This document shows positions 1 to 64,000 of a stretch of DNA of 64,000 bases, in pieces. Under the pieces are notes generated by a model. That model searched no databases, was not told the origin of the DNA, and saw only the letters and a program-made list of their open reading frames with translations. Source of the stretch: an uncultured Sutterella sp. (GTDB lineage Bacteria > Pseudomonadota > Gammaproteobacteria > Burkholderiales > Burkholderiaceae_F). How positions within the stretch are numbered: the first letter of the stretch is position 1; each line of letters opens with the position of its first letter. The stretch is taken from positions 6,853 through 70,852 of the forward strand of contig UQUS01000001.1 in the NCBI GenBank assembly GCA_900544335.1, given 5' to 3'. A program made the position numbers and the translations under genes.

Positions 1-206
1 CCCCTTGCACCGTCAAATCCGTGCCGACATACCCGTTAAGAACGCCCAAAACGATGGCGATAACGTAAAAAAGGGCCATCTTTTTTTGGCTTGCAGAAAA
101 GCCTGTAGTTGCACCCGTTGACATTTTTTATCCTGAAGATTGACGGAGAAAGGACACATTTTATGCGAGAATTCTCGTTCTTTTTTTGTGGGAATTCTGA
201 AAACAT

Positions 207-932
207 ATGTCGGGACTCGGAACTCTAATCAACATGGCGGGCATTGTTTTGGGGGGATTTATCGGTCTTTTCTTCGGCCGATATTTGTCTGAAACCATGC
301 AAAAATCGCTCGTTGCGGTCACCGGTGTTTGTGTTCTTTTAATCGGCATTCTTGGCCTGGCGTCGGAAATGCTGATTGTCACGGACGGAAAACTGACATG
401 CGCCAATCCCCTGATGCTGATTTTATGTTTGGTCCTCGGAACGGCCGTCGGAGAATGGTTCGATCTGGAAGCTTGGATTGAGCGCTTCGGCGTGTGGCTT
501 AAGGCAAGGAGCGGAAGCGAAAAAGACCCCGGGTTCTTAAATGCCTTCGTGTCCTCGTCTCTAGTTGTTTGCATCGGTGCGATGGCCGTTGTCGGGGCCG
601 TTGAAGACGGCCTTTCGGGTAACATCGCCATGCTCGAGGCCAAAGCCGTCCTCGATGCCATCATCATCATGGTCATGGCGGCTTCGCTCGGACGCGGGTG
701 CCTTTTTTCGGCAATTCCCGTGGGCTTGCTTCAGGGAAGCATGACGGTCTTGGCCGTTTGGCTCAAACCCTTTATGACGGAGGCTGTGCTTTCAGCGATT
801 TCCGCCGTCGGCTCGGCGATGATTTTTTGCGTGGGACTGAATCTTGTCTTCGCGCTCAAAATCCGTGTAGCCAACACGTTGCCCGCCTTGGTTTTGGCTG
901 TCCTTTGGGCCTCGCTTCACATCTCTTTTTAG
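207..932 (+). CDS. DUF554 (YqgA-like) inner-membrane protein
   Basis: 241-aa polytopic hydrophobic protein resembling the YqgA/DUF554 family; ATG at 207; the antisense ORF 161..676 is rejected. Confidence 0.7.
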   Translation: MSGLGTLINMAGIVLGGFIGLFFGRYLSETMQKSLVAVTGVCVLLIGILGLASEMLIVTDGKLTCANPLMLILCLVLGTAVGEWFDLEAWIERFGVWLKARSGSEKDPGFLNAFVSSSLVVCIGAMAVVGAVEDGLSGNIAMLEAKAVLDAIIIMVMAASLGRGCLFSAIPVGLLQGSMTVLAVWLKPFMTEAVLSAISAVGSAMIFCVGLNLVFALKIRVANTLPALVLAVLWASLHISF

Positions 933-1017
933 TCCGCGGCAATATTTGCTAGCATAGCGTCTGACTAAAAAAGTTGTGAGATAAAATCAATCGACTCACA
1001 ACGCGACGGAGGGCGTC

Positions 1018-1359
1018 ATGGGAGACTGCATTTTCTGCAAGATTATTCAGGGGGAGATTCCCTGCAAAAAGATTTATGAGGATCAAGAGTTCCTCGCTTT
1101 TCACGATATCAATCCGGCAGCACCGATTCACTTTCTGATTATTCCGAAAAAACACATTGTTTCTTTGGCCGATGTGACGGACGAAGATACGGCAATGCTC
1201 GGAAGACTGATGGCTTTGATTCCGAAACTGGCCAAAGAAAACGGATGCACGGACGGATTCAGAACTATTATCAATACGGGCAAGAACGGCGGACAGGCCG
1301 TTGCCCACTTGCATATCCACGTTTTGGGCGGTCCCCATCCGTGGCGTCAAGTTGCCTAA
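1018..1359 (+). CDS. HIT-family (histidine triad) nucleotide-binding protein
   Basis: 113 aa; C-terminal HxHxHxx motif (AHLHIHVLGG); GGAGGG RBS 6 nt upstream; sits in the typical position before tatA. Confidence 0.9.
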   Translation: MGDCIFCKIIQGEIPCKKIYEDQEFLAFHDINPAAPIHFLIIPKKHIVSLADVTDEDTAMLGRLMALIPKLAKENGCTDGFRTIINTGKNGGQAVAHLHIHVLGGPHPWRQVA

Positions 1360-1381
1360 TCGTTAAGCAAAGGAGCACGTT

Positions 1382-2035
1382 ATGGGATCCATGTCCATTT
1401 GGCATTGGCTGATTGTTGTTCTTGTTGTGGTGTTGATTTTCGGTACCGGAAAACTCAAGAACGCAGGGCGCGATTTAGGTAACGCCGTTAAGGGTTTCCG
1501 CGAGGGAATTAAAGAAGGCGAAAAAGAGACGGTTGAGGCAAAAAAGGAAGAGGCGCCCACACCTGTCGAAAAGACGGTAACCGAAGCGCCGGCAGCTACC
1601 GTTCCAGTAGCACCCACACCGGCACCGACCCCGACACCGATTGAGGCAGCGCCGACCCCTGCGGCAATCGAGAGCGCGGCAAGCCCGGTTATTGAACCTG
1701 AAAAGGCACCTGTGGCTGTGAGTGAAGTAAAGCCGGAAGCCGCTCCGGTCGCCGAGACCGTGGTTGCCGTTCCCGCGAAAAAGCCGGCACGCAAGCCCGC
1801 CGCCAAAAAGAGCGCAACCAAGAAGGCGACAACGGCTAAGACCTCGGCTACCAAGAAAGTCGCTACCCCGAAGAAAACGGCGACGACCAAGAAGGTAGCG
1901 GCCAAAAAGACGGAGACCAAGAAGTCAACTGTCAAGAAGGCGAACGCAGAGAAAAAGACGGCGACAGCCAAAAAGCCGGCCGCTAAGAAAACCGTCAAAA
2001 AGACGACCAAAAAAGCTGCTGCAGAGGCAGTCTAA
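1382..2035 (+). CDS. tatA: Sec-independent translocase TatA with a long C-terminal Ala/Pro/Lys-rich (histone H1-like) tail
   Basis: N-terminus [25 protein letters not shown]...GFREG is a canonical TatA transmembrane helix plus amphipathic helix; AAGGAG RBS. Residues ~55-217 are low-complexity PTPAPTP then KKxxTxKK repeats. Confidence 0.9.
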
Positions 2036-2048
2036 TCAGACGCTGTTC

Positions 2049-2091
2049 GCCGGGGAAAGCCGTTTCCCGGCCAAAAGCAGACGTCTTTTTT
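2049..2091 (+). terminator. hairpin plus T-run between tatA and tatB (partial terminator/attenuator)
   Basis: gccggggaaagccgtttcccggc forms a ~9-bp stem with a GCCG loop (2049-2071); a TTTTTT run lies 14 nt downstream (2086-2091). Read-through into tatB is likely. Confidence 0.4.
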
Positions 2092-2096
2092 AAGGT

Positions 2097-2663
2097 ATGT
2101 TTGATTTAGGTTTTTCCGAAATCATCGTCATCGGTATTGTGGCGCTCGTGGTCCTTGGACCCGAGCGCTTGCCTGTTGTCGCGCGCGTTGCCGGCAAGTA
2201 TTTTTCCAAAGCCCGGCGCGTCATCGATCAACTCAAAGAAGACATCGAACTGGAATCGGAAATGGCCGAGCTTAAAGCTCTTCAATCGCAGGCTCGCGAC
2301 ATTGCCGAGGAAGTCACGCACAGTGTGCGCGGTCAGATGCAATCGATTCAAGGTGAAGTCGATTCCTTGCGTCAGGATTTGGATATCCTCGGCAACAAGG
2401 ATAAGGACGGCGTTTCGGAAAAGAGATCTCCCACAGCAAGCCCGTTGCCCGGCAAGGACGCCGAGGACTTTACCGCTGTCTGCCCGGTGCAATCGCCGTC
2501 GTTTTCCCGTCGTTACAAGGAAGAGCCCGACGTGCAGGAATTAGCCGAGCAAGTCGAGCGCTTAAAGCGGGATATCGGTGAGACCTCGGCCTCGCTGACG
2601 GTGCGTCGCAATCGGCGCTATGCCGTTCGTTCGCGGACCAATCGCGTCCGTATTTATCGGTGA
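2097..2663 (+). CDS. tatB: Sec-independent translocase TatB
   Basis: MFDLGFSEIIVIGIVALVVLGPERLP is the TatB signature; 188 aa with a charged, coiled C-terminus. Confidence 0.9.
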   Translation: MFDLGFSEIIVIGIVALVVLGPERLPVVARVAGKYFSKARRVIDQLKEDIELESEMAELKALQSQARDIAEEVTHSVRGQMQSIQGEVDSLRQDLDILGNKDKDGVSEKRSPTASPLPGKDAEDFTAVCPVQSPSFSRRYKEEPDVQELAEQVERLKRDIGETSASLTVRRNRRYAVRSRTNRVRIYR

Positions 2664-2671
2664 GTAGGTCC

Positions 2672-3466
2672 ATGGAAAAGAAAGACGAAGAGGACAAGCT
2701 CGACGATCCGGCCAACGATCAGCCTCTGATGGCGCATCTGATTGAATTGCGCGAACGCACGGTCAAGGCGGCTATAAGCGTCTTGATTGTTTTTGTCGCC
2801 ATGTCGCCTTTTATGAAGGAGATTTTCGACTGGCTCTCAAAGCCTTTGATGGTGGCACTGCCGGACGGCGCAAAGTTGCTTTCTACCGGCGTCGTGGCGC
2901 CCTTTATGGTGCCCTTAAAAGTCACGCTTTTTTGTGCGTTCGTCGTGGCCCTGCCGTACGTGCTCTATCAGTTTTGGGCTTATATCGCCCCCGCGCTTTA
3001 CAAACGCGAAAAGCGCTTGGCGCTTCCCGTGATTGTCTCGAGCGTTTTGATGTTTGCCGTCGGCATGGCGTATTGCTACTTTGTCGTCTTCCGGATGGTC
3101 TTTCAGTTTATCGCCGGATTCTCCCCGGATTCGGTGAATTTCGCGCCCGATATCGATAGTTATTTCAGTTTTGTCATCACGATGTTCTTTGCGTTCGGAT
3201 TGACCTTCGAAGTGCCGATTTTCGTCATGGTTTTAAATCGCGTCGGCATGGCCTCGGCTAAGCGTCTGAAAAAGATTCGTCCGTATGTCATCGTCGGCGC
3301 TTTCGTCGTGGCGGCCATCTTTACCCCGCCTGATGTCCTCTCGCAATTGCTACTGGCTCTGCCGCTTGTCGTTTTGTACGAATTCGGTATTGTTCTTGTG
3401 AAGGTTTTCGGACGTAAAGACGATTCGGACGAGGACGAGACCTCGGAATCTGCCGACGACCGATAG
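2672..3466 (+). CDS. tatC: Sec-independent translocase TatC
   Basis: Six transmembrane segments and the HLIELRxR motif. ATG at 2672 is preferred (GGTGAG upstream); the alternative GTG at 2660 would overlap the tatB stop as GTGA. Confidence 0.9.
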   Translation: MEKKDEEDKLDDPANDQPLMAHLIELRERTVKAAISVLIVFVAMSPFMKEIFDWLSKPLMVALPDGAKLLSTGVVAPFMVPLKVTLFCAFVVALPYVLYQFWAYIAPALYKREKRLALPVIVSSVLMFAVGMAYCYFVVFRMVFQFIAGFSPDSVNFAPDIDSYFSFVITMFFAFGLTFEVPIFVMVLNRVGMASAKRLKKIRPYVIVGAFVVAAIFTPPDVLSQLLLALPLVVLYEFGIVLVKVFGRKDDSDEDETSESADDR

Positions 3467-3513
3467 GTCCCGAGCGCTCAATACGTCACGTTTTTTTCAG
3501 GGTCATTGCAGGC

Positions 3514-4740
3514 ATGGCGACACAAAAGCCCACTTCGGATTTGTCCTTTGAGCCGACATTTGCTCATGTCGCCATCTTGGGCTTTACCTGCTCGCTCGGA
3601 CCGTTTGCCACGAACGGAATTGTTCCGGCTTTTCATGCGATTTCAGAGACTTTCGGCATGTCCCTTGCGGATATGCAGCAGATGCTGACGGTGTATCTGG
3701 TGGCGCTGGCTATCGGATCGCTTTTGGTCGGGAGCCTTTCCGATGCCCTCGGTCGCAAGCGCGTGCTAGCCACCGGCTTGGTGCTTTGTGCCGCCTCATC
3801 CATCGGGGCGGTGTATTCAGATTCGTTAGCGACGATGAATGTCTGGCGATTCTTGCAGGGGCTCGGGGCGTGCACCGGACAGGTCATTACACAAGCGATG
3901 GTGCGAGATAGGTGGAGCGGCCTGCCGGCCGCGCGTGCCATGAGCATTATCGGAATGCTCTTTAGCGTGGCTCCGGCCGTTGCCCCGATTGTCGGCGGGT
4001 GGCTGGTCGTGCGCATGGGCTGGCAGTCAACGTTTTGGTTCCTGACGGCGTACTCCCTGAGCATTTGGGCGATTACGGTTTTCGTTTTAAAGGAGACGCT
4101 CCCGCAGGAAAAGCGATTGCACTTTAATCTTTGGGCGCTTCTTTTAAGTTACGGGACGTGCCTGAAAAATCCGGCTTACACAGCCGGCATCATCTCCAAC
4201 GGCTGTAGTTTCATGGGCATGATTTTGGTGGTCGCCGGCGGTGCGGACTTTGTGGTCAACGTGATGGGATTTGGCGTCGACGGCTTTGCTTGGCTTTCCA
4301 TTCCGCTTGTCGTGGCATCTGTCGCAGGCTCTTTTTTGGCTCCGCCTCTTGCGCAGCGTTTCGGCACTCGCAAGTTGGTTGTCGGGTCCGGTGTGCTCTT
4401 GATTCTTTTTGAGTTTGCGATGACCTATTGCATGCATGAGGCAAGCCCGGGGTATCTTGAAACGCTACTGATCGGATTTGTCTTTACTTTTATCGGCAAC
4501 CTTGTTCGGCCGGTCGTCATGACGATGAACTTGGATTACCACCCTCGGTGCCGGGGGCTGGCTGCCTCGATTCAGCAAGGTTTTCACACGCTCGGATTTA
4601 CCTTGAGTTCCGCTGTTTTCGCTCCGCTTTGTATCGGGCAGGCATGGAAGTACGCTCTCGCGATGGGCGTTTGCGCTGTCCTGGCGCTGCTTTTCTGGAT
4701 GATTGCTCTGCATTACCGCAAGGCGTACTTGCCGGCTTAA
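3514..4740 (+). CDS. MFS transporter, Bcr/CflA-like drug-resistance family
   Basis: 408 aa, 12 transmembrane segments, MFS motif GRKRVL after TM2. Confidence 0.8.
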   Translation: MATQKPTSDLSFEPTFAHVAILGFTCSLGPFATNGIVPAFHAISETFGMSLADMQQMLTVYLVALAIGSLLVGSLSDALGRKRVLATGLVLCAASSIGAVYSDSLATMNVWRFLQGLGACTGQVITQAMVRDRWSGLPAARAMSIIGMLFSVAPAVAPIVGGWLVVRMGWQSTFWFLTAYSLSIWAITVFVLKETLPQEKRLHFNLWALLLSYGTCLKNPAYTAGIISNGCSFMGMILVVAGGADFVVNVMGFGVDGFAWLSIPLVVASVAGSFLAPPLAQRFGTRKLVVGSGVLLILFEFAMTYCMHEASPGYLETLLIGFVFTFIGNLVRPVVMTMNLDYHPRCRGLAASIQQGFHTLGFTLSSAVFAPLCIGQAWKYALAMGVCAVLALLFWMIALHYRKAYLPA

Positions 4741-5372
4741 GAGCGCGACGGACCCCGAAGGATCAGACCGACACCGAAAGCGACGATCAAGAACAAAAAG
4801 AGAACGGAAAAAACGGCACAGCATTGAGCCATATTGAGCCACTGCTCGGTCGGAATCAGATACCAGCCGCCTGCCTCGTTATATAGGTCAATCCAAAACG
4901 ACTGCATGTTCGAAAGGACGGCATCGGGGGGAACAACGGGCGTGTCGATGCCGCATTCGCCCGAAGCGGCAAACCAATCCGGAAGCCACACGTCAAGCGG
5001 CAGCCCCAAAGGGTAGTGCGTCGTTGTCGAACAACCCGTCAGACCGAAGAGCGCATCGGAATCCGCGTCGTGCATGGCCGCGTGAATGCGTGCAAGGCGT
5101 AGCGAGCAAATAAGTCCGTACAGTGCCCCGTACAAGGAAAGCGCGATGCCAGGGACGGCAAACCACGGGGCCTTCGGATTGAGGGCGACAAGAAGAGCAC
5201 CGAGTGCCACGAGAACGAAGGCAAAGCGAATGTAAACGCACTGTTCGCACGGCTCCATGAAAAGCCACTTTTGAAAGACGGCATGCGCGAAAACAACCAA
5301 GAAAACGGTAGCGCCCGCAAGAATAATCCAAGGCGTGCGTTTTGTCGCAAGAGTGCGAAGAGATAAGAGCAT
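4737..5372 (-). CDS. DsbB-family disulfide oxidoreductase (DsbI-like paralog)
   Basis: The CEQC motif at the end of TM1 (cf. DsbB CVLC) and a second Cys pair in the periplasmic loop. Start taken at MLLSL (5372), because the ORF-track start at 5504 would overlap the upstream DsbA-like gene. Confidence 0.7.
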   Translation of the reverse strand: MLLSLRTLATKRTPWIILAGATVFLVVFAHAVFQKWLFMEPCEQCVYIRFAFVLVALGALLVALNPKAPWFAVPGIALSLYGALYGLICSLRLARIHAAMHDADSDALFGLTGCSTTTHYPLGLPLDVWLPDWFAASGECGIDTPVVPPDAVLSNMQSFWIDLYNEAGGWYLIPTEQWLNMAQCCAVFSVLFLFLIVAFGVGLILRGPSRS

Positions 5373-5382
5373 CCAGTGTCCT

Positions 5383-6030
5383 TTAAGGTAAAGCCGACAA
5401 CTCCCGAATGATATTTCCGAAATCGGTCTTAGAGCGCGCGGCCGTGTTACGAACCAAAAATCGCCCGTTAACCACATACGCGGGAATGCCCTGAATGGCG
5501 GCAATGTCTTTGGACGGACGCCAAGCCTTAACGAGCGAGAGCACGTCGGAATCGGCTTTTCTTTTAAGGAAAAAGTCCTTTGTAAGACCTGTTGCGTCCG
5601 TGAGAGTTTTTAAAAAAGCGTCTTCACCGCCGGCCCAGCGCTCCTTTTGTTTCAGGTACGCAAAATAAAGAGCTTCTTTGGCTTGAGAAAAAAGACTGGC
5701 TTTGTCCGAAAGAGGGCGTCCGTTTTTCTCGTCTTCTCGCTCGCACAGTGCCAAGAATATGGCGGCCGTTTGTCCGTATTTGGCGCGGCTTTCCAGGAAA
5801 ACGGGGACAAAACGCAGACCGAGATTCGGGAGAATCTCTTCACAAAGCCACGGGTCGATGCTCTTGTCGTAGCGATAGCAAAACGGGCAATCGTACGAGA
5901 AAATTTTAATCAGCGTTTTTGCAGCATTTTCAAACGGGCTTTCCAGGGAAACGTAGGTCGCTTCCTTGGCCCAAAGGGGAAAGGACAAGCCGGCTAAGGC
6001 TGCCAGTCCGAGAGAGCGCCGAGAAATCAT
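5383..6030 (-). CDS. DsbA-family thiol:disulfide oxidoreductase (DsbL-like; CPFC active site)
   Basis: Signal peptide MISRRSLGLAALAGLSFPLWA and a thioredoxin-fold CPFC motif. Start at 6030 with a GGAGAAGGA RBS. Confidence 0.75.
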   Translation of the reverse strand: MISRRSLGLAALAGLSFPLWAKEATYVSLESPFENAAKTLIKIFSYDCPFCYRYDKSIDPWLCEEILPNLGLRFVPVFLESRAKYGQTAAIFLALCEREDEKNGRPLSDKASLFSQAKEALYFAYLKQKERWAGGEDAFLKTLTDATGLTKDFFLKRKADSDVLSLVKAWRPSKDIAAIQGIPAYVVNGRFLVRNTAARSKTDFGNIIRELSALP

Positions 6031-6147
6031 AAAACATCCTTCTCCAGTATCGTTTAGGCCACGCAATCATAGCTTTTTCTATCGCCCGGAAAAGCAAATT
6101 TGCTAGAGTGTTGCCCGTTGTTTGTTTTGTGGCTAGGAGAAATAGCG

Positions 6148-7440
6148 ATGACCGTACGGGTGCTGACCGGTATTAACACAACGGGAACGTTGCATTTAGG
6201 GAATTACTGCGGAGCGATTCGCCCCTGCATTCAGGCGTCTCACAAGCCCGATGTGGAAAGCTTCTTTTTTATGGCGGACTTGCACGCCCTGATTAAGTGT
6301 CAGGATGCTGACCGCATTGAAAGAAGTCGCATGCAGATTGCCGCGAGCTGGCTTGCGGCGGGACTCGATCCCGACCACTGCACCTTTTATCGACAAAGCG
6401 ACATTCCGGAAATTCCGGTTTTGAACTGGCTTTTAAATTGCGTCTGCGCCAAAGGGCTGATGAATCGGGCGCATGCGTACAAGGCGTGCGTTGAGGCCAA
6501 TGCCGCCGCCGAGCTCGACCCCGACGCCGGTGTCTCGATGGGCCTATTTTGCTATCCGGTTTTGATGGCTGCCGACATCCTGATGTTTAATGCCAATCTT
6601 GTCCCTGTCGGTCGCGATCAGATTCAGCACTTGGAGATGGCCCGCGATATCGCCACGCGCTTTAATAACTTGTACGGGCGCGGAAAAGACTTCTTTGTGC
6701 TTCCGTACGAACAAATCGACGAGCACGTGTCCATCTTGCCGGGCTTAGACGGACGCAAGATGAGTAAGAGTTACAACAACGTCATTCCGCTTTTTGAGGG
6801 CGGACGTGTTGCGCTTGAAGAAGCCATCAGCCGCGTTGTGACCGACAGTCGCTTGCCCGGAGAACCCAAAGACCCGGATAGCACGTCGCTTACGCAAATC
6901 TATGATGCCTTTGCCACGGACCAAGAAAAAGCCCTGTTCCGCGAGGAACTTCGCGACGGTCTCGGTTGGGGCGAGGCCAAGAAACGGCTGGTTGCCCAAA
7001 TCGAAAAGGAAATCGGACCGATGCGAGAAAAGTATGCGTTCTTTATGGCGCATCCTCAGGAGCTTGAAGATATCTTGCAGGCTGGCGCGAAAAAGGCGCG
7101 TCGCTTGGCAACGCCCTTCCTCGTAACGCTCCGTGAGGCTGTGGGTTTGCGGCAATTTCATGCCGTCGGAGCCACCCGAAAAGGCAAAGTTTTACCTAAG
7201 AAAAAGGCCACGGCTGCCATTAAGCAATATCGAGGAGAGGATGGGAAGTTCTATTTCAAACTGACCGATTCCGCCGGATGTGTGTTACTGACCTCGCATC
7301 CCTTTGAGAGCGGCAAAGAGGCCGGAATGGCTGTCGGGCAACTCAAACAAGGGAAACTGCAGGACGTTCTGACGCACGTTGTATTGGCCGACGGCGTGAC
7401 CGAAGAGGCGGTGCGACAGGCCTTAGCGGAACTTGCCTAA
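6148..7440 (+). CDS. trpS: Tryptophan--tRNA ligase with a C-terminal YegP/DUF1508-like extension
   Basis: TGxLHLGNY (HIGH-type) and KMSKS motifs. About 330 aa of synthetase is followed by ~90 aa ending KFYFKLTDSAGCVLLTSHPFESGKEAGMAVGQLKQ, which resembles the YegP family. The start is ATG 6148 with an AGGAGA RBS, not the ORF-track start at 6100. Confidence 0.9.
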   Translation: MTVRVLTGINTTGTLHLGNYCGAIRPCIQASHKPDVESFFFMADLHALIKCQDADRIERSRMQIAASWLAAGLDPDHCTFYRQSDIPEIPVLNWLLNCVCAKGLMNRAHAYKACVEANAAAELDPDAGVSMGLFCYPVLMAADILMFNANLVPVGRDQIQHLEMARDIATRFNNLYGRGKDFFVLPYEQIDEHVSILPGLDGRKMSKSYNNVIPLFEGGRVALEEAISRVVTDSRLPGEPKDPDSTSLTQIYDAFATDQEKALFREELRDGLGWGEAKKRLVAQIEKEIGPMREKYAFFMAHPQELEDILQAGAKKARRLATPFLVTLREAVGLRQFHAVGATRKGKVLPKKKATAAIKQYRGEDGKFYFKLTDSAGCVLLTSHPFESGKEAGMAVGQLKQGKLQDVLTHVVLADGVTEEAVRQALAELA

Positions 7441-7467
7441 GAAAGACCGAGCAGAATCGGTTGCGCG

Positions 7468-7506
7468 GCCGAAGGTCCCAGTTTCGGAGCCTTCGGCTGA
7501 TTTTTA
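7468..7506 (+). terminator. rho-independent terminator after trpS
   Basis: gccgaagg / ccttcggc is a perfect 8-bp stem (7468-75 / 7490-97) followed by tgaTTTTTa. Confidence 0.6.
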
Positions 7507-7581
7507 TCAGAGGTCCTAGGGAAAATCCCAGAGGGTAATGTGCGGCGCGCAAGACAAATTCTTGCTACAGTACGACGTGTT

Positions 7582-7656
7582 ATGACAAACATCGAGAACA
7601 AATTTTTCGGCTGGTGGCTCTGGCGGTACGATCCGTCAGCGCTTGTTGCTGTTTAA
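7582..7656 (+). CDS. trp leader peptide (MTNIENKFFGWWLWRYDPSALVAV), Trp-codon attenuation sensor
   Basis: 24 codons with three Trp in four positions (UGG UGG CUC UGG); followed directly by the antiterminator and terminator elements. Confidence 0.55.
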   Translation: MTNIENKFFGWWLWRYDPSALVAV

Positions 7657-7682
7657 TCAAAACGTTCTCGTTTTAAAGGCTG

Positions 7683-7716
7683 ACGGATTGAAAGGTGTGC
7701 TTTCAGTCCGTTTTTT
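7683..7716 (+). terminator. attenuator terminator of the trp leader (upstream of trpB2)
   Basis: A 12-bp stem acggattgaaag / ctttcagtccgt (one G:U pair) with a GTGTG loop, then TTTTT. Leader segment 7631-7640 (atccgtcagc) is exactly complementary to 7679-7688 (gctgacggat), so an antiterminator would sequester the terminator 5' arm. Confidence 0.6.
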
Positions 7717-7752
7717 ATTGCCTGAAATCTTTCCTCAATCAAGGAGACAACC

Positions 7753-9123
7753 ATGGAAAAGATGCCCTACAAGACCTACCTGGAAGAAAATGAGATTCCG
7801 GCAGCGTGGTACAACCTGCGGGCAGATATGAAAAATAAGCCCGCTCCGATGCTCAATCCGGCGACGTTAAAGCCCGTGACAGCAGCGGATTTAACGCCGG
7901 TTTTCTGCGAGGAACTCGTTTCTCAGGAGTTAAACGTCACAGATCCGTGGATTGATATTCCCGGGGAGGTCCTCGATTTTTATAAGATGTACCGCCCGTC
8001 TCCCTTGATTCGTGCGTATTGCTTGGAAAAGGTTCTGGGAACGCCGGCGAAGATTTTCTACAAATTCGAAGGTCAAAACACGTCGGGAAGCCACAAACTT
8101 AACTCGGCGATTGCTCAGGCTTATTACGCCAAAAAGCAGGGACTTAAAGGCGTGACGACCGAAACCGGTGCCGGACAGTGGGGTACGGCTCTTTCGATGG
8201 CCTGTGCGTACTTGGGGCTTGACTGCAACGTCTTCATGGTCAAGTGCTCGTATGAACAAAAGCCGCAACGCAAAGAAGTGATGCGTACGTTCGGCGCCAC
8301 CGTCACGCCTTCGCCTTCAAATACGACGAAAATCGGGCGCAAGATGCTTGAGGAATTCCCGGGCACGACCGGCAGTCTCGGTTGCGCGATTTCCGAGGCT
8401 GTCGAGTCCGCCGTCAGTCGCCCCGGGTATCGGTATGTGCTCGGGTCGGTCCTTTCGCAGGTGTTACTGCACCAAACGGTTGTCGGTCTTGAGTCGCAGG
8501 CTGCGTTGGCTCGCTACGGTTTGACTCCGGACATCATCATCGGATGCGCCGGGGGCGGATCGAATCTCGGGGGACTCATTAGCCCCTTCGTCGGTGACAA
8601 GATCAAAGGAAAGCTCGATAGCCGCATCATCGCCGTGGAACCTGCCAGCTGCCCGAGTCTGACACGCGGACGCTACGCCTATGACTTTTGCGATACGGGT
8701 CGCGTGTGCCCGCTCCAGAAGATGTATACGCTCGGATCGAGTTTTATTCCGTCGGCCAATCACGCCGGAGGACTGCGTTACCACGGTATGAGCGCGATTA
8801 TTTCGCAGCTGTATGCAGACGGGCTGATTGAAGCGCGAGCGGTCGAACAGACCTCGGTTTTTGCCGCTGCGGAAAAATTTGCCCGCTGCGAAGGGATTCT
8901 CCCGGCTCCCGAAAGCAGTCACGCCATTAAGGTTGCAATTGACGAGGCCTTACGGTGCAAAGAAACCGGCCAAGAGAAGGTCATTCTATTCTGCCTGACG
9001 GGAACCGGGTACTTTGACATGTCGGCCTACCAACGCTTTAACGACGGTACGATGAGCGACACGATTCCGACCGATGCCGAGCTTAAGGCCAGTTTTGACA
9101 AAATGCCCAAAGTGAACCTGTAA
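7753..9123 (+). CDS. trpB: Tryptophan synthase beta chain, TrpB2-type (stand-alone, long form)
   Basis: 456 aa; PLP-lysine motif GSHKLNSAI; long N-terminal extension typical of TrpB2; AAGGAG RBS. No trpA is adjacent. Confidence 0.85.
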   Translation: MEKMPYKTYLEENEIPAAWYNLRADMKNKPAPMLNPATLKPVTAADLTPVFCEELVSQELNVTDPWIDIPGEVLDFYKMYRPSPLIRAYCLEKVLGTPAKIFYKFEGQNTSGSHKLNSAIAQAYYAKKQGLKGVTTETGAGQWGTALSMACAYLGLDCNVFMVKCSYEQKPQRKEVMRTFGATVTPSPSNTTKIGRKMLEEFPGTTGSLGCAISEAVESAVSRPGYRYVLGSVLSQVLLHQTVVGLESQAALARYGLTPDIIIGCAGGGSNLGGLISPFVGDKIKGKLDSRIIAVEPASCPSLTRGRYAYDFCDTGRVCPLQKMYTLGSSFIPSANHAGGLRYHGMSAIISQLYADGLIEARAVEQTSVFAAAEKFARCEGILPAPESSHAIKVAIDEALRCKETGQEKVILFCLTGTGYFDMSAYQRFNDGTMSDTIPTDAELKASFDKMPKVNL

Positions 9124-9173
9124 GGCTTTTTTCAAGAGAGAGTGCGGCGCCGACTCCAAGGCGCCGTACTCAC

Positions 9174-10058
9174 TTACGCATCGCGTTGGCAAAGTTGCCG
9201 ATGCCGCACGACTGTCAGGACCTTTGCCTTAAAGGCCTTAGCTAAGTGTTCGGCGATATAGACGCTTCGATGTTGTCCGCCCGTACAACCGATTGCCACC
9301 GTCAGGTAATGGCGGTTTTGGCTTTCGTACGAAGGGAGCCACTTGTCGATAAACGCCGTGATGTCCGAGAGCATGTCTTGGACTTGCGACTGGGAGTCGA
9401 GATAATTAATCACGGGTTTATCTAGGCCCGTAAGCGGTCGCAAGGCTTCGTCGTAAAACGGGTTCGGGAGGTTGCGCACATCGAAAACCAAATCGGCGGC
9501 GACGGGAATGCCCTTTTTAAACGCAAAGCTTTCAAAGTCAAGCGTCATCGAAGAGGGCGGTATATCGGCAAACTCCGTGACCCAACGCCGCAGTGTGTTC
9601 GGTAAAACGCGCGTTGTATCAATGATGTGAGCTTGTTCGGCAATCGGCGACAAGAGGTCCCGTTCCAGATGAATGGCTTCCGAAAGCGTTCGTCCGCTTT
9701 GACTTTCGGGACGAATCGAGAGCGGGTGCCGGCGGCGTGTTTCGGAAAAACGCTTCACGAGTTCGGTGTTGGAGGCCGTCAAAAACAGGATGCGCACATC
9801 GATTTTTCGAGCGCGCAGTGCCGCCAGACAATCCGTAAATTGCTCTGAGTTTGTCAGCCCCCGCGCATCGACGGCAACGGCAATGCGATCGATGCCGCGG
9901 CTGTGTAACTTTTCCAGAACGGGCAGTAAGAAATCAAGCGGCAGGTTATCCAAGCAATAGTAGCCGCTATCTTCCAATTGGCGAATGGCGACGGATTTAC
10001 CCGATCCCGAAAGCCCCGTCACAATGACAACGCGCAACTCGGACGAGGTGTTTTCCAT
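9174..10058 (-). CDS. rapZ: RNase adapter protein RapZ (YhbJ)
   Basis: P-loop VVIVTGLSGSGKS near the N-terminus; start at MENTSS (10058) with an AAGGAG RBS; 4 bp after ptsN. Confidence 0.9.
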   Translation of the reverse strand: MENTSSELRVVIVTGLSGSGKSVAIRQLEDSGYYCLDNLPLDFLLPVLEKLHSRGIDRIAVAVDARGLTNSEQFTDCLAALRARKIDVRILFLTASNTELVKRFSETRRRHPLSIRPESQSGRTLSEAIHLERDLLSPIAEQAHIIDTTRVLPNTLRRWVTEFADIPPSSMTLDFESFAFKKGIPVAADLVFDVRNLPNPFYDEALRPLTGLDKPVINYLDSQSQVQDMLSDITAFIDKWLPSYESQNRHYLTVAIGCTGGQHRSVYIAEHLAKAFKAKVLTVVRHRQLCQRDA

Positions 10059-10062
10059 GAGG

Positions 10063-10545
10063 TTACTCCTTTCCTGCAGCATCGTCAGAGGGCTCCCAAG
10101 CCGTAATGATTTCCAAAGCCTGCTTGGCCGAGGTCGCTGTCATGAGGGTACTTCGAGCGGTTTTATCGCGCAAAAAACCGGCTACATCCGACAAAATGGC
10201 CAGATAGGCGTCCGGGTTACTTTCCGGAATGGCCACGGCAAAAAATAGTTGCGCCGTCGTCTGTCCCGGTCCGTCGTAATCAATCGGTTGCTTGGTTCTC
10301 ACTAGGCACAACCCGGGGTCGACGATTCCGTTAATACGGGCATGAGGAATACCGGCACGACACCCCAAACCCGTCGGACCGAGTTTTTCTCGTGCAATCA
10401 GGGCATCGAAAACACTTTGTGCCGGCACTCCGGAAGAGACGGCCAGAATTCGGGAAACCTCTTCGAAAAGGCGTTTTCGGCTCAAGACATCTAAGTCAAG
10501 CAGGATGTTTTCACTCGGATTTAATAACGGAGCAATGTGATTCAT
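10063..10545 (-). CDS. ptsN: PTS IIA-like nitrogen regulatory protein PtsN (EIIA-Ntr)
   Basis: 160 aa PTS EIIA type-2 fold with a conserved His region; canonical position after rpoN. Confidence 0.85.
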   Translation of the reverse strand: MNHIAPLLNPSENILLDLDVLSRKRLFEEVSRILAVSSGVPAQSVFDALIAREKLGPTGLGCRAGIPHARINGIVDPGLCLVRTKQPIDYDGPGQTTAQLFFAVAIPESNPDAYLAILSDVAGFLRDKTARSTLMTATSAKQALEIITAWEPSDDAAGKE

Positions 10546-10629
10546 CGTCAGGCAACTTCAAACAAACTTTCGAAGAGTATATACGTCCGAGAGGGCGAAC
10601 GATTTTTTCGGCCGAGCCAACGACAACAA

Positions 10630-12036
10630 TCAAAGGCGAAACCGTTCGTTTTTCGGGGGGATTTTGTCCATTTCCCGATATTTGGCTACGGTGCGACGTG
10701 CGATGCGGATTCCCTGCTCGGCAAGTTGTTGCGTCAGTTGGGCGTCGCTCATCGGACAGGCCGGATTTTCCTCGGCAATCAGCTGGCGAATGCGCTCCCG
10801 AACGACGGTACTCGAGAGCAATTCGGGAGCATCGGTCGAGGGAACGGTGCCGGAGAAAAAGTGCTTTAACGGGAAAAAACCGAACGACGTTTGGATAAAT
10901 TTGCCCGCCACGGCACGGCTTACGGTGGACTTGGAAATGCCGAGACTTTCGGCAACCTCTTGCATTCCGAGCGGCACGAGCGCTTGGGGACCCTCGGCAA
11001 AAAATCGGCTTTGTCGCTTAAAAAGCGCGCGTCCGACTAAGAGCAATGTTTTCTTACGCCGCGTCAGAGCACTGATAAAAAGGCGCGCCTTTTGGGCATA
11101 AGGCTCCATCGCTTCGCGCTCGGGGGCCTGTTTCACCTCTTTGTGCAAAAGGGCATAGGTGGGAGCGTCAAAAACAAGGCGCTCGGCGGCATCGTCCTGA
11201 AAAATAAGCGTCAGGACTCCGTCCTTTTTTTCAACGGTAAAGTCAGGCAAAACGGCGTTGTCCGTCAGACCGGCAAACCGGGAGCACGGATGCGGATCTA
11301 AAGACCGTAAGATACACAGTGCGGCACGGACATCGTTCTCGTCTCGGTGAAGCCGCCGGGCAATCGCGGCCTTGTCGCCTTTAAGCAACAGGTCTGGGCA
11401 TTCCTTAAGAATGAAATCGGCTAGCTCTCGGGTTGCCGTGAATGCATCGTTCGGTGCCGCTTTTAGTTGCAACGAGAGTACTTCAAGCGCAGAGGTGGCG
11501 CCGACTCCCGTCGGATCGAGGCTTTGCAGCGTTTTTAGGGCTTCTTGCCAGTCTTTTTCGGAGGCTGAAATCGGACAGGTACTTGCCATCGATTCCAAAG
11601 TCTCTTCGAAGAGCCCGTCTTCATTGAGGTTCCCGGCAAGCCACTGAACAAGATCCTTTTTGTCTTCGGGAACGGTCAGAAGACGAATCTGTCTTGTCAG
11701 ATGCTCTAAAAGCGTCGTCGGGTAGCTTAAGAAATCCGTCGGGTCGACCGTTAGGTCTTCCGAGGGTGTGTTCTTCCAAGTAATCAGCGACGTTGTTCCC
11801 GGAAAGTCGGCCGATACGCCGACCGGTTCGTCAAACGGGGTTTGCATCGGCTCGGACAATGGCGCCGTCTCGACCTCTTTGGCAAGCAAAAACGGATTTT
11901 CGTCGAGTTGCCGACGGATTTCGGCAGCCAATTCTTCGCGACTTAATGTCAAAAGCTTGGCAGTTTCCAGAAGCAACGGCTTCGGAATTTGCTTTTGTTG
12001 CCCGGCAACGTCGATATGTAAAGACGATACCGCCAT
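10630..12036 (-). CDS. rpoN: RNA polymerase sigma-54 factor RpoN
   Basis: 468 aa; C-terminal RpoN box ARRTVAKYRE and HTH. Confidence 0.95.
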   Translation of the reverse strand: MAVSSLHIDVAGQQKQIPKPLLLETAKLLTLSREELAAEIRRQLDENPFLLAKEVETAPLSEPMQTPFDEPVGVSADFPGTTSLITWKNTPSEDLTVDPTDFLSYPTTLLEHLTRQIRLLTVPEDKKDLVQWLAGNLNEDGLFEETLESMASTCPISASEKDWQEALKTLQSLDPTGVGATSALEVLSLQLKAAPNDAFTATRELADFILKECPDLLLKGDKAAIARRLHRDENDVRAALCILRSLDPHPCSRFAGLTDNAVLPDFTVEKKDGVLTLIFQDDAAERLVFDAPTYALLHKEVKQAPEREAMEPYAQKARLFISALTRRKKTLLLVGRALFKRQSRFFAEGPQALVPLGMQEVAESLGISKSTVSRAVAGKFIQTSFGFFPLKHFFSGTVPSTDAPELLSSTVVRERIRQLIAEENPACPMSDAQLTQQLAEQGIRIARRTVAKYREMDKIPPKNERFRL

Positions 12037-12041
12037 AGCGC

Positions 12042-12824
12042 TTACATTCGGAAGTCTTCCCCGAGGTAGATAGCCCGAACGGTCGGATTGGCGACGATTT
12101 GGTCGGGTGTGCCGTGCGCGAGGACTTCGCCGTTATTGATAATGAAGGCCCTGTCGCAGATCCCGAGCGTTTCCCGGACGTTGTGGTCGGTGATTAAAAC
12201 GCCGATGCCGCGGGACTTAAGGTAGCGCGTAATGCGCTTGATTTCGTTCACGGCAATCGGATCGACGCCGGCGAAGGGTTCGTCTAGAAGAATAAATTGC
12301 GGATCGGCTGCGAGGGCTCGGGCAATTTCCGTACGACGTCTTTCACCACCGGAAAGCGATAATGCCATATTGGTGCGCAAATGCTCGATTTGCAGGTCCT
12401 TAAGGAGTTCGGTTAAGCGCGACTCGATTTGCTCGGAGGTTAATTTGCGTCCGTTTTGATCTTCTTTGAGTTCGAGAATGGCTCGAATGTTGTCTTCAAC
12501 CGTCAAACGCCGAAAAACACTGGCCTCTTGCGGTAGATACGTAATCCCTAAATGGGCCCGCTTGTAAATCGGTAGGTGTGTGATTTCCGTATTGTCGATA
12601 AAGATTTTTCCCTCATTGGGCGCAATCAATCCGACGACCATGTAAAAGCTCGTTGTTTTCCCGGCGCCGTTCGGTCCCATAAGCCCGACGATTTCGTTGG
12701 TGTTGACATCAAAAGAGACGCCGTTGACAACGGTGCGCGATCCGAAACGCTTGACGAGGTTTTCAGCGCGAAGCGTATGCACGGGAGTTTGAGTGACGGG
12801 CGTAGTTTCTTGCATAAGTGGCAT
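12042..12824 (-). CDS. lptB: LPS export ABC transporter ATP-binding protein LptB
   Basis: Walker A GPNGAGKTT, LSGGE signature, Walker B. Confidence 0.9.
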   Translation of the reverse strand: MPLMQETTPVTQTPVHTLRAENLVKRFGSRTVVNGVSFDVNTNEIVGLMGPNGAGKTTSFYMVVGLIAPNEGKIFIDNTEITHLPIYKRAHLGITYLPQEASVFRRLTVEDNIRAILELKEDQNGRKLTSEQIESRLTELLKDLQIEHLRTNMALSLSGGERRRTEIARALAADPQFILLDEPFAGVDPIAVNEIKRITRYLKSRGIGVLITDHNVRETLGICDRAFIINNGEVLAHGTPDQIVANPTVRAIYLGEDFRM

Positions 12825-12836
12825 ACTCTGTGACTG

Positions 12837-13439
12837 TTATCGCATGTTGCGTAGCTTGGTTTCTCCGCGTAGGGCAGGCGGATTCGTGCTTTCCGGGGCC
12901 GGAGCGGCTGTTTTGTCTTTGGGTCGGGGACTTAAGATGGCGGAAATGCGGGTTTTCCGACCGTCGGTGCGTTCGCCGACAACGCGGCTTGTGGCATGCA
13001 GCAGGTCATAGGTAATGACCGAGCCTTCGGTCGAATCGAGCGCTTGTCCGTTTTCAGTGCGGATGATTTTCGCATTGTCTTTTAAAACGATGCGGTCGAG
13101 TTTTTCTTGATAAACGGCCGTCAGCGCGCTGGCATGAACCCACTCTTCGATACCCGGGGTTTTCGGATCGCGCTTTTCCTTAATGCGAACCGGTCGGCCG
13201 ATGACCGTCAGTGTTCGATAGCCTTTGGTGTCAATTTTTAAGTCCAGTCGGTCGCCTTTGATTTCCAAGGTTCCCTGGTGCACCTCGACATTGCCCGAAT
13301 AGGACGCTTTTTGTCCGACCTCATCGCCACTGAAACTATCGGCGACAATCTCAATAGGCATGTCGCGGTCGCCTGTCTGAGCAAGAGCGCAGGAAAAACC
13401 TGTCAGAGCGACCAAAGAAAAAATCCAAGCGTGTTTCAT
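12837..13439 (-). CDS. lptA: LPS transport periplasmic protein LptA
   Basis: Signal peptide and the OstA-like fold motif. ATG at 13439; the ORF-track start at 13454 is a TTG. Confidence 0.85.
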   Translation of the reverse strand: MKHAWIFSLVALTGFSCALAQTGDRDMPIEIVADSFSGDEVGQKASYSGNVEVHQGTLEIKGDRLDLKIDTKGYRTLTVIGRPVRIKEKRDPKTPGIEEWVHASALTAVYQEKLDRIVLKDNAKIIRTENGQALDSTEGSVITYDLLHATSRVVGERTDGRKTRISAILSPRPKDKTAAPAPESTNPPALRGETKLRNMR

Positions 13440-13457
13440 GGCTGTGTTGAGCAAAAG

Positions 13458-14039
13458 TTAACGAAGCTTCTTTTTCGGGATGATAAACGTATGCACGTCC
13501 GAATACAGTTCGGCTGTCCGGTCCACATTGTCGTACGTAAAGCCGATTCCGGTCGTCACATCACTGCCGCGTTCGATGCGCACGGGAGCTTCCCCCGTGA
13601 CAACCTGTGTGTCGGTATTGACAACGGCACGCGATGTCGTCAGGCGGAGCGGGGCATTGGCTTTATCGCCGCTACGCGTTAATACGATATTGCCCGTAAA
13701 GACAACGGTTTGACCCTCGTCCATCGTGCTTGCGGTATTCGCGGACATCTTCAATTGCGGTTTATCGGGCGACAGGGTCACAAGCTTTGGGCGAATACTC
13801 ACACTGTGACCGTCCGAATAGTGTTCGGCGTACTCCGAAAACAGGCGATGTTTGCCGGTCCCGTCGCGGTCAAAAATCGTGACGACACAGTCGCGCGTAG
13901 CAAAGTCCGGCGAGTCCTTATTGGGTCCGGGCGAGCCGTCGTCAAAGTTCGATTTGATTGCGTAGTAGGCTGAGGCGGCAACGAGTATAGAGAGCACCGC
14001 CAGCCCGAAAAACGAAATCAGTCGGTCACGCAGGTGCAT
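13458..14039 (-). CDS. lptC: LPS export protein LptC
   Basis: N-terminal transmembrane anchor followed by an LptC-like periplasmic domain; position between kdsC and lptA. Confidence 0.85.
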   Translation of the reverse strand: MHLRDRLISFFGLAVLSILVAASAYYAIKSNFDDGSPGPNKDSPDFATRDCVVTIFDRDGTGKHRLFSEYAEHYSDGHSVSIRPKLVTLSPDKPQLKMSANTASTMDEGQTVVFTGNIVLTRSGDKANAPLRLTTSRAVVNTDTQVVTGEAPVRIERGSDVTTGIGFTYDNVDRTAELYSDVHTFIIPKKKLR

Positions 14040-14581
14040 TAAAGCGACTCTCCTTGCACGTAGTACCGGTTAACCAAATCGTCCCAGCGATTTTGGGCAC
14101 GCAAAATCAGTTCGGCAAGACTGCGGACGGCGCCGTTGCCGCCCGGGGCAGAGCTGACAAAGTCCGCCAGAGGCAAAACCTCGCTTGCCGCATCGGCCGG
14201 GCAAGCGGCAAGGCCGGCTGCCTTAAGCGGCGGAATATCCGGAATGTCATCTCCCATGTAGGCTACTTCCTCATCACCTAGGCCGAAGGACTGCGTTAAT
14301 TCTTTAAAGGCATCTCCTTTAAAGGTTTTTCCTTGCATGACGGCTTTAATTCCGAGTTCGGCCGCGCGACTGGCCGTTTGTTTCGAAAGACGTCCCGTTA
14401 AAATCGCGACGGGGATTCCGGCGCTTTGCAGCAATTTAATCCCTAAGCCGTCACGTGTGTAAAAGCGTTTGACGGCTTCTCCGTCCGGTCCCGTCCAAAT
14501 CGAGCCGTCCGTTAAAACGCCGTCGACATCGAGAACGACAAGGCGGATGCGAGCGGCTTTGCTCTGTAGTGTGCTATCCAT
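14039..14581 (-). CDS. kdsC: 3-deoxy-D-manno-octulosonate 8-phosphate phosphatase KdsC
   Basis: HAD motif VLDVDGVLTDG; 180 aa. Confidence 0.9.
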   Translation of the reverse strand: MDSTLQSKAARIRLVVLDVDGVLTDGSIWTGPDGEAVKRFYTRDGLGIKLLQSAGIPVAILTGRLSKQTASRAAELGIKAVMQGKTFKGDAFKELTQSFGLGDEEVAYMGDDIPDIPPLKAAGLAACPADAASEVLPLADFVSSAPGGNGAVRSLAELILRAQNRWDDLVNRYYVQGESL

Positions 14582-15567
14582 TAAATCACCTTGGCACTCA
14601 TCAGGTCGTGCATGTGTAAGGCGCCGATCAGGTGCCCCTTATCGTCAACGACCAGAAGTTGGTTTTTCAACGTTTTTTCCAGAATCTTGGCGGCTGTTGC
14701 GGCCATTTCATCTTGGCCGATTGTCGTCGGAGTTTTCGTCATCACGTCGTCAATCTTAATGGCGCGAATATCGCCGCGCTTTTCAATTAGGCGACGCAAA
14801 TCGCCTTCGGTAAAGATGCCCGTGACGCGGTCCTCGTTGTCGACAACGGCAGTCATGCCGATGTGCTTTTTGGTGATTTCGCGTACGGCATCCAAGACGC
14901 TCGTTCCTTCACGAACAGAGGGCACGTCGCTTCCGGCGCGCATGATGTCGCGCACGTGCGTCAGAAGGCGCCGACCGAGGGCACCGCCCGGATGCGAGCG
15001 GGCAAAATCTTCTTTGGTAAATCCCTTTTCGTGCATCAGGGCCACGGCGAGCGCATCGCCAAAGGCCAATGTCGCCGTTGTCGAGGAGGTCGGGGCAAGA
15101 TTCAAGGGGCACGCTTCCGAGCGTACCCCGATATCTAAGGCAACGTCCGAGGCTTTCGCCAAGGCGCTTTGCGGGTTTCCGGTGATGGAAATCAAGCGAA
15201 CACCTTCGCGTTTTAAAACAGGGATAATCGTCAACAATTCATTGGTCGTACCCGAATAGGAGACGGCCACGACGACATCTTCGGTTGTAATCATCCCTAG
15301 GTCGCCGTGCGCGGCTTCGGCCGCATGCACGAAGAAGGCGGGAGTTCCCGTTGACGCCAGCGTTGCGGCGATTTTGCGTCCGACGTGGGCGGATTTTCCG
15401 ACGCCGCTGACAATGACTCGACCGGAACTCGCTAGGATCAGTTGTACGGCTTGCGCAAAGGGACCGTTGCCGAGGGTGTCGGCAAGATGCTGAACGCATT
15501 GGGCTTCGCGCACAAGCACTTCGCGTCCGAGTTCGACGGCACCGGACATATCATCATGGACGGGCAT
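14581..15567 (-). CDS. kdsD: Arabinose 5-phosphate isomerase KdsD (SIS plus tandem CBS domains)
   Basis: SIS domain VSGVGKSAHVGRKIAATLASTGTPAFF plus a CBS pair. Start probably MPVHDD (15567, 328 aa) rather than the ORF-track start at 15639. Confidence 0.9.
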   Translation of the reverse strand: MPVHDDMSGAVELGREVLVREAQCVQHLADTLGNGPFAQAVQLILASSGRVIVSGVGKSAHVGRKIAATLASTGTPAFFVHAAEAAHGDLGMITTEDVVVAVSYSGTTNELLTIIPVLKREGVRLISITGNPQSALAKASDVALDIGVRSEACPLNLAPTSSTTATLAFGDALAVALMHEKGFTKEDFARSHPGGALGRRLLTHVRDIMRAGSDVPSVREGTSVLDAVREITKKHIGMTAVVDNEDRVTGIFTEGDLRRLIEKRGDIRAIKIDDVMTKTPTTIGQDEMAATAAKILEKTLKNQLLVVDDKGHLIGALHMHDLMSAKVI

Positions 15568-15699
15568 AGGAAAAACTCCGTTAATCAGTGCCGTCATTGT
15601 AGCGAAAGGCCGCCTTATCTCGGAGTCTGTCTCGGGCAAGATGAAGGAAAATCTATGGAATTTCTCCGATGCTTACAAGACAGACACGGGGCTTGTTAT

Positions 15700-15894
15700 T
15701 TAAAGGGAATACCGTAACTTCATTTCGTTAAATTGGCTAAAAGGAATGATTTTTTCACTTTGCAATCGTCCGACGACGATGCCGGGATGGATACCGACCT
15801 GCATTGCAAAATCTTCAATGGCTCTTTTTGAGTAATTCTTTGCAGACAGGAATGCCTCATAGTCATTTAAGGGAATGAGAGCATTTTTCGCCAT
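15700..15894 (-). CDS. small hypothetical protein (64 aa) with a helix-turn-helix-like segment; possibly a remnant
   Basis: The ATG ORF has no recognisable family; AIEDFAMQVGIHPGIVVGRLQ is HTH-like. It sits in a decayed region next to an ABC-transporter pseudogene. Confidence 0.3.
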   Translation of the reverse strand: MAKNALIPLNDYEAFLSAKNYSKRAIEDFAMQVGIHPGIVVGRLQSEKIIPFSQFNEMKLRYSL

Positions 15895-15963
15895 AGCTTC
15901 GGTGGCATCCTGCTCCCCTAGCGAGGTTTGATTAAGAACAGTTCCCGGGATGAGCGCGGTGTG

Positions 15964-16330
15964 CTACAAGGAGCAACCGATACTTTTTCGTCGCATGCGG
16001 TCAGAGAGGGTAAATGTGTTGATGCCGCCGTCGATGACCTGTCCTTCTTTCGGCTCGTACGAGTTTGAAAACGGTGTTTTTCCGACACCGGAGCGTCCGA
16101 CCAGAGTCACGTGTTCCCCGGCTTTAATTGTCAGTGAAAAATCACGAAGGACTGGGTTTTCGTCACACCCGAAGGTCACATGGGAAAAACGATGTCACTT
16201 TCTCGATTGATCTCTTTGCAGCCGGACCATCGCTGACGGTGGTTTGTCCTGGCGGAGAATATCTGCAAGGCCCTGAGCCAGTTGCCTTTCGAACCAGGAT
16301 GGCAGCGCCAGCCTGATGTTGTTGATGAGG
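15964..16330 (-). pseudogene. ABC exporter (MsbA-like) ATPase-domain fragment, frameshifted and truncated
   Basis: The peptide ...ENPVLRDFSLTIKAGEHVTLVGRSGVGKT shows a Walker A then degenerates and stops. An upstream out-of-frame stretch ...FERQLAQGLADILRQDKPP resembles the TMD-NBD linker. No TMD and no Q-loop, signature or Walker B remain. Confidence 0.5.
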
Positions 16331-16813
16331 CCGGAAATCGTGACACGGAAAAGCGGCTTACTCTCGGCGAAAAAAATAGGAGCGAATCGTCTGGGGATTA
16401 AAAGAGAGAGCCGAGGTTTCAGGTAAGACTGTCCCTTAAACGGAGGTCTTAAAAAACATAACGAATTTGTTGATCTTGGGCCGGGTCCCGGCACATGAAC
16501 GCTGTGACGCGTCCGGCTCGAAAGTAGTAAAAATTGTAAGGTCTTTGCTCCGGGGTTACGAAGAGCGTAGCGTCTGAAAACCCGAAGTTTCAACCAATCG
16601 GGGGCGTTGCCTGTCGCTCGCAAGACTCTTCGATGCGTTGTATCGAAGAAACAAAAGAAGTCATTTTTCGCGCGAAAAGCGATTCTTGTAACAAATTGTT
16701 GCAAACGAAAGGCAAACCTCTATAAGATACAAAACAGATGGCGACCTGTTGCGTCTTGGCAGTGTTTGTCGCTGTTTTTTTTATTAGTTTTACTTTTTAA
16801 CGGAAACTCCATC

Positions 16814-17596
16814 ATGCAAGCACTCGGTCGTTTCAAGCTCCACATTCTGGCGCTTTTAGTTGTAGTGGCCGCTGATGCCATCGGAATTCAAAAATTCGGC
16901 ATTGTTGTTCTGTTGCCGCTTTTGTATGCCATGGTGTTCGGCGCAATCCTTTCGATTCCTCGCTTAAAAATCCTTTCGATGGCAGAACAGGAACGCGCAG
17001 CGCACTTTATGCCGATTGCGATGCTCTTCCTAGTGGCTTACTTGGGGTTGGGTATCGGACCGAATCTGGTTAAATTATTCGATTCGGGCCTGGCTCTGAT
17101 TATGCAGGAATTCGGGCATTTCTTCGGCACCATGATTTTGGGTCTGCCGATGGCGCTTCTGTTGAAAATGGGGCGCGAGGCTATCGGTGCCTGCTACTCG
17201 ATTGACCGAGAGCCGAACATTGCCATTATTGCCGAGAAGTACGGCATCGACTCTCCGGAAGGACGCGGTGTGATGGGTATGTACATCTGCGGCACGATTT
17301 TCGGCGCAGCGTGGATTTCCGTGCTTGTCGGTGTGATTGCTCAGCTCGGATGGTTCCATCCGCATGCGCTGGCGATGGGTGCGGGTATCGGCTCGGCCTC
17401 GATGATGGCTGCCGGTGTTGCGTCCATTGTGGCGGTGTATCCCGATCAGGCTGACGTTGTTCTGGCCTATGCAGGCGCCGCGAATCTGATGACCACGATT
17501 CTCGGCATTTATTTTGCTCTGTTCGTTTCCTTACCCGTGATGGTCTGGGTGTACGAAAAGATTACCGGCGATCGCCGTGAACCTGCCGCGAAGTAA
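16814..17596 (+). CDS. DUF3100-family membrane protein (putative transporter subunit)
   Basis: 260 aa hydrophobic protein starting MQALGRFKLHILALLVVVAA... The ORF-track extension to 16607 is non-hydrophobic and lacks an RBS. Confidence 0.7.
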   Translation: MQALGRFKLHILALLVVVAADAIGIQKFGIVVLLPLLYAMVFGAILSIPRLKILSMAEQERAAHFMPIAMLFLVAYLGLGIGPNLVKLFDSGLALIMQEFGHFFGTMILGLPMALLLKMGREAIGACYSIDREPNIAIIAEKYGIDSPEGRGVMGMYICGTIFGAAWISVLVGVIAQLGWFHPHALAMGAGIGSASMMAAGVASIVAVYPDQADVVLAYAGAANLMTTILGIYFALFVSLPVMVWVYEKITGDRREPAAK

Positions 17597-17606
17597 GGAG
17601 AAAAAC

Positions 17607-18062
17607 ATGATTGCAAAACTTAAGGACATTGGTTTTATTCTTCTTGTCACGGCGATTTTCTCGGTGATTGCTAACTGTGTCGGATTTAAAGGGGATATTG
17701 CCTCAGGCTCTTTGGGCGCTCTCGTTTTATTGATTATTACGTTCATCGGATGCGTCATTGCGAATTTGCCGGGGTTTTCCAAACTTCCGACGGTCTTCTG
17801 GGTTTCTTTGGTGGCAGTGATTGTTTCCATTCCGGGCGTTCCCGGTAGCGAATGGATTGTTGCCCAAGTCAAGCACGTTAACTTGCTGGCTACGACAACG
17901 CCGATTCTGGCCTATGCCGGCTTGTGTGTCGGTAAGGATTTGGAAGCCTTTAAGGCGCTTTCCTGGAAGATTATTCCGGTAGCGCTTTGCGTTTCGGCCG
18001 GTAGCTTCATTTGTGCGACAATTCTTGCGGAAATCATCCTGCGGTTCGAACACGTGTTCTGA
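17607..18062 (+). CDS. small polytopic membrane protein, partner of the DUF3100 protein
   Basis: 151 aa with four predicted transmembrane segments; AAGGAG RBS; overlaps/abuts the DUF3100 gene. Confidence 0.65.
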   Translation: MIAKLKDIGFILLVTAIFSVIANCVGFKGDIASGSLGALVLLIITFIGCVIANLPGFSKLPTVFWVSLVAVIVSIPGVPGSEWIVAQVKHVNLLATTTPILAYAGLCVGKDLEAFKALSWKIIPVALCVSAGSFICATILAEIILRFEHVF

Positions 18063-18215
18063 TACACGGCTTTTCCGAGCGGTGCAGAAAATCCTGTGCG
18101 GGTTTTCTGCATCACTCGGAGTTACTCAGTGCCCGACCGGCAGTTTTTTGCCGCATCGGGTCGGGCGAAGTCTTCCTGCGGGGGCTTCGCTTTTTTACCA
18201 ATTCGGGGGGTTGTC

Positions 18216-19523
18216 GTGAACACAACGGAAATCAAACAGAAAGTCTTAAAAGCTATTGAGGCTCGGCGTGCGAATATCGAAGCGATTGCTCAAGCCATTT
18301 TGAAAGAGCCCGAACTCGGCTACAAGGAAATCAAAACATCGGCTAAGGTCCGTGCGGCCTTCGATGCATTAGGTCTTGAGTACACCACGGGCTGGGGCCT
18401 CACGGGAATTAAGGCGCGCATTAAGGGCGGAAAGCCCGGCAAGACTGTGGCCGTAATCGGCGAGCTCGATGCGGTCATTTGCAAAAACTCTCCGTATGCC
18501 GCTCCGAGCGGCGCAGCGCACTGCTGCGGGCACAACGTGCAGATTGCCAACATGCTCGCCGTTGCGTGGGCTCTTGTGGATTCTGGCGTGATGAAAGAAC
18601 TTGCCGGTGATGTGGTCTTTTTTGCCGTCCCGGCCGAAGAGTACGTAGAGCTCGGGTACCGTGCCGACCTTGTGAAGCAAGGTAAGATTTCGTACCTCGG
18701 CGGTAAAGAACAAATCATCAAAGAAGGCGGGTTCGATGACATCGATATCGCGCTTCAGATGCATGTGGACATCACAGACAAGCCTGAGGGTTACTACGGG
18801 TCCGGCGCCAGTTGCAACGGCTTTATCGGAAAGATTGTCGAATACAACGGACGGGCATCTCACGCAGCCGGCGCTCCCGACAAGGGTATCAATGCCTTAA
18901 ATGCCGCCATGATCGGCATGATGGGTGTCAACGCCATTCGCGACCGCTTCAAGGAGTCCGACTACGTGCGCTTCCATCCGATTTTGACCAACGCCGGGGA
19001 CCTTGTGAATGTCGTTCCCGACCGCGTGACGATGGAAAGTTATGTACGTGCGGCAAGCATCGAAGGCTTAAAGCACTACAACGCCGACATTAATCGGGCT
19101 TTGAGGGCTGGGGCCGATGCCATCGGTGCCGAATGTGTGATTCATGACATGCCCGGGTACCTGCCGCTGCGACCCGATACCCGCTTGCGTGCCCTCTTGG
19201 AAGAAAACGCTCGTGCCTTTTTCCCGCCCGAAGACGTCGGCGCGGGTCCTCACAATACCGCGAGTACCGACATGGGCGATGTCTCGCATTTAATTCCCAT
19301 TGTTCATGCTTGGGTCGGATGCGCGCGCGGGTCGCTTCACGGTGCCGATTACCAGCTGGCTGACACGAAGACGGCCTTTGAGAGGTCACCTGCGGTTTTG
19401 GCGTGGACGGTTGTGGACCTGTTGGCCGGAAACGGAGAAGTTGCCGAGCGTATTTGCGAAAACTTTAAGCCCGTCCTGACCAAGAAAACGTATTGTGAGT
19501 TCATGGACTCGATCGGAAAATAA
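18216..19523 (+). CDS. M20-family amidohydrolase/peptidase (M20D, amino-acid amidohydrolase-like)
   Basis: Metal-binding motifs (HCCGHN, ..E..) and an M20 dimerisation domain. GTG start at 18216 after a GGGGGG tract; no in-frame ATG nearby. Confidence 0.8.
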   Translation: MNTTEIKQKVLKAIEARRANIEAIAQAILKEPELGYKEIKTSAKVRAAFDALGLEYTTGWGLTGIKARIKGGKPGKTVAVIGELDAVICKNSPYAAPSGAAHCCGHNVQIANMLAVAWALVDSGVMKELAGDVVFFAVPAEEYVELGYRADLVKQGKISYLGGKEQIIKEGGFDDIDIALQMHVDITDKPEGYYGSGASCNGFIGKIVEYNGRASHAAGAPDKGINALNAAMIGMMGVNAIRDRFKESDYVRFHPILTNAGDLVNVVPDRVTMESYVRAASIEGLKHYNADINRALRAGADAIGAECVIHDMPGYLPLRPDTRLRALLEENARAFFPPEDVGAGPHNTASTDMGDVSHLIPIVHAWVGCARGSLHGADYQLADTKTAFERSPAVLAWTVVDLLAGNGEVAERICENFKPVLTKKTYCEFMDSIGK

Positions 19524-19564
19524 CCGGTTGTCGTCGGGCGCTTAAAAAGCGCCCGATGAAAAAA

Positions 19565-20506
19565 TTAAAGCGCGTAGCCTACTGCCGCGTCGCCGTACGT
19601 TGCTATCAGGCGCTCGATGAGCTCTTGCCGAGTCGGACAGTAGGTTTGCGCACCTTCGCTTTGCACTTTAAACGAGGCTAACGCGCATCCGAGTTGCAAA
19701 GCGTGCTTCCAATCCAGATTGTGCAGTACTGCGTGCAAAAGACCGGCACGGAAGGCGTCTCCCGCTCCGATGGTATCGTGCGCCCGAACCGGGCACGCCC
19801 GAACGTGCAAGGACTCTTGATGCGTCAAGACAGTAGCGCCTTGCTCGGCCTGAGTTACGATTAGGACCTCGCACAAGTCCAGAAGGGCTTTTTCTTTAAT
19901 GTTTGTTATGCGCTTAATAAGCTCGAGTTCGTAGTCACTCATGACGACATAGCGCGCCTTGCGAAAGCAATTGATTAACTCGTCTGCGGTAAAGCGTGGC
20001 GTTATTTGCCCGGGATCGAAAAAAAACGGAATGTCGCGCCGAGTGAATTCATCGACACGGGCGAGCATCGATGAGCGCGTTTCCGGAGAAATGATTCCGA
20101 CGGTTACGCGTTCTTCGGGCCAAAGGTCGGTTCGAGTGAAAAGAGCGGCGTTCGGACAAAAGGTGGCAATTTGCGAGCCCGAGGCATCGGAAAGGATGAC
20201 GCACTGGGCCGTGTAGGCGTTTTCAACGAGGGTCGGGACAACGGCAATGCCGCAGGCTTTAAGGTGTTTTAGATACGCGTCGGCATCGTTGGCCCCGAAG
20301 GCGCTCAAAAGAACGGTCGGGTCTCCGAGCAGACGACACGCGTAGGCGATGTTGCCGCCGCATCCGCCGAAACGGCGCTCCATGGAAGCGGCCGGAAAAC
20401 ACACGTTCAAATGGTCAAGCCGACTTTTCAGTAATTGCGATTGAAACCGTCCCGAAAACGCAAAGACGGTGTCGTAGGCAGCTGAACCGGCAACGCAGAT
20501 ACTCAT
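19565..20506 (-). CDS. PfkB-family carbohydrate/nucleoside kinase
   Basis: C-terminal DTIGAGDAF motif; the N-terminal GG motif was not located, so the call is less secure. Start at MSICVAG (20506). Confidence 0.8.
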   Translation of the reverse strand: MSICVAGSAAYDTVFAFSGRFQSQLLKSRLDHLNVCFPAASMERRFGGCGGNIAYACRLLGDPTVLLSAFGANDADAYLKHLKACGIAVVPTLVENAYTAQCVILSDASGSQIATFCPNAALFTRTDLWPEERVTVGIISPETRSSMLARVDEFTRRDIPFFFDPGQITPRFTADELINCFRKARYVVMSDYELELIKRITNIKEKALLDLCEVLIVTQAEQGATVLTHQESLHVRACPVRAHDTIGAGDAFRAGLLHAVLHNLDWKHALQLGCALASFKVQSEGAQTYCPTRQELIERLIATYGDAAVGYAL

Positions 20507-21510
20507 GGGTAAATCGGTGTTGCAATACAACGCGACGGCGTTGCGTTGGTGCGCATGTTGATGCGTACCGTGAGCGACCGACCGGCTCCGAGACTTTTCA
20601 CCGAGGGGTCAGCCAAAAAATCGACCGGCTTTAAAACCTGACGGGTGATTTCCGCATCGTTGTCATCGACAAGCTGTAGCGACAGATGCGGCACGGCCTG
20701 CGCGATGGTCGATCCGTTCAGAATCGTCACTTCCAGGGTGTAGTTTCCCGGCGTTCCCGCACTTGTCAGTTGCGCCTTCGTCACAGCAAAGGCTTCGATG
20801 TTTTTCAAGAAGAAACCCGGGCAGGTGATCTTCGTGCAAACGGAATCGAAAAGAGATTTTGAGGACGGGAACTTTTGCAAAATTGTCTGGTTAAACACAA
20901 TCGCACCGACGGCAAGAATCACCACCAAGAGGGCTCCGGTAATCACGGGACCGACCCACGTGTTCTTCTTGCGTTTGGGTGCCGTACCGACGGTTTGCGG
21001 AACGACTTTTTCAGATTCAGACTCTTGAGCTTTATCTTGAGAGGTCTCTTTCGGTGCCGTTTCCGTGCGACTCGGTTCTCCGACGGTCGGTTCCGTCCGA
21101 CCGGAAAAATCGCTCATCAAAATCGAGAGTTTTTCAAGTTCTTTTTGCGCATGCCGCGAGGGGGCGGACAAAGGAATTCCCTGCGATGCGGGACGCGGCG
21201 CTTCAGGTGTTGCGGCTTGTGCCGTCACCGGTGCCCGAACAGGGGCCTGAATCGGGGGAGTTTGAGGTAGCGTTGCCTTGCTCGGCGCCTCTTTTTCAGA
21301 CTTTGGGGCGTCAGACGTTTTCTCCAGCATCGCCTCCTTTACGGCAGGGTGCTGCTGCGGGAACAGGGCATCGGGTACACACAGCAAGTCCCGTGTGGCA
21401 TCGAAACACTTCAGACACTTGGAACACTTGACCGGGGCGGCCTCGGCCGTCTCTTTATTCGGTAGCAACCAAACGGCACCGCAATACGGGCAACGCGTTA
21501 CATAAGCCAT
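20503..21510 (-). CDS. zinc-ribbon (MJ0042-type) plus DUF3426 membrane-anchored protein
   Basis: N-terminal CPYCG...CSKCLKC is followed by a Pro/Ala/Ser-rich linker, one transmembrane segment and a C-terminal DUF3426-like domain. Start at MAYVTRCP (21510) with a GAAGGA RBS. Confidence 0.7.
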   Translation of the reverse strand: MAYVTRCPYCGAVWLLPNKETAEAAPVKCSKCLKCFDATRDLLCVPDALFPQQHPAVKEAMLEKTSDAPKSEKEAPSKATLPQTPPIQAPVRAPVTAQAATPEAPRPASQGIPLSAPSRHAQKELEKLSILMSDFSGRTEPTVGEPSRTETAPKETSQDKAQESESEKVVPQTVGTAPKRKKNTWVGPVITGALLVVILAVGAIVFNQTILQKFPSSKSLFDSVCTKITCPGFFLKNIEAFAVTKAQLTSAGTPGNYTLEVTILNGSTIAQAVPHLSLQLVDDNDAEITRQVLKPVDFLADPSVKSLGAGRSLTVRINMRTNATPSRCIATPIYP

Positions 21511-22424
21511 GATGATTCCTTCGGGCAAACCGACTGTTTTTTCCCTGTCAGGCAAACCCAGTCTTCTTGTTGTTTCCACACCGAGAGTTTGACACCGATT
21601 GCCTCATAGGTGTTGATGATGTCTTGTGCTTGATGCGCCAAAACTCCCGAGAGCGTCAGATGCCCGTTTTCGGAAAGATAGCCGACAAGGGCCGGCGCTA
21701 AGACTTTTAAAGGATTGGCCAAGATGTTGGCAATGACAATGTCAAAGGTTCGGTGTTCCAGCGCTTCAGGCAGGGAAAAGGCGGCGTCAACGGCGTTGAT
21801 TTTGGTGTTGTAACAGGCCGCTTCCACGGCTTGCGGATCGATATCGGTGCCGACAACAGGGGTGGCACCGAGTTTAGCGGCGGCAATGGCCAAAATGCCG
21901 GTTCCGCAACCGTAGTCCAAAACCGAAAGGCCCGAACGCACGTTTTCATCGAGCCACTTTAAGCAAAGATGCGTTGTCGGGTGTGCTCCCGTGCCGAAGG
22001 CAACCCCGGGATCCAGTCGGATGTTGACGGCTTTGGGGTCGGGAATTTCACTCCAGCTCGGAACAATCCACAGACGGTCGCTCACTTTGGTCGGTCCGAA
22101 TTGCGATTGGGTTAACTTGACCCAATCGGTCTCAGGGACCGGAACAATCGATTCAATCGGCTCGGGCGCTTGCCCGATTGCGTTATAGGCTGCCTTCACA
22201 AGAAGAGCCGGATTACTCTTTTCGTCAATGAGGAACTTAAGGCGTGAGCGCTTCCAAGCGCAGGTCGTCGGCTCTAATCCCGGCTCCCCGTAAAGCGGCT
22301 CTTCGTCGGCGTTATCGGCATCGGCATCCTCGAGCGTGATGCTCAGAGCGCCGCTATCGATTAACGCATCACCGAGGGATTCGGCTTGGTTTTGTGCAAC
22401 AAGAAGCGTTACTTCACGTAGCAT
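21498..22424 (-). CDS. prmA: Ribosomal protein L11 methyltransferase PrmA
   Basis: SAM motif [15 protein letters not shown]; position after accBC. Confidence 0.9.
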
Positions 22425-23793
22425 TGCTCGTTTTCTCCTTACGCCGCAATTGCCATTCCGTCAGTTTTCTTTCCAGGTAATGGATGTCACGTTCCCCTTG
22501 GGCAAAGCCGGTGTCGGCCAAAATGGCGCGCAAAAGCGGCGTATTGGTGCTGATACCTTCGCAGGCCAATTCCGTCAAGGCCACTTTCATACGAGCTAAA
22601 GCCGTTTCGCGGTCCGGGCCGCTCGCGATGAGTTTAGCAATGAGACTATCGTAGTAAGGAGGAACGTTGTACCCGGTATACAGGTGACTTTCCATGCGAA
22701 TTCCAGGGCCGCCCGGGACGTGCCAGACCGAGATGCGACCGGGACTCGGTCGGAAGGTAAACGGCGTTTCGGCATTGATACGGCATTCGATGGCAGCCCC
22801 GTGCGGGACGATATCTTTTTGCTTGAGCGTTAGGCGCTCGCCGGAAGCCAGTCGAATTTGTTCACACACCAAATCGATGCCGGTAACGAGTTCCGTGACC
22901 GGGTGTTCGACCTGAATGCGAGTGTTCATTTCAATGAAGTAGAAGTTCTCGTTTTCATACAAGAACTCAAAGGTACCGGCTCCGCGATACCCGATTCGGC
23001 GGCATGCTTCGACACAACGCTCGCCGAGCCGTTCGATGGATTTGCGAGGAATTCCGGGAGCCGGACTTTCTTCGATAATTTTCTGGTTGCGCCGCTGCAT
23101 GGAGCAGTCGCGCTCGCCCAAATAGACGGCATTTTGGAAGTTATCGCACAGAATCTGAATTTCGATATGGCGCGGATTTTCCAGATACTTTTCCAAATAA
23201 AGCTTATCGGAGCCGAATGCGTTTTTCGCTTCCGCCCGCAAGAGGGCAATGGAATTTACAAGCGCCGCTTCGGTGCGCACGGCGCGCATGCCGCGACCGC
23301 CGCCGCCAGCACAGGCTTTGACAATCACCGGGTAGCCGACTTCTTTGGCTAAATCCAAGACCTGTTGCGTATCATCCGGCAACTCCGTCAGGGACCCCGG
23401 AACGCAGGGGATTCCGGCTTTGGCCATCATGCGCTTGGCGTTGATTTTGTCGCCCATCAAGCGGATGGTGTCGCCGCGCGGGCCGATGAAGGCAAAACCG
23501 CTTTTTTCCACACGGTCGGCAAAGTCAGCGTTTTCCGACAAAAAACCGTATCCCGGGTGGATGGCCTCGGCATCGGTGACTTCCGCAGCCGAAATAATGG
23601 CCGGGATATTGAGGTAACTCATCGAGGGCGCCGGCGGGCCGATACAAACGCTTTCATCGGCGAGCCGCACATGCATGGAATCGGCGTCGGCCGTCGAGTG
23701 AACCGCAACGGTCTTGATGTTCATCGTGCGGCAGGCGCGCAGGATCCTGAGCGCTATTTCTCCGCGATTGGCGATGAGGATTTTCCCAAACAT
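22414..23793 (-). CDS. accC: Acetyl-CoA carboxylase biotin carboxylase subunit AccC
   Basis: [17 protein letters not shown] is the ATP-grasp N-terminus; 459 aa. Confidence 0.95.
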
Positions 23794-23813
23794 TCCCTGA
23801 CAGTCCGAACGGG

Positions 23814-24266
23814 TTAGCGGCGGATTTCAAACAGCGGCTGGCCGAATTCAACCGGATCGCCGTTTTCAACGAGAACCTTGACGATTTCACCGTCAAACTC
23901 GGCCTCGATTTCGTTAAGTAGCTTCATGGCCTCGATGATGCAGACGGTTTCACCGGCACGAACCTTTTGTCCGACGGAAACAAAGGGTTTGGCTCCCGGG
24001 GACGGCGCACGGTAAAACGTGCCGACCATCGGGGCATTGATGGTTTCGGTTGCCGGAGTTGCAACGGGCGTTTCTACCTTGGCTCCCGGCGCCGGTCCTG
24101 TCGGTTGTGCCAAAGGCGTAACCGTATACACGGGGGAAGCCTGCGTACGAATGCCATCGGGACTGTTGACGATGCGAACGCGATCTTCGCCTTCGGTTAA
24201 ATCGATTTCGGAAATTCCGGCTTCCTTTAATAAATCGATAATGCTTTTGAGTTTGCGCAGGTCCAT
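23814..24266 (-). CDS. accB: Biotin carboxyl carrier protein AccB
   Basis: EAMKL biotinylation motif; start at MDLRKLK (24266). Confidence 0.9.
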
Positions 24267-24436
24267 AACGTCATCCCACAATGCAAACGCCGAACACGGC
24301 GTCTTTTTTTCGGAATTATCGGCAATTGAGGCTAATTTCGCCTATCTTGTCGCAAGCAATTCCTATAAGTTCTTTAGGCCGAATCATATACAAAAGCGGG
24401 AAAAACGACAAAAATGCGCAATCGGTGACCGAAAAA

Positions 24437-25042
24437 TCACGGTAAAACAAGAACTTCGGCCAGGTTTTCGGCGCTGATTCGACCCGAGGCCTCCCAGGGA
24501 CTTTGCCAGGCATCGGGGGTGCGTTTCCGAGGATTGCGGGATTTGAAGTGTTTCGGGAAGATTTCGATGCGGATGGCCTCAAAATCGCCGCAGATGTCGT
24601 TTTTTAGTAAAAAACCGAAAGTGAGGTCTTGTTTTCCGACCGGGCTCGGTTCGTCATCGATGGCTTGAGCGTCGATGCCTGCATCCAAAAGAAAGAGAAG
24701 AACGCTCTTGGCGTCGTCTTCAAAAACTTCGATGCGAATACTCGTTTCCGGGCCGGCGCACCCGTTTAGGACGGCACCGCACAGCCAGGCATCAAAGGGG
24801 GTCAGCAAACGCAAGGCTTTTAAGGCGCAAAGGCGCTTCTCATGTAAAAGGCTTTCGTGGTCCCGGGGCTTGAAGGTGGCCCACGTTTCGCGTACGGCCG
24901 ATTCCAAAACATCGGACCGAATACGAATTCCGTTTTCGTTTTGGGCGCAGTCGCGCGCCGCGGCCCAAGGCGTTCCGTCTAAAACAACGGATTCGGCAGC
25001 CGATAAAGCCGCTTGACGCAAAAGACGCGATTGGATATCCAT
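24437..25042 (-). CDS. hypothetical protein (about 201 aa), divergent from mpl
   Basis: No family recognised by eye; coding-like composition. Start taken at MDIQSR; the longer ORF-track start would cross the mpl start. Confidence 0.5.
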   Translation of the reverse strand: MDIQSRLLRQAALSAAESVVLDGTPWAAARDCAQNENGIRIRSDVLESAVRETWATFKPRDHESLLHEKRLCALKALRLLTPFDAWLCGAVLNGCAGPETSIRIEVFEDDAKSVLLFLLDAGIDAQAIDDEPSPVGKQDLTFGFLLKNDICGDFEAIRIEIFPKHFKSRNPRKRTPDAWQSPWEASGRISAENLAEVLVLP

Positions 25043-25100
25043 AGACTTTTTTTCGGGCGGTACAATCCGCTTTTCTTTGACTGATTTTAGACACTTTCCG

Positions 25101-26441
25101 ATGCACATCCATATTCTCGGTATTTGCGGCACATTCATGGGGGGCGTTGCCCAGTTGGCCATCCAAGCCGGTCATACGGTCACCGGCTCCGATCAGAACG
25201 TCTATCCGCCGATGAGCGATCAACTTGCGGCGGCCGGGGTGCGCATCGAACAAGGATACTTAGCCGACCAATTGGCCATCAAACCCGACCTTTGGGTGGT
25301 CGGCAATGCCGTCAGTCGCGGCAATCCCCTCCTAGAGGCCATTCTCAATGCCGGGGAGCGGTACACGTCCGGTCCACAGTGGATGAGCGAAAATGTCTTA
25401 CAAGGGCGCCATGTCCTTGCCGTTGCCGGAACGCACGGAAAAACAACGACCACATCCCTTTTAGCGTGGATTTTGCATTTTGCGGGAATGAACCCGGGAT
25501 TTTTAGTCGGCGGCGTTCCGACCGATTTCGGTCACTCGGCGCAACTCGGGACGGGAAAGACCTTTGTAATCGAGGGCGATGAGTACGACACGTGTTTTTG
25601 CGATAAGCGCAGTAAGTTTGTCCACTACAGACCGCGCACCGTGATTCTTAATAATCTGGAATACGATCACGCCGATATCTTCGAGAACATCGAGGCCATT
25701 GAAAAGCAATTTCATCACCTCGTAAGAACCATTCCCTCCGAAGGGCTAGTGATTTCCAACGCCAAGTCCGAGGCGCTCGAGCGCGTCTTAAAAATGGGGC
25801 TTTGGAGTCGCTTGGAGCGCTTTGACGACGCCGGCGGGTGGTCTTTAGATGAGCAGGGTTCGGTTTTTAAGGCAGGGAAAAAGCTCGGAACGCTCGAGAT
25901 TGCACTTTCCGGGCATCACAACCGCTTAAATGCCCTCGCTGCCCTGGCGGCCTCATGCGATGTCGGCGTGTCGCCAAGTTTGGCCCTGGAGGCGCTTTCG
26001 CATTTTTCGGGTGTCAAACGGCGCTTGGAAGTGAAGGGAGTAAAGCGCGGTGTGACCGTGATTGATGATTTTGCGCATCATCCGACGGCAATCCGTGAGA
26101 CGATTGCGGCACTACGGTCTCGTATGTCCGGAAAGGGTCGCATTCTTGCTGTGTTCGAGCCTCGCAGTAATACGATGAAACTCGGAACGATGAAAGATAA
26201 ACTCGCCGATTCCCTTTCCGGTGCCGATAGGGTTTACTGCTACAGCGGAACCAGGGTCGGTTGGAATGCGGCCGAGGCACTTGCCCCCCTAGCGCAAAAA
26301 GTGCAGTGTTTTTCAGGCGATATTGCGCCGCTTGTGGCGGCCGTGGCCTCCGAAGCGCATCCGGGTGATGCGATTTTGTGCATGAGTAACGGAGCGTTTT
26401 GCGGGGTGCAGGATAAGCTTCTCGCGGCACTGGCCTCATAG
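25101..26441 (+). CDS. mpl: UDP-N-acetylmuramate:L-alanyl-gamma-D-glutamyl-meso-DAP ligase Mpl
   Basis: MHIHILGICGTFMGG as in E. coli Mpl; Mur ligase domains. Confidence 0.9.
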   Translation: MHIHILGICGTFMGGVAQLAIQAGHTVTGSDQNVYPPMSDQLAAAGVRIEQGYLADQLAIKPDLWVVGNAVSRGNPLLEAILNAGERYTSGPQWMSENVLQGRHVLAVAGTHGKTTTTSLLAWILHFAGMNPGFLVGGVPTDFGHSAQLGTGKTFVIEGDEYDTCFCDKRSKFVHYRPRTVILNNLEYDHADIFENIEAIEKQFHHLVRTIPSEGLVISNAKSEALERVLKMGLWSRLERFDDAGGWSLDEQGSVFKAGKKLGTLEIALSGHHNRLNALAALAASCDVGVSPSLALEALSHFSGVKRRLEVKGVKRGVTVIDDFAHHPTAIRETIAALRSRMSGKGRILAVFEPRSNTMKLGTMKDKLADSLSGADRVYCYSGTRVGWNAAEALAPLAQKVQCFSGDIAPLVAAVASEAHPGDAILCMSNGAFCGVQDKLLAALAS

Positions 26442-26448
26442 ACTCCTT

Positions 26449-27024
26449 ATGCTTGGAACGGTTCTTTATTTGTACGGCTTTTTATCCGGTCCGACGGGAC
26501 TGAAAGCGCGTCTTGTGCAGCAAGAATGTCAAAAGCGTTCTTTAGCGTGCCTTGTTCCGGATTTAAATGAGGAACCTACGAAGGTTTGGCAGCAAATTCT
26601 GGCGCTTTTAAAGACCTATGAGCCGGGCACAATCGGGATTGTCGCCTCAAGCCTCGGCGGGTTTTATGCCGCACGGGCCTTAGGCGACGTGGCGTGTCGA
26701 GCAGTGCTCATTAATCCTGCAACACGCCCGTGGGACGCCATCGAGGCGTTTCTCGGAGAACAAAAAACGTCGGACGGACGCCTTGTCGTCATTAAAAAAG
26801 AGTACGCCGAGCAGTTGCGGGCGCTCAAGGCGATCCCGTTTAAAGATCCGTCCCAGGTACTCGTTGCACTTTCGACGGCAGATGAAGTTTTAAATTGGAA
26901 AGAAGCGCGCGACACGTTTTCAGACTCGCCGCTTCTGATGCTTGAAAATGCGGACCACGCGGTCAGTCACTTTGCGCGGTACGTTTCGCAGGTCATCGAT
27001 TTTTTGACCGAGCGGAAAGGTTAA
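26449..27024 (+). CDS. yqiA: YqiA-family esterase (alpha/beta hydrolase)
   Basis: LYLYGFLSGP... and the GSSLGG nucleophile elbow; 191 aa. Confidence 0.75.
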   Translation: MLGTVLYLYGFLSGPTGLKARLVQQECQKRSLACLVPDLNEEPTKVWQQILALLKTYEPGTIGIVASSLGGFYAARALGDVACRAVLINPATRPWDAIEAFLGEQKTSDGRLVVIKKEYAEQLRALKAIPFKDPSQVLVALSTADEVLNWKEARDTFSDSPLLMLENADHAVSHFARYVSQVIDFLTERKG

Positions 27025-27028
27025 AAGA

Positions 27029-29008
27029 ATGCAGCTTTTTTTTGAAGAGGACGGAAACTACAAATCCGGCGTGATTCTCAAACATGAGGGCAATGCCTAT
27101 CAGGTTGAGCTTGCGAGCGGAAAACGTACGAAAGTCAAAGGAGGTCACGTTCTCTTTGAATTCGATTACAGCGGGTCGGACTTTATGGAGGCGGCTAAAA
27201 AGACCGCCTCCGAAATCGACCCTTCGTTTCTCTGGGAGGCCGCTGCCGATCAGGAAATCGACTATACGACACTGGCGACCGAGTACTTCGGATCGCCGAC
27301 ACCTGTTGAGCGTGCGGCAGTCTTTCTTGCCTTGCAAGGCAATCCCGTCTACTTTTATAAAAAAGGTCGGGGTGTGTTTAAACCGGCTCCGCGCGAGACA
27401 CTCGAGCGGGCTTTGCAGGCAATCGAGAGGCGTAAGAAACTTGAAGAGCACCGAAAGCAGATGACAAGCGACATGGTTGCAGGCATCCTTCCCGAGGTGA
27501 TTCGTACGCAGGCCTATGCGCTCTTACTACGCCCGGACAAGAACTCCATGGAGTGGAAGGCTTTAAACGATGCCGCGAGTGTGGAGCGGATTTCGCCCTT
27601 GGCGCTCCTGCTCAAACTCGGAGCCATCACAAGCCCCTACGCCTGGCATGTTCAGGGCTTTTATTTCGAGCATTTCCCACAAGGTCAGGGATTTGCAAAA
27701 AATCTTCCGGCACCGAAGGCCTACGCCGGGGAATTGCCGCTTGCCGATGTTCAGGCCTTTTCCATCGACGATTCGTCGACAACGGAAATCGATGATGCAA
27801 CGAGCATGACCGATATCGGAAACGGACGACTGAAACTTGGGATTCACATCGCGGCGCCGGCACTTTTAATCGAAAGAGACTCGCCGCTCGATCGGGTTGC
27901 GCGAGAGCGCCTTTCGACGGTCTACGGTCCGGGAATTAAAACCACGATGCTTCCGACCGATTGGATCGAAGCGGCAAGTTTAAAAGAGGGAGCAAGTGCC
28001 CCGTGTGTTTCGCTTTATGCAGTTTTGGATGCCGAAACGATGACGGTTTTATCGACGGAGACCTGTGTGGAACGGGTTCCGATCCAGGCCAACCTCCGGT
28101 ACGACACGTTCGAGCAGAACGTGACCGAGGAGGCGATTTTGTCCGAAACACTGAGCATTCCGTATGCGCGTCAAATCAGTCTTTTGTGGCGTTTTGCCAA
28201 GATGCGTCAGAAAGTGCGCGAGGATGTTCGCGGGCGCCCCGAGATGCCGCCTCGCCCGGAGTGGTATTTTGTTTTAGAGGGCGAAGGAGAAAGCGCGCGT
28301 GCACAAGTTCGTTCTCGCATGCGCGGCGCGCCGATTGATTTGGTCGTCTCCGAGTTGATGATTTTTGCGAACGAAATGTGGGGCTTGTGGCTCGAAGAGC
28401 ACAACACGGCCGGTATTTACCGTAGCCAGCGCATGGGTCGCGTCAAGATGAGTACAACGCCCGGTCCCCATGACGGCTTGGGGGTGACCGCCTATGCGTG
28501 GTCGACATCTCCTTTGCGCCGGTATGTCGATTTGATGAACCAGCGACAGATTGTCCGCGTTGCGATGGGACAGTCGCCGGCCTATCAGCCCAAAGACACC
28601 GATTTATTTACGGCAGTGACAGCTTTTGAGTCCGCCTATGAGGCCTACAACGACTTTCAGCGTCGTATGGAGCGGTACTGGAGCCTTCGGTGGATTGAGC
28701 AGGAAGGAAAAACGCAAGTCACAGCCCTCGTTGTCAAGGACGAATTGGTGCGTATCGAGGGTTTGCCGATGATGCAGCGCATTCCGGGACTGCCCGAATT
28801 AGAACGCGGACGGCGGATTTTGTTGCAGGTCCTCGGATGCGATTACATCGAACTGGTGCTCGAAACGCGGTTGGTGCAAGTGCTCGATGAAACGGAAACA
28901 CTGCAAGAAGACGAGGTCGAATCCATGACCGAGGCCTCCGAAATCAGTGATGCGCCCGAAACCGGGAATGTGGAAGCCGACGAAAAGAACGGGGAGGACT
29001 TAAAGTGA
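27029..29008 (+). CDS. rnb: RNB-family 3'-5' exoribonuclease (RNase II-like)
   Basis: 659 aa; RNB catalytic motif FSIDDSSTTEIDDA. Confidence 0.8.
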   Translation: MQLFFEEDGNYKSGVILKHEGNAYQVELASGKRTKVKGGHVLFEFDYSGSDFMEAAKKTASEIDPSFLWEAAADQEIDYTTLATEYFGSPTPVERAAVFLALQGNPVYFYKKGRGVFKPAPRETLERALQAIERRKKLEEHRKQMTSDMVAGILPEVIRTQAYALLLRPDKNSMEWKALNDAASVERISPLALLLKLGAITSPYAWHVQGFYFEHFPQGQGFAKNLPAPKAYAGELPLADVQAFSIDDSSTTEIDDATSMTDIGNGRLKLGIHIAAPALLIERDSPLDRVARERLSTVYGPGIKTTMLPTDWIEAASLKEGASAPCVSLYAVLDAETMTVLSTETCVERVPIQANLRYDTFEQNVTEEAILSETLSIPYARQISLLWRFAKMRQKVREDVRGRPEMPPRPEWYFVLEGEGESARAQVRSRMRGAPIDLVVSELMIFANEMWGLWLEEHNTAGIYRSQRMGRVKMSTTPGPHDGLGVTAYAWSTSPLRRYVDLMNQRQIVRVAMGQSPAYQPKDTDLFTAVTAFESAYEAYNDFQRRMERYWSLRWIEQEGKTQVTALVVKDELVRIEGLPMMQRIPGLPELERGRRILLQVLGCDYIELVLETRLVQVLDETETLQEDEVESMTEASEISDAPETGNVEADEKNGEDLK

Positions 29009-29814
29009 GCCGACTTTTTTATGTCATCGGAAATCCGATTGAGCATTCGCTTTCGCCGGTCATTCACGCTGCCTTTGCACAAAAAACCGGTTTAGATATT
29101 TGCTACGAAAAGCGCCTATTTGACGTTAAGGATTTTGCCGGTCAGTTGCGCCGACTTTTGGCCTCCGAGCCCGTGTGCGGCGCCAATGTGACGGTCCCCT
29201 TTAAAAGAGAGGCCTATCAGGTTTGTACGACGATAAGCGAGAGAGCACGCCTCGCGGGAGCTGTTAATACGCTTTCCTTTCAAAAGGACGGAGGCGTTTT
29301 CGGTGACAATACGGACGGAATCGGCTTTGTAAACGATTTAAAGCGCCTTTACGGGGGAAAGCTTTCCGAGGCACGAGTCCTTTTGCTCGGAGCAGGCGGT
29401 GCGGCGCGGGGTCTTTTGGCTGTTCTTCCGACCTGTGTTCGCGCTGTGACGGTGGCTAATCGCACCGAGGCTAAGGCCTTTGACCTTGCCGCGGCGTTCG
29501 GTGTTTGCGCCAGTTCACTGGAAGATGCAAAAAACGGCACTTGGGAAATTGTTGTCAATGCAACGAGCGCCAGTTTGTCCGGTGCGGTTCCTGCCGTCGA
29601 TCCGGGGGTTTTTGCCCGCTCTCAGCTCTGCTACGACCTTATGTATGCGCGTACGGCAACGCCTTTTATGCAAGCGGCCCAAAGCGCCGGATGCCCGAAC
29701 GTGTACGACGGACTCGGAATGCTCGTGGAGCAAGCGGCGGAAAGCTTTCAACTCTGGAACGAAATCCGTCCGCCCGTCGAGTCGGTTCTTGCGGCGTTGC
29801 GCGCGCCGCATTAA
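29005..29814 (+). CDS. aroE: Shikimate dehydrogenase AroE
   Basis: MSRLFYVIGNPIEHSLSP is the shikimate-binding N-terminus; Rossmann GAGGAARG. Confidence 0.9.
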   Translation: MSRLFYVIGNPIEHSLSPVIHAAFAQKTGLDICYEKRLFDVKDFAGQLRRLLASEPVCGANVTVPFKREAYQVCTTISERARLAGAVNTLSFQKDGGVFGDNTDGIGFVNDLKRLYGGKLSEARVLLLGAGGAARGLLAVLPTCVRAVTVANRTEAKAFDLAAAFGVCASSLEDAKNGTWEIVVNATSASLSGAVPAVDPGVFARSQLCYDLMYARTATPFMQAAQSAGCPNVYDGLGMLVEQAAESFQLWNEIRPPVESVLAALRAPH

Positions 29815-29988
29815 AAAGGGCGATTGTTTTCTTTTTGTTTGAATTTAAACGTTTTTTCAGGTGCCGTCCTCCTCGCGGTACGACCCCTGAAAGCCGTATA
29901 ATTTCGATTCCCCCCAAGTAAGGCGCATTCGTTTCAATCGTTGTAAAGAATAACCGACTCCGGAATCACTCCTTTCGGGAGCTGTCTG

Positions 29989-31488
29989 ATGTGCGAAAGT
30001 GAACTTGAAAAAAAAGAGCCTGACGTGCACAGCCCCGATACCGGGGAGGTTTCCGCGTTGGCGCCCGAAGAAGCCAGTCTGGCCCTGTCTCAAATCACGC
30101 AGGTTATCGAGCGGGAAGAGCAAAACGGAACTCGGCAGACAACCGATCCGGAGCATCCGCTTGCCAAGCCTTTGAGCAATCAGGCCAAAGCGGACCTGCG
30201 AGAAATCTTAAAGACACTTCACCCGGCCGACGTTGCGTATGTGCTCGAGGCGCTCCCGCCCGATGACCGTCTGGCCGTTTGGCAACTCGTCGATCACGAA
30301 GACGAAGGCGACGTGCTCGTCGAAGTGAGCGACGGCGTGCGCGAAACGCTCATTGAGGCGATGACGTCCGATGAGCTCGTCGATGCCGTCGAGACCCTCG
30401 ATACGGACGAAATCGCCGACATCGTGCAGGACTTGCCGCCCGATGTGGTCGCGGAAGTGCAAGAGGGCTTGTCGCATGAAGAGCGTGCGCAGTTGCGCGC
30501 GGCGATGAGTTATCCGGAAAACAGCGTCGGTGCGCGCATGGACTTTGAGATGATTTCGGTTCGGGAAGATATCACGCTCGAAGCGGTTTTAAAGTACTTG
30601 CACCGGTTTGAAAATCTTCCAGACCACACTGACCAACTTTTCGTCGTCGATCGCAAGGGGCAGTTTCTCGGCGTCCTTCCCGTCAGCTTGATTTTGGTGC
30701 ACGAGTCGTTCGTGACCGTCTCGGATTTGGTTCAGACAGACATTCTGACCTTAAACCCCTTGGATAACGCCGAGGATGCGGCGCACGCTTTCGAACGCTA
30801 TGACCTTGTAAGTGCCCCGGTTGTCGACGAGGCAGGGCGCCTTGTCGGACGTTTGACAGTTAACGACGTACTCGATGTGATTCAGGAAGGCAACAACGAA
30901 GACGTTTTGGCCTCGGTCGGTTTAAGTGACGAGCAAGATATCTTTGGTAACGTCTGGGAAACGGCCAAGAGCCGGTGGCTCTGGCTCGGAGTGAACCTAT
31001 GTACGGCGTTTTTCGCCTCACGCGTGGTCAACGCGTTTGACGGAACCATCGAACGCGTGGTGGCCTTGGCTGCCTTAATGCCTGTTGTGGCCGGAATGGC
31101 CGGCAATTCCGGGAACCAGACGCTTACGCTTCTCGTGCGTTCGCTCGCGATGGGTCAAGTGACCCGTTCCAATGAACAAGATCTCATTTACAAAGAAGTT
31201 TGGATTTCGGTTATTAACGGACTCGTCTGGGGCGCGATTGCCGGTCTTTTTGTTTGGCTCCTTTATTTTGATAGTCCCTACGGGAAAACGCTCGGCTTTG
31301 TAATGTTCCTGGCGATGGTTCTTAACTTTGTTCTCGGGGCCGTTGTGGGACTTGCCGTTCCGCTCCTTTTAAAGTACTTCGGACGAGATCCGGCCTTAGG
31401 CGGGTCGGTCTTACTGACCTTCTCGACCGATTCCGGAGGCTTTTTAATTTTCCTGGGTCTGGCGACGCTGTTTTTCCCGACCGGGTAG
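29989..31488 (+). CDS. mgtE: Magnesium transporter MgtE
   Basis: MgtE N-domain, tandem CBS domains and a five-TM C-terminal domain; 499 aa. Confidence 0.9.
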   Translation: MCESELEKKEPDVHSPDTGEVSALAPEEASLALSQITQVIEREEQNGTRQTTDPEHPLAKPLSNQAKADLREILKTLHPADVAYVLEALPPDDRLAVWQLVDHEDEGDVLVEVSDGVRETLIEAMTSDELVDAVETLDTDEIADIVQDLPPDVVAEVQEGLSHEERAQLRAAMSYPENSVGARMDFEMISVREDITLEAVLKYLHRFENLPDHTDQLFVVDRKGQFLGVLPVSLILVHESFVTVSDLVQTDILTLNPLDNAEDAAHAFERYDLVSAPVVDEAGRLVGRLTVNDVLDVIQEGNNEDVLASVGLSDEQDIFGNVWETAKSRWLWLGVNLCTAFFASRVVNAFDGTIERVVALAALMPVVAGMAGNSGNQTLTLLVRSLAMGQVTRSNEQDLIYKEVWISVINGLVWGAIAGLFVWLLYFDSPYGKTLGFVMFLAMVLNFVLGAVVGLAVPLLLKYFGRDPALGGSVLLTFSTDSGGFLIFLGLATLFFPTG

Positions 31489-31612
31489 GATTGTTAAGTT
31501 CTGTTAGGTTTCATTTCGTTCCGCGAACAAAGGGAATGATTCCTTTTGTTTCGCGCTAAAGTGTGTGCAGACGGACGAAGAGTCGTTTGTTCGGGCACTG
31601 CGGAGAAGTCAC

Positions 31613-32137
31613 ATGGATAAGAAAATTGTCATGAGTGCCGTTGCGGCAAGTCTGGTCCTTTTAAGCGGATGCCAGAGCACGGGAGATACGTATCGGGCCG
31701 ATACGTACTATGCCGGGTCCGTGAATCAGGCTCAGGAAGTTAAAACCGTTCAAATCGTTGCAATTTTGCCGGCTCGCGTGGCTGTGCCTAACCGTGATGA
31801 TCGCTCGCAGGCGCAGGCCGTGGGTGCCGTCCTCGGTGCCTTGGCCGGCATTGCTATCGGCAATCAGGTCCACAATGCCGGTCGTTCCGATCGCATGATC
31901 GGCGGTGTGGCAGGCGGCCTTGCCGGTATGACACTCGCCGGTGCCGGGTCGGGTAACGAAAACCTCGTCGACGGGGTACAGATTACCTTCCGGTACGACG
32001 ATAAACTCTTTAACTCGGCGCAGGTCGGTCGTGTTTGTGAGTTCAAGCCGGGGACGGCCATCATGGTCTCGCCGAGTCCGAACGAAACGCGTATTCAGCC
32101 GAACAATCCGGGCGGATGCCCGAAGACGACTCGTTAA
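31613..32137 (+). CDS. glycine-zipper outer-membrane lipoprotein (SlyB/17-kDa-antigen-like)
   Basis: Lipobox LLSGC; glycine zipper GAVLGALAGIAIG...GGVAGGLAGM. Start at MDKKIV (31613) with a GGAGAAG RBS. Confidence 0.75.
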   Translation: MDKKIVMSAVAASLVLLSGCQSTGDTYRADTYYAGSVNQAQEVKTVQIVAILPARVAVPNRDDRSQAQAVGAVLGALAGIAIGNQVHNAGRSDRMIGGVAGGLAGMTLAGAGSGNENLVDGVQITFRYDDKLFNSAQVGRVCEFKPGTAIMVSPSPNETRIQPNNPGGCPKTTR

Positions 32138-32149
32138 GGAGGCGTTCTT

Positions 32150-32614
32150 ATGAAAAAAACGTTGTTGATGTTGGCGATGCTCGCCACGGCGCCCTTTGCC
32201 ATCGCACAGACGGTTCCGCCGGACTATCCGGCCCAGCAAGACCGCTCCTTGGAAGCGCAAATTGAGTCGGTTCGCTTAAATTACGAAGACGTTAAAGCCA
32301 AAGCCGAGCAAAAGCTTGCGCAGGAAAAGGCTGCGGCTCAAAAGGCCAAAGCCCAGGAGGCTGCTCGCAAGGCCGCCGCTGCCAAGAAGCTTGCGGCACA
32401 AAAGAGGGCCGCGCAATTGAAGGCTCAGGCCCGTGCCGACAAGCTTGAAAAGCGTGCCGATGAGAGCGCAGAACTGGATTTGCAATTAAAGCGCTTAAAG
32501 GTGCGTCAGGCCACGGCCGGAACCGAGGTTAAGGAAGCCGTTGCCGCCGAGAAGGTCAAGCGCGCGAGCGAGCTTGTCGATGCCGAACTGAAAAAGGCAA
32601 CGGAACAAAAGTAA
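32150..32614 (+). CDS. secreted Ala/Lys-rich coiled-coil protein
   Basis: Signal peptide MKKTLLMLAMLATAPFAIAQ followed by ~120 aa of heptad-like AKAxQKAA repeats. Confidence 0.6.
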   Translation: MKKTLLMLAMLATAPFAIAQTVPPDYPAQQDRSLEAQIESVRLNYEDVKAKAEQKLAQEKAAAQKAKAQEAARKAAAAKKLAAQKRAAQLKAQARADKLEKRADESAELDLQLKRLKVRQATAGTEVKEAVAAEKVKRASELVDAELKKATEQK

Positions 32615-32626
32615 GGAACTTCGATG

Positions 32627-32917
32627 CTATTTGGGCTCAAACAGAGCTTTTAAGGCATCGGCAGCGCCGGACTTCTTGCGAGAGGGTTCGGCGCTTTTGT
32701 TTTCTTGTCCGACTTCCCGGCACGGATACTCTTCTTCGATTTCGTCTTTGTAATGCGAAAGCGGCGAGTCCGATTCTAAAAAGCGGTCGGCCACGGCTTG
32801 CCCGACGCCTTCGTAACGCAAGATGCGGTGCGTATCAAACTCAATTTCCAGAACCCGACCGATTCGGTCGTATCCGGCCGAGAGAATGCCTCCGCGATGA
32901 ATGGGTTTGCGATGCAT
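32627..32917 (-). CDS. KTSC-domain protein
   Basis: ISAGYDRIGRVLEIEFDTHRILRYEGV matches the KTSC domain pattern. Confidence 0.65.
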   Translation of the reverse strand: MHRKPIHRGGILSAGYDRIGRVLEIEFDTHRILRYEGVGQAVADRFLESDSPLSHYKDEIEEEYPCREVGQENKSAEPSRKKSGAADALKALFEPK

Positions 32918-33196
32918 GACGGTCTCCGAAAGAACATCCCTAATTCCTTCGGATTATAGGACGCCCCGCCCGATTGCTCTCGTAACAATTTTTTCGGTCT
33001 TTGCCTTCAAATTCCTACAAATTTTCCGAAACATCCGAGGAAAACTGTGCTAATGTGTCGCGTCCCGAAGGAAAGTGATTTTTCCGACCGTTTTTTCATT
33101 CGCGAGAAGTCGCTTTGGTGTTCACGCTCTCTCATTCATTTGCCCCTGTCGGGATTTCATATGTCGTTGCAGGCCGAGCAGATGAAAGGATGTGTT

Positions 33197-33616
33197 ATGG
33201 CTAAAAAGAAGTTGCTGACCGAGAAAGAACTTCTCGCGATGCCCAAGAAGGACTACATGAACGAACGGCAGGTGGAGTTTTTCCGCAACCGTTTGCAAAT
33301 GATGGAAGCTCAGTTGCAAAGCAACGCCAACCAAACAACGGAGAACCTACGCGAAACAACAGTGGTTCCCGATCCGGCCGATCGAGCCACGTTGGAAGAG
33401 GAGCGCACATTCGAGTTGCGCACACGCGATCGCGAACGCAAGCTTTTAAAGAAGGTGCAAGCCGCCTTGCGCCGTATCGATAACGGTGAATATGGTTGGT
33501 GTGAAGAAACCGGCGAGCCCATCGGAGTTGCGCGTCTTTTGGCGCGTCCGACAACGACCCTTTCTCTAGAAGCGCAGGAACGGCGCGAAATTCGCCAGAG
33601 GATGTACGGCGACTAA
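33197..33616 (+). CDS. dksA: RNA polymerase-binding transcription factor DksA (zinc-finger Cys largely lost)
   Basis: Coiled-coil N-terminus with the DxxDxA tip-like motif region, and a C-terminal GEYGWCEETGEPIGVARLLARPTTTLSLEAQ. Only the first of the C4 cysteines is retained. AAAGGA RBS; ATG at 33197. Confidence 0.85.
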   Translation: MAKKKLLTEKELLAMPKKDYMNERQVEFFRNRLQMMEAQLQSNANQTTENLRETTVVPDPADRATLEEERTFELRTRDRERKLLKKVQAALRRIDNGEYGWCEETGEPIGVARLLARPTTTLSLEAQERREIRQRMYGD

Positions 33617-33736
33617 TCGGACCGTCGAACCGCAATAGGCCGAGAAGGAGGGGGCAGGGTTTTGCCTCCTTTTTCTTTCTTAAGGCTGACTTGAAAAATG
33701 AAAAGGTCCACAGAATCCGAAAAAGGAAAACTCGGT

Positions 33737-34282
33737 ATGCAGCAGTTACTCGGAACAACCATTCTTTGCGTGCGTCGCGGCAACGTCGTTGCCATGGCCG
33801 GAGACGGTCAGGTCACGCTCGGCAACGTGGTTTTTAAGGGCACGGCCCGCAAGGTTCGGCGCGTCTATCACGATAAAGTCATTGTCGGCTTTGCCGGCGC
33901 AACGGCCGATGCGTTTACGCTGGTGGAGCGTTTTGAAGGCGTGCTGGAAAAGCACTCCGGAAATCTGATGCGCTCGGCGATTGAACTCGCGAAACAGTGG
34001 CGCACGGACAAAGCCTTGCGACACCTGGAGGCTATGATGATTACGGCTGATGCGACCACAACGTTGATTGTCTCGGGAAACGGGGATGTGATCGAACCGG
34101 AAAACGGCATTGCCGCCATCGGCTCAGGAGGCTCTTATGCCTTAAGTGCGGCACGTGCCCTGGCCGAGCACACGACCATGGATGCTGAAGCCGTTGCGCG
34201 CGAAGCGCTGAAAATTGCTGGCGATTTGTGTATTTACACCAATCAGAACGTCACGGTCGAAGTAATCAAAGCGAAGGAGTAA
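33737..34282 (+). CDS. hslV: ATP-dependent protease subunit HslV
   Basis: [24 protein letters not shown] with the N-terminal Thr nucleophile region; start uncertain (33698 vs 33737). Confidence 0.9.
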
Positions 34283-34285
34283 AGC

Positions 34286-35632
34286 ATGACGGCAGGATCT
34301 GTTATGACACCGCGAGAAATCGTCAGTGAACTGGATAAATACATCGTCGGTCAAGACGATGCCAAACGTGCCGTCGCGATTGCACTACGCAACCGTTGGC
34401 GTCGTGCGCGCGTGCCCGAGCCGCTTCATTCGGAAATCACGCCGAAAAATATTTTGATGATCGGACCGACTGGCGTCGGAAAAACGGAGATTGCTCGGCG
34501 ACTGGCGCGCCTGACAGATGCGCCGTTTGTGAAAACAGAAGCGACGAAATTTACCGAAGTGGGCTACGTCGGCCGCAACGTCGAATCGATTATTCGCGAT
34601 TTGATGGAATCCGGCATGAAGCTCATGCGTGAGCAGCAAAAGAGGCGCGTGCACGTGCAGGCAGCCGAAGCGGCGGAAAATCGCGTTTTGAATTTACTCG
34701 TACCGCCGACCACCCAGGTCACGAACCCGGACGGCACGCCCGTTGCTCCCGTCGAAGGTGTGGCTCGGAGGAGATTACGGGAAGATTTGCGCGCCGGACG
34801 CCTCGACGAAAAAGTGGTCGAGGCAGAGGTTCCGGCCACGGGACCTGTCTTTAACATGATTGCGCCCGAAGGCATGGACGATATGGAAAACCAGCTTCAA
34901 AACGTCTTTGAAAAGCTACAGCAACAACAGAAAGAAAAGCGGCGCCTGAAAGTTAAGGAATTGCTAGAAATCTACACGGAAGAGGAAGCCGGAAAACTGG
35001 TGGATAAGTCCGAATGCATTCGCGAGGCCGTCGATAACGTTGAAAACAACGGGATTGTGTTTATCGACGAAATCGACAAGATTGCTCGCGGGGGTGAGGT
35101 AAACGGAGCCGATGTCTCGCGCGAGGGCGTGCAACGCGACTTGTTGCCGCTTATTGAAGGCACGACTGTTAAAACCAAGTACGGGTGGGTCAAAACTGAC
35201 CATATTCTCTTTATTGCCTCCGGTGCATTTCACCTCTCGAAGCCCTCGGATTTGGTGCCTGAGTTGCAGGGACGTCTGCCGATTCGCGTGGAGCTAAAGA
35301 GCCTGACAAGCCAGGATTTCGAGCGCATCCTCACCTCGACCGATGCCTCGCTTGTCAAACAGTACGAGGCGCTTCTTGCGGCCGACGGTTGCAAGCTTTT
35401 GTTTGATGACGAGGCCATCAAACTCATTGCTCAGTATGCTTTCGATGTGAACGAGCACACGGAAAATATCGGCGCAAGGCGCCTTCATACCGTGATGGAA
35501 AAGCTTTTGGAAGACGCAAGCTTTGCGGCTGGAAATTGCGCCGAATCGAGTTTCAACATCGATGCGGCTTATGTGCGGGAAAGACTCGGTCCGTTAACCC
35601 AAGACGAAGATCTTTCACGGTACGTTTTGTAG
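34286..35632 (+). CDS. hslU: ATP-dependent protease ATPase subunit HslU
   Basis: AAA+ Walker [16 protein letters not shown]; 448 aa. Confidence 0.95.
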
Positions 35633-35645
35633 GGATTTTGCTCAA

Positions 35646-36401
35646 GTGCACGTTCGGGTCGAAAGAGAGCCGTCCTCCGTAGGGAGCCTTAAAAACACGG
35701 CTCTTTGGCTATTTGATTTGGACAACACGCTTTACGATGCCGCCGGTGGTGTTTTTCATGAAATCCATCGGCGCATGGCGGCGTTTATTGCCGAGCGTCT
35801 TCACGTTTCCTCGGACGAAGCGACACGCATCCAGAACGCCTACTGGCGTGAGTATGGTACGACGTTCCTCGGGCTTTACCGGCAATGCGGAATCCATCCC
35901 GAAGAGTTTTTTCATGCCACGCATGATTTTGACTTAACGAATCTTGTGATCCCGGTTTTTGCTGCACCCAGCGTACGCGCGCTTTTAAGCGCACTTTCGG
36001 GGCGCAAGGTGGTTGTGACAAACGGACCGCACGAGTATGCTTGTCGTGTTCTTTCCGCGCTCGGGATTCGGGATTCGTTTGAAGCGGTGTTTTTTCCCGA
36101 GCAGATGCGGTTTGCCGGTACGTGGTACTGTAAACCGGACAAAAGGGTGTTCTTACGTATTTTGGCGCACTGTCGGGTGCCGGCAACGCGAGCGACCCTG
36201 GTCGATGACGGATTAAACAATCTGAAAGCGGCCAAAGATCTCGGAATAAAAACACTTTGGTGTGCCGGACGCGTCACTGGAAGGCTTTCTCGACGTCCGA
36301 CTTTTGTGGACTACGCCGTGCATGATGTCTCAGAACTTGCGAAAATAGCGGTTAAACCAAGATCGGCAGCTCAGGAGATGCACCGTGTGGAACGCCGTTA
36401 A
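35646..36401 (+). CDS. HAD-superfamily hydrolase (pyrimidine 5'-nucleotidase-like, subfamily IA)
   Basis: DLDNTLY motif I. GTG start at 35646 (no upstream ATG), so the N-terminus is uncertain. Confidence 0.7.
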   Translation: MHVRVEREPSSVGSLKNTALWLFDLDNTLYDAAGGVFHEIHRRMAAFIAERLHVSSDEATRIQNAYWREYGTTFLGLYRQCGIHPEEFFHATHDFDLTNLVIPVFAAPSVRALLSALSGRKVVVTNGPHEYACRVLSALGIRDSFEAVFFPEQMRFAGTWYCKPDKRVFLRILAHCRVPATRATLVDDGLNNLKAAKDLGIKTLWCAGRVTGRLSRRPTFVDYAVHDVSELAKIAVKPRSAAQEMHRVERR

Positions 36402-38202
36402 GTGGATCGGTTCTCGTTTCTGGAAAGGTCTGGACTTTACGCGCCGGGCAATCGGGAATCTTATTTTGTTGTTGCTTTTAATCGGAATCGGTGTTCTCGT
36501 TTTTCGCTCCGATACGGTTCGGATCGAGCCTAAAACAGCGCTTGTGATTCCAATCTCCGGCAAGATTGTTGAGCAATCGGCCTTAGGCTCGCGCGAGGCA
36601 GCCTTAGCGTACGCCATCTCGGGAGCCGACCCGGAAACGCGTCTACGCGATGTGATTCGCGCTTTGGACTTAGCACGGGAAGATCCACGGATTGAGAGTG
36701 TTTTGGTTCGTGTCGAGGATTTGCAGTCAGCCGGTTTTGCAAGCTTGCGTGAAATCGGCCAAGCGATGGACAAAGTTCGTGCGACGGGCAAGAAAGTGAC
36801 GGTTTGGTCGAGCTCTTTTTCTCAGCGCCAGTACATGATTGCGTCTCATGCCAGCGAGGTTTTCTTGCACCCGATGGGCGGAGTTCTTTTAACGGGCATC
36901 GGAGACACACGTCTATATTGGGGGGAGGCGTTAAAAAATCTCGGAGTGACGGTTCACGTTTTCAAAGCCGGAGCCTACAAGTCGTTCCCCGAGACTTTCG
37001 TGCGCAATGCCCCGAGCGAAGCGGCTCTTAAGGCCGATCACTTCTGGATGGACGATATTTGGAAACAGGTGACGGATTCGGTGGAGCGCTCTCGCGGCCT
37101 GATGCCTGGCACTGTCAGCTCCCTCATTCGCAATTTTGAAAGCGAAGTGCGCTTGGCCCAGGGCGATATGAGTCGCGTTGCGTTAAACGCCAACCTTGTC
37201 GATGCCGTTCGAGGCGCCGATGAAGTGCGCGTTTTATTGCAGGATCGCCAAGGGCGTAAAAACAATGAGAGTCTGCGGGTTGTGGACTATCTGGATTACC
37301 TAGCGGCGACGCCGGTCAAAGAAAGCGGCGAGAAGGGCATTGCTGTGGTAACGCTTGAAGGCGATATTCGTGACGGCGCAAGCGGCATGGGACAAATCGG
37401 CGCGCGTAGTGCCACGGAACTGATTCGACAGGCCAAGAGCGATAACCATATTGCTGCGCTTGTCGTGCGCATCGATAGCCCCGGAGGTAGTGCCGTTGCC
37501 AGTGAAATGATTCGACGGGAACTCGAAGGGGTGCGCAAAAGCGGCAAGCCTGTAGTCGTTAGCATGGGCGATATGGCGGCAAGCGGCGGCTACTGGATTA
37601 GTCTTGCCGCCAACAAAATCGTTGCTGATCCGATGACGATTACAGGGTCGGTCGGCGTTTTCGGCATGATGCCGACATTTGAAAAGACGCTGGACCGCTT
37701 TTCCGTCGGGACGGGAGGCGCATATACTGAGTGGCTCGCTCGAGCTAAGAGTCCGGCCCTGGCGCTTGATCCGCGATTCGAGCACATCATGGAAATGACC
37801 GTCGAACGTACGTATGAAGATTTTCTGCGTTTAGTTTCCGTTGCCCGTAAAATGCCGATTTCCAAAATCGAGCCTTTAGCGCAAGGGCGTGTTTATACGG
37901 GGCGTCAAGCTTTCAAGTTCGGACTTGTTGATGATTTGGGTGGTATCGAGAAAGCGGAACGGGAAGCGCGAAGGCTGGCAAAACTCAAAGCATCGGCTCC
38001 CGTTTATTGGTACGAAGAGTCTCCCAATACAGTGAGAAATTGGGTGGAAAAATTGCTGGTTGCCGTCAAGTCAATCGCTCCTTCGGCCACGGGTTCGGTG
38101 CAAATTGAAGTTTCCGAACGCATTCTCAGCCCGGCTCAAAGACTTTTGTCGTTGGTTCGCAGCCCTATCGAGCCCCTGGCGCATTGTCTTGTGACGCCTT
38201 AG
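36385..38202 (+). CDS. sppA: Signal peptide peptidase SppA (protease IV, 67K type)
   Basis: 605 aa with duplicated ClpP/crotonase-like domains. GTG start with an AGGAG RBS; overlaps the HAD gene stop. Confidence 0.85.
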   Translation: MWNAVKWIGSRFWKGLDFTRRAIGNLILLLLLIGIGVLVFRSDTVRIEPKTALVIPISGKIVEQSALGSREAALAYAISGADPETRLRDVIRALDLAREDPRIESVLVRVEDLQSAGFASLREIGQAMDKVRATGKKVTVWSSSFSQRQYMIASHASEVFLHPMGGVLLTGIGDTRLYWGEALKNLGVTVHVFKAGAYKSFPETFVRNAPSEAALKADHFWMDDIWKQVTDSVERSRGLMPGTVSSLIRNFESEVRLAQGDMSRVALNANLVDAVRGADEVRVLLQDRQGRKNNESLRVVDYLDYLAATPVKESGEKGIAVVTLEGDIRDGASGMGQIGARSATELIRQAKSDNHIAALVVRIDSPGGSAVASEMIRRELEGVRKSGKPVVVSMGDMAASGGYWISLAANKIVADPMTITGSVGVFGMMPTFEKTLDRFSVGTGGAYTEWLARAKSPALALDPRFEHIMEMTVERTYEDFLRLVSVARKMPISKIEPLAQGRVYTGRQAFKFGLVDDLGGIEKAEREARRLAKLKASAPVYWYEESPNTVRNWVEKLLVAVKSIAPSATGSVQIEVSERILSPAQRLLSLVRSPIEPLAHCLVTP

Positions 38203-38348
38203 ACGACATTTCTGACTTTTACAGACGCAAAGACCGTTTTTGTCCAATTGAAACAAGGACTTAAGCGGTTTTCGTTTTTTGTTCGTGGCTACGCTATGCT
38301 AAGTGTTTCGTGGCGGACTTGCCGGCAAGAGTTTCGGACTTTCGAGGA

Positions 38349-38396
38349 TGAAAAAACCGCTCTGCCCTAGTCCAGACAAGGGTTTGAGCGGTTTTT
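38349..38396. terminator. bidirectional terminator between sppA (+) and hemB (-)
   Basis: aaaaaaccgctc ... gagcggttttt: an 11-bp arm with flanking A/T runs. Confidence 0.5.
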
Positions 38397-38431
38397 ATAT
38401 TTTGTTCTTTTTGGATACTCTACTCAGAGTC

Positions 38432-39445
<1,014 letters not shown>

Positions 39446-40093
39446 TTAGACCTCTTCAAATTTGTCGGGGGAGTTGAATCGCCCTTCGGGATCAATCCAA
39501 CCTAAAAGGGTTTGCGTCAGTTCCTCGGAACCCTCTTTTTTCAGACCGGAAAAAAGTTGTACCGAAACGTGATCTCCTGTTTTCTCAGCCCGAGCGCGAG
39601 CGATTCGAAGGGTATTGGCACGTTCACTGCGATTGAGTTTGTCGCATTTATTTAAAAGCCACAGTTGCCGAATGTGAGTTTTGCCGGAGAAAAAATCAAT
39701 GAGCCAGTCATCGGCCGGCATGAACGGGCGCCTGGCGTCCATCACAAGCACAATGCCGACAAGCGAGGGCCTCTTGTCCAGATAGCCTCCGATTAAATCG
39801 GCCCACTGCGCCCGTGTGTCGGGAGAAGCCTTCGAGTACCCGTATCCGGGAAGATCCACAAGAAAACCCACGTCGTCTTCTTTTTGTGTGAGGCGGAAAA
39901 AGTTAATGAGTTGCGTGCGGCCCGGCGTCTTGGAGGCAAACGCCAATTGGCCTTGCCGCGTCAGAACGTTAATCGTCGTGGATTTGCCGGCATTGGAACG
40001 CCCGGCAAAGGCAATTTCTGGTAGACCCGGGGGCGGGAGCTGATCGAGCTTGGCAGCCGAGATAACAAAACGGGCTGAATCAAATAATTTCAC
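39446..40093 (-). CDS. engB: Ribosome biogenesis GTP-binding protein EngB (YihA/YsxC)
   Basis: G1 motif [13 protein letters not shown] start at 40093 overlaps the mnmA TGA stop as GTGA, with AAGGAA 8 nt upstream. The ORF-track N-terminal extension (to 40258) lies inside mnmA. Confidence 0.85.
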
Positions 40094-41196
40094 GGAGTCG
40101 TTCCTTTGTCGCTTTGGAGACAAACGGTGTCGATAAAGCCGCCCCCGAGACAAATATCCCCGGAGTACAAAACGGCGCTTTGTCCCGGTGTCGGAGCCCA
40201 TTGCGGGACCGGGAAAGAGAGTTCTAAGAGGCCGCCTTCCGAGCGGACGATGCGACACGGACCGTCCGGGGCTCTGTAGCGGGTTTTGACCGAGACGGAA
40301 TCGGTAAGACTCGGCGCCGTGCCGCTAATCCAACTCGGGGTTACCGCTGTTAGGCTCACGGCTAAAAGATGCGGATTGTTGTGGCCCTGTACGACCCATA
40401 GCGTGTTGGTCGCTAAGTCTTTATGGGCTACGAACCACGGCTCGTCGCTGCCGTCCCGACGGCCTCCGATGCCGATGCCCCTGCGCTGACCGAGCGTGTA
40501 AAAACTCAATCCCACATGGTTGCCGATGACCTTTCCCTGTTCGTTTTTAATCGGACCGGGTTGTGTCGGTAGATAACGGCTGAGAAACTCCCGAAACGGT
40601 CTTTCGCCGATAAAACAGATCCCGGTGGAATCTTTTTTTTGAGCGACGGGAAGGCCGATTTTAAGCGCCAGAGCACGCACATCGCGCTTGAACATATCCC
40701 CGACGGGAAAAATGGCTTTGGAGAGCTGTGCTTGAGTCAGGCGATGCAGAAAATAACTTTGGTCCTTTCCCGGATCTGTGCCGCGTAGCAATTCAAACAG
40801 GCCCTCTTTTTCTCGTACGCGACAATAGTGGCCCGTGGCGATGTAATCGGCCCCCATGGACATAGCGTGGTCGAGGAAGGCAGCAAATTTAATTTCCGAA
40901 TTGCACAGGACATCTGGGTTGGGCGTGCGCCCGGCGGCGTACTCGGTTAAAAAGTTGGAAAAGACCCGTTCTTTGTACTCTTTGGCAAAGTTCACGGCCT
41001 CCAAATCAATCCCGATTACGTCGGCCGCGCTTGCCGCATCGATGAAATCACGCCGGCTCGAGCAGTATTCCGAGTCATCGTCATCCTCCCAATTCTTCAT
41101 AAATAGGCCGATGACCTCATAACCGGCTTGTTTGAGTAAATAGGCAGAGACGGCGCTATCAACCCCGCCGCTCATGCCGATGACGACTTTACGCAT
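40090..41196 (-). CDS. mnmA: tRNA-specific 2-thiouridylase MnmA
   Basis: PP-loop SGGVDSAV; 368 aa. Confidence 0.95.
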
Positions 41197-41274
41197 AGGA
41201 AAAAACTCAAAAGAAAAAACCGATAGGGCAGATTATAGAATTGCCTGCAGCGCATCTGATTTTGACCGGACTAA

Positions 41275-41313
41275 AGACAAAGACGGAACCAATTCCGGTT
41301 CCGTCTTTGCGTA
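41275..41313 (-). terminator. rho-independent terminator after dcuB
   Basis: agacggaacc / ggttccgtct is a perfect 10-bp stem (extendable by flanking A/T pairs to ~12 bp); T-run on the minus strand. Confidence 0.6.
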
Positions 41314-41387
41314 ATCACTTTGCGGGTTGCTTTTCGAAAAGTGGTACTTAATGTCCTTTCAGTACCTTGGAATCATTGAGCAACCGA

Positions 41388-42743
41388 TTAGATGTACCCG
41401 TACAGGATGCCGAGCATGTAGCCGACGACGGTAGCCGTACCGACACCGATCAGGCCGGGCGCGATGAACGAGTGGTTAATAACGAACTTGCCGATGTGCG
41501 TCGTGCCAGAGCGGTCAAACGTCAGAGCCGCAAGGTCAGACGGATAGGTCGGCAGAATGTAGTAGCCGTAAGCCGCCGAGGCCATCGCCAGAACGACTCC
41601 CGGTGGCGTGCCGATCTGCAGGGCAACCGGGACGACAATAGCCACGGACGCAGCCTGAGAGTTCACCAACTTAGAAACGAGCAGTAGCACGATACCGAAG
41701 GTCCACGGAGCCGCCTTAACCCATTCGGTCAAGCCTTCTTTCAAGGCAGCCAAGTGGTTCGAGAACATCGTATCGGACATCCAGGCCACGCCGTACACGG
41801 AAACGATGGCGACCATACCGGCGATAAACACGGACGTGGAGCTCACCTTCTTAGGCGGCTTGCAGAACGCAAGCATAAAGAAGGCGGCCGTAATCATGAA
41901 CATCTGAATGACAAGAGTCATCGAAAGGCGTTTCGTGCCGAAAAGCGGACGCAGTTCCTTGACAGCGCCGAGAAGAGCGACCATCGCGACGGCAAACAGG
42001 AAAATCCACAAACTGCCCCACTGCTTCTTATTGAAGTGGACGCCGATTAAGGTCATCGTTTCACCGTAAACGTACTTACGCTGTTCCGGATCGGCAATCA
42101 AAGCCTGAAATTTCTCGTCCTTGTCCAAATCCTTGCCGCGACACACGGAGAACGTACCGACCATAAACAGACCGACGATAGCGGCGGGCCAAACAATAAA
42201 GCCCAAGTGGAACATGTTAAAGGGCTGACCGGCAATCAGATAGTTGCCCTTTTCCATGAAGCCGACCATCGAGACGAAGGCCACGGCCGCGGGCGAGCAC
42301 ATCACACCCATCTGGGCCGCAATCGTGGAAGCCGCCATCGGACGTTCCGGACGCACACCGTTTTTAATCGCGACGTCGTAGATAATCGGGAGCATCGTGT
42401 AAACGGTATGACCCGTACCGCACAGAACCGTCAGGAACCAGCAAAGATACGGAGCCAAGTAGCAAACAAAGCGCGGATGTTTACGCAGGAGCTTTTCAGC
42501 AACCTGCAGTAAGCAGTCCAAACCGCCGCATGCCTGTAGTGTCGCCGAGGCGCACACCACAGCCAAAATCGTGAGAATCACGTCGACCGGCGGTTTGCCG
42601 GGCTTCATGTGGAAGAAAAAGATGAAGATGATAAGGCCGACGCCGCCGATCATACCGAGAGTAAAACCGCCGCGCGGGGCTGCGTAGAACAAACAGGCCA
42701 AGAGTACGCATAGCTCTAGCCAAAAGTCAAGTCCTAAATCCAT
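41388..42743 (-). CDS. dcuB: Anaerobic C4-dicarboxylate transporter, DcuA/DcuB family
   Basis: 451 aa; the N-terminus and topology match DcuA/B. The A versus B subtype is not distinguishable by eye. Confidence 0.85.
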   Translation of the reverse strand: MDLGLDFWLELCVLLACLFYAAPRGGFTLGMIGGVGLIIFIFFFHMKPGKPPVDVILTILAVVCASATLQACGGLDCLLQVAEKLLRKHPRFVCYLAPYLCWFLTVLCGTGHTVYTMLPIIYDVAIKNGVRPERPMAASTIAAQMGVMCSPAAVAFVSMVGFMEKGNYLIAGQPFNMFHLGFIVWPAAIVGLFMVGTFSVCRGKDLDKDEKFQALIADPEQRKYVYGETMTLIGVHFNKKQWGSLWIFLFAVAMVALLGAVKELRPLFGTKRLSMTLVIQMFMITAAFFMLAFCKPPKKVSSTSVFIAGMVAIVSVYGVAWMSDTMFSNHLAALKEGLTEWVKAAPWTFGIVLLLVSKLVNSQAASVAIVVPVALQIGTPPGVVLAMASAAYGYYILPTYPSDLAALTFDRSGTTHIGKFVINHSFIAPGLIGVGTATVVGYMLGILYGYI

Positions 42744-43094
42744 AAAAACTTCCCCTTCGTAGTTAGGTAAAAAAGGACGAGTGTATGATGGCGCATTTGT
42801 AACAAAAAGTGAATATTAGAATAACAAAAATTTGATTAAAGTAAAACATTCGTTCTATCGGAGGAAACCGACTGAGGGAAATCTACCCGAAAGGAGTAGG
42901 AAAAAGTCCTTATATTTGAAGGAGATGCGCGAAAAACGCGGGTTTTCGGACGGTAAACCATCGTTTTCGTTGTTCTGTAAAATAATCAGAAGTTTTAGGT
43001 CGATTGCGCCGATTGCGGTAATCGAAGCCTCATAGGTATTTGTTAATCGAAATGCAAGGACAGACGGCATAGTGCCGCCGGAAAGGAGATCAAA

Positions 43095-44735
43095 ATGCCT
43101 GAATTTAAATATGCACCGATGTTTCAGGTCGGCAAAGACGACACGGAATACACGCTCATTACCAAGGACTATGTGAGTGTCGGTGATTTCGAGGGCCACC
43201 CGGTTTTGAAGGTTCAGCCCGAAGCTTTGACCGTGCTCATCAATACGGCTTTCCACAATGTGAACTTCATGCTGCGCCGTTCGCACAATGAATGCGTTGC
43301 AAAGATTCTCAAAGATCCGGAAAGTTCGGATAACGATAAATACGTGGCACTTACGATGCTGCGCAATGCCGAAATCGCTGCTAAGGGCATTTTGCCGGTT
43401 TGCCAGGATACGGGTACGGCTATCGTTCACGGTGAAAAGGGTCAGTACGTGTACACGGGCTTTTGCGATGAAGAAGCTATCAGCAAGGGCGTTTACAAGA
43501 CCTACACCGAAGATGCATTGCGCTATTCTCAGAACGCTCCCTTGAGCATGTACAAGGAAGTGAACACCAAGTGCAATCTGCCGGCTCAGATTGATATCGA
43601 AGCGACCGAAGGCAATGAATACAAGTTCCTTTGCGTTGTCAAGGGCGGCGGATCGGCCAACAAGTCCTATCTGTACCAAAAGACCAAGGCGATTTTGAAT
43701 CCGGCCGCTTTGGTGCCCTTCCTGATCGAACAAATCAAGGATTTGGGCACGGCAGCCTGCCCGCCGTATCACATCGCCGTTGTCGTCGGCGGAACCTCCG
43801 CGGAAAAGACGATGCTCACGGTCAAGCTCGCTTCCACGAAGTTCTATGACAACTTGCCGACAACCGGTGACGAAACCGGTCGTGCCTTCCGCGATTTGGA
43901 ATTGGAAAAGACCCTTCTGGATGCTGCCAACAACATCGGACTCGGTGCCCAGTTCGGCGGCAAGTACCTGGCTCACGACGTGCGCGTCATTCGCCTGCCG
44001 CGCCACGGTGCCTCGTGCCCGATCGGTATCGGCGTGAGCTGCTCGGCCGACCGTAACGTCAAGTGCAAGATCAATGCCGAAGGTCTGTGGATTGAAAAAC
44101 TCGATGACAATCCCGCAAGCTTGATTCCGGAAGAATTCCGCAAGGAAAGCGAAGGCAAGACCGTCAAGATTGATTTGTCGATGCCGATGGATAAGATTCG
44201 TGCCGAACTTTCGAAGTACCCGGTTTCCACGCGTGTGTCGCTTACGGGCACCATCATCGTCGGTCGCGATATTGCGCACGCTCGCTTGAAGGAACGTCTT
44301 GATAAGGGCGAGGGTCTTCCTGATTACATCAAGAATCACCCGATTCTTTATGCGGGTCCGGCTAAGACCCCGAAGGGCTATGCCTGCGGCTCCATGGGCC
44401 CGACAACGGCCAACCGTATGGATCCGTACGCCGATCCCTTCATGGCAGCGGGCGGCTCATTCGTGATGATTGCTAAGGGCAACCGTACGCAGGTTGTGAC
44501 CGATGCTTGCAAGAAGTACGGCGGCTTTTATCTCGGGACCATCGGCGGCGTCGCTGCGGCGCTTTCCGAAGCGGCCATTAAGAGCATCGAATGCATTGAG
44601 TATCCGGAGCTCGGTATGGAAGCGATCTACAAAATCGAAGTCGTGGACTTCCCGGCCTTTATCCTCGTTGACGACAAGGGTAACGACTTTTTCAAGCAAC
44701 TCAAGCCCCGTTGCTGCTGCAAGTGCGTTAAGTAA
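43095..44735 (+). CDS. fumB: Class I fumarate hydratase ([4Fe-4S], FumA/FumB type)
   Basis: 546 aa; Cys motifs CQDTG, AACPPYH and SCPIGIG. Confidence 0.9.
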
Positions 44736-44837
44736 CGCAACGCATGAGGCGGTTTTGGTAAAGTAACATCGGCCGGCGTGCCACGTGTGGCGTCGCCGGC
44801 CGAAGTGTCTTAGCGCGGAAAACTCCGAGGTGCTTTT

Positions 44838-45725
44838 GTGAGTGTGATTCAACAGAATGATTTGATTGAAAGTGTGGCCGAGGCCTTCGTGCGCATTAAT
44901 CGTGTTTGCCCGCCCGATTACGAGCAAGCGCTCAGGACGGCCGCTACGAGGGAACAGAATCCCAAACGACGCGATGCCGTTCATGGATATCTGACCGAGT
45001 GCCTTTCCGAGAAAAAAGAAGGGGAACTGATTGCCTCGGAGCCCGATATGGCTGTGGTCTTTATGCGCGTCGGGCAGGATGTGCGTTGGTCTGGATTCAC
45101 AGGGAGTCTTCAGGAGGCCGTCAGCGAAGGAATCGGTCGTGCGTGTGCGGAGTTTTCTCTTTCTTCCCCGAGCCGCGATGACGCTTTGCCGTCGTCACGC
45201 TTTACGGCAGGTCGTTCAGTTCCGGTCTTTATCCACTGGGAGCTTGTCCCGGGCGAGCAAGTTCAACTGACCGTCGCTGCTCGTTCCGGTCAAGATGAGA
45301 GTAAAACACGACTTCTGATGAAGGACCCACAGGAGAGCATTGCCGATAGTGTCCTCGCGCAATTGAACGAGCTGCGGGAGAGCTTCCGTTTTCCGTTTGT
45401 CCTCGGAATCGGCGTCGGCGGAACGGCAGAAAACGCTGTTTTAACGGCCCGGGAGTGTTTAAACGACCCCCTGAATATGGCAGAGCTTTTGGACCGCGGT
45501 CCGCAAACGGCCGTCGAAAACTTACGTACGGAAATCTTTCGGCGCCTCAATGAATTTTCCGATGATGCCGGAAGTTTTGTTCTCCGACCTCCGGTGCTTG
45601 ACGTCAAGATTCGACTGCGAAGCGATCGGTATCCGGTTTGGCCGATTTGTCTGATGCTTGAAACCGGGATCCCCCGCCGTATGCGGTTTGTTTTGGACGG
45701 GACGGGCCCCGTGTTTTTCCAGTAA
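44838..45725 (+). CDS. Fe-S hydro-lyase alpha-domain (fumarase N-terminal domain) paralog lacking the cluster-ligating cysteines
   Basis: 295 aa that can be aligned along the whole FumB N-domain (e.g. LGIGVGGTAENAVLTA vs [18 protein letters not shown]). CQDTG is replaced by EPDMA and AACPPY by SFRFPF. GTG start. Confidence 0.6.
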   Translation: MSVIQQNDLIESVAEAFVRINRVCPPDYEQALRTAATREQNPKRRDAVHGYLTECLSEKKEGELIASEPDMAVVFMRVGQDVRWSGFTGSLQEAVSEGIGRACAEFSLSSPSRDDALPSSRFTAGRSVPVFIHWELVPGEQVQLTVAARSGQDESKTRLLMKDPQESIADSVLAQLNELRESFRFPFVLGIGVGGTAENAVLTARECLNDPLNMAELLDRGPQTAVENLRTEIFRRLNEFSDDAGSFVLRPPVLDVKIRLRSDRYPVWPICLMLETGIPRRMRFVLDGTGPVFFQ

Positions 45726-45752
45726 GCCCTGTTTTAGAAACACCCAGAGACG

Positions 45753-45782
45753 AAAAAAGCACCTCAATCGCGGTGCTTTTTT
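45753..45782. terminator. bidirectional rho-independent terminator between the fumarase paralog (+) and the NCS2 permease (-)
   Basis: aaaaaaGCACCtcaatcgcGGTGCtttttt. Confidence 0.65.
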
Positions 45783-45823
45783 CATCGGGCGTTTCCCGAG
45801 GTTTTCCTCGGGAAGGCCTTGCG

Positions 45824-47122
45824 CTAGTTGAAGAAACGGTTCGCAATAAAGAGAACAGCCAGAACGTACATAAGCCAGTTGAGTTTCTTGTACTGACCGG
45901 TCACGAGCTTTAAGGCCACGTAGCTGACGATACCGAATTCGATACCGACGGCAATCGAGTAGGCAAAGGGCATCATGATCAGGGCAATCATGGCCGGGAA
46001 CAGTTCCGTCCAATCTGAGCAATCGAGATTGGCGATACCGGAAATCATGAAGGCGCCGACCATAATCAGGGCCGCCGATGTCGCGCAAGACGGCACAATC
46101 ATGAAAATCGGGCTAAAGAAGACAGCGAGCAGGAACAGGACGCCGACCGTGAAAGCCGTCAGACCCGTGCGTCCGCCTTGTTCGATACCGGCCGCACTTT
46201 CCACAAAGGTTGTCACCGTGGACGTACCGAGAACGGCACCGGCACTCGTGGCGATAGCGTCCGAGAGTAGGGCAGGACGGGCACGGGGCAAGAAGCCGTT
46301 CTTATCGAGCAAGCCGGCACGGGCCGAACATCCGACGAGGGTGCCAATCGTATCAAAGAAGTCCACGAAGAAGAAGGCAAAGACGATGACCCAGAAGTTC
46401 AGGTTCGAGAGCATCGAGAAGTCCATCTTCCAGAAAATCGGAGAGAGAGACGGAGGCAAGGAAACAAGACTCTCGGGAATCTTCGTTACGCCCAAGGGGA
46501 TGCCGACAATCGTGATGACGACCATGCTAATCAGAATGCCGCCGCGGATGCCTTTGTACTGCAGGTAGGCCATCAGAAGAACGCCAACAATCGTCAGGAA
46601 CGCCGTCCAATTGGTGAGTTTTCCGAGACCGACGAGGGTAGCCGGATTGTCCACAATGATTCCGGCGCCGCGCAGACCGATAAAGGCAATAAACAGACCG
46701 ATACCGGCAGCGATACCGACCTTAAGAGCCGTCGGAATGGAGTTGACGACCTTTTCTCGAATGCTTGTGACTGTCAGGAAAATAAAGATTAAGCCTTCGA
46801 CGAAGACAGCCGTTAAGGCAACGTGCCAGGAAATGCCCATCGTCAGGCAGACCGAGTACGTAAAGAAGGCGTTCAAACCCATGCCCGGAGCCAGAGCAAA
46901 CGGGTAGTTGGCCAAAAAGGCCATCAAAAAGCACCCGAGAGCCGCGCCCAAGCAGGTGGCAACCAAAACGGAGCCGAAGGGCATGCCGCTTTCGGAAAGA
47001 ATTCCCGGGTTAACGACAATGATGTAGGCCATTGCCATAAACGTTGTAATGCCGGCGGAGATTTCCGAGCGAACGGTCACCTTATTCTCGGAAAGCCGGA
47101 ATTGTTTTTCGAACCAAGACAT
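45824..47122 (-). CDS. NCS2-family purine permease (AzgA/PbuG-like: adenine, guanine, hypoxanthine)
   Basis: 432 aa; NCS2/AzgA signature region; AAGGAAAA RBS. Confidence 0.8.
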   Translation of the reverse strand: MSWFEKQFRLSENKVTVRSEISAGITTFMAMAYIIVVNPGILSESGMPFGSVLVATCLGAALGCFLMAFLANYPFALAPGMGLNAFFTYSVCLTMGISWHVALTAVFVEGLIFIFLTVTSIREKVVNSIPTALKVGIAAGIGLFIAFIGLRGAGIIVDNPATLVGLGKLTNWTAFLTIVGVLLMAYLQYKGIRGGILISMVVITIVGIPLGVTKIPESLVSLPPSLSPIFWKMDFSMLSNLNFWVIVFAFFFVDFFDTIGTLVGCSARAGLLDKNGFLPRARPALLSDAIATSAGAVLGTSTVTTFVESAAGIEQGGRTGLTAFTVGVLFLLAVFFSPIFMIVPSCATSAALIMVGAFMISGIANLDCSDWTELFPAMIALIMMPFAYSIAVGIEFGIVSYVALKLVTGQYKKLNWLMYVLAVLFIANRFFN

Positions 47123-47367
47123 GATGGATATTTTCCTTGAGGGAGAAAGTTAAGAAAGCAAAAAAGAAGATGGCGCATTCTAGTCCCGTAACCGGGGTTT
47201 AGTCCTTGATTGAATAGAAAAAACTGTGTTTTGCTGTTGCATTTTTTCTTAAGGGATTGCCCGGTGAAAACGCCGGGAAAAGGAATCATCCTTGCGACAA
47301 AGCGAATGGTCGTCGGGCTCTTGGGGTGCTATCCTGCAGAACTGAGTTTTGCCATAAATACAAAGGT

Positions 47368-48324
47368 ATGCAGGATTTTCTTATTCAATTTTCCGTCCAG
47401 TTCACCAAGTCCGTTCCGCTTTTTTGCTTAATCGGACTCGGATATGCCCTCGTGCGTTGGTGCGGCTTCGGAAAAACAGAAAGCAATGCGGTCGTCAAAT
47501 TTGCTTTTAATGTTTCGCTCACGGCCATGCTGTTTCGTCTGTTGGCGCAGCAATTTTTAAGCGACACACAGACGGACCCGTGTCTGCTGATTGCGTTTTT
47601 CGGGGCGTGTCTTGTGCTCCTTGTCATCTGTCGATTCGTTGCTATTCGATTTTTAAAAATCGACTCGGTCGGCGCGTCGGTTTTCGGTACGGGGTGCGTC
47701 TTTTGTAATAACGGATTACTCGGATTGCCGCTTGCCGTGGCCATGCTCGGAGACCAATACTTGCCGAGCATTGCGTGCGTGATTACCTTTAATGCCCTCA
47801 TTTTATGGACCGCCGTTTCTCTTTTAGTCGAGCAGGGCGGTCGCCGATTTACGCCGAAAAACTTCATTCTGACGGTGTTCCACGTCTTTAAAAACCCTCT
47901 GATCATTGCGATTTTCTCCGGCGTCTTGTGGAACTTCACACGCATTAAGTTCCCGTACTACATCGACGAACCCTTGCGACTTGTGGCCCAGTCGGCAACG
48001 CCCTTGTCGCTTATTGCCGTCGGTATGGGTCTAGCGGAGTACGGCATCAGTAAGGGTTTCGGAACCGGCGTGATTCTCTCGACAGTCAAACTCATTGTCC
48101 ACCCGATTGCCGTGTTTGCCCTGGCGGCCTTAATCGGACTCGGTCCGATTGAAAAGACGGCTGTTGTGTTTCTGGCCGCTTTGCCGTGCGGCGTGAACGT
48201 GTACCTGATGAGTCGGACATTTCATGCGATTGAGGCGGAAATTGCCGATGCCATGCTCATTTCCACCATGATTGCCGCCGTTACGATGCCTTTAGTTGTG
48301 ACCTTACTGCGTCAGATTCCCTAA
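47368..48324 (+). CDS. AEC-family (auxin-efflux-carrier/malate permease-like) membrane transporter
   Basis: 318 aa, ~10 transmembrane segments. ATG at 47368 with an AAAGG RBS; the ORF-track extension is non-hydrophobic. Confidence 0.75.
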   Translation: MQDFLIQFSVQFTKSVPLFCLIGLGYALVRWCGFGKTESNAVVKFAFNVSLTAMLFRLLAQQFLSDTQTDPCLLIAFFGACLVLLVICRFVAIRFLKIDSVGASVFGTGCVFCNNGLLGLPLAVAMLGDQYLPSIACVITFNALILWTAVSLLVEQGGRRFTPKNFILTVFHVFKNPLIIAIFSGVLWNFTRIKFPYYIDEPLRLVAQSATPLSLIAVGMGLAEYGISKGFGTGVILSTVKLIVHPIAVFALAALIGLGPIEKTAVVFLAALPCGVNVYLMSRTFHAIEAEIADAMLISTMIAAVTMPLVVTLLRQIP

Positions 48325-48414
48325 AGGGGAGGGAGAAGTTTCATACTTTTTTGAAAAAAGTATGAAAACTACGGTACTATCCCGTTGCCTTCCTTTTTAT
48401 GACGGAGACTTACG

Positions 48415-50409
48415 ATGGTCGCTCAAATTTGCCCCGTTTCTCGCACGGTTATCGCTCTTACGATGGGGTGCTTAACCGGTTTTTCAACAGTCTACGCGGC
48501 CGCTGAGCAAGATCTCGGCCAGGTTTTAGTGACAGCCGAGAGTGAGACTTCGCCTGCTTTGCCGGAAACCTCCTCTCTCGGAACACAAAGTAATCGCGTC
48601 AGTCGCGAGCAAATCGAGAACCAAGCCGCAACCGATATCAATCATGCGTTAACACTTATTCCCGGTGTTATGACGCGCTCTCAAACCATGATGGGCGGTC
48701 AGACAAGCCACGGCATTTATGTCCGAGGGCGGGGTGCAAGCCACCCGGGTTCGGACGTGGCAATTTACTTTGACGGCGTCCCGCGTGCCGGGGCGATTTA
48801 CGGACAGACGCTCTTTGACGGCATCAGCCTCGGAAGCGTTGAGGCTATCGAGGTTTTCAAGAGTCCGCAGCCCGCGAATTTCGGAAGCGGCTATGCGGCC
48901 GTCAATATGGAGCCGCGCAAAATCAAGCGCGCCGGTCAGGAAGTTGAAATTTCGGTCGCAGGCGGCTCGCACGAGACAGTCAATGAAGAGGTCTTTGCCG
49001 GCTATAAAAACGATCGGTTTGACGTCAGTGCCGTGCAAAACTGGGCCAGTACCGCAGGACATGTCAACCACTCGCGTGCGCAGCAGCAAAACTATTACCT
49101 CAATACCGGCTGGCAATTAACGCCGAATGAGGAAGTACGGTTTTTAGCCAACAGAACGCTCGGACAGACGCTGCAGCCCGACAAGAGGGGAGGCGCTCGA
49201 TCGGTTGACCGCTATGACACGGATACCACATTTTTTACCTTAACGCTCAATAGCCGCCGTGAGAGTTCGGAGGGGTTTCTCAAGACCTATTACAACGACA
49301 CGCAATATGACCTACTCGGCGAGCGCAAGAAAATCAGTGGTACCGTTACTAAGCTTGCTGATTCCAGACAGAGTATGAAACTGTATGGTGTCCGGGGTAA
49401 GTACAGCTGGTCTTTTGCCGAGGCGACGCGCCTGACAGTCGGCATGGATTTAGATCGTACCGAAACAACAAATAGGCAGCGTATGCAGGAAAGCGGCGCG
49501 ACGACCTACTGGGACTTTCCGACGATGACGCTCTTTTCTCCGTACGCGAGCGTCTCGTACGACTGGCAAGTCGGGGATGTTGTTGTAACGCCCTCGGTCG
49601 GACTGCGTTCTTATACGCACAGTGAATTTAAAGACGTCGTTGCCCCGCAGGCAGGTCTTGTCGTCTCCTCCGGTCTTTGGCGGTGGAATGCAAACTACGC
49701 ACGCGGCGTGAATTACCCGACTCCGGTTGCCCTGCAAGGGCTCGTTGTGCGTGGGAGGTCTCACTCGTCACAGGCGTGGGCCTCTCTTAAGCCAGAAGTT
49801 GTCGACCACTATGAGACGGGAATCGGACTGATGGTCAATCCGGAAAATGCCGTCAATCTGACCGCCTTTTACGACCGAGGACGCGATCGCTTTCGCGTTA
49901 ACATGAGTCCGAACGTGCCTCCTACCTGGAACGATCCCGTGGGGCGCTACAAGGTCGCCGGTCTTGAGGCAAGTATCCAAAAGTCCTTCGGGTCCGATGT
50001 CAAAACCTTTGCCGCCGTGACCTACATGAACGTGCGCGCAACGGATAGTGCAGGAAAGCTTTCCAAGCACCTTGCGTACTCGCCCAAGTGGCTTATTCAG
50101 GGTGGCGCGACATGGAACATCACGCACGCTTGGAAGTTATATGCCGATGCGATGTATGTTTCCGATCTTTGGAGCGGAATGAATGCTCGTCCGTCCCAGA
50201 ATTTCGGCTATTCAACGGATAAGAAACTGAAAGATTTCCTATTGGTTAATGTCAAACTTTCGCGCACATTCGAGCCGCCTCAGGGGTTGCCGAAGAATGC
50301 GGAAGTGTTTGTTTCCGTGAATAATCTGCTCAATCGGGACTATGCATGGGATGCCGGCTACCCGATGCCCGGAATTACGGCATTTGCCGGAGTGAAATTC
50401 GGTTTTTAG
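48415..50409 (+). CDS. TonB-dependent outer-membrane receptor
   Basis: Signal peptide, plug-domain motifs, and a C-terminal F after the last beta strand (GVKFGF). The TonB box was not identified by eye. Confidence 0.85.
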   Translation: MVAQICPVSRTVIALTMGCLTGFSTVYAAAEQDLGQVLVTAESETSPALPETSSLGTQSNRVSREQIENQAATDINHALTLIPGVMTRSQTMMGGQTSHGIYVRGRGASHPGSDVAIYFDGVPRAGAIYGQTLFDGISLGSVEAIEVFKSPQPANFGSGYAAVNMEPRKIKRAGQEVEISVAGGSHETVNEEVFAGYKNDRFDVSAVQNWASTAGHVNHSRAQQQNYYLNTGWQLTPNEEVRFLANRTLGQTLQPDKRGGARSVDRYDTDTTFFTLTLNSRRESSEGFLKTYYNDTQYDLLGERKKISGTVTKLADSRQSMKLYGVRGKYSWSFAEATRLTVGMDLDRTETTNRQRMQESGATTYWDFPTMTLFSPYASVSYDWQVGDVVVTPSVGLRSYTHSEFKDVVAPQAGLVVSSGLWRWNANYARGVNYPTPVALQGLVVRGRSHSSQAWASLKPEVVDHYETGIGLMVNPENAVNLTAFYDRGRDRFRVNMSPNVPPTWNDPVGRYKVAGLEASIQKSFGSDVKTFAAVTYMNVRATDSAGKLSKHLAYSPKWLIQGGATWNITHAWKLYADAMYVSDLWSGMNARPSQNFGYSTDKKLKDFLLVNVKLSRTFEPPQGLPKNAEVFVSVNNLLNRDYAWDAGYPMPGITAFAGVKFGF

Positions 50410-50422
50410 GTGATTTGTCAAA

Positions 50423-51049
50423 ATGGAAAGCTTGACACAAGAAGAACAGCTCAAGTCCGATGCGCGTCGTGCGTTTTTCGACGCGCATGCCCACGGGTGG
50501 GAAGAGCGCGGTTATCCGGCTGACGTTCGGGTGCGTCTCGAGGCACTTGTCGAGTGCTTCGGGATTGAGTCCGGCGAGAAGATTCTCGATGTCGGGTGCG
50601 GCGAGGGTGTGCTCGTGCCGTACCTACTTGATCGACTCGGTCCGACCGGCTTTGTCGTCGAGCTGGATAACTCGCTAGAAATGCTCAAAGGAGCTGCCAA
50701 AAAATCAGCTCGGCAAATTCAGTGTGTCTGGTCGGCTGTTGAGACACTGCCGCTAGTTGATGAAGATTTTGACCGAGTGATTTGTTTTGCCTCGTTTCCG
50801 CACTTTGCCAATCCCCTCAAAGCATTAAAGCAAATTCATCGCGTTTTAAAACCGGCCGGAAGTCTTGTAATCGCCCATCTTTTAAGTCGCGAAGAAATTG
50901 CCCGACACCACGCCAAAAGTACGGTGGTTCTCGGCGATGAACTTCCCGGAGAGGCGGCGATGCGGGTCCTTATGACGCAGACGGGCTTTTGCGTCAAGCG
51001 TCTTGAGGATAGGCCGGGGCGGTATTTATTGGTTGCTACCAAGGAGTAA
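50423..51049 (+). CDS. class I SAM-dependent methyltransferase
   Basis: Motif I ILDVGCGEG plus post-I acidic and motif II regions; 208 aa. Confidence 0.8.
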   Translation: MESLTQEEQLKSDARRAFFDAHAHGWEERGYPADVRVRLEALVECFGIESGEKILDVGCGEGVLVPYLLDRLGPTGFVVELDNSLEMLKGAAKKSARQIQCVWSAVETLPLVDEDFDRVICFASFPHFANPLKALKQIHRVLKPAGSLVIAHLLSREEIARHHAKSTVVLGDELPGEAAMRVLMTQTGFCVKRLEDRPGRYLLVATKE

Positions 51050-51052
51050 GTC

Positions 51053-51880
51053 GTGATTTCAAGACGCGCACTGATGCTTGGAGGAGCCTGTCTTTTCGTG
51101 ACCGAAGGCGCTCTGAGCAGCTTTTTTGAACGCTCGTATGTTTTGGGATCGACCCTTTTAGAAGATATCGTTTCGGACTTGACGGCAGGGCGCGCCAAGA
51201 CGCGGCTTTTAATCAGCGGGTCGGCTTGCCCCGGGCACACCGATGTCAAAGCGTCCGACTTGGTGTTTGCAGCCAATGCTCAAGGAATTTACGTTCACCC
51301 GAGGCAAATGACGCTACCGAGCTTAACGCAATTATTTGCAGCTAAAGAGCAGTTGCGCACAAGAACGCACGCAATCGCTATCTCGGGAAGCTGGCTTATC
51401 CCCGATGTGCAGATTCAAGCGAGTCGCGCCGTTGCAAAGACTCTGGTGCAAGGCGAAACCTCCGATTTTTCCAACGCGGTTTACGGGCGCCTTCAAAAGC
51501 GCCTTGAGCGCATCCAAGCTTTTTCCGATGGCCTTACTCCCGTGCGTGCGCGTTTTCACGGAAAACCCGTTGTATCGGCGCTCATGCAAAAAGACTTTGT
51601 CTCCTGGTGTGGCTTTTCCGTCGCGGCAACGTTCGGAGGCGCCGAATCGATGAATCCGAAGACGCTTGGCCAGACGATTGCTCTCGCACGCAAGCATCGC
51701 GCCATCGGTGTTGTAGAAAATCTTCAGAGCGGGCAAGAGGCGGGACTGCCGATTGCCGAGGAACTGAAAATCCCGCGGGCGATTCTTTCCAATTTCCCCG
51801 AATCGGACGACAATGTTCCCGATTACTTTTCTTTAGTGCGAGAAAACATCAAGCAGTTGCTCCTTTTAACGGGAAATTAA
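51053..51880 (+). CDS. metal ABC transporter substrate-binding protein (ZnuA/TroA cluster A-I-like, divergent)
   Basis: Signal peptide; weak similarity to ZnuA around CPGHTDVKASDL (cf. SPHDYSLRPSDV); operon context with ABC-3 permease and ATPase genes. Confidence 0.6.
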   Translation: MISRRALMLGGACLFVTEGALSSFFERSYVLGSTLLEDIVSDLTAGRAKTRLLISGSACPGHTDVKASDLVFAANAQGIYVHPRQMTLPSLTQLFAAKEQLRTRTHAIAISGSWLIPDVQIQASRAVAKTLVQGETSDFSNAVYGRLQKRLERIQAFSDGLTPVRARFHGKPVVSALMQKDFVSWCGFSVAATFGGAESMNPKTLGQTIALARKHRAIGVVENLQSGQEAGLPIAEELKIPRAILSNFPESDDNVPDYFSLVRENIKQLLLLTGN

Positions 51881-51884
51881 ATCC

Positions 51885-52661
51885 ATGGCTGAGTGTATTG
51901 CCTCCCTTGTTGATGTGTGCGCCGGATACGGAGCACGGGAGGTGTTGCACACTCTGACGTGGTCTGTTAAGGCCGGGGAGTTTTGGGGCCTGATCGGCCC
52001 GAACGGATCGGGAAAATCCACATTGCTCGGCCTTTTTAATGCGATGACACCGGCATCCTCCGGTCACGTTTTTTTCCAGGGTGAAGAAGTGACGCGGACC
52101 AATTTACACCGCGTGCGCACCAAGATTGCCCACGTCTTTCAAATGGTGGAAGTGGACCGAAAAATTCCCGTGACGGTTTACGAGGCGGTTTTAGCCGGGA
52201 CGTTCTCCAAACTCGGTCTCTTTCATCGACCCGGAGCGCGCGAAAAAGCTCTGGCGCTCAAAGCCATTGAGCGCGTCGGTCTAGCGGATGTCAAAGATCG
52301 ACCCTTAGGGGGCGTCTCGGGCGGGCAAAAGCAACGCGCGGCTATCGCACGGGCTCTGGCGCAAGAGCCCGAACTTATGCTTCTTGATGAACCGACGGCA
52401 GCCTTGGATTGGCAGGCTCAACGGGATATCTTGGAACTCATTGCCTCGCTTCAAAAGACGCTCGGATTGACGGTTGTGATGGCAACCCATGACTTAAATG
52501 CCGTTTCCCACATCACAACGCATACGGCGATGCTCAAAAGCGGCTCTTTCGTGCACGTCTCGACAACGCGAGAAGCGATGAATGGCGATGTCCTTTCGCG
52601 TCTTTATGACACCCCCGTGGATGTTTTCGAACACAACGGGCGGCAGATCGCGCTCTTTTAA
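51885..52661 (+). CDS. metal ABC transporter ATP-binding protein (ZnuC-like)
   Basis: Walker A GPNGSGKST, signature LSGGQKQR, Walker B LLLDEP. Confidence 0.85.
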   Translation: MAECIASLVDVCAGYGAREVLHTLTWSVKAGEFWGLIGPNGSGKSTLLGLFNAMTPASSGHVFFQGEEVTRTNLHRVRTKIAHVFQMVEVDRKIPVTVYEAVLAGTFSKLGLFHRPGAREKALALKAIERVGLADVKDRPLGGVSGGQKQRAAIARALAQEPELMLLDEPTAALDWQAQRDILELIASLQKTLGLTVVMATHDLNAVSHITTHTAMLKSGSFVHVSTTREAMNGDVLSRLYDTPVDVFEHNGRQIALF

Positions 52662-52672
52662 GGACAGAGCCG

Positions 52673-53479
52673 ATGCAAGAGCTTCTGACCTACGAATTCA
52701 TGCAGCGAGCCTTGGCTATGGCCGTTATTTCGGGATTAACGTGCGGTCTACTCGGCGTGTTTGTCGTGCTCCTTCGCATGAGCTTTATCGGTATTTGCGT
52801 TTCGCATGCAGCTTTCGCCGGAGCTCTCATCGGCGTCTGGCTCGGCTTTCCGCCCGCTCTTTGCGGTTTTGTCGGCTCGGTCGGGGTAACGGCCGGCGTG
52901 CAGGTCTGGAGTCGGCGCTTACGGGTTTCGACCGATACGGTCGTCGGTGTGATTTTTTCCGTGATGCTCAGCCTTTCGATGCTCGTGCTCGGTCTTTTGC
53001 CGGGCTCGCGTGCCGAGGGTCTGAATTTCCTGTGGGGCAATCTGTTAACGGCCAGTCGAACGGATTTAATCTGGATGGGACTATGTGCCGTTTTGCTCAT
53101 CGGATTTATCGCCCTTTTCTTCAAAGAAATCGAGGCTGTCATCAGTCAGAAAGATGCCGCGCAAGCAAGCGGAATTCCCGTCCGAGAACTCACGCTTGCG
53201 ATGATGCTCATCATGGGACTGGTGATTGCCGTGGCGCTTAAGGCCGTCGGCGGGGTTTTGATTTATGCCTTAATCGTGACGCCGGCGGCAACGGCGCTTC
53301 AGACCTCAAAAAGCCTTAAGACGATGTTTATTGTCTCGGGGCTTTGGGGGATGGGCGCCAGTGTGGTCGGGCTTTTCCTGGCCGGTCTTTTTTCCATTCC
53401 GACGGGAGCGTGCGTCGTTTTAACGGCCACGGCTTTCCTTGTCCTCGTCAGGCTTTTGAGTAAAGGCGAGGCGCGATGA
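52673..53479 (+). CDS. metal ABC transporter permease (ABC-3/ZnuB family)
   Basis: 268 aa; similarity to the ZnuB N-terminus (EFMQRAL..GLLCGLLGVF..) and eight transmembrane segments. Confidence 0.8.
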   Translation: MQELLTYEFMQRALAMAVISGLTCGLLGVFVVLLRMSFIGICVSHAAFAGALIGVWLGFPPALCGFVGSVGVTAGVQVWSRRLRVSTDTVVGVIFSVMLSLSMLVLGLLPGSRAEGLNFLWGNLLTASRTDLIWMGLCAVLLIGFIALFFKEIEAVISQKDAAQASGIPVRELTLAMMLIMGLVIAVALKAVGGVLIYALIVTPAATALQTSKSLKTMFIVSGLWGMGASVVGLFLAGLFSIPTGACVVLTATAFLVLVRLLSKGEAR

Positions 53480-54114
53480 GTCGGACAAGGCGTGTTTGGG
53501 TCGGAACCGCACTTTTGATCATCGCGCTGCACGGGGTTCTTTTCCTGACGTTTTTTAAAACAGAGAGCCTGTCGGTCGGGCGGAGTAGCCAGATTTTTGA
53601 AATCGTCGGCGTTCGAGTTCTCGAAAGCGCAGCCAATCGGCTCATTTCTCCTTCTGTGGCCTCTTTCGTGCCGAAAGCCACTCCAAAGTCCTCGAAACAC
53701 ACGAAGAAAAAGGCGCCGTCGCCGGTGGCAAATAATAATGCCGTCGTCTCGGCGTCGACCTCTCAGATTCAAGAGCCTCAAAAAACCGCACAGGTATCGC
53801 AGGCCCCGGATTTGACGGCCGGAAAGGAAGAAAGCGTTGTGATGGCAGCGCGACCGGTCTATGCGCCTCGCCCGTTGTATCCTCCCATCGAACGGCGGCA
53901 AGGGCGCGAGGGGCGCGTGATGCTCGCCCTTTTTGTTGACGATTCCGGGCGAGTTTCACAAGCGGGGGTACGCGAGAGTAGTGGCAGTGAGGCTTTCGAT
54001 CAGGCGGCGTTAAACGCCGTGAAACGCTGGAGATTTACTCCGGCACGCGACAGGGACGGGCGGGCTCTTTCGCGTTGGTGTACGGTACGAATTCTTTTTC
54101 AGATGGACAGGTAA
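53476..54114 (+). CDS. tonB: energy transducer TonB
   Basis: N-terminal transmembrane segment, Pro/Lys-rich spacer, and a C-terminal TonB domain (...AALNAVKRWRFTPA...). Confidence 0.8.
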   Translation: MSRTRRVWVGTALLIIALHGVLFLTFFKTESLSVGRSSQIFEIVGVRVLESAANRLISPSVASFVPKATPKSSKHTKKKAPSPVANNNAVVSASTSQIQEPQKTAQVSQAPDLTAGKEESVVMAARPVYAPRPLYPPIERRQGREGRVMLALFVDDSGRVSQAGVRESSGSEAFDQAALNAVKRWRFTPARDRDGRALSRWCTVRILFQMDR

Positions 54115-54126
54115 ACGGAGATTGGT

Positions 54127-54786
54127 ATGACAAACGCATTTTCGTCTTGGATGCTTTTTCTCGCACAAAGCGATGCGTGGATTGTGTGTGCGGCACTTGT
54201 GCTTTTTGTGATGTCCGTGATTGTCTGGACGGTCATTTGCGTCAAGGCGTTTGTGTTTTTCCGTGCTTACCGTCAAAAACGCGAGGCCTATGCGGCGTTT
54301 TCTTCGTCCGATAGCATCGAGTCGATGCGAAAGAAAGCGCCGAACAATCGGTGGCTACAGTTTGCCGAGGCCTCCCAAGGGGCCTTTCATATGGCAGACG
54401 GGAACCGCGTTTTAATGCAAGAACAGCGCAAGGTGCAGGAAGATGAGTTTTTAAAGGCGCTGACGAGTGGCCTCGGGGCCTTATCGACGATTGCGGCAAC
54501 GGCGCCTTTTGTTGGGTTGTTCGGAACGGTTGTCGGGATTTACCACACGATGACGGCGCTTTCGGCCGTCAATGCCGTGCCGAGCATCGCCCAAGTCGCA
54601 GGTCCCGTCGGGGAGACCCTGGTGATGACGGCGGCCGGTATTGCCGTCGCAATTCCGGCCGCCATCGGGTACAACTTTTTCGTGCACGTCACGCGCGCCG
54701 TATCTTCCGATGTTTCGGCCTGGTGGGTGCGCCTGCATTGCTGGAAGAGAACCGGAGCAAAGATGGTCTCGGAGGGTGAAAAATGA
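54127..54786 (+). CDS. exbB: MotA/TolQ/ExbB proton-channel protein ExbB
   Basis: Three transmembrane segments; conserved TM2/TM3 region ...PFVGLFGTVVGI. Confidence 0.85.
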   Translation: MTNAFSSWMLFLAQSDAWIVCAALVLFVMSVIVWTVICVKAFVFFRAYRQKREAYAAFSSSDSIESMRKKAPNNRWLQFAEASQGAFHMADGNRVLMQEQRKVQEDEFLKALTSGLGALSTIAATAPFVGLFGTVVGIYHTMTALSAVNAVPSIAQVAGPVGETLVMTAAGIAVAIPAAIGYNFFVHVTRAVSSDVSAWWVRLHCWKRTGAKMVSEGEK

Positions 54787-55169
54787 CCGACCCGATGCGC
54801 GATTTAAGCGAGATTAACGTCACGCCCTTAGTCGATGTGATGCTCGTGCTTTTGGTGATTTTTATCGTGACGGTTCCGGTGATGCGCTTGAGTATCCCCG
54901 TTAATTTGCCGCAATCGCAAGCTCAGGCGTTAAAAGAAACGCCACACCGCATCGATATCGTGATGAAAGAAGACGGATCGTATTACCTGGAGGGAAAGGC
55001 CGTAACGCAGGAAGCACTCACGGCAACGCTGACTCAGGCGGCCGTCAATCCTCAGGCCTTTGCCGAGATTAATGCCGATCAAGCCTGCCGGTACGGGGAC
55101 GTGATTTCGCTACTGAATCTCGTGAAGCATGCCGGCATCACCAAGGTCGGTTTTGCGACGCAACGGTAA
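54783..55169 (+). CDS. exbD: biopolymer transport protein ExbD
   Basis: NVTPLVDVMLVLLVIF signature; 128 aa. Confidence 0.85.
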   Translation: MTDPMRDLSEINVTPLVDVMLVLLVIFIVTVPVMRLSIPVNLPQSQAQALKETPHRIDIVMKEDGSYYLEGKAVTQEALTATLTQAAVNPQAFAEINADQACRYGDVISLLNLVKHAGITKVGFATQR

Positions 55170-55198
55170 AAAATGCGGCGACTTTTCAGCCGCCGCAT
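55167..55198 (-). terminator. rho-independent terminator of the minus-strand secreted-protein gene (convergent with exbD)
   Basis: atgcggcg / cgccgcat is a perfect 8-bp stem; the T-run lies on the minus strand. Confidence 0.5.
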
Positions 55199-55227
55199 GG
55201 GAACAGTATCAGGTCAAGCGAAAAGAA

Positions 55228-56232
55228 TTACTTAATCTTTTCGTAGATATAGACTTCGTGGATTTCCTTTGTATAGCCTTCGTCCTTGAACGGGCCCTGG
55301 CTCATACCGAGGATGATCTGCGTGCCGCGGTTATTCAAAACGAGCAAGTCTTGTGTGACCGGGTCAATGCACACACCTTCGATTTCGCCGGCACGGCGGA
55401 AATCGGTCATTTCACGGAACAGTTCAACGCGACCGGCAGCAGCGCCGCCCGCAACGAGGCCCGTGCGTTTCACGACCTTGCCGTTGGTATCGGTCTTAAC
55501 CGACCACGGTGTTTCTTTAACTGGTTCCGTACCGTTGACTAGGCCGGTGTAGGGAACGCCCGTGATGTCCATGATGTAAAGGTTATCGGCGATGTGATAG
55601 GTCGATTCGCCGTCGTCGGCAGAAAGAATCATCTTGCCGTCAGCAATGAAGATACCCTGGCACCAGTACGGATTCGGACGGCACTGGACCTTGGTGTAGT
55701 ACTTCTTGGTTTCCAGGCTGTAGGCATACACATAGCGGCTGTCGACCCAGTCCGAGAGCCAAACGAGGTTACGTTCGCGGTCTACGGCAACACCGGAGAC
55801 TTCGACCTGACCGGACTCGGCAGACCAAGGAATATCTTCAATCCACTTTAAGGTTTCGGCGTCATAAATCGAAACGCAGATGTTTTCGCCGCGGCCGAGG
55901 TTAAAGTGTTCGTTACCCGTGTAAATCTTTCCGTCATGCACGTCGATGTCACCGAAGTGATTGGCAAGTTCCGGATGCGGGAAAAGACCGTCGGTCTTCG
56001 TGCGAACGCGTTTTTTCACGAGCTTCCAGTTGCGGTCATACTTATACAGGCCGGCCGTGTCGGACACGTAGAAATATTTATCGTCAGCAGCGATGCCTTG
56101 ACGACCTTCGACTTGAACAACTTTCTTCAGACGATATTCTTTGCCGATATGGGGCGCAGCACTCACATACGAGGCGGCAAAAGCAAAGGCCAAAGCGGCG
56201 GTAACGCACTTGGCGACCGTAGACTTCTTCAT
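55228..56232 (-). CDS. secreted hypothetical protein, probably beta-rich/propeller-like
   Basis: Signal peptide MKKSTVAKCVTAALAFAFAASYVSA, then 310 aa rich in Y/W/G/D/N with repeating YxxD/YV patterns; no family recognised. Confidence 0.55.
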   Translation of the reverse strand: MKKSTVAKCVTAALAFAFAASYVSAAPHIGKEYRLKKVVQVEGRQGIAADDKYFYVSDTAGLYKYDRNWKLVKKRVRTKTDGLFPHPELANHFGDIDVHDGKIYTGNEHFNLGRGENICVSIYDAETLKWIEDIPWSAESGQVEVSGVAVDRERNLVWLSDWVDSRYVYAYSLETKKYYTKVQCRPNPYWCQGIFIADGKMILSADDGESTYHIADNLYIMDITGVPYTGLVNGTEPVKETPWSVKTDTNGKVVKRTGLVAGGAAAGRVELFREMTDFRRAGEIEGVCIDPVTQDLLVLNNRGTQIILGMSQGPFKDEGYTKEIHEVYIYEKIK

Positions 56233-56611
56233 ACACTTCTCCTTTCAAAAGGTTGGTTGTTTCCCTTTTCCCGACTGGAAAACGCAATCAGTGTATGGTG
56301 CAGGGCCGCCTGAATCTAAGTATTTTTACGTATTATTTGACACAAGTTGAGAAGTGGTTAAAGAGTCTGAAAAAAGGATTTGCAAAGGCATAACCTTTTG
56401 TTATACTTTCTTTTTTCAAGGGTAAAAATCTTCGGAAACGTACCCGACGCGCGCTTTGTCCGTCCAGTTTCCGATTGTCAAAAGGCACGCTTTCTTTCTT
56501 GCCATCCCACGGCGTTGTACCGGGCTCTTTCTCAGGTGTATTCTCGCGATTCGTATGGATGACAAGGTCGAGGCGTTTGTCGGTCCGTGCCGCCGATTTT
56601 GGAGAATCAAG

Positions 56612-57316
56612 ATGCCGTTTCTTTTTGCCCCTGTTGCGCAAGCCGTTATTCCCGTTCGGGATACCTCTGACTTTTTCCCCGTTCGTCGTGTTTACGGAGC
56701 AGCTAAGAACTATGCGCCCGATATAGCCACGTGCGAAGAAAAAAAAGGATTTAATCCGCCGGTTTTTTTAAAGTCTCCGGATTGCATCGTCCCGGTACAA
56801 GACGGGGCAACCTATCTGTGGCCGATGCCGCCGCGCACGTCCAAGATAGTTCCGGAATTTGAACTCGTTGCTTGTTTGGGTAAAGGCGGTCGAAACCTGA
56901 CACTGGACCAGGCAAAAGATTGCATCTGGGGCTGGTGCGTCGGCTATGACTTCACTCGCCGCCTTGCTTTGGAAGATCGACCTGACGGAGCTCCGTGGGA
57001 TTTGATGAAGACTCTTGACGGCGGTGCCCCCGTCAGTGCCGTTTGCCCGGCGCAAAGAACAAAACTTCCGAGTGCGGTTGCCATTCGCCTCTATCGGAAT
57101 AACGAGTTGATGCAAGACTCGAGTACGGATTTTATGATTGCTTCACCGGCCGAACTCCTTGTTCAGATTTCTCGCTACTGGGAGCTTCAAGCCGGAGACA
57201 TTGTCTTTACGGGTGCTCCCGTCAATGTGCCGGATGCCGGAATCGGCGATTTGTTTGAAGGCTTCGTTGAAGGTGTTGGGAGCCTTAAGGTACAGATTCT
57301 TCCTGAAAACGCGTAA
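56612..57316 (+). CDS. fumarylacetoacetate hydrolase (FAH)-family protein (YcgM-like)
   Basis: 234 aa with the FAH C-terminal fold motifs. Start at ATG 56612 with a GGAGAA RBS; the ORF-track start at 56456 is rejected. Confidence 0.7.
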   Translation: MPFLFAPVAQAVIPVRDTSDFFPVRRVYGAAKNYAPDIATCEEKKGFNPPVFLKSPDCIVPVQDGATYLWPMPPRTSKIVPEFELVACLGKGGRNLTLDQAKDCIWGWCVGYDFTRRLALEDRPDGAPWDLMKTLDGGAPVSAVCPAQRTKLPSAVAIRLYRNNELMQDSSTDFMIASPAELLVQISRYWELQAGDIVFTGAPVNVPDAGIGDLFEGFVEGVGSLKVQILPENA

Positions 57317-57583
57317 CGAAAGGGCTGTGACGCACTCGGTTGCCGAGAGGCTGATTTTCTTTGGCCGGACTCCGCATCTTTGGAGAAGGCTTGTCTGTCA
57401 ACGCATTCGGTCACACGGGAAAACACGGTCAAGCACGCTCAGGAATATCAAATGCGCTATCGCTACTCAACGATTCCTTGCAAATAAGCTATTGCCAGAT
57501 GGCATATTTTTGTAAAATAAGCTATCGATAGAAGTGCAAAAACGGTAAAATAAGCTATTCAATTAAACGGGCAAGGAAGCGCT

Positions 57584-58879
57584 ATGGATAAGCGGGTTCT
57601 AGAGCAGATTTTGTTGGATCAGCAAGAAGAGTTAGAGCAACGAAGGACCGAACGCCTTTGTTATCGATGCGAACTTGAACGCATCGATTTTCGAAGTCCT
57701 CAGGCGCAAGTGGTCATCGGTGTTCGTCGTAGTGGAAAATCGACCTTGTGTTTCCAGGCTATGGAGAAGGCACAGGTCAAATACGGTTACGTTAACTGGG
57801 ACGACGAACGCTTCATGGATTTCGGCACTGAACAACTCAATGACGTTCTTGAGGTTTTGTACAAAGTTAACGGAGATGTCGATTATTTTTTCTTTGACGA
57901 AATCCAAAATATTCAGGGTTGGCCCTTGTTTGTTAATCGTCTTTTGCGCATCGGCAAACATGTCCTTCTCACCGGATCGAGTGCCAAATTGCTCAGTAGT
58001 GACCTTGCAACGCACTTGACGGGGAGAACGAATGTTGTTTGTCTTTTCCCGTTTTCCTTTTCAAACTTTTGTGAGGTAGAGAGCATCAAAACGGGTCCGA
58101 AATCAACCAAAATCACGGGGATTTTGCGGGCGGCCTTTGATCAATATATGGCTCAAGGGGGATTTCCTGAGCTGATGCAAGTGGCCAACAAGGGGGAGTA
58201 CATTCGATCTTTGGTCAGAGATATCTTGCACAGAGACATTGAACAACGATTTGCCGTTTCGTATAGGGCTACATTTGAGAACTTAACCAATCACTTGCTC
58301 AATGTTGCTCCGGTCATTGTGAGCACGACTAAATTGGCTCAAACTTTTGAGTTCAAAACAGCGCAAACTGTGCGCAATTATGTTCTCTTCCTTCAAAGGG
58401 CATTTCTGTTATCTGGATTGCGTAAGTATTCGAAGAAAAGCAAATTGCGCATGACGCAAGAGAAGCTATATCCGATTGATATGTCGCTAATGAACGAGCG
58501 AGATAATGCTTTCGCCGGAGAAAATCTAGGTTGGCGACTTGAAACCTGTGTTTATTTGGAACTTTTGCGTCGGTACAAAAGTCGAGGATACGATATCTAT
58601 TATTTGCACGAGCGCGCAGGGGAATGTGATTTTCTTGTCTGTCGAGGCAATGTCACACTGCAAGCGATTCAGGTTTCATATGATATAAACAACGAAAAAA
58701 CCCGGAAGAGAGAATTTAAGGGATTGAGGCTTGCTTCACAGCTGACACGCTGCCGGAATTTGCTGATCTTAACGGATCACGAGTCAGGTAATGTAGAGTA
58801 TGAGGGTGAAAAAATCACCATCCGTCCGGTCTATGAATGGGCGCTCGATGGGCCCGATTCAAACAATAAACCCGAGTGA
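57584..58879 (+). CDS. AAA+ ATPase with a DUF4143 C-terminal domain (COG1373-type)
   Basis: Walker A GVRRSGKST and Walker B FFFDEIQ; 431 aa. Confidence 0.8.
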   Translation: MDKRVLEQILLDQQEELEQRRTERLCYRCELERIDFRSPQAQVVIGVRRSGKSTLCFQAMEKAQVKYGYVNWDDERFMDFGTEQLNDVLEVLYKVNGDVDYFFFDEIQNIQGWPLFVNRLLRIGKHVLLTGSSAKLLSSDLATHLTGRTNVVCLFPFSFSNFCEVESIKTGPKSTKITGILRAAFDQYMAQGGFPELMQVANKGEYIRSLVRDILHRDIEQRFAVSYRATFENLTNHLLNVAPVIVSTTKLAQTFEFKTAQTVRNYVLFLQRAFLLSGLRKYSKKSKLRMTQEKLYPIDMSLMNERDNAFAGENLGWRLETCVYLELLRRYKSRGYDIYYLHERAGECDFLVCRGNVTLQAIQVSYDINNEKTRKREFKGLRLASQLTRCRNLLILTDHESGNVEYEGEKITIRPVYEWALDGPDSNNKPE

Positions 58880-58895
58880 AATCACATCACTCGGG
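58871..58895 (-). terminator. hairpin terminator downstream of tRNA-Thr (also the 3' end of the AAA ATPase gene)
   Basis: cccgagtg / cactcggg is an 8-bp stem; T-rich run on the minus strand. Confidence 0.45.
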
Positions 58896-58905
58896 TCGGA
58901 AAATC

Positions 58906-58981
<76 letters not shown>

Positions 58982-59008
58982 AACGGGCGCAATTCTACAG
59001 AATTACGC

Positions 59009-59410
59009 TCAAAGTTTGGTGAAAACGGGGATATCGTTTTCGGGCTTGGTTTTCTTCGGCTCGGGCGTTGTCGTGACAGGGAAGTAACTGACTAGATCGG
59101 TGTTCTCTTTCGGGAAAACAGCCGCAATACGGCAAAGCGGAATATCAATGGCGCAGACCGCTTCACCGAACCGTGTCTTAAAGCGCATACCGTCTTTATC
59201 GAGTTCAAAGTCGCGTGTCGCGAGCGTCGAGACGCAAAGCACAATCGTATTGTCCGAATTGACGTACTCGCGCGGAACCACGCAGGAGTCATCGACGGAA
59301 ACGGCAACGTACGGGGTGTAGCCCTCGTCTTCGCACCAATCCAAGAGTGCACGCACGGCGTGCACTCGGAAGGATTCTTTCGAGAGCGGACCGATATAGA
59401 CATCACGCAT
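59009..59410 (-). CDS. sspB: ClpXP adaptor / stringent starvation protein B (SspB)
   Basis: SspB-like N-domain (YxxxxxRALLDWxxDxxxTPYVxV) plus an acidic/Pro-rich tail. Start at MRDVY (59410) with a GGTGGAG RBS. Confidence 0.8.
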   Translation of the reverse strand: MRDVYIGPLSKESFRVHAVRALLDWCEDEGYTPYVAVSVDDSCVVPREYVNSDNTIVLCVSTLATRDFELDKDGMRFKTRFGEAVCAIDIPLCRIAAVFPKENTDLVSYFPVTTTPEPKKTKPENDIPVFTKL

Positions 59411-59441
59411 AGAAAACTCCACCGGTTGCAAGGCGTTCCGA

Positions 59442-60047
59442 TTAGCGACGCATGACCTTTTCGGAAGGCGTCATCGAATCGATGAAGGCATTGCGCGAGA
59501 AGACACTTTCGGCGTACTTTAAAAGCGGGGCAGCGCTTCGGGGCATTTCGATTTCATAGTGGTCCAAACGCCAAAGAAGCGGGGCGAGCGTGATGTCGAG
59601 CATCGTAAAGTCATCGCCCATCAGGAACTTATTCTTTGCAAGCACCGGCGAGAGCTGTACGAGTTGTTCGCGAATCTGGTCGCGCGCGACCTTCTTGCGA
59701 ATCTCCGTTTCTTCCCGACGCTCTAAAACGCGCACGAAACTAAAGAGTTCGCGCTCGAAGGTGTAGATAAAAAGACGCGCTCTGGCACGCTGAATCGGAT
59801 CGGCCGGCATCAACTGCGGATGCGGAAACCGTTCATCGATGTATTCGTTGATGATGGTCGACTGATACAGTGTCAAATCCCGTTCGATAAGAATCGGCAG
59901 TTCCCCGTACGGATTCATCGCATCGATTTCCGGCGGTTTGTTGAACATGTCGATGTCGTTGATTTCAAAATCACAGCCCTTTTCGCACAACACGAAACGG
60001 CAACGGTGAGAGAACGGACAGGTCGAACCCGAATACAAAACCATCAT
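59442..60047 (-). CDS. sspA: Stringent starvation protein A (SspA, GST-like)
   Basis: Alignable to E. coli SspA along its length (e.g. ...LYSG...ELTLYQSTIINEYIDERFPHPQLMP...LAPLLWRL). Start at MMVLYSG. Confidence 0.9.
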   Translation of the reverse strand: MMVLYSGSTCPFSHRCRFVLCEKGCDFEINDIDMFNKPPEIDAMNPYGELPILIERDLTLYQSTIINEYIDERFPHPQLMPADPIQRARARLFIYTFERELFSFVRVLERREETEIRKKVARDQIREQLVQLSPVLAKNKFLMGDDFTMLDITLAPLLWRLDHYEIEMPRSAAPLLKYAESVFSRNAFIDSMTPSEKVMRR

Positions 60048-60245
60048 ATAAGTGCAGTCCTTATAAAGAAAAGACCATCGGCTAAGGGCAAAAAGAGGCA
60101 CTCTAACCGAAAGAGACGCAATTATAAGAAAGTAGGCATTTTTCTGCTGAAAAATGCGCATAACTCTATGATATAAAATGAAAAATAACCGTCCTCGGCA
60201 ATTTATGAGAATCGGATGCCGAAATGGGTTTACGCCCTTTTGTCG

Positions 60246-60995
60246 CTACACGGGATTGTCAATCTCGATATAGCGGGTTTCAATCCCGAACTGCTCCGTG
60301 ATTTTGCGACCGAGAGCTTGAATGCCGAATCGTTCCGTTGCGTGGTGTCCGCAGGCAAAGTACGGGATGCCGGTCTCTCGGGCGATATGCGTTGTTCTCT
60401 CGGAGATTTCTCCGGAAAGGTAGGCATCGGCGCCGCACTCGGCTGCTTCTTCCAGATAATCCTGAGCGGCTCCCGTGCACCAAGCAACACGCCGAATCGG
60501 ACGCGTTGTCGGTCCGACGACAAGAGGCTGACGTCCGAGCACGCGGGTAATGGTTTCGGTAAGAGTTTGAAGGGAAAGCTCTTTTTCCGTCAATCCCGTC
60601 CAGCCGAGATTGTCTTGCCCGAAGCGCCCCGTGGTCGTAAACCCTAAGGCATTCCCGAAAAGGGCGTTATTGCCGAATTCCGGATGGTCATCTAACGGGA
60701 GGTGATACGCAACGAGGGCAAGACCAGAGTTTAAAAGCGTGGCAATGCGGGCGTGTCGAATTCCGACAATGCGCGCATCGTCGTGCTTCCAGAACCAGCC
60801 GTGGTGAACGAAAAGTGCATCGGCTCCGATACGGACGGCTTCTTTTTCCGCGGCCAATGAGGCCGTGACGGCAAGGGCAATTTTCCGAATCTCTCGACCG
60901 TCGCCTTGAACCTGAAGACCGTTGGGGGCGTAGTCCTTGTACTCGTTCGGATGCAACAAGGAATCGGTGTAGGAAAGAATTTGAGTGATTTGCAT
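60246..60995 (-). CDS. Nif3-family dinuclear-metal-centre protein (YbgI/YqfO-like)
   Basis: 249 aa with conserved His/Glu clusters (HHGWFW...HLPLDDHPE...CGHHATE). Start 60995 with an AAGGAGG RBS. Confidence 0.8.
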   Translation of the reverse strand: MQITQILSYTDSLLHPNEYKDYAPNGLQVQGDGREIRKIALAVTASLAAEKEAVRIGADALFVHHGWFWKHDDARIVGIRHARIATLLNSGLALVAYHLPLDDHPEFGNNALFGNALGFTTTGRFGQDNLGWTGLTEKELSLQTLTETITRVLGRQPLVVGPTTRPIRRVAWCTGAAQDYLEEAAECGADAYLSGEISERTTHIARETGIPYFACGHHATERFGIQALGRKITEQFGIETRYIEIDNPV

Positions 60996-61008
60996 AGCCC
61001 CTCCTTGT

Positions 61009-61833
61009 CTAACAAAGGTGCTTTCGCGCATAGGTAACGCGATCGTTACCGGCAAGATCTTTGACGGTTTCGGCCGGTTCGTACCGACCGTCTTGATTAA
61101 AAAGTGCACGCACGGTACAGGCTTGATCATAGCCGTGTTCTAAAACGAGGAGTCCCCCTGAGACCAAATAGGGAGCGGCTCCTGCAATCAACGTTCGGAT
61201 GCACGTGAGTCCGTCGACATCATCGGTTAGGGCCCCTCGTGGCTCAAAACGCAGGCCCCTTAAATGGGTGTCATCGGGTCGAATGTACGGCGGATTGGAA
61301 ACAATGACGTTGTACTGATGGTGCCCGGAAAGAGACTCGAACCAGTTACCTAAGGAAAAGGAAATCGTCGCCCCTAAACGGCGTGCGTTTTCTTTGGCAA
61401 CGGCAAGCGCGCGGTCACTGATGTCGGTGGCTGTCACACGTGCGCTCGGAAGTTCTTTAGCTAGCGTCACGGCAATGGCGCCGCTTCCGGTTCCGAGGTC
61501 AAGAATTGAGAAGGGCTTTTGGGAATCGACAAGATGAAGAACGGTTTCAATGACGGTTTCCGTATCCGGGCGCGGAATGAGAACATCTGGGGTGACGATA
61601 AAGTCTCGTCCCCAAAAGGATTGGGTGCCCAAAAGATAGGTTGTCGGAAAGCCCCCTCGGACACGCTCAATCCAATCGAAAAACGTGGCTTGCGTTTTTT
61701 CGGAAACGACGGTTTCGGGGTGCGCAATGAGGCGTTCTTTGGCGACACCGAGCAGTTTTGCGAGCAAGAGTAATGCGTCGCTACGGGGTACTCCCGTCGC
61801 GCTTTGCAGCAAGTCGGCAGCCGTTGCCATCAA
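61009..61833 (-). CDS. prmC: Release-factor glutamine methyltransferase PrmC (HemK)
   Basis: NPPY motif (VIVSNPPYI) and SAM motif LDLGTGSG; overlaps the prfA stop. Confidence 0.9.
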
Positions 61834-62912
61834 GCCTCACCGAGTTCGGCCAAAAGTTCGGCTTGGTGCTCGGTTGTCAGAGCCGTGATGATTTCATCTA
61901 GGTCTCCGTCCATGATGGCATCCAAGCGATACAGCGTCAGGTTGATGCGGTGATCGGTTACGCGCCCTTGCGGATAGTTGTAGGTACGAATGCGCTCGCT
62001 TCTATCGCCGCTACCGACAAGGTTTTTGCGTTCGCTGGCGCGGTCACTGCGTTGCTTTTCCACTTCAGCCGCATAGAGGCGACTCGCAAGAATCGCCATC
62101 GCTCTATCCTTGTTTTGGTGCTGACTGCGCTCGTCTTGGCATTCGACAACAAGTCCTGTCGGAATGTGCGTGATACGCACGGCCGAGTCTGTCTTTTGCA
62201 CGTGCTGACCACCGGCGCCTGAGGCGCGATACACATCGATGCGCAGGTCGGCCGGGTTAATTTTGACTGCTTCGACTTCATCGAGTTCCGGCAAAACGGC
62301 AACCGTGCAGGCCGAGGTGTGAATTCGACCGGCGGCTTCCGTTTCCGGGACGCGCTGCACACGATGTCCGCCCGATTCGAATTTAAGTTTTGAGTACGCC
62401 CCTTCGCCGATAATCCGACAGATGACTTCTTTATAGCCTCCTAAGTCACTTTGGTTTTTGCTGGCGATTTCAACTTTCCAGCCCTGCCGCTCTGCATAGC
62501 GCATGTACATGCGAAGAAGGTCCCCGGCAAAAAGAGCCGATTCATCGCCGCCCGTGCCGGCTCGAATTTCCAAATAGATGTTGCGTTTGTCGTTCGGGTC
62601 AGTCGGAAGGAGCATCAGTTCCATATCTTTTTCCAGGGCCTGAAGTTTTTCTTCTCCGAGTTCGATTTCCTCTTGAGCAAGTTCGCGCATATCAGGGTCT
62701 TGAGCCAACTCTTTGGCGGCGGCAATGTCGGCTTCGGCCTTCTCGTACTCTTTCATTTTTATCGTCAGAGGCTCGATTTCTGCGCGCTCGCACGACAAAT
62801 CGCGGAAGCGATTCATGTCGTTGGTTGCCTCAGGGGAGGCAAGCATGGCATCGATTTCTTCAAGGCGACGGCAAAGTCCGAGGAGTTTGCTGCGCATGCT
62901 GTCTTTCATCAT
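61830..62912 (-). CDS. prfA: Peptide chain release factor 1
   Basis: GGQ motif ([14 protein letters not shown]) and PxT-region; 360 aa. Confidence 0.95.
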
Positions 62913-62953
62913 GGTCGGAGAAAATCAGAAAATAAATTAAAAAGTATAAACGG

Positions 62954-64000
62954 CTAATTGCGGTGCGGGCGGAAAAAGTCCGCCACGGCAGTCGCTTCGC
63001 CGGTTGCTGTTTTGTCTGCACACGTCTTTAAAAAGACGGTCGGATCGTGCGCAAATTTGCGTGTCAGATTGCGAGTCAGGCGCTTGAGAACCGTATCGGG
63101 ATCGACGCCGGCGGCTAGGGCTTTTCGAGCGAGTCGATATTCGGCATCTCCGAGGGCCTTGGCTCTTTCGCGTAAGGTCAGAACCGACCCGACGGCGCGG
63201 CGTGCTTTTTGCCAGCGCAGGAATTCTTCCAAGCGTAAGGCAACGAGTTCCTCGGCTTTTTTTACAGCGCCCGTGCGGCTTTCTTTTCCGGCTTGAACGA
63301 TATTGCCTAAGTCGTCGATGGTGTAGACAAACACATCGGCTAGGTCGCGCACTTCGGGCTCGACATCACGCGGGACAGCCAAATCGATAATACAAATCGG
63401 TTCGCGGTTTCTTTCTTTGACGGCGCGAGCCAGCATTCCGAGACCGAGAATCGGCAAAGCCGAAGCCGTGCAGGAAACGATGATATCGTAGTGACTGATG
63501 ACATCGGGTAAGTCCTGAAGGCGAATAGCCGTTCCTTTGTAGCGGGCGGCTAAAGCCTGCCCGCGATTAAGCGAGCGGTTTGCTACGGTAATCTCTTTGG
63601 GATTGCGCGCCCCGAAGTGAGCCGCGCACAGTTCAATCATTTCGCCTGCGCCGATATAAAGAATGCGACGCTGCGATAAGTCCCCGAAAAGGCGTTCGGC
63701 AAGACGAACGGCCGCCGAAGCAAGACTGACGGAATTGCGTCCGATTGTCGTGTGCGAGCGCACGAGTTTAGCGGTGGAAAAAGCCGTTTCAAAGAGGTGA
63801 TTTAGGTAAAGCCCCAGACCGCCTGCCTTGCGGGACTGCTGTACGGCTTTTTTGGTTTGCCCGGCAATTTGCGTTTCCCCGAGGACCATCGAGTCAATGC
63901 CCGAGACAACGCGGTAGGCGTGCAAGACGGCTTGCTCCCCGGTAAACGTGTAGAGATAGGGTTCAAGTTCTCGAGTCGTTACGCCTTTGGTTTCTGAAAG
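62954..64000 (-). CDS. hemA: Glutamyl-tRNA reductase HemA (partial; N-terminus beyond the window end)
   Basis: GIDSMVLGETQIAGQ and NAD-binding GAGEM motifs. The reading frame stays open to position 64000 (...LEPYLYTFTGEQAVLHAYRVVSG). Confidence 0.9.
   Translation of the reverse strand, partial: LSETKGVTTRELEPYLYTFTGEQAVLHAYRVVSGIDSMVLGETQIAGQTKKAVQQSRKAGGLGLYLNHLFETAFSTAKLVRSHTTIGRNSVSLASAAVRLAERLFGDLSQRRILYIGAGEMIELCAAHFGARNPKEITVANRSLNRGQALAARYKGTAIRLQDLPDVISHYDIIVSCTASALPILGLGMLARAVKERNREPICIIDLAVPRDVEPEVRDLADVFVYTIDDLGNIVQAGKESRTGAVKKAEELVALRLEEFLRWQKARRAVGSVLTLRERAKALGDAEYRLARKALAAGVDPDTVLKRLTRNLTRKFAHDPTVFLKTCADKTATGEATAVADFFRPHRN

Follow-up and report, generated by a model that had tools for sequence, protein, structure and literature searches.

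Expression of trpB2 is very probably tied to the supply of charged tRNA-Trp by the leader upstream of it, a transcription attenuator of the ribosome-mediated (leader-peptide) type, as indicated by the computational and comparative evidence presented below. The mechanism is of a known type, found here on trpB2, and it does not reveal a new one. The leader was located in a 64-kb stretch of DNA (hereafter the window) of a gut Sutterellaceae bacterium, between the terminator-like hairpin of trpS and trpB2, where the first-pass annotation had also placed it. That annotation had described a 24-codon ORF whose translation contains three clustered Trp codons, and its elements were recovered within one base of the positions that it had given. 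The features of the locus are listed in Table 1.

Table 1. Features of the trpS–trpB2 region, with positions in the window.
Feature	Position	Strand	Details
trpS (tryptophan--tRNA ligase, long form)	6148..7440	+	NF008923, 651.6 bits (cutoff 597)
Terminator-like hairpin of trpS, then UGAUUUUU	7467..7505	+	Fold of 7441–7520
TTGnTAnAnT motif (TTGCTACAGT), candidate extended −10 promoter	7562..7571	+	10 nt before the leader start codon
Leader peptide ORF, 24 codons, MTNIENKFFGWWLWRYDPSALVAV, then stop	7582..7656	+	ATG at 7582, TAA at 7654–7656
1:2 hairpin (putative anti-antiterminator or pause hairpin)	7608..7651	+	Core CUGGCGG 7620–7626 / CCGUCAG 7633–7639
Putative regulatory codons UGG UGG CUC UGG	7612..7623	+	Invariant in 10/10 sequences
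Segment 2, antiterminator 5′ strand, CGAUCCGUCAGC	7629..7640	+	Pairs with 7679–7690
Segment 3, antiterminator 3′ strand, GCUGACGGAUUG	7679..7690	+	Shares 7682–7690 with the terminator 5′ arm
Predicted intrinsic terminator (3:4)	7682..7716	+	13-bp stem 7682–7694/7700–7712, loop 7695–7699, U run 7711–7716
Shine-Dalgarno sequence of trpB2, AAGGAGA	7741..7747	+	AGGAGAC invariant in all variants, 5–6 nt before ATG
trpB2, TrpB-like PLP-dependent enzyme	7753..9123	+	NF009057, TIGR01415
rapZ	9174–10082		Converges on trpB2

The trpB2 locus

The likely start codon of trpS is the ATG at 6148, because the matching profile begins at residue 17 of the ORF that opens at 6100. Downstream of trpS, the predicted fold contained a hairpin of 10 + 2 bp (7467–7498) followed by a U run, which would set the transcription of trpS apart from that of the leader. 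The product of the gene at 7753–9123 matched the full-length profile NF009057 with 673.6 bits (cutoff 366) and TIGR01415 with 589.9 bits (cutoff 518.85), whereas the canonical TrpB profile, TIGR00263, scored no higher than 145 bits (cutoff 392). By these profile scores, the gene encodes a TrpB2-type enzyme, distinct from the canonical TrpB1. Between the U run of the leader and the ATG of trpB2 there are 36 nt, and rapZ is convergent, so trpB2 is the sole gene under control of the leader, in agreement with the single TrpB2-type gene of the first-pass annotation.

With trpS and the convergent rapZ as its neighbours, trpB2 stands outside any trp operon (cf. ‘TrpB2_o’, PMC1854888). No further trp genes were found among the approximately 38 of the 62 ORFs of the window that were checked. 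The window also contains aroE. We also considered an anti-Shine-Dalgarno hairpin (7730–7735/7742–7747) as a second, translational layer of control, and rejected it since the complementary stretch is absent in three relatives (L084, L001 and L083).

The leader ORF and its candidate promoter

The Trp codons of the leader occupy positions 7612–7614, 7615–7617 and 7621–7623 and correspond to W11, W12 and W14 of the peptide. Clusters of three Trp codons within four codons occurred four times in the window, compared to ≈ 0.75 expected; taken alone, such a cluster is not rare by chance. The other three clusters were out of frame and inside genes; among the intergenic short ORFs of the 64 kb, none but the leader ORF has its Trp codons clustered. 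The first UGG is separated from segment 2 by 17–20 nt across the forms examined. The third UGG sits too near segment 2, and a ribosome stalled there would not promote antitermination.

The leader ATG and its reading frame were kept in all variants, and synonymous third-position changes were observed upstream of the Trp codons (GAG/GAA, AAC/AAT and TTC/TTT). A Shine-Dalgarno sequence before the ATG was absent in four of the five variants, and a sigma-70 scan, which required a −35 hexamer, found no promoter for the leader. For these two reasons, we can only infer that the leader is translated and where its transcription is initiated. All variants carry T-T-G-n-T-A-n-A-n-T unchanged and equally far from the ATG, and the bases flanking it vary; this conserved −10-like motif, by itself, suggests TGnTAnAnT as the leader promoter. 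In three relatives (L001, L083 and L125), trpS and the leader are separated by a gene of opposite orientation, and the leader must therefore be transcribed from a promoter of its own. Given the distance of 10 nt between the −10-like motif and the ATG, a 5′ UTR of 2–5 nt is predicted, and not a true 5′-AUG; leaderless status of the transcript is no more than suspected. A TrpR operator before the leader ATG, considered for a resemblance to ACTAG/GTAC, was discarded because the resemblance varies between variants.

Competing RNA structures

The Trp codons lie within the 5′ arm of the 1:2 hairpin, which appeared in the minimum-free-energy, centroid and consensus folds and had an energy of −21.4 kcal/mol in isolation. 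The perfect complementarity between AUCCGUCAGC (7631–7640) and GCUGACGGAU (7679–7688), noted at first pass, was confirmed, and the helix could be extended to 12 bp (7629–7640/7679–7690). The energy of this 2:3 helix was −20.0 kcal/mol as a duplex and −23.9 kcal/mol as an isolated hairpin. The strong terminator stem and the U run were also found as described earlier, except that the stem, given as 12 bp (7683–7694/7700–7711), comprises 13 bp. The terminator has a 5-nt loop and six U, with −18.0 kcal/mol in isolation. Of the 13 bases in its 5′ arm, nine are occupied by the 2:3 helix.

The alternative states were folded, as had been proposed with the first-pass annotation. Without a ribosome, the fold containing the 1:2 hairpin and the 3:4 terminator reached −47.4 kcal/mol, compared to −38.7 kcal/mol for the forced antiterminator, which puts the terminator state ahead by 8.7 kcal/mol. 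With a ribosome placed on the first or the second Trp codon, the two states became near-equal, at −26.0 to −27.5 kcal/mol for the antiterminator and −28.2 kcal/mol for the terminator. On the nascent RNA with a stalled ribosome, the 12-bp 2:3 helix was the minimum-free-energy fold, and it would form first. On the full-length RNA, one minimum-free-energy fold with a stalled ribosome combined a 6-bp 2:3 helix with a 10-bp truncated terminator that still adjoins the U run. The exclusivity of antiterminator and terminator described in the first-pass annotation is partial in thermodynamic terms on the full-length RNA. In consequence of the compromise fold, antitermination must be kinetic, and it could be leaky.

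Conservation in relatives

A search of related genomes and metagenomes recovered ten distinct sequences of the leader element, which belong to a Duodenibacillus-like clade and have the ORF conserved. Clade members differ in the loops, in the flanks and in the spacer that joins segments 2 and 3. The stems were either invariant or changed on one side only, e.g., from G-C to G-U; of the 31 consensus pairs, none was broken and five carried one-sided changes that keep the pairing. The antiterminator core (7632–7640/7679–7687) was invariant in all seven of seven sequences. The terminator stem contained a single A-U to G-U change, with a variable loop, and the 1:2 hairpin showed one-sided changes only in the consensus structure. 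No covariation or two-sided compensatory changes were observed in the leader stems among the sampled clade sequences, because this clade is too shallow and the stems are invariant. The structure is therefore supported by the conservation pattern, which is no phylogenetic proof of pairing. L081, with a TrpB2 84% identical, was rejected as an independent divergent relative since its contig is chimeric.

In the relatives, the leader peptide has 15 residues, M..IExxFFGWWLWR, and the stop codon occupies the position that reads TAC in the window (7627–7629). In the lineage of the window, this codon reads TAC or TAT, and hence the ORF crosses segment 2. Its stop lies past segment 2, which a ribosome would traverse. 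In L001, the first Trp codon is located 20 nt, and the stop codon 5 nt, from segment 2. DNA encoding FFGWWLWR had 38 matches in metagenomes, of which six were true clade members and 32 were chance matches; the latter lay inside longer ORFs of 32 to at least 466 codons (14 of the 32 checked). As the matches elsewhere are due to chance, the peptide is not common to other leaders.

Proposed mechanism

Transcription would begin just upstream of the leader ATG, probably at the extended −10-like TGnTAnAnT. When Trp is plentiful, the ribosome would pass UGG UGG CUC UGG and, in the lineage of the window, go on over segment 2 as far as the TAA at 7654. In the relatives, it would halt 5 nt before segment 2, so that segment 2 would be covered in both forms. 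Segment 3 would then pair with segment 4, and the resulting terminator would end the transcript at about 7716. An untranslated leader would likewise be terminated, with segment 2 sequestered in the 1:2 hairpin. When Trp is scarce, the ribosome would stall over segment 1, its A site occupied by the first UGG or the second, leaving 7629–7640 free. Once transcribed, 7679–7690 would pair with this freed strand, which would hold nine of the 13 bases of the terminator 5′ arm and permit read-through into trpB2. TrpB2 would then form tryptophan from indole, presumably derived from the gut, and serine or O-phosphoserine. The response of the leader to Trp, as well as the indole-salvage role and the physiological substrate of TrpB2, are predicted here from sequence.

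Alternative explanations

The region might instead be a constitutive terminator or insulator that dampens or insulates the transcription of trpB2 and contains a fortuitous, untranslated ORF, in which the conserved GGCUGGUGGCUCUGGCGG is kept for RNA structure and not for decoding. The leader ATG without a Shine-Dalgarno sequence and the canonical promoter that was not found agree with such a reading, and since the Trp-codon stretch doubles as the 5′ arm of the 1:2 hairpin, a structural constraint could account for its invariance. Nevertheless, every variant keeps the ATG and the frame, the third-position changes before the Trp codons are synonymous, and the stop codon occurs at two positions only, both of which fit attenuation. 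Moreover, the invariant 2:3 complementarity would be purposeless in a plain terminator, the distances match those in E. coli trpL, and trpS already has a terminator of its own. We consider a constitutive terminator quite unlikely.

As a second alternative, in a TnaC-like nascent-peptide sensor, IExxFFGWWLWR would stall the ribosome on free Trp, and the regulation would have the opposite sign. The peptide is indeed conserved beyond the Trp codons (I-E-x-x-F-F-G), but the shallow divergence of the clade can account for this, and the C-terminal part and the stop position vary (15 vs. 24 residues), unlike in arrest peptides. The terminator is intrinsic and not Rho-dependent, the 1-2-3-4 layout is that of biosynthetic attenuators, and induction of a biosynthetic gene by excess Trp would be senseless, which makes a sensor of this type extremely unlikely. 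The terminated leader RNA (~ 135 nt) or its peptide could also act in trans, in addition to attenuation in cis, for which rnTrpL and peTrpL of Sinorhizobium provide a precedent (PMC6614838, PMC7298713). In favour of this, the GCGCUUGUUGCUGUUU that follows segment 2 is kept also in sequences in which it is not translated; however, the extended 1:2 stem explains this conservation, the peptide length differs among lineages, and nothing in this analysis pointed to a target. We judge an added function in trans very unlikely. Attenuation in cis by a translating ribosome is the reading that we retain.

Origin and significance

The leader–trpB2 module sits between trpS and rapZ, and one relative shows an empty site there. 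The nearest TrpB2 proteins outside the clade are 76–81% identical and come mostly from gut Clostridia. The trpB2 of the window's lineage was probably acquired horizontally. The GC and GC3 of the gene are the same as those of the neighbouring genes, so composition gives no support to a recent transfer. Clostridial trpB2 orthologues had a T-box with a UGG specifier upstream, and an unrelated WWW leader was found upstream of trpB2 at two Bacteroidales loci and at one locus binned as Butyricicoccaceae. A tentative, and rather doubtful, scenario is that a gut Sutterellaceae lineage took a clostridial-type trpB2 under a newly recruited Trp attenuator of proteobacterial style, with its ORF on a nearly leaderless transcript, and that one mobile gene was thereby independently wired to T-box, WWW and WWLW leaders in three phyla.

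The role of stand-alone TrpB2 has long been debated, with indole salvage, serine deaminase activity and other functions proposed (PMC1854888). Here, trpB2 is found behind a predicted sensor of tRNA-Trp charging, and its orthologues in other phyla are behind two other Trp-tRNA sensors. This would constitute regulatory evidence that TrpB2 is produced when Trp is lacking, as either Trp synthesis or indole salvage predicts. The exact TrpB2 protein was present on 382 contigs, and in terms of gut ecology, an abundant group of uncultured or little-studied Sutterellaceae may represent an indole sink switched by its own Trp status. In the tentative scenario above, and provided that the organism lacks the other trp genes, this one gated enzyme would make it a conditional consumer of microbiota indole. 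For studies of attenuation, the clade offers a compact natural pair of variants, one with its stop codon upstream of segment 2 and one with it downstream, and a leader ORF without a Shine-Dalgarno sequence that tests how strictly the E. coli rules hold.

Comparison with known systems

At gathering score, Rfam gave no match relevant to the leader in the whole window, and at E ≤ 10 nothing in 5500–10500 matched the leader, Trp_leader (RF00513) included, so the element belongs to none of the described RNA families. The first-pass annotation had regarded a Trp leader before trpB2 as not commonly annotated; such leaders are not unique to the clade, given the WWW leaders found elsewhere. The T-box family (RF00230) had no match in the window, in a search that does recover the T-boxes upstream of clostridial trpB2. 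TRAP-mediated attenuation of the Bacillus type was judged against nine to eleven (G/U)AG triplets with 2–3 nt spacing, and 7441–7752 did not contain even four such triplets in a row.

By its layout, the leader would work like Trp_leader RF00513, of which it is no member by homology. The E. coli trpL sequence was verified at 100%, and distances in it were measured with the same script. Both leaders have a short ORF, adjacent UGG codons in segment 1, the 1:2, 2:3 and 3:4 pairings, and an intrinsic terminator. In trpL, the distances to segment 2 from the Trp codons (20 nt) and from the stop codon (5 nt) are those of the 15-codon relatives. The leader described here differs in that it resembles trpL neither in sequence nor by covariance model (no Rfam hit at E ≤ 10), controls one trpB2 gene and not trpEDCBA, contains three Trp codons (WWLW) instead of two, and has no Shine-Dalgarno sequence and possibly a very short 5′ UTR. 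Moreover, the ORF of the window runs nine codons further, over segment 2, and the terminator stem is longer (13 bp), with only its lower nine bases contested.

Classical attenuators have also been predicted before Trp genes outside the canonical operon, e.g., Streptomyces trpS2, and before the Corynebacterium trp operons (PMC1262725), and the trpL of Sinorhizobium fronts trpE(G) (PMC6614838). These systems share with ours a Trp-codon leader peptide and a terminator/antiterminator pair that precede one Trp-related gene or a small operon. They differ in phylum, display no apparent sequence similarity, and have no TrpB2-type enzyme under their control; in C. diphtheriae, ‘trpB2A’ (PMC1262725) appears to be simply a label for a second trpB copy. 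In mycobacteria, leaderless polycysteine short ORFs act as Cys-responsive attenuators (bioRxiv 10.1101/834739). These are likewise regulatory short ORFs with clustered codons of the sensed amino acid and without a Shine-Dalgarno sequence, but they concern another amino acid and phylum, and our transcript is only suspected to be leaderless.

Two further systems are found on trpB2 itself. The clostridial T-box with its UGG specifier senses uncharged tRNA-Trp and acts by antitermination on an orthologous gene (76–81% identical protein), as our leader would; however, the T-box RNA binds the tRNA directly, without a leader peptide. The Bacteroidales-type WWW leader (L002, L049 and L072) matched no Rfam family, Bacteroid-trp (RF01692) included. 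It resembles our leader in having a short ORF with Trp codons and a strong intrinsic terminator before a stand-alone trpB2 orthologue, and differs in its unrelated sequence (MxxxxxWWW...), a conserved GUCGUAGGAGG box and a GC-rich terminator.

Architecture of the trpS–trpB2 intergenic region

The gap between trpS (6148–7440) and the next gene measured 312 nt and contained the parts of a putative Trp-codon attenuator. The 24-codon ORF with three clustered Trp codons reported in the first-pass annotation was present upstream of trpB2, and the complementarity between 7631–7640 and 7679–7688 was exact, as claimed; the helix could be extended to 12 bp, pairing 7629–7640 (segment 2) with 7679–7690 (segment 3). 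The strong intrinsic terminator was confirmed with its U run, but its stem comprised 13 bp and not 12. The element also fronts a single TrpB2-type gene after trpS, as had been proposed: the gene matched NF009057, and rapZ, ptsN and rpoN lie 3′ of trpB2 on the opposite strand, leaving trpB2 as the sole gene behind the element.

Coordinates of the leader region and of related elements in other loci (L-numbers)
Feature	Locus	Position	Strand	Remark
trpS terminator-like hairpin	window	7467–7498	+	followed by UGAUUUUU
Leader ORF, 24 codons	window	ATG 7582 to TAA 7654–7656	+	MTNIENKFFGWWLWRYDPSALVAV; UGG at 7612, 7615, 7621
Terminator hairpin, 13 bp	window	7682–7694 with 7700–7712	+	loop 5 nt; six U 7711–7716
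trpB2 Shine-Dalgarno	window	7741–7747	+	AAGGAGA; trpB2 ATG at 7753
trpB2	window	7753–9123	+	NF009057, 673.6 bits; canonical trpB model only 145 bits
Ancestral stop position	window	7627–7629		TAC
Ancestral stop position	L084; L001; L083	7422–7424; 3869–3871; 8172–8174		TAA
Small gene between trpS and leader	L001; L083; L125	3064–3555; 7382–7789; 6381–6791	−	135–163 residues, no Pfam match
T-box	L007	3695–3945		105 bits, specifier UGG
T-box	L014	3635–3897; 7253–7567		84 bits for T-box upstream of trpB2
T-box	L056	3637–3916		65 bits
T-box	L044	6146–6337		
Candidate Trp leader with WWW	L002; L049; L072	3689–3815; 3834–3960; 3750–3885		e.g. MNNNSWWWHSYYSDSRRRL, then stop

Three UGG within four codons occurred four times in the window against ~0.75 expected, so the codon cluster alone is weak evidence; the other three occurrences were out of frame, inside genes. 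Chance is nevertheless untenable as an explanation of the whole, because the leader is the only intergenic short ORF with clustered Trp codons in 64 kb, because the ORF, three helices and the U run co-occur in the correct order and spacing, and because the entire arrangement is conserved elsewhere.

A further 6-bp hairpin could pair 7730–7735 (UUUCCU) with 7742–7747 (AGGAGA) of the trpB2 Shine-Dalgarno. The complementary stretch is missing in the related loci L084, L001 and L083, and masking by this hairpin is therefore probably not functional.

TrpS itself is of the long form (430–431 residues) and was covered over its full length by NCBIfam NF008923; its C-terminal ~100 residues (7125–7440) extend beyond Pfam tRNA-synt_1b and had no Pfam family match here, and the TrpS homologue P0139 carries a PF07411 annotation. 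Immediately upstream of trpS lie a DsbI-type (NF003304) and a DsbA-like oxidoreductase gene (4737–6066, − strand), whose synteny with an MFS transporter and tatBC is kept in L083, L084 and L125. Among the ORFs checked in the window (~38 of 62), aroE (29005–29814) was found and no other trp pathway gene. Three stretches of 640–970 nt (15640–16606, 21580–22413 and 39446–40089) had no ORF of ≥ 90 codons and no Rfam or tRNA match. A putative metal-uptake locus at 48415–55169, with no relation to the attenuator, encodes a TonB-dependent receptor, a methyltransferase, a metal ABC transporter, TonB and ExbB-/ExbD-like proteins.

Folding and the proposed switch

The unconstrained minimum-free-energy fold of 7560–7760, suggested as a check in the first-pass annotation, contained two structures, the terminator (3:4) and a hairpin (1:2) with the Trp codons in its 5′ arm and a core of CUGGCGG (7620–7626) paired with CCGUCAG (7633–7639). 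Together with the 2:3 antiterminator, these predicted pairings would form the classical attenuator set. In the absence of a ribosome, the 1:2 plus terminator fold reached −47.4 kcal/mol versus −38.7 with the antiterminator forced. When the RNA was masked as by a ribosome with the first or second UGG in its A site, terminator (−28.2) and antiterminator (−26.0 to −27.5) were nearly equal; with the ribosome at the stop codon, only the terminator remained. As isolated hairpins, 2:3 (−23.9) was stronger than 3:4 (−18.0).

The alternative states had been described as mutually exclusive. On nascent RNA reaching the terminator loop, the minimum-free-energy fold was the 12-bp 2:3 helix, occupying nine of the 13 bases of the terminator 5′ arm. 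On full-length RNA with a stalled ribosome, exclusivity was partial, since one fold was intermediate: 6 bp of the 2:3 helix stacked on a terminator shortened to 10 bp, which still had G and six U directly 3′. In consequence, the switch must be kinetic.

For comparison, E. coli trpL (a sequence 100% identical to 5,000+ genomes and annotated ‘Trp leader region’) was run through the same script. Its distances from the first UGG to segment 2 (20 nt) and from the stop to segment 2 (5 nt) were identical to those of L001, the locus of the nearest relative, whereas in the window the former is 17–19 nt and the stop lies beyond segment 2. Given the folds and this trpL-like geometry, the element most likely acts as a textbook leader-peptide attenuator. 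A stall at either of the first two UGG would free segment 2, the antiterminator would be first to form, and RNA polymerase would continue into trpB2; a ribosome stalled at the third UGG would partly cover segment 2. With no stall, either the ribosome or segment 1 would mask segment 2, and transcription would end at ~7716.

The leader in related genomes

The proposed search for a WW-containing micro-ORF upstream of trpB2 in other genomes revealed that the leader recurs, in ten distinct sequences in total. Within the species collection, the closest genome was that of a Duodenibacillus sp. (Sutterellaceae; L001), with TrpB2 89% identical. TrpS homologues (72–80% identical), taken as a marker of vertical descent, led to further loci. 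Six additional leader loci came from metagenomes scanned with a degenerate DNA pattern for FFGWWLWR; the other 32 matches to this pattern were chance hits inside coding sequence.

The leader exists in two forms. In the 15-residue form (L084, L001, L083 and L125; peptides MRLIENKFFGWWLWR, MIFIEKNFFGWWLWR and MTFIEKNFFGWWLWR), the Arg codon is the last before TAA. In the window and its closest relatives (L082, L091, L097, L099, L101 and L102), the stop position reads TAC or TAT, and nine extra codons run across segment 2 to a TAA between segments 2 and 3. The two stop positions thus constitute a natural pair of attenuator variants. As the ancestral stop was lost in the window lineage, the ribosome would physically cross segment 2 when Trp is plentiful, which, if it has any effect, should secure termination further.

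None of the 31 pairs in the 1:2 plus 3:4 consensus was broken across seven representative sequences; five had one-sided changes that kept pairing (G-C to G-U, A-U to G-U), and the 9-bp core of 2:3 was invariant. Both hairpin loops, the segment 2–3 spacer, the pre-ATG region and the stretch 3′ of the U run differed freely. The clade is too shallow for two-sided compensatory changes, none of which occurred among the representative leaders, and the pattern reads as a conservation footprint rather than covariation proof. The leader ORF appears to be decoded, given three synonymous third-position differences (GAG/GAA, AAC/AAT and TTC/TTT) and its invariant ATG.

Initiation signals

In four of the five variants, the leader ATG lacks any Shine-Dalgarno-like word upstream, and no promoter emerged from a sigma-70 scan that requires a −35 hexamer. 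The motif T-T-G-n-T-A-n-A-n-T (window TTGCTACAGT, 7562–7571) is common to all variants, lies within divergent flanking sequence and ends exactly 10 nt 5′ of the ATG. We read this motif as a candidate extended −10 element (TGnTAnnnT), from which transcription would start 2–5 nt before the ATG, making the leader mRNA almost leaderless. In L001, L083 and L125 the leader must have a promoter of its own, since a gene on the opposite strand lies between it and trpS. This small gene marks one sub-lineage; the window and L084 are without it. Mycobacterial polycysteine short ORFs without Shine-Dalgarno that act as attenuators (bioRxiv 10.1101/834739) offer a precedent.

Origin of the module and regulation of trpB2 elsewhere

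In L126 (TrpS 73% identical), trpS and rapZ converge ~50 nt apart (2931–2981) without trpB2, which is an empty site; in more distant relatives, trpS occurs in other contexts, also without trpB2. The ~1.65 kb leader–trpB2 module could thus have been inserted in the window's clade or deleted in L126. The great majority of the best TrpB2 matches outside the clade (76–81% identical) belonged to gut Clostridia, the rest being a few Bacteroidales and other bins, and with the empty site this makes the module look like a horizontally spread gene that was inserted. In base composition trpB2 is fully ameliorated, meaning that the event was not recent or that composition does not prove its direction. The taxonomy assigned to MAG contigs may not be reliable, and the ENA contig L081 (= L121; 622–1992) proved chimeric: bases 1–450 of its trpB2 are ~93–100% identical to the window and the remainder ~52–71%, followed by glyA and an IreB-family gene, taken to be Firmicute-type neighbours. 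Being an assembly artefact or a recombinant, it was not counted as an independent relative.

Clostridial trpB2 orthologues have a T-box directly upstream (L007, L014 and L056), and of the other 79 loci roughly 20 had a T-box sequence motif ≤ 500 nt upstream of trpB2. L014 and L044 have a second T-box 3′ of trpB2, each before further genes. Trp leaders in front of trpB2 are not confined to this clade, which corrects the initial impression of uniqueness: in L002, L049 and L072, of which two are labelled Bacteroidales and one is binned as Butyricicoccaceae, the gene is preceded by a different short ORF with WWW. A GUCGUAGGAGG box is conserved in these loci, and their GC-rich terminator (GCCCyGCCGC..GCGACrGGGC plus five U) shows one compensatory pair; an Rfam search of this leader matched no family. 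Orthologous trpB2 genes would thus be governed by three different devices, all predicted to read tRNA-Trp charging, which adds weight to the inference that cells need TrpB2 under tryptophan shortage. TrpB2 enzymes are reported to prefer O-phosphoserine.

Comparison with known attenuators

Rfam Trp_leader had no match in the window, so the element is not a homologous member of that family, and neither a T-box nor a TRAP site was found at the leader. PMC1262725 deals with predicted classical attenuators before trp operons and also before trpS or leuS, and trpL of Sinorhizobium has been described (PMC6614838). Stand-alone TrpB2 has been discussed as an indole-scavenging enzyme (PMC2700814, PMC1854888), and PMC11085991 cites indole-salvage work on Thermococcus TrpB1/TrpB2; no description of a leader-peptide attenuator before a TrpB2-type gene was found in the searchable literature. 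Our element appears modestly unusual in its missing Shine-Dalgarno, its two stop-codon positions and its probable rewiring after horizontal transfer. It shows every structural feature of a leader-peptide attenuator that was tested, and is predicted to work like that of the E. coli trp operon.

Follow-up and report, generated by a model that had tools for sequence, protein, structure and literature searches.

FumX, a putative pseudoenzyme of Sutterella related to the alpha domain of fused class I fumarases

The gene fumX, which follows fumB in a 64-kb stretch of DNA from an uncultured Sutterella sp. (the whole stretch analyzed is referred to as the window), is predicted to encode a homolog of the alpha, or N-terminal, domain of class I fumarate hydratases (FH) that has retained its fold. 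Judging from its sequence, the most fitting description of FumX is that of a lineage-specific pseudoenzyme with a fused enzyme of the Burkholderiales type as its ancestor. According to the account that we favor, and to which we assign a probability of roughly 0.6, a fused fumarase of ~507 amino acids (aa) was displaced in place, truncated, and kept as a non-catalytic alpha-domain protein.

Results

Genomic context of fumX

The open reading frame (ORF) of fumX has a GTG start and a TAA stop codon and encodes a protein of 295 aa; it starts 102 nt 3' of the fumB ORF (Table 1). A purine-rich, Shine-Dalgarno-like sequence and a GTG or ATG start codon have been kept in the five other genomes that were compared (L001 to L005). 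The protein encoded by fumB contains both PF05681 and PF05683 (E of about 1e-81 each) and scored 923 bits with NCBIfam PRK15390/15391. Its CQDTG, CPP, and SCSAD ligand motifs and its beta domain are intact, and FumB is predicted to be the working fumarase of the locus. Among the five genomes, the sequence identity was 96 to 99% for FumB and 91 to 99% for DcuB, and the search for fumB homologs returned Sutterella sequences only, all of them at least 99% identical.

Table 1. Features of the fumX locus (positions refer to the window)
Feature	Position	Strand	Basis and remarks
dcuB, anaerobic C4-dicarboxylate transporter	41388..42743	-	PF03605, E = 1e-129; divergent from fumB-fumX
fumB-type (E. coli FumA/FumB family) class I fumarase, 546 aa	43095..44735	+	Pfam, NCBIfam
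GC-rich stem-loop in the fumB-fumX spacer	44769..44803	+	Single copy in the window; structure conserved
Shine-Dalgarno sequence GAGG	44827..44830	+	Sequence; 7 nt 5' of the fumX GTG
fumX, truncated class I fumarate hydratase alpha-domain homolog (predicted)	44838..45725	+	ORF, PF05681, AF2, Foldseek, dN/dS
Bidirectional intrinsic terminator AAAAAA-GCACC-loop-GGTGC-TTTTTT (predicted)	45753..45782	.	Sequence; between convergent fumX and NCS2 permease gene

The same gene order was observed in five of five genomes, namely sppA, hemB, engB, mnmA, the leftward dcuB, the rightward fumB and fumX, and, facing the latter, a permease gene, followed by the genes of an AEC transporter and a TonB-dependent receptor. 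The first-pass annotation of this DNA had noted the co-location of fumX with dcuB and the fumarase and had proposed a survey of distribution and synteny; the arrangement, with dcuB divergent from fumB and fumX, proved to be conserved in all five genomes. At the other end, only 98 nt separate the fumX stop codon from the convergent NCS2-type permease gene, and this interval carries terminator hairpins. Hairpins equivalent to the terminator listed in Table 1 are present in L001 to L005, and it is predicted to mark the end of the fumB-fumX unit.

FumX is predicted to retain the fold of the class I fumarase alpha domain

Residues 11 to 280 of FumX were matched by the 270-position Pfam model PF05681 (Fumerase) with an E value of 8.8e-30 and 104 bits (cutoff of 25 bits), as expected from the relationship that had been proposed initially. 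A structural comparison with the fumarase alpha domain, suggested at the same time as a check, pointed in the same direction. The AF2 model, for which an alignment of 39 sequences served as input, had a mean pLDDT of 85.9 and a pTM of 0.86, with low confidence at residues 111 to 125 and 241 to 250 only. The best Foldseek match of this model in the PDB was 7xky_A, the FH alpha subunit of Methanocaldococcus jannaschii (MjFH; E = 2e-18, TM score of 0.74). All matches at E <= 1e-3 were class I FH structures, the Leishmania major enzymes (LmFH) ranking second.

BLASTP of FumX against the adjacent FumB returned 23% identity over residues 65 to 237 (E = 6e-7), and the identity between both proteins ranged from 18 to 23% across alignments. 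The pairings of FumX with the fumarase N-terminal domain that had been given before, namely AEAF..IN / TAFHNVN and LGIGVGGTAENAVLTA, were reproduced by MAFFT. FumX scored below the NCBIfam cutoffs for functional assignment, with 92.7 bits as compared to 276 for PRK06246 and 74 as compared to 100.65 for TIGR00722. With the TtdA model NF006084, it reached 16.6 bits at a cutoff of 365, and an adjacent ttdB gene is absent.

Cluster ligands, substrate contacts, and the beta domain have been lost

In class I enzymes, the [4Fe-4S] cluster is bound by three cysteines, Cys133/252/346 in LmFH and Cys60/182/269 in MjFH (bioRxiv 10.1101/2022.09.03.506457). In our alignments, the corresponding positions of FumX are occupied by A66, R184, and T276, and none of the eight FumX orthologs has a cysteine at any of the three. 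The first-pass annotation had recognized two of these losses. Its reading of AACPPY as SFRFPF was correct and corresponds to the replacement of the ligand cysteine by R184, but its pairing of CQDTG with EPDMA was off register by two positions, since CQDTG pairs with A66-S67-E68-P69-D70 (ASEPD). The third loss, of NCAATRH to ETGIPRR with T276 in the place of the cysteine, had been missed. The protein had also been called cysteine-less, which holds for the three ligands and not for the protein as a whole: FumX contains cysteines at positions 24, 55, 103, 207, and 271, two of which, C24 and C271, do not vary within the family.

The catalytic and substrate-binding residues have undergone a similar fate. 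In LmFH, those of the N-terminal domain are Gln134, Asp135, Arg173, Gly216, and His334, and further active-site residues are Arg421, Thr467, Thr468, Arg471, and Lys491 (bioRxiv 10.1101/2022.09.03.506457); judged by their numbering, the latter five are positions of the C-terminal domain. In FumX, Gln134 and Asp135 are replaced by S67 and E68 and His334 by R264, whereas Arg173 corresponds to a site near S110, in a loop that is variable and modelled with low confidence. Gly216 has its counterpart in a degenerate segment, in which GGGSENKS has become RSGQDESKT, and the catalytic and substrate-binding positions of the N-terminal domain vary among the FumX orthologs.

FumX ends at the domain boundary with ...FVLDGTGPVFFQ, and the beta domain is absent. 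In fused fumarases, the linker into the beta domain follows directly after the motif LDG(T/S)GP, whereas the alpha proteins of two-subunit enzymes end earlier and lack the LDGTGP motif. The initial claim that a partner beta domain is missing was borne out: there is none after fumX, tblastn revealed no beta domain (PF05683) other than that of FumB in the 64-kb window, and none adjoins fumX in L001 to L005. Because the canonical ligands and both halves of the substrate site are lacking, FumX is predicted to be neither a fumarase nor a mesaconase nor a tartrate dehydratase, and to be unable to bind a [4Fe-4S] cluster through canonical ligands. The view that this is a dead enzyme was thus well founded, given an alpha-domain homolog without ligands, catalytic residues, and beta domain.

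Such losses might in principle be produced by a sequencing or assembly artefact, or by a wrong frame masking a fumarase with its cysteines in place. This explanation is refuted. The frame, the substitutions, and the stop codon are shared by independent assemblies of several species and by hundreds of sequences from metagenomes, the frame and the losses by five independent genome assemblies, and no other frame gave a fumarase match.

Distribution, conservation, and selection

The short form was found only in three Sutterella lineages, one further uncultured Sutterella, and Duodenibacillus (L001 to L005), in a scan that covered one genome per species by short peptide patterns and that may have missed some genomes. 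When 1.84 billion cluster representatives were searched exhaustively with an HMM, a single full-length FumX cluster (512 bits) and one fragment were retrieved, and the next hits (up to 216 bits) all retain the ligand motifs, as do the Clostridia and Betaproteobacteria loci. The short database hits P0018, P0092, and P0102 and the Clostridia alpha-subunit loci were considered as further members without ligands and were rejected, as all of them keep CQDTG / CPP / C..RH. FumX, which forms a single cluster at 50% identity, is thus absent from other lineages with class I fumarases. The exact protein of the window was present on 158 contigs, and its 90% cluster comprises 211 members, nearly all of 295 aa; the sole name found for a member was the NCBI name 'hypothetical protein [Sutterella sp.]'.

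FumX was the fastest-evolving protein of the locus, with identities of 91, 76, 57, and 50%. Its Nei-Gojobori dN/dS was 0.11, 0.10, and 0.14 for the three unsaturated pairs, as compared to 0.01 to 0.03 for fumB. The dN of FumX exceeded that of FumB by a factor of about 4 to 30, and the dS of fumX was the highest of the genes compared. The ORF was intact in five species with identical synteny, and 97 positions were invariant across a family that extends down to 50% identity. FumX is under purifying selection. Homology to an enzyme family, the loss of essential catalytic residues, and purifying selection, which are the criteria for a pseudoenzyme, were thus all observed for FumX.

A functionless pseudogene remnant that is still open by chance would account for the highest evolutionary rate of the locus, for a weak codon bias (see below), for the loss of a whole domain together with all catalytic residues, and for the uninformative NCBI name. 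It is difficult to reconcile, however, with dN/dS values of 0.10 to 0.14 instead of about 1 and with the lack of any stop codon or frameshift in five species with saturated dS. The length, the N-terminus, the C-terminal DGTGPVFF, the Shine-Dalgarno sequence, and the start codon are conserved, and the invariant positions and the confident AF2 fold likewise argue against decay. We therefore regard a pseudogene as quite unlikely.

Of the 126 positions with at least 90% conservation in 28 fused enzymes, FumX has kept 37 in unchanged and invariant form, and 61 have become variable. The variable positions cluster in residues 44 to 70, 100 to 128, 150 to 156, 171 to 187, 240 to 253, and 262 to 266, which cover every former active-site loop. 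With a partition that was chosen post hoc, dN/dS amounted to about 0.16 in these loops, as compared to 0.06 to 0.11 elsewhere. This pattern is the signature of selection for the fold and some surface rather than for the old pocket. At a further ten positions, another residue has taken over and is now invariant (N21, C24, L64, P69, Q80, R149, N213, M273, E275, and R281); several of these residues flank the former cluster site and may fill its cavity.

These switched positions, of which P69, R149, M273, E275, and R281 lie beside the old cluster site, are also a reason to ask whether FumX might still be an enzyme, either a cluster-independent one whose pocket has been remodelled, or the alpha half of a pair whose beta protein is encoded elsewhere. 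The invariance of C24 and C271 would be compatible with this idea, and the search for a beta partner covered 64 kb of the genome. Nevertheless, the R173 loop, GGGSENK, the loop of the second ligand cysteine, GIGAQGLGG, and the His334 loop are variable and partly of low pLDDT, and no conserved constellation of Cys, His, or Asp exists at the site. As no beta domain is found nearby in five genomes and the NCBIfam equivalog and subfamily cutoffs were missed by a wide margin, we consider an enzymatic function very unlikely.

Origin of fumX

Database searches with FumX retrieved nine short relatives (218 to 295 aa) at 50 to 99% identity, followed by fused class I fumarases of ~500 to 516 aa. The best intact relatives were four fused proteins of 509 to 510 aa (39% identity, 212 to 216 bits), and the next were those of Leptothrix, Sphaerotilus, Hydrogenophaga, and others (37 to 38% identity). 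In a neighbor-joining tree of the N-terminal domain, the FumX family was monophyletic with 100% bootstrap support and formed a long branch adjoining the clade of proteobacterial fused enzymes, at a clear distance from the alpha subunits of Clostridia and the enzymes of the FumA/B type. It branched off as the sister group of all fused enzymes and not beside the L050-type sequences, which may be due to long-branch attraction. The sequence and the C-terminal LDGTGP motif argue for a descent of FumX from a fused rather than from a two-subunit enzyme.

The genes of the nearest intact relatives (P0013, P0150) are divergent from a dcuB (gut Burkholderiales loci L050/L053), the product of which is 68 to 70% identical to the DcuB of the window. 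No dcuB was found near the fused fumarase in any of 12 environmental Burkholderiales loci. The PurD protein on the L050/L053-type contig shares 72 to 74% identity with the sequences of Sutterella sp. and of Burkholderia alike, with many gut-metagenome sequences between them, and this protein would place the organism in the Burkholderiales, to the level of that order only. The presence of the closest intact relatives beside an orthologous dcuB points to the displacement of an ancestral gene rather than to duplication.

The first-pass annotation had seen in FumX a duplicate of the alpha domain of FumB, repurposed as a regulator, as a chaperone for FumB maturation, or as a binder of C4-dicarboxylates. 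The two genes are adjacent on the same strand, their order is strictly maintained in five genomes, both products share PF05681, and fumX is under purifying selection, all of which could be expected of such a duplicate. Its identity of 23% to FumB, as compared to 37 to 39% to the ~507-aa fused Burkholderiales-type fumarases, with which it also shares LDGTGP, is at odds with this origin, and the identities together with the neighbor-joining tree rule out a recent duplication of fumB as its source. The functional part of the proposal faces additional difficulties. FumB is conserved at 96 to 99%, whereas FumX drops to 50%, which speaks against a tight, co-evolving interface; the codon bias of fumX is weak; FumA/B-type enzymes occur elsewhere without such a partner; and the substrate contacts of the N-terminal domain are lost and variable, while the half of the pocket contributed by the beta domain is absent. 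A FumB duplicate repurposed in one of these ways is hence an unlikely explanation of FumX.

The simplest reading of these data is that an ancestral fused fumarase gene was divergent from dcuB, that a gene of the FumA/B type was later inserted, and that the resident gene decayed to fumX. The ancestral state would have been a fused enzyme of ~507 aa of the Burkholderiales type. In the common ancestor of Sutterella and Duodenibacillus, a gene of the E. coli FumA/B type would have arrived between dcuB and the resident gene and taken over catalysis. The resident gene would then have shed its entire C-terminal beta domain by a cut just past the LDGTGP boundary, and it would also have lost the three cysteine ligands of the [4Fe-4S] cluster and all catalytic and substrate-binding residues of the N-terminal domain. 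The resulting product would neither hydrate fumarate nor carry a cluster, and its alpha fold would be retained by purifying selection.

Expression and proposed role of FumX

Among nine genes of the neighborhood, fumX had the weakest codon bias, with an ENC of 55.4 as compared to 39.3 for fumB and 40.3 for dcuB. The stem-loop in the fumB-fumX spacer consists of 10 pairs, four of which show compensatory changes, and its structure is kept in six of six genomes; in L003 to L005 it is followed by a T-rich tract. It is a probable leaky terminator or 3' stabilizer of fumB that would lower the expression of fumX. We considered that this element might be a REP-type repeat, which was ruled out as there is only one copy in the 64-kb window. 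The ENC value and the conserved upstream stem-loop suggest that fumX is expressed far below fumB, and low-level synthesis of FumX would probably occur by read-through of the stem-loop. A scan for sigma-70 promoters at positions 42700 to 46000 returned no match, the region upstream of fumB included, and is hence uninformative with regard to a separate fumX promoter. The tables of an in vivo proteome of Sutterella massiliensis group proteins by product name and do not single out FumX.

The alpha subunit of MjFH on its own forms a constitutive homodimer that contains neither cluster nor beta subunit, and among the interfaces of class I enzymes the alpha/alpha one is both the most extensive and the most conserved (bioRxiv 10.1101/2022.09.03.506457). 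By analogy, FumX is most likely a homodimer, and it would most likely act as a scaffold or regulatory pseudoenzyme through protein binding and not through chemistry. A role in protein binding or as a scaffold is also suggested by the conservation of the N-terminal helix, the strands of the central sheet, the helix pair at residues 208 to 232, and the DGTGPVFF tail. The strict linkage to fumB and dcuB suggests that this role may be related to C4-dicarboxylate respiration.

Several more specific functions appear less plausible. The contrast between a near-invariant, highly expressed FumB and a fast-evolving FumX with weak codon bias argues against a tight stoichiometric complex of both proteins. 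FumX is unlikely to serve FumB as a stoichiometric partner or as a chaperone of its maturation, given the weak codon bias, the high dN, and the absence of FumX from other lineages with class I enzymes. Similarly, binding of C4-dicarboxylates at the old site is unlikely, since the contacts in the N-terminal domain have been replaced and vary among orthologs and the beta half is missing. FumX orthologs are all acidic (pI of 5.1 to 6.5), which does not favor nucleic-acid binding, and an IRP-like binding of RNA, in the form of the upstream hairpin, was disfavored on these grounds. One could further imagine FumX as an Fe-S-free 'pseudo-fumarase', that is, a leftover alpha domain recruited into the fumarate respiration of the Sutterellaceae as a scaffold or regulatory subunit, which would modulate, for example, FumB, DcuB, or fumarate reductase, or would sense a metabolite through the remodelled pocket (P69, R149, C271, M273, E275, and R281). 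In this specific form, the idea is speculative and unlikely.

Discussion

Among the known systems, the fused fumarases (~500 to 516 aa, PF05681 and PF05683) of Leptothrix, Hydrogenophaga, Rhodoferax, and gut Burkholderiales (P0011/P0013) resemble FumX most closely, with 37 to 39% identity over all 295 residues. They have in common with it the N-terminus MxxIxQxDLIESVA, GxDVxWxGFTGS, LGIGVGGT, RGPQ..E.LR.E, and LDGTGP, and the closest of them share the divergent dcuB as neighbor. In contrast to these enzymes, FumX lacks the beta domain, the three cysteine ligands, the Gln, Asp, Arg, and His residues, and the GIGAQGLGG loop, and it evolves faster. At the structural level, the best match was the alpha subunit of MjFH (PDB 7XKY), which like FumX is an alpha-only protein of about 290 aa. 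This subunit possesses Cys60/182/269, Gln61/Asp62/Arg102, and an adjacent beta subunit (bioRxiv 10.1101/2022.09.03.506457), none of which has a counterpart in FumX.

The E. coli-type FumA/FumB enzymes, represented here by the adjacent FumB, share with FumX the Pfam alpha domain, the operon-like unit, and the link to dcuB. Unlike FumX, FumB is complete, has kept its ligands, and shows a strong codon bias. TtdA belongs to the same PF05681/TIGR00722 superfamily and is likewise an alpha-only protein of similar size, but it requires cysteine ligands and TtdB, both of which are missing in the case of FumX. In view of the lack of ligands, catalytic residues, and a beta partner and of scores below the curated cutoffs, an annotation of FumX as a fumarate hydratase or as TtdA would be inappropriate. 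Profile-based annotation could mislabel it as a fumarate hydratase or tartrate dehydratase subunit and thereby inflate metabolic reconstructions of Sutterella, a common genus of the human gut, in which the route from aspartate via fumarate to malate and succinate is a central pathway.

In the searches made, we found no earlier description of a class I fumarase homolog that is alpha-only and devoid of a cluster, as FumX is predicted to be, and the literature search yielded no paper that paired class I fumarate hydratases with pseudoenzymes. A conceptual parallel is provided by IRP2, a relative of the Fe-S (de)hydratase aconitase that is without cluster or catalysis and has been kept for a non-catalytic role. 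IRP2 is an RNA binder, and its fold is unrelated to that of fumarase. FumX, in contrast, is acidic and shows no sign of nucleic-acid binding. Should FumX prove to be a regulatory or scaffolding protein, a second hydro-lyase family would offer a counterpart of the transition from aconitase to IRP2, and FumX would point to a new layer of control of fumarate respiration in these bacteria.

The reach of the finding is one small bacterial lineage. Under the displacement account, fumX would illustrate how a newly arrived isozyme takes over a function while the old resident is reduced to a domain without catalytic function on which selection still acts. For structural work on class I fumarases, FumX would offer a stable apo form of the alpha domain.

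Sequence divergence and gene order around dcuB and fumB

Synonymous divergence was compared between positions 38432-50409 of the window and L001, the locus of the closest genome. It amounted to about 0.04-0.05 for hemB, mnmA and dcuB, and to 0.16-0.56 for fumB, fumX, the permease gene and the TonB-dependent receptor gene. This jump from the dcuB side to the fumB side suggests that a recombination breakpoint lies close to the intergenic region of dcuB and fumB. One Sutterella metagenome-assembled genome (L003) carries a gene for a subtilase autotransporter as an insertion between dcuB and fumB, which shows that this intergenic region tolerates insertions.

A divergent pair of dcuB and an intact fused fumarase gene is found in a gut Burkholderiales lineage with a GC content of about 49.5% (L050 and L053), with M20 peptidase genes and a gene for a response regulator of the GerE type nearby; a FumA/B-type gene is absent at this locus.

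Features of the locus and of related loci
Feature	Position	Details
dcuB and divergent intact fused class I fumarase (509 aa)	L050 4127-7530; L053 8102-11530	Gut Burkholderiales lineage
Autotransporter, subtilase (S8) passenger domain (1159 aa)	L003 2460-5939	ESPR, Peptidase_S8, PATR, Autotransporter
Cysteine-rich FumB tail, PRCCCKCVK	Window 44706-44732	FumB residues 538-546
GC-rich stem-loop	Window 44769-44803	fumB stop to fumX start; equivalent spacers in L001-L005
Second strong hairpin, TTTCCCGAGG-TTTT-CCTCGGGAA	Window 45785-45816	Between fumX and convergent permease gene

Hairpins flanking fumX

The stem-loop in the fumB-fumX spacer, which occurs only once in the window, is structurally conserved in six genomes, with compensatory changes in 4 of the 10 pairs, and is followed 3' by a T-rich tail in L003-L005. 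Its probable role is that of a leaky terminator or of a 3' stabiliser of fumB. The FumB-type enzyme itself ends in a tail with four cysteines in five residues. Downstream of fumX, the second hairpin adjoins the bidirectional terminator and probably terminates transcription of the permease gene.
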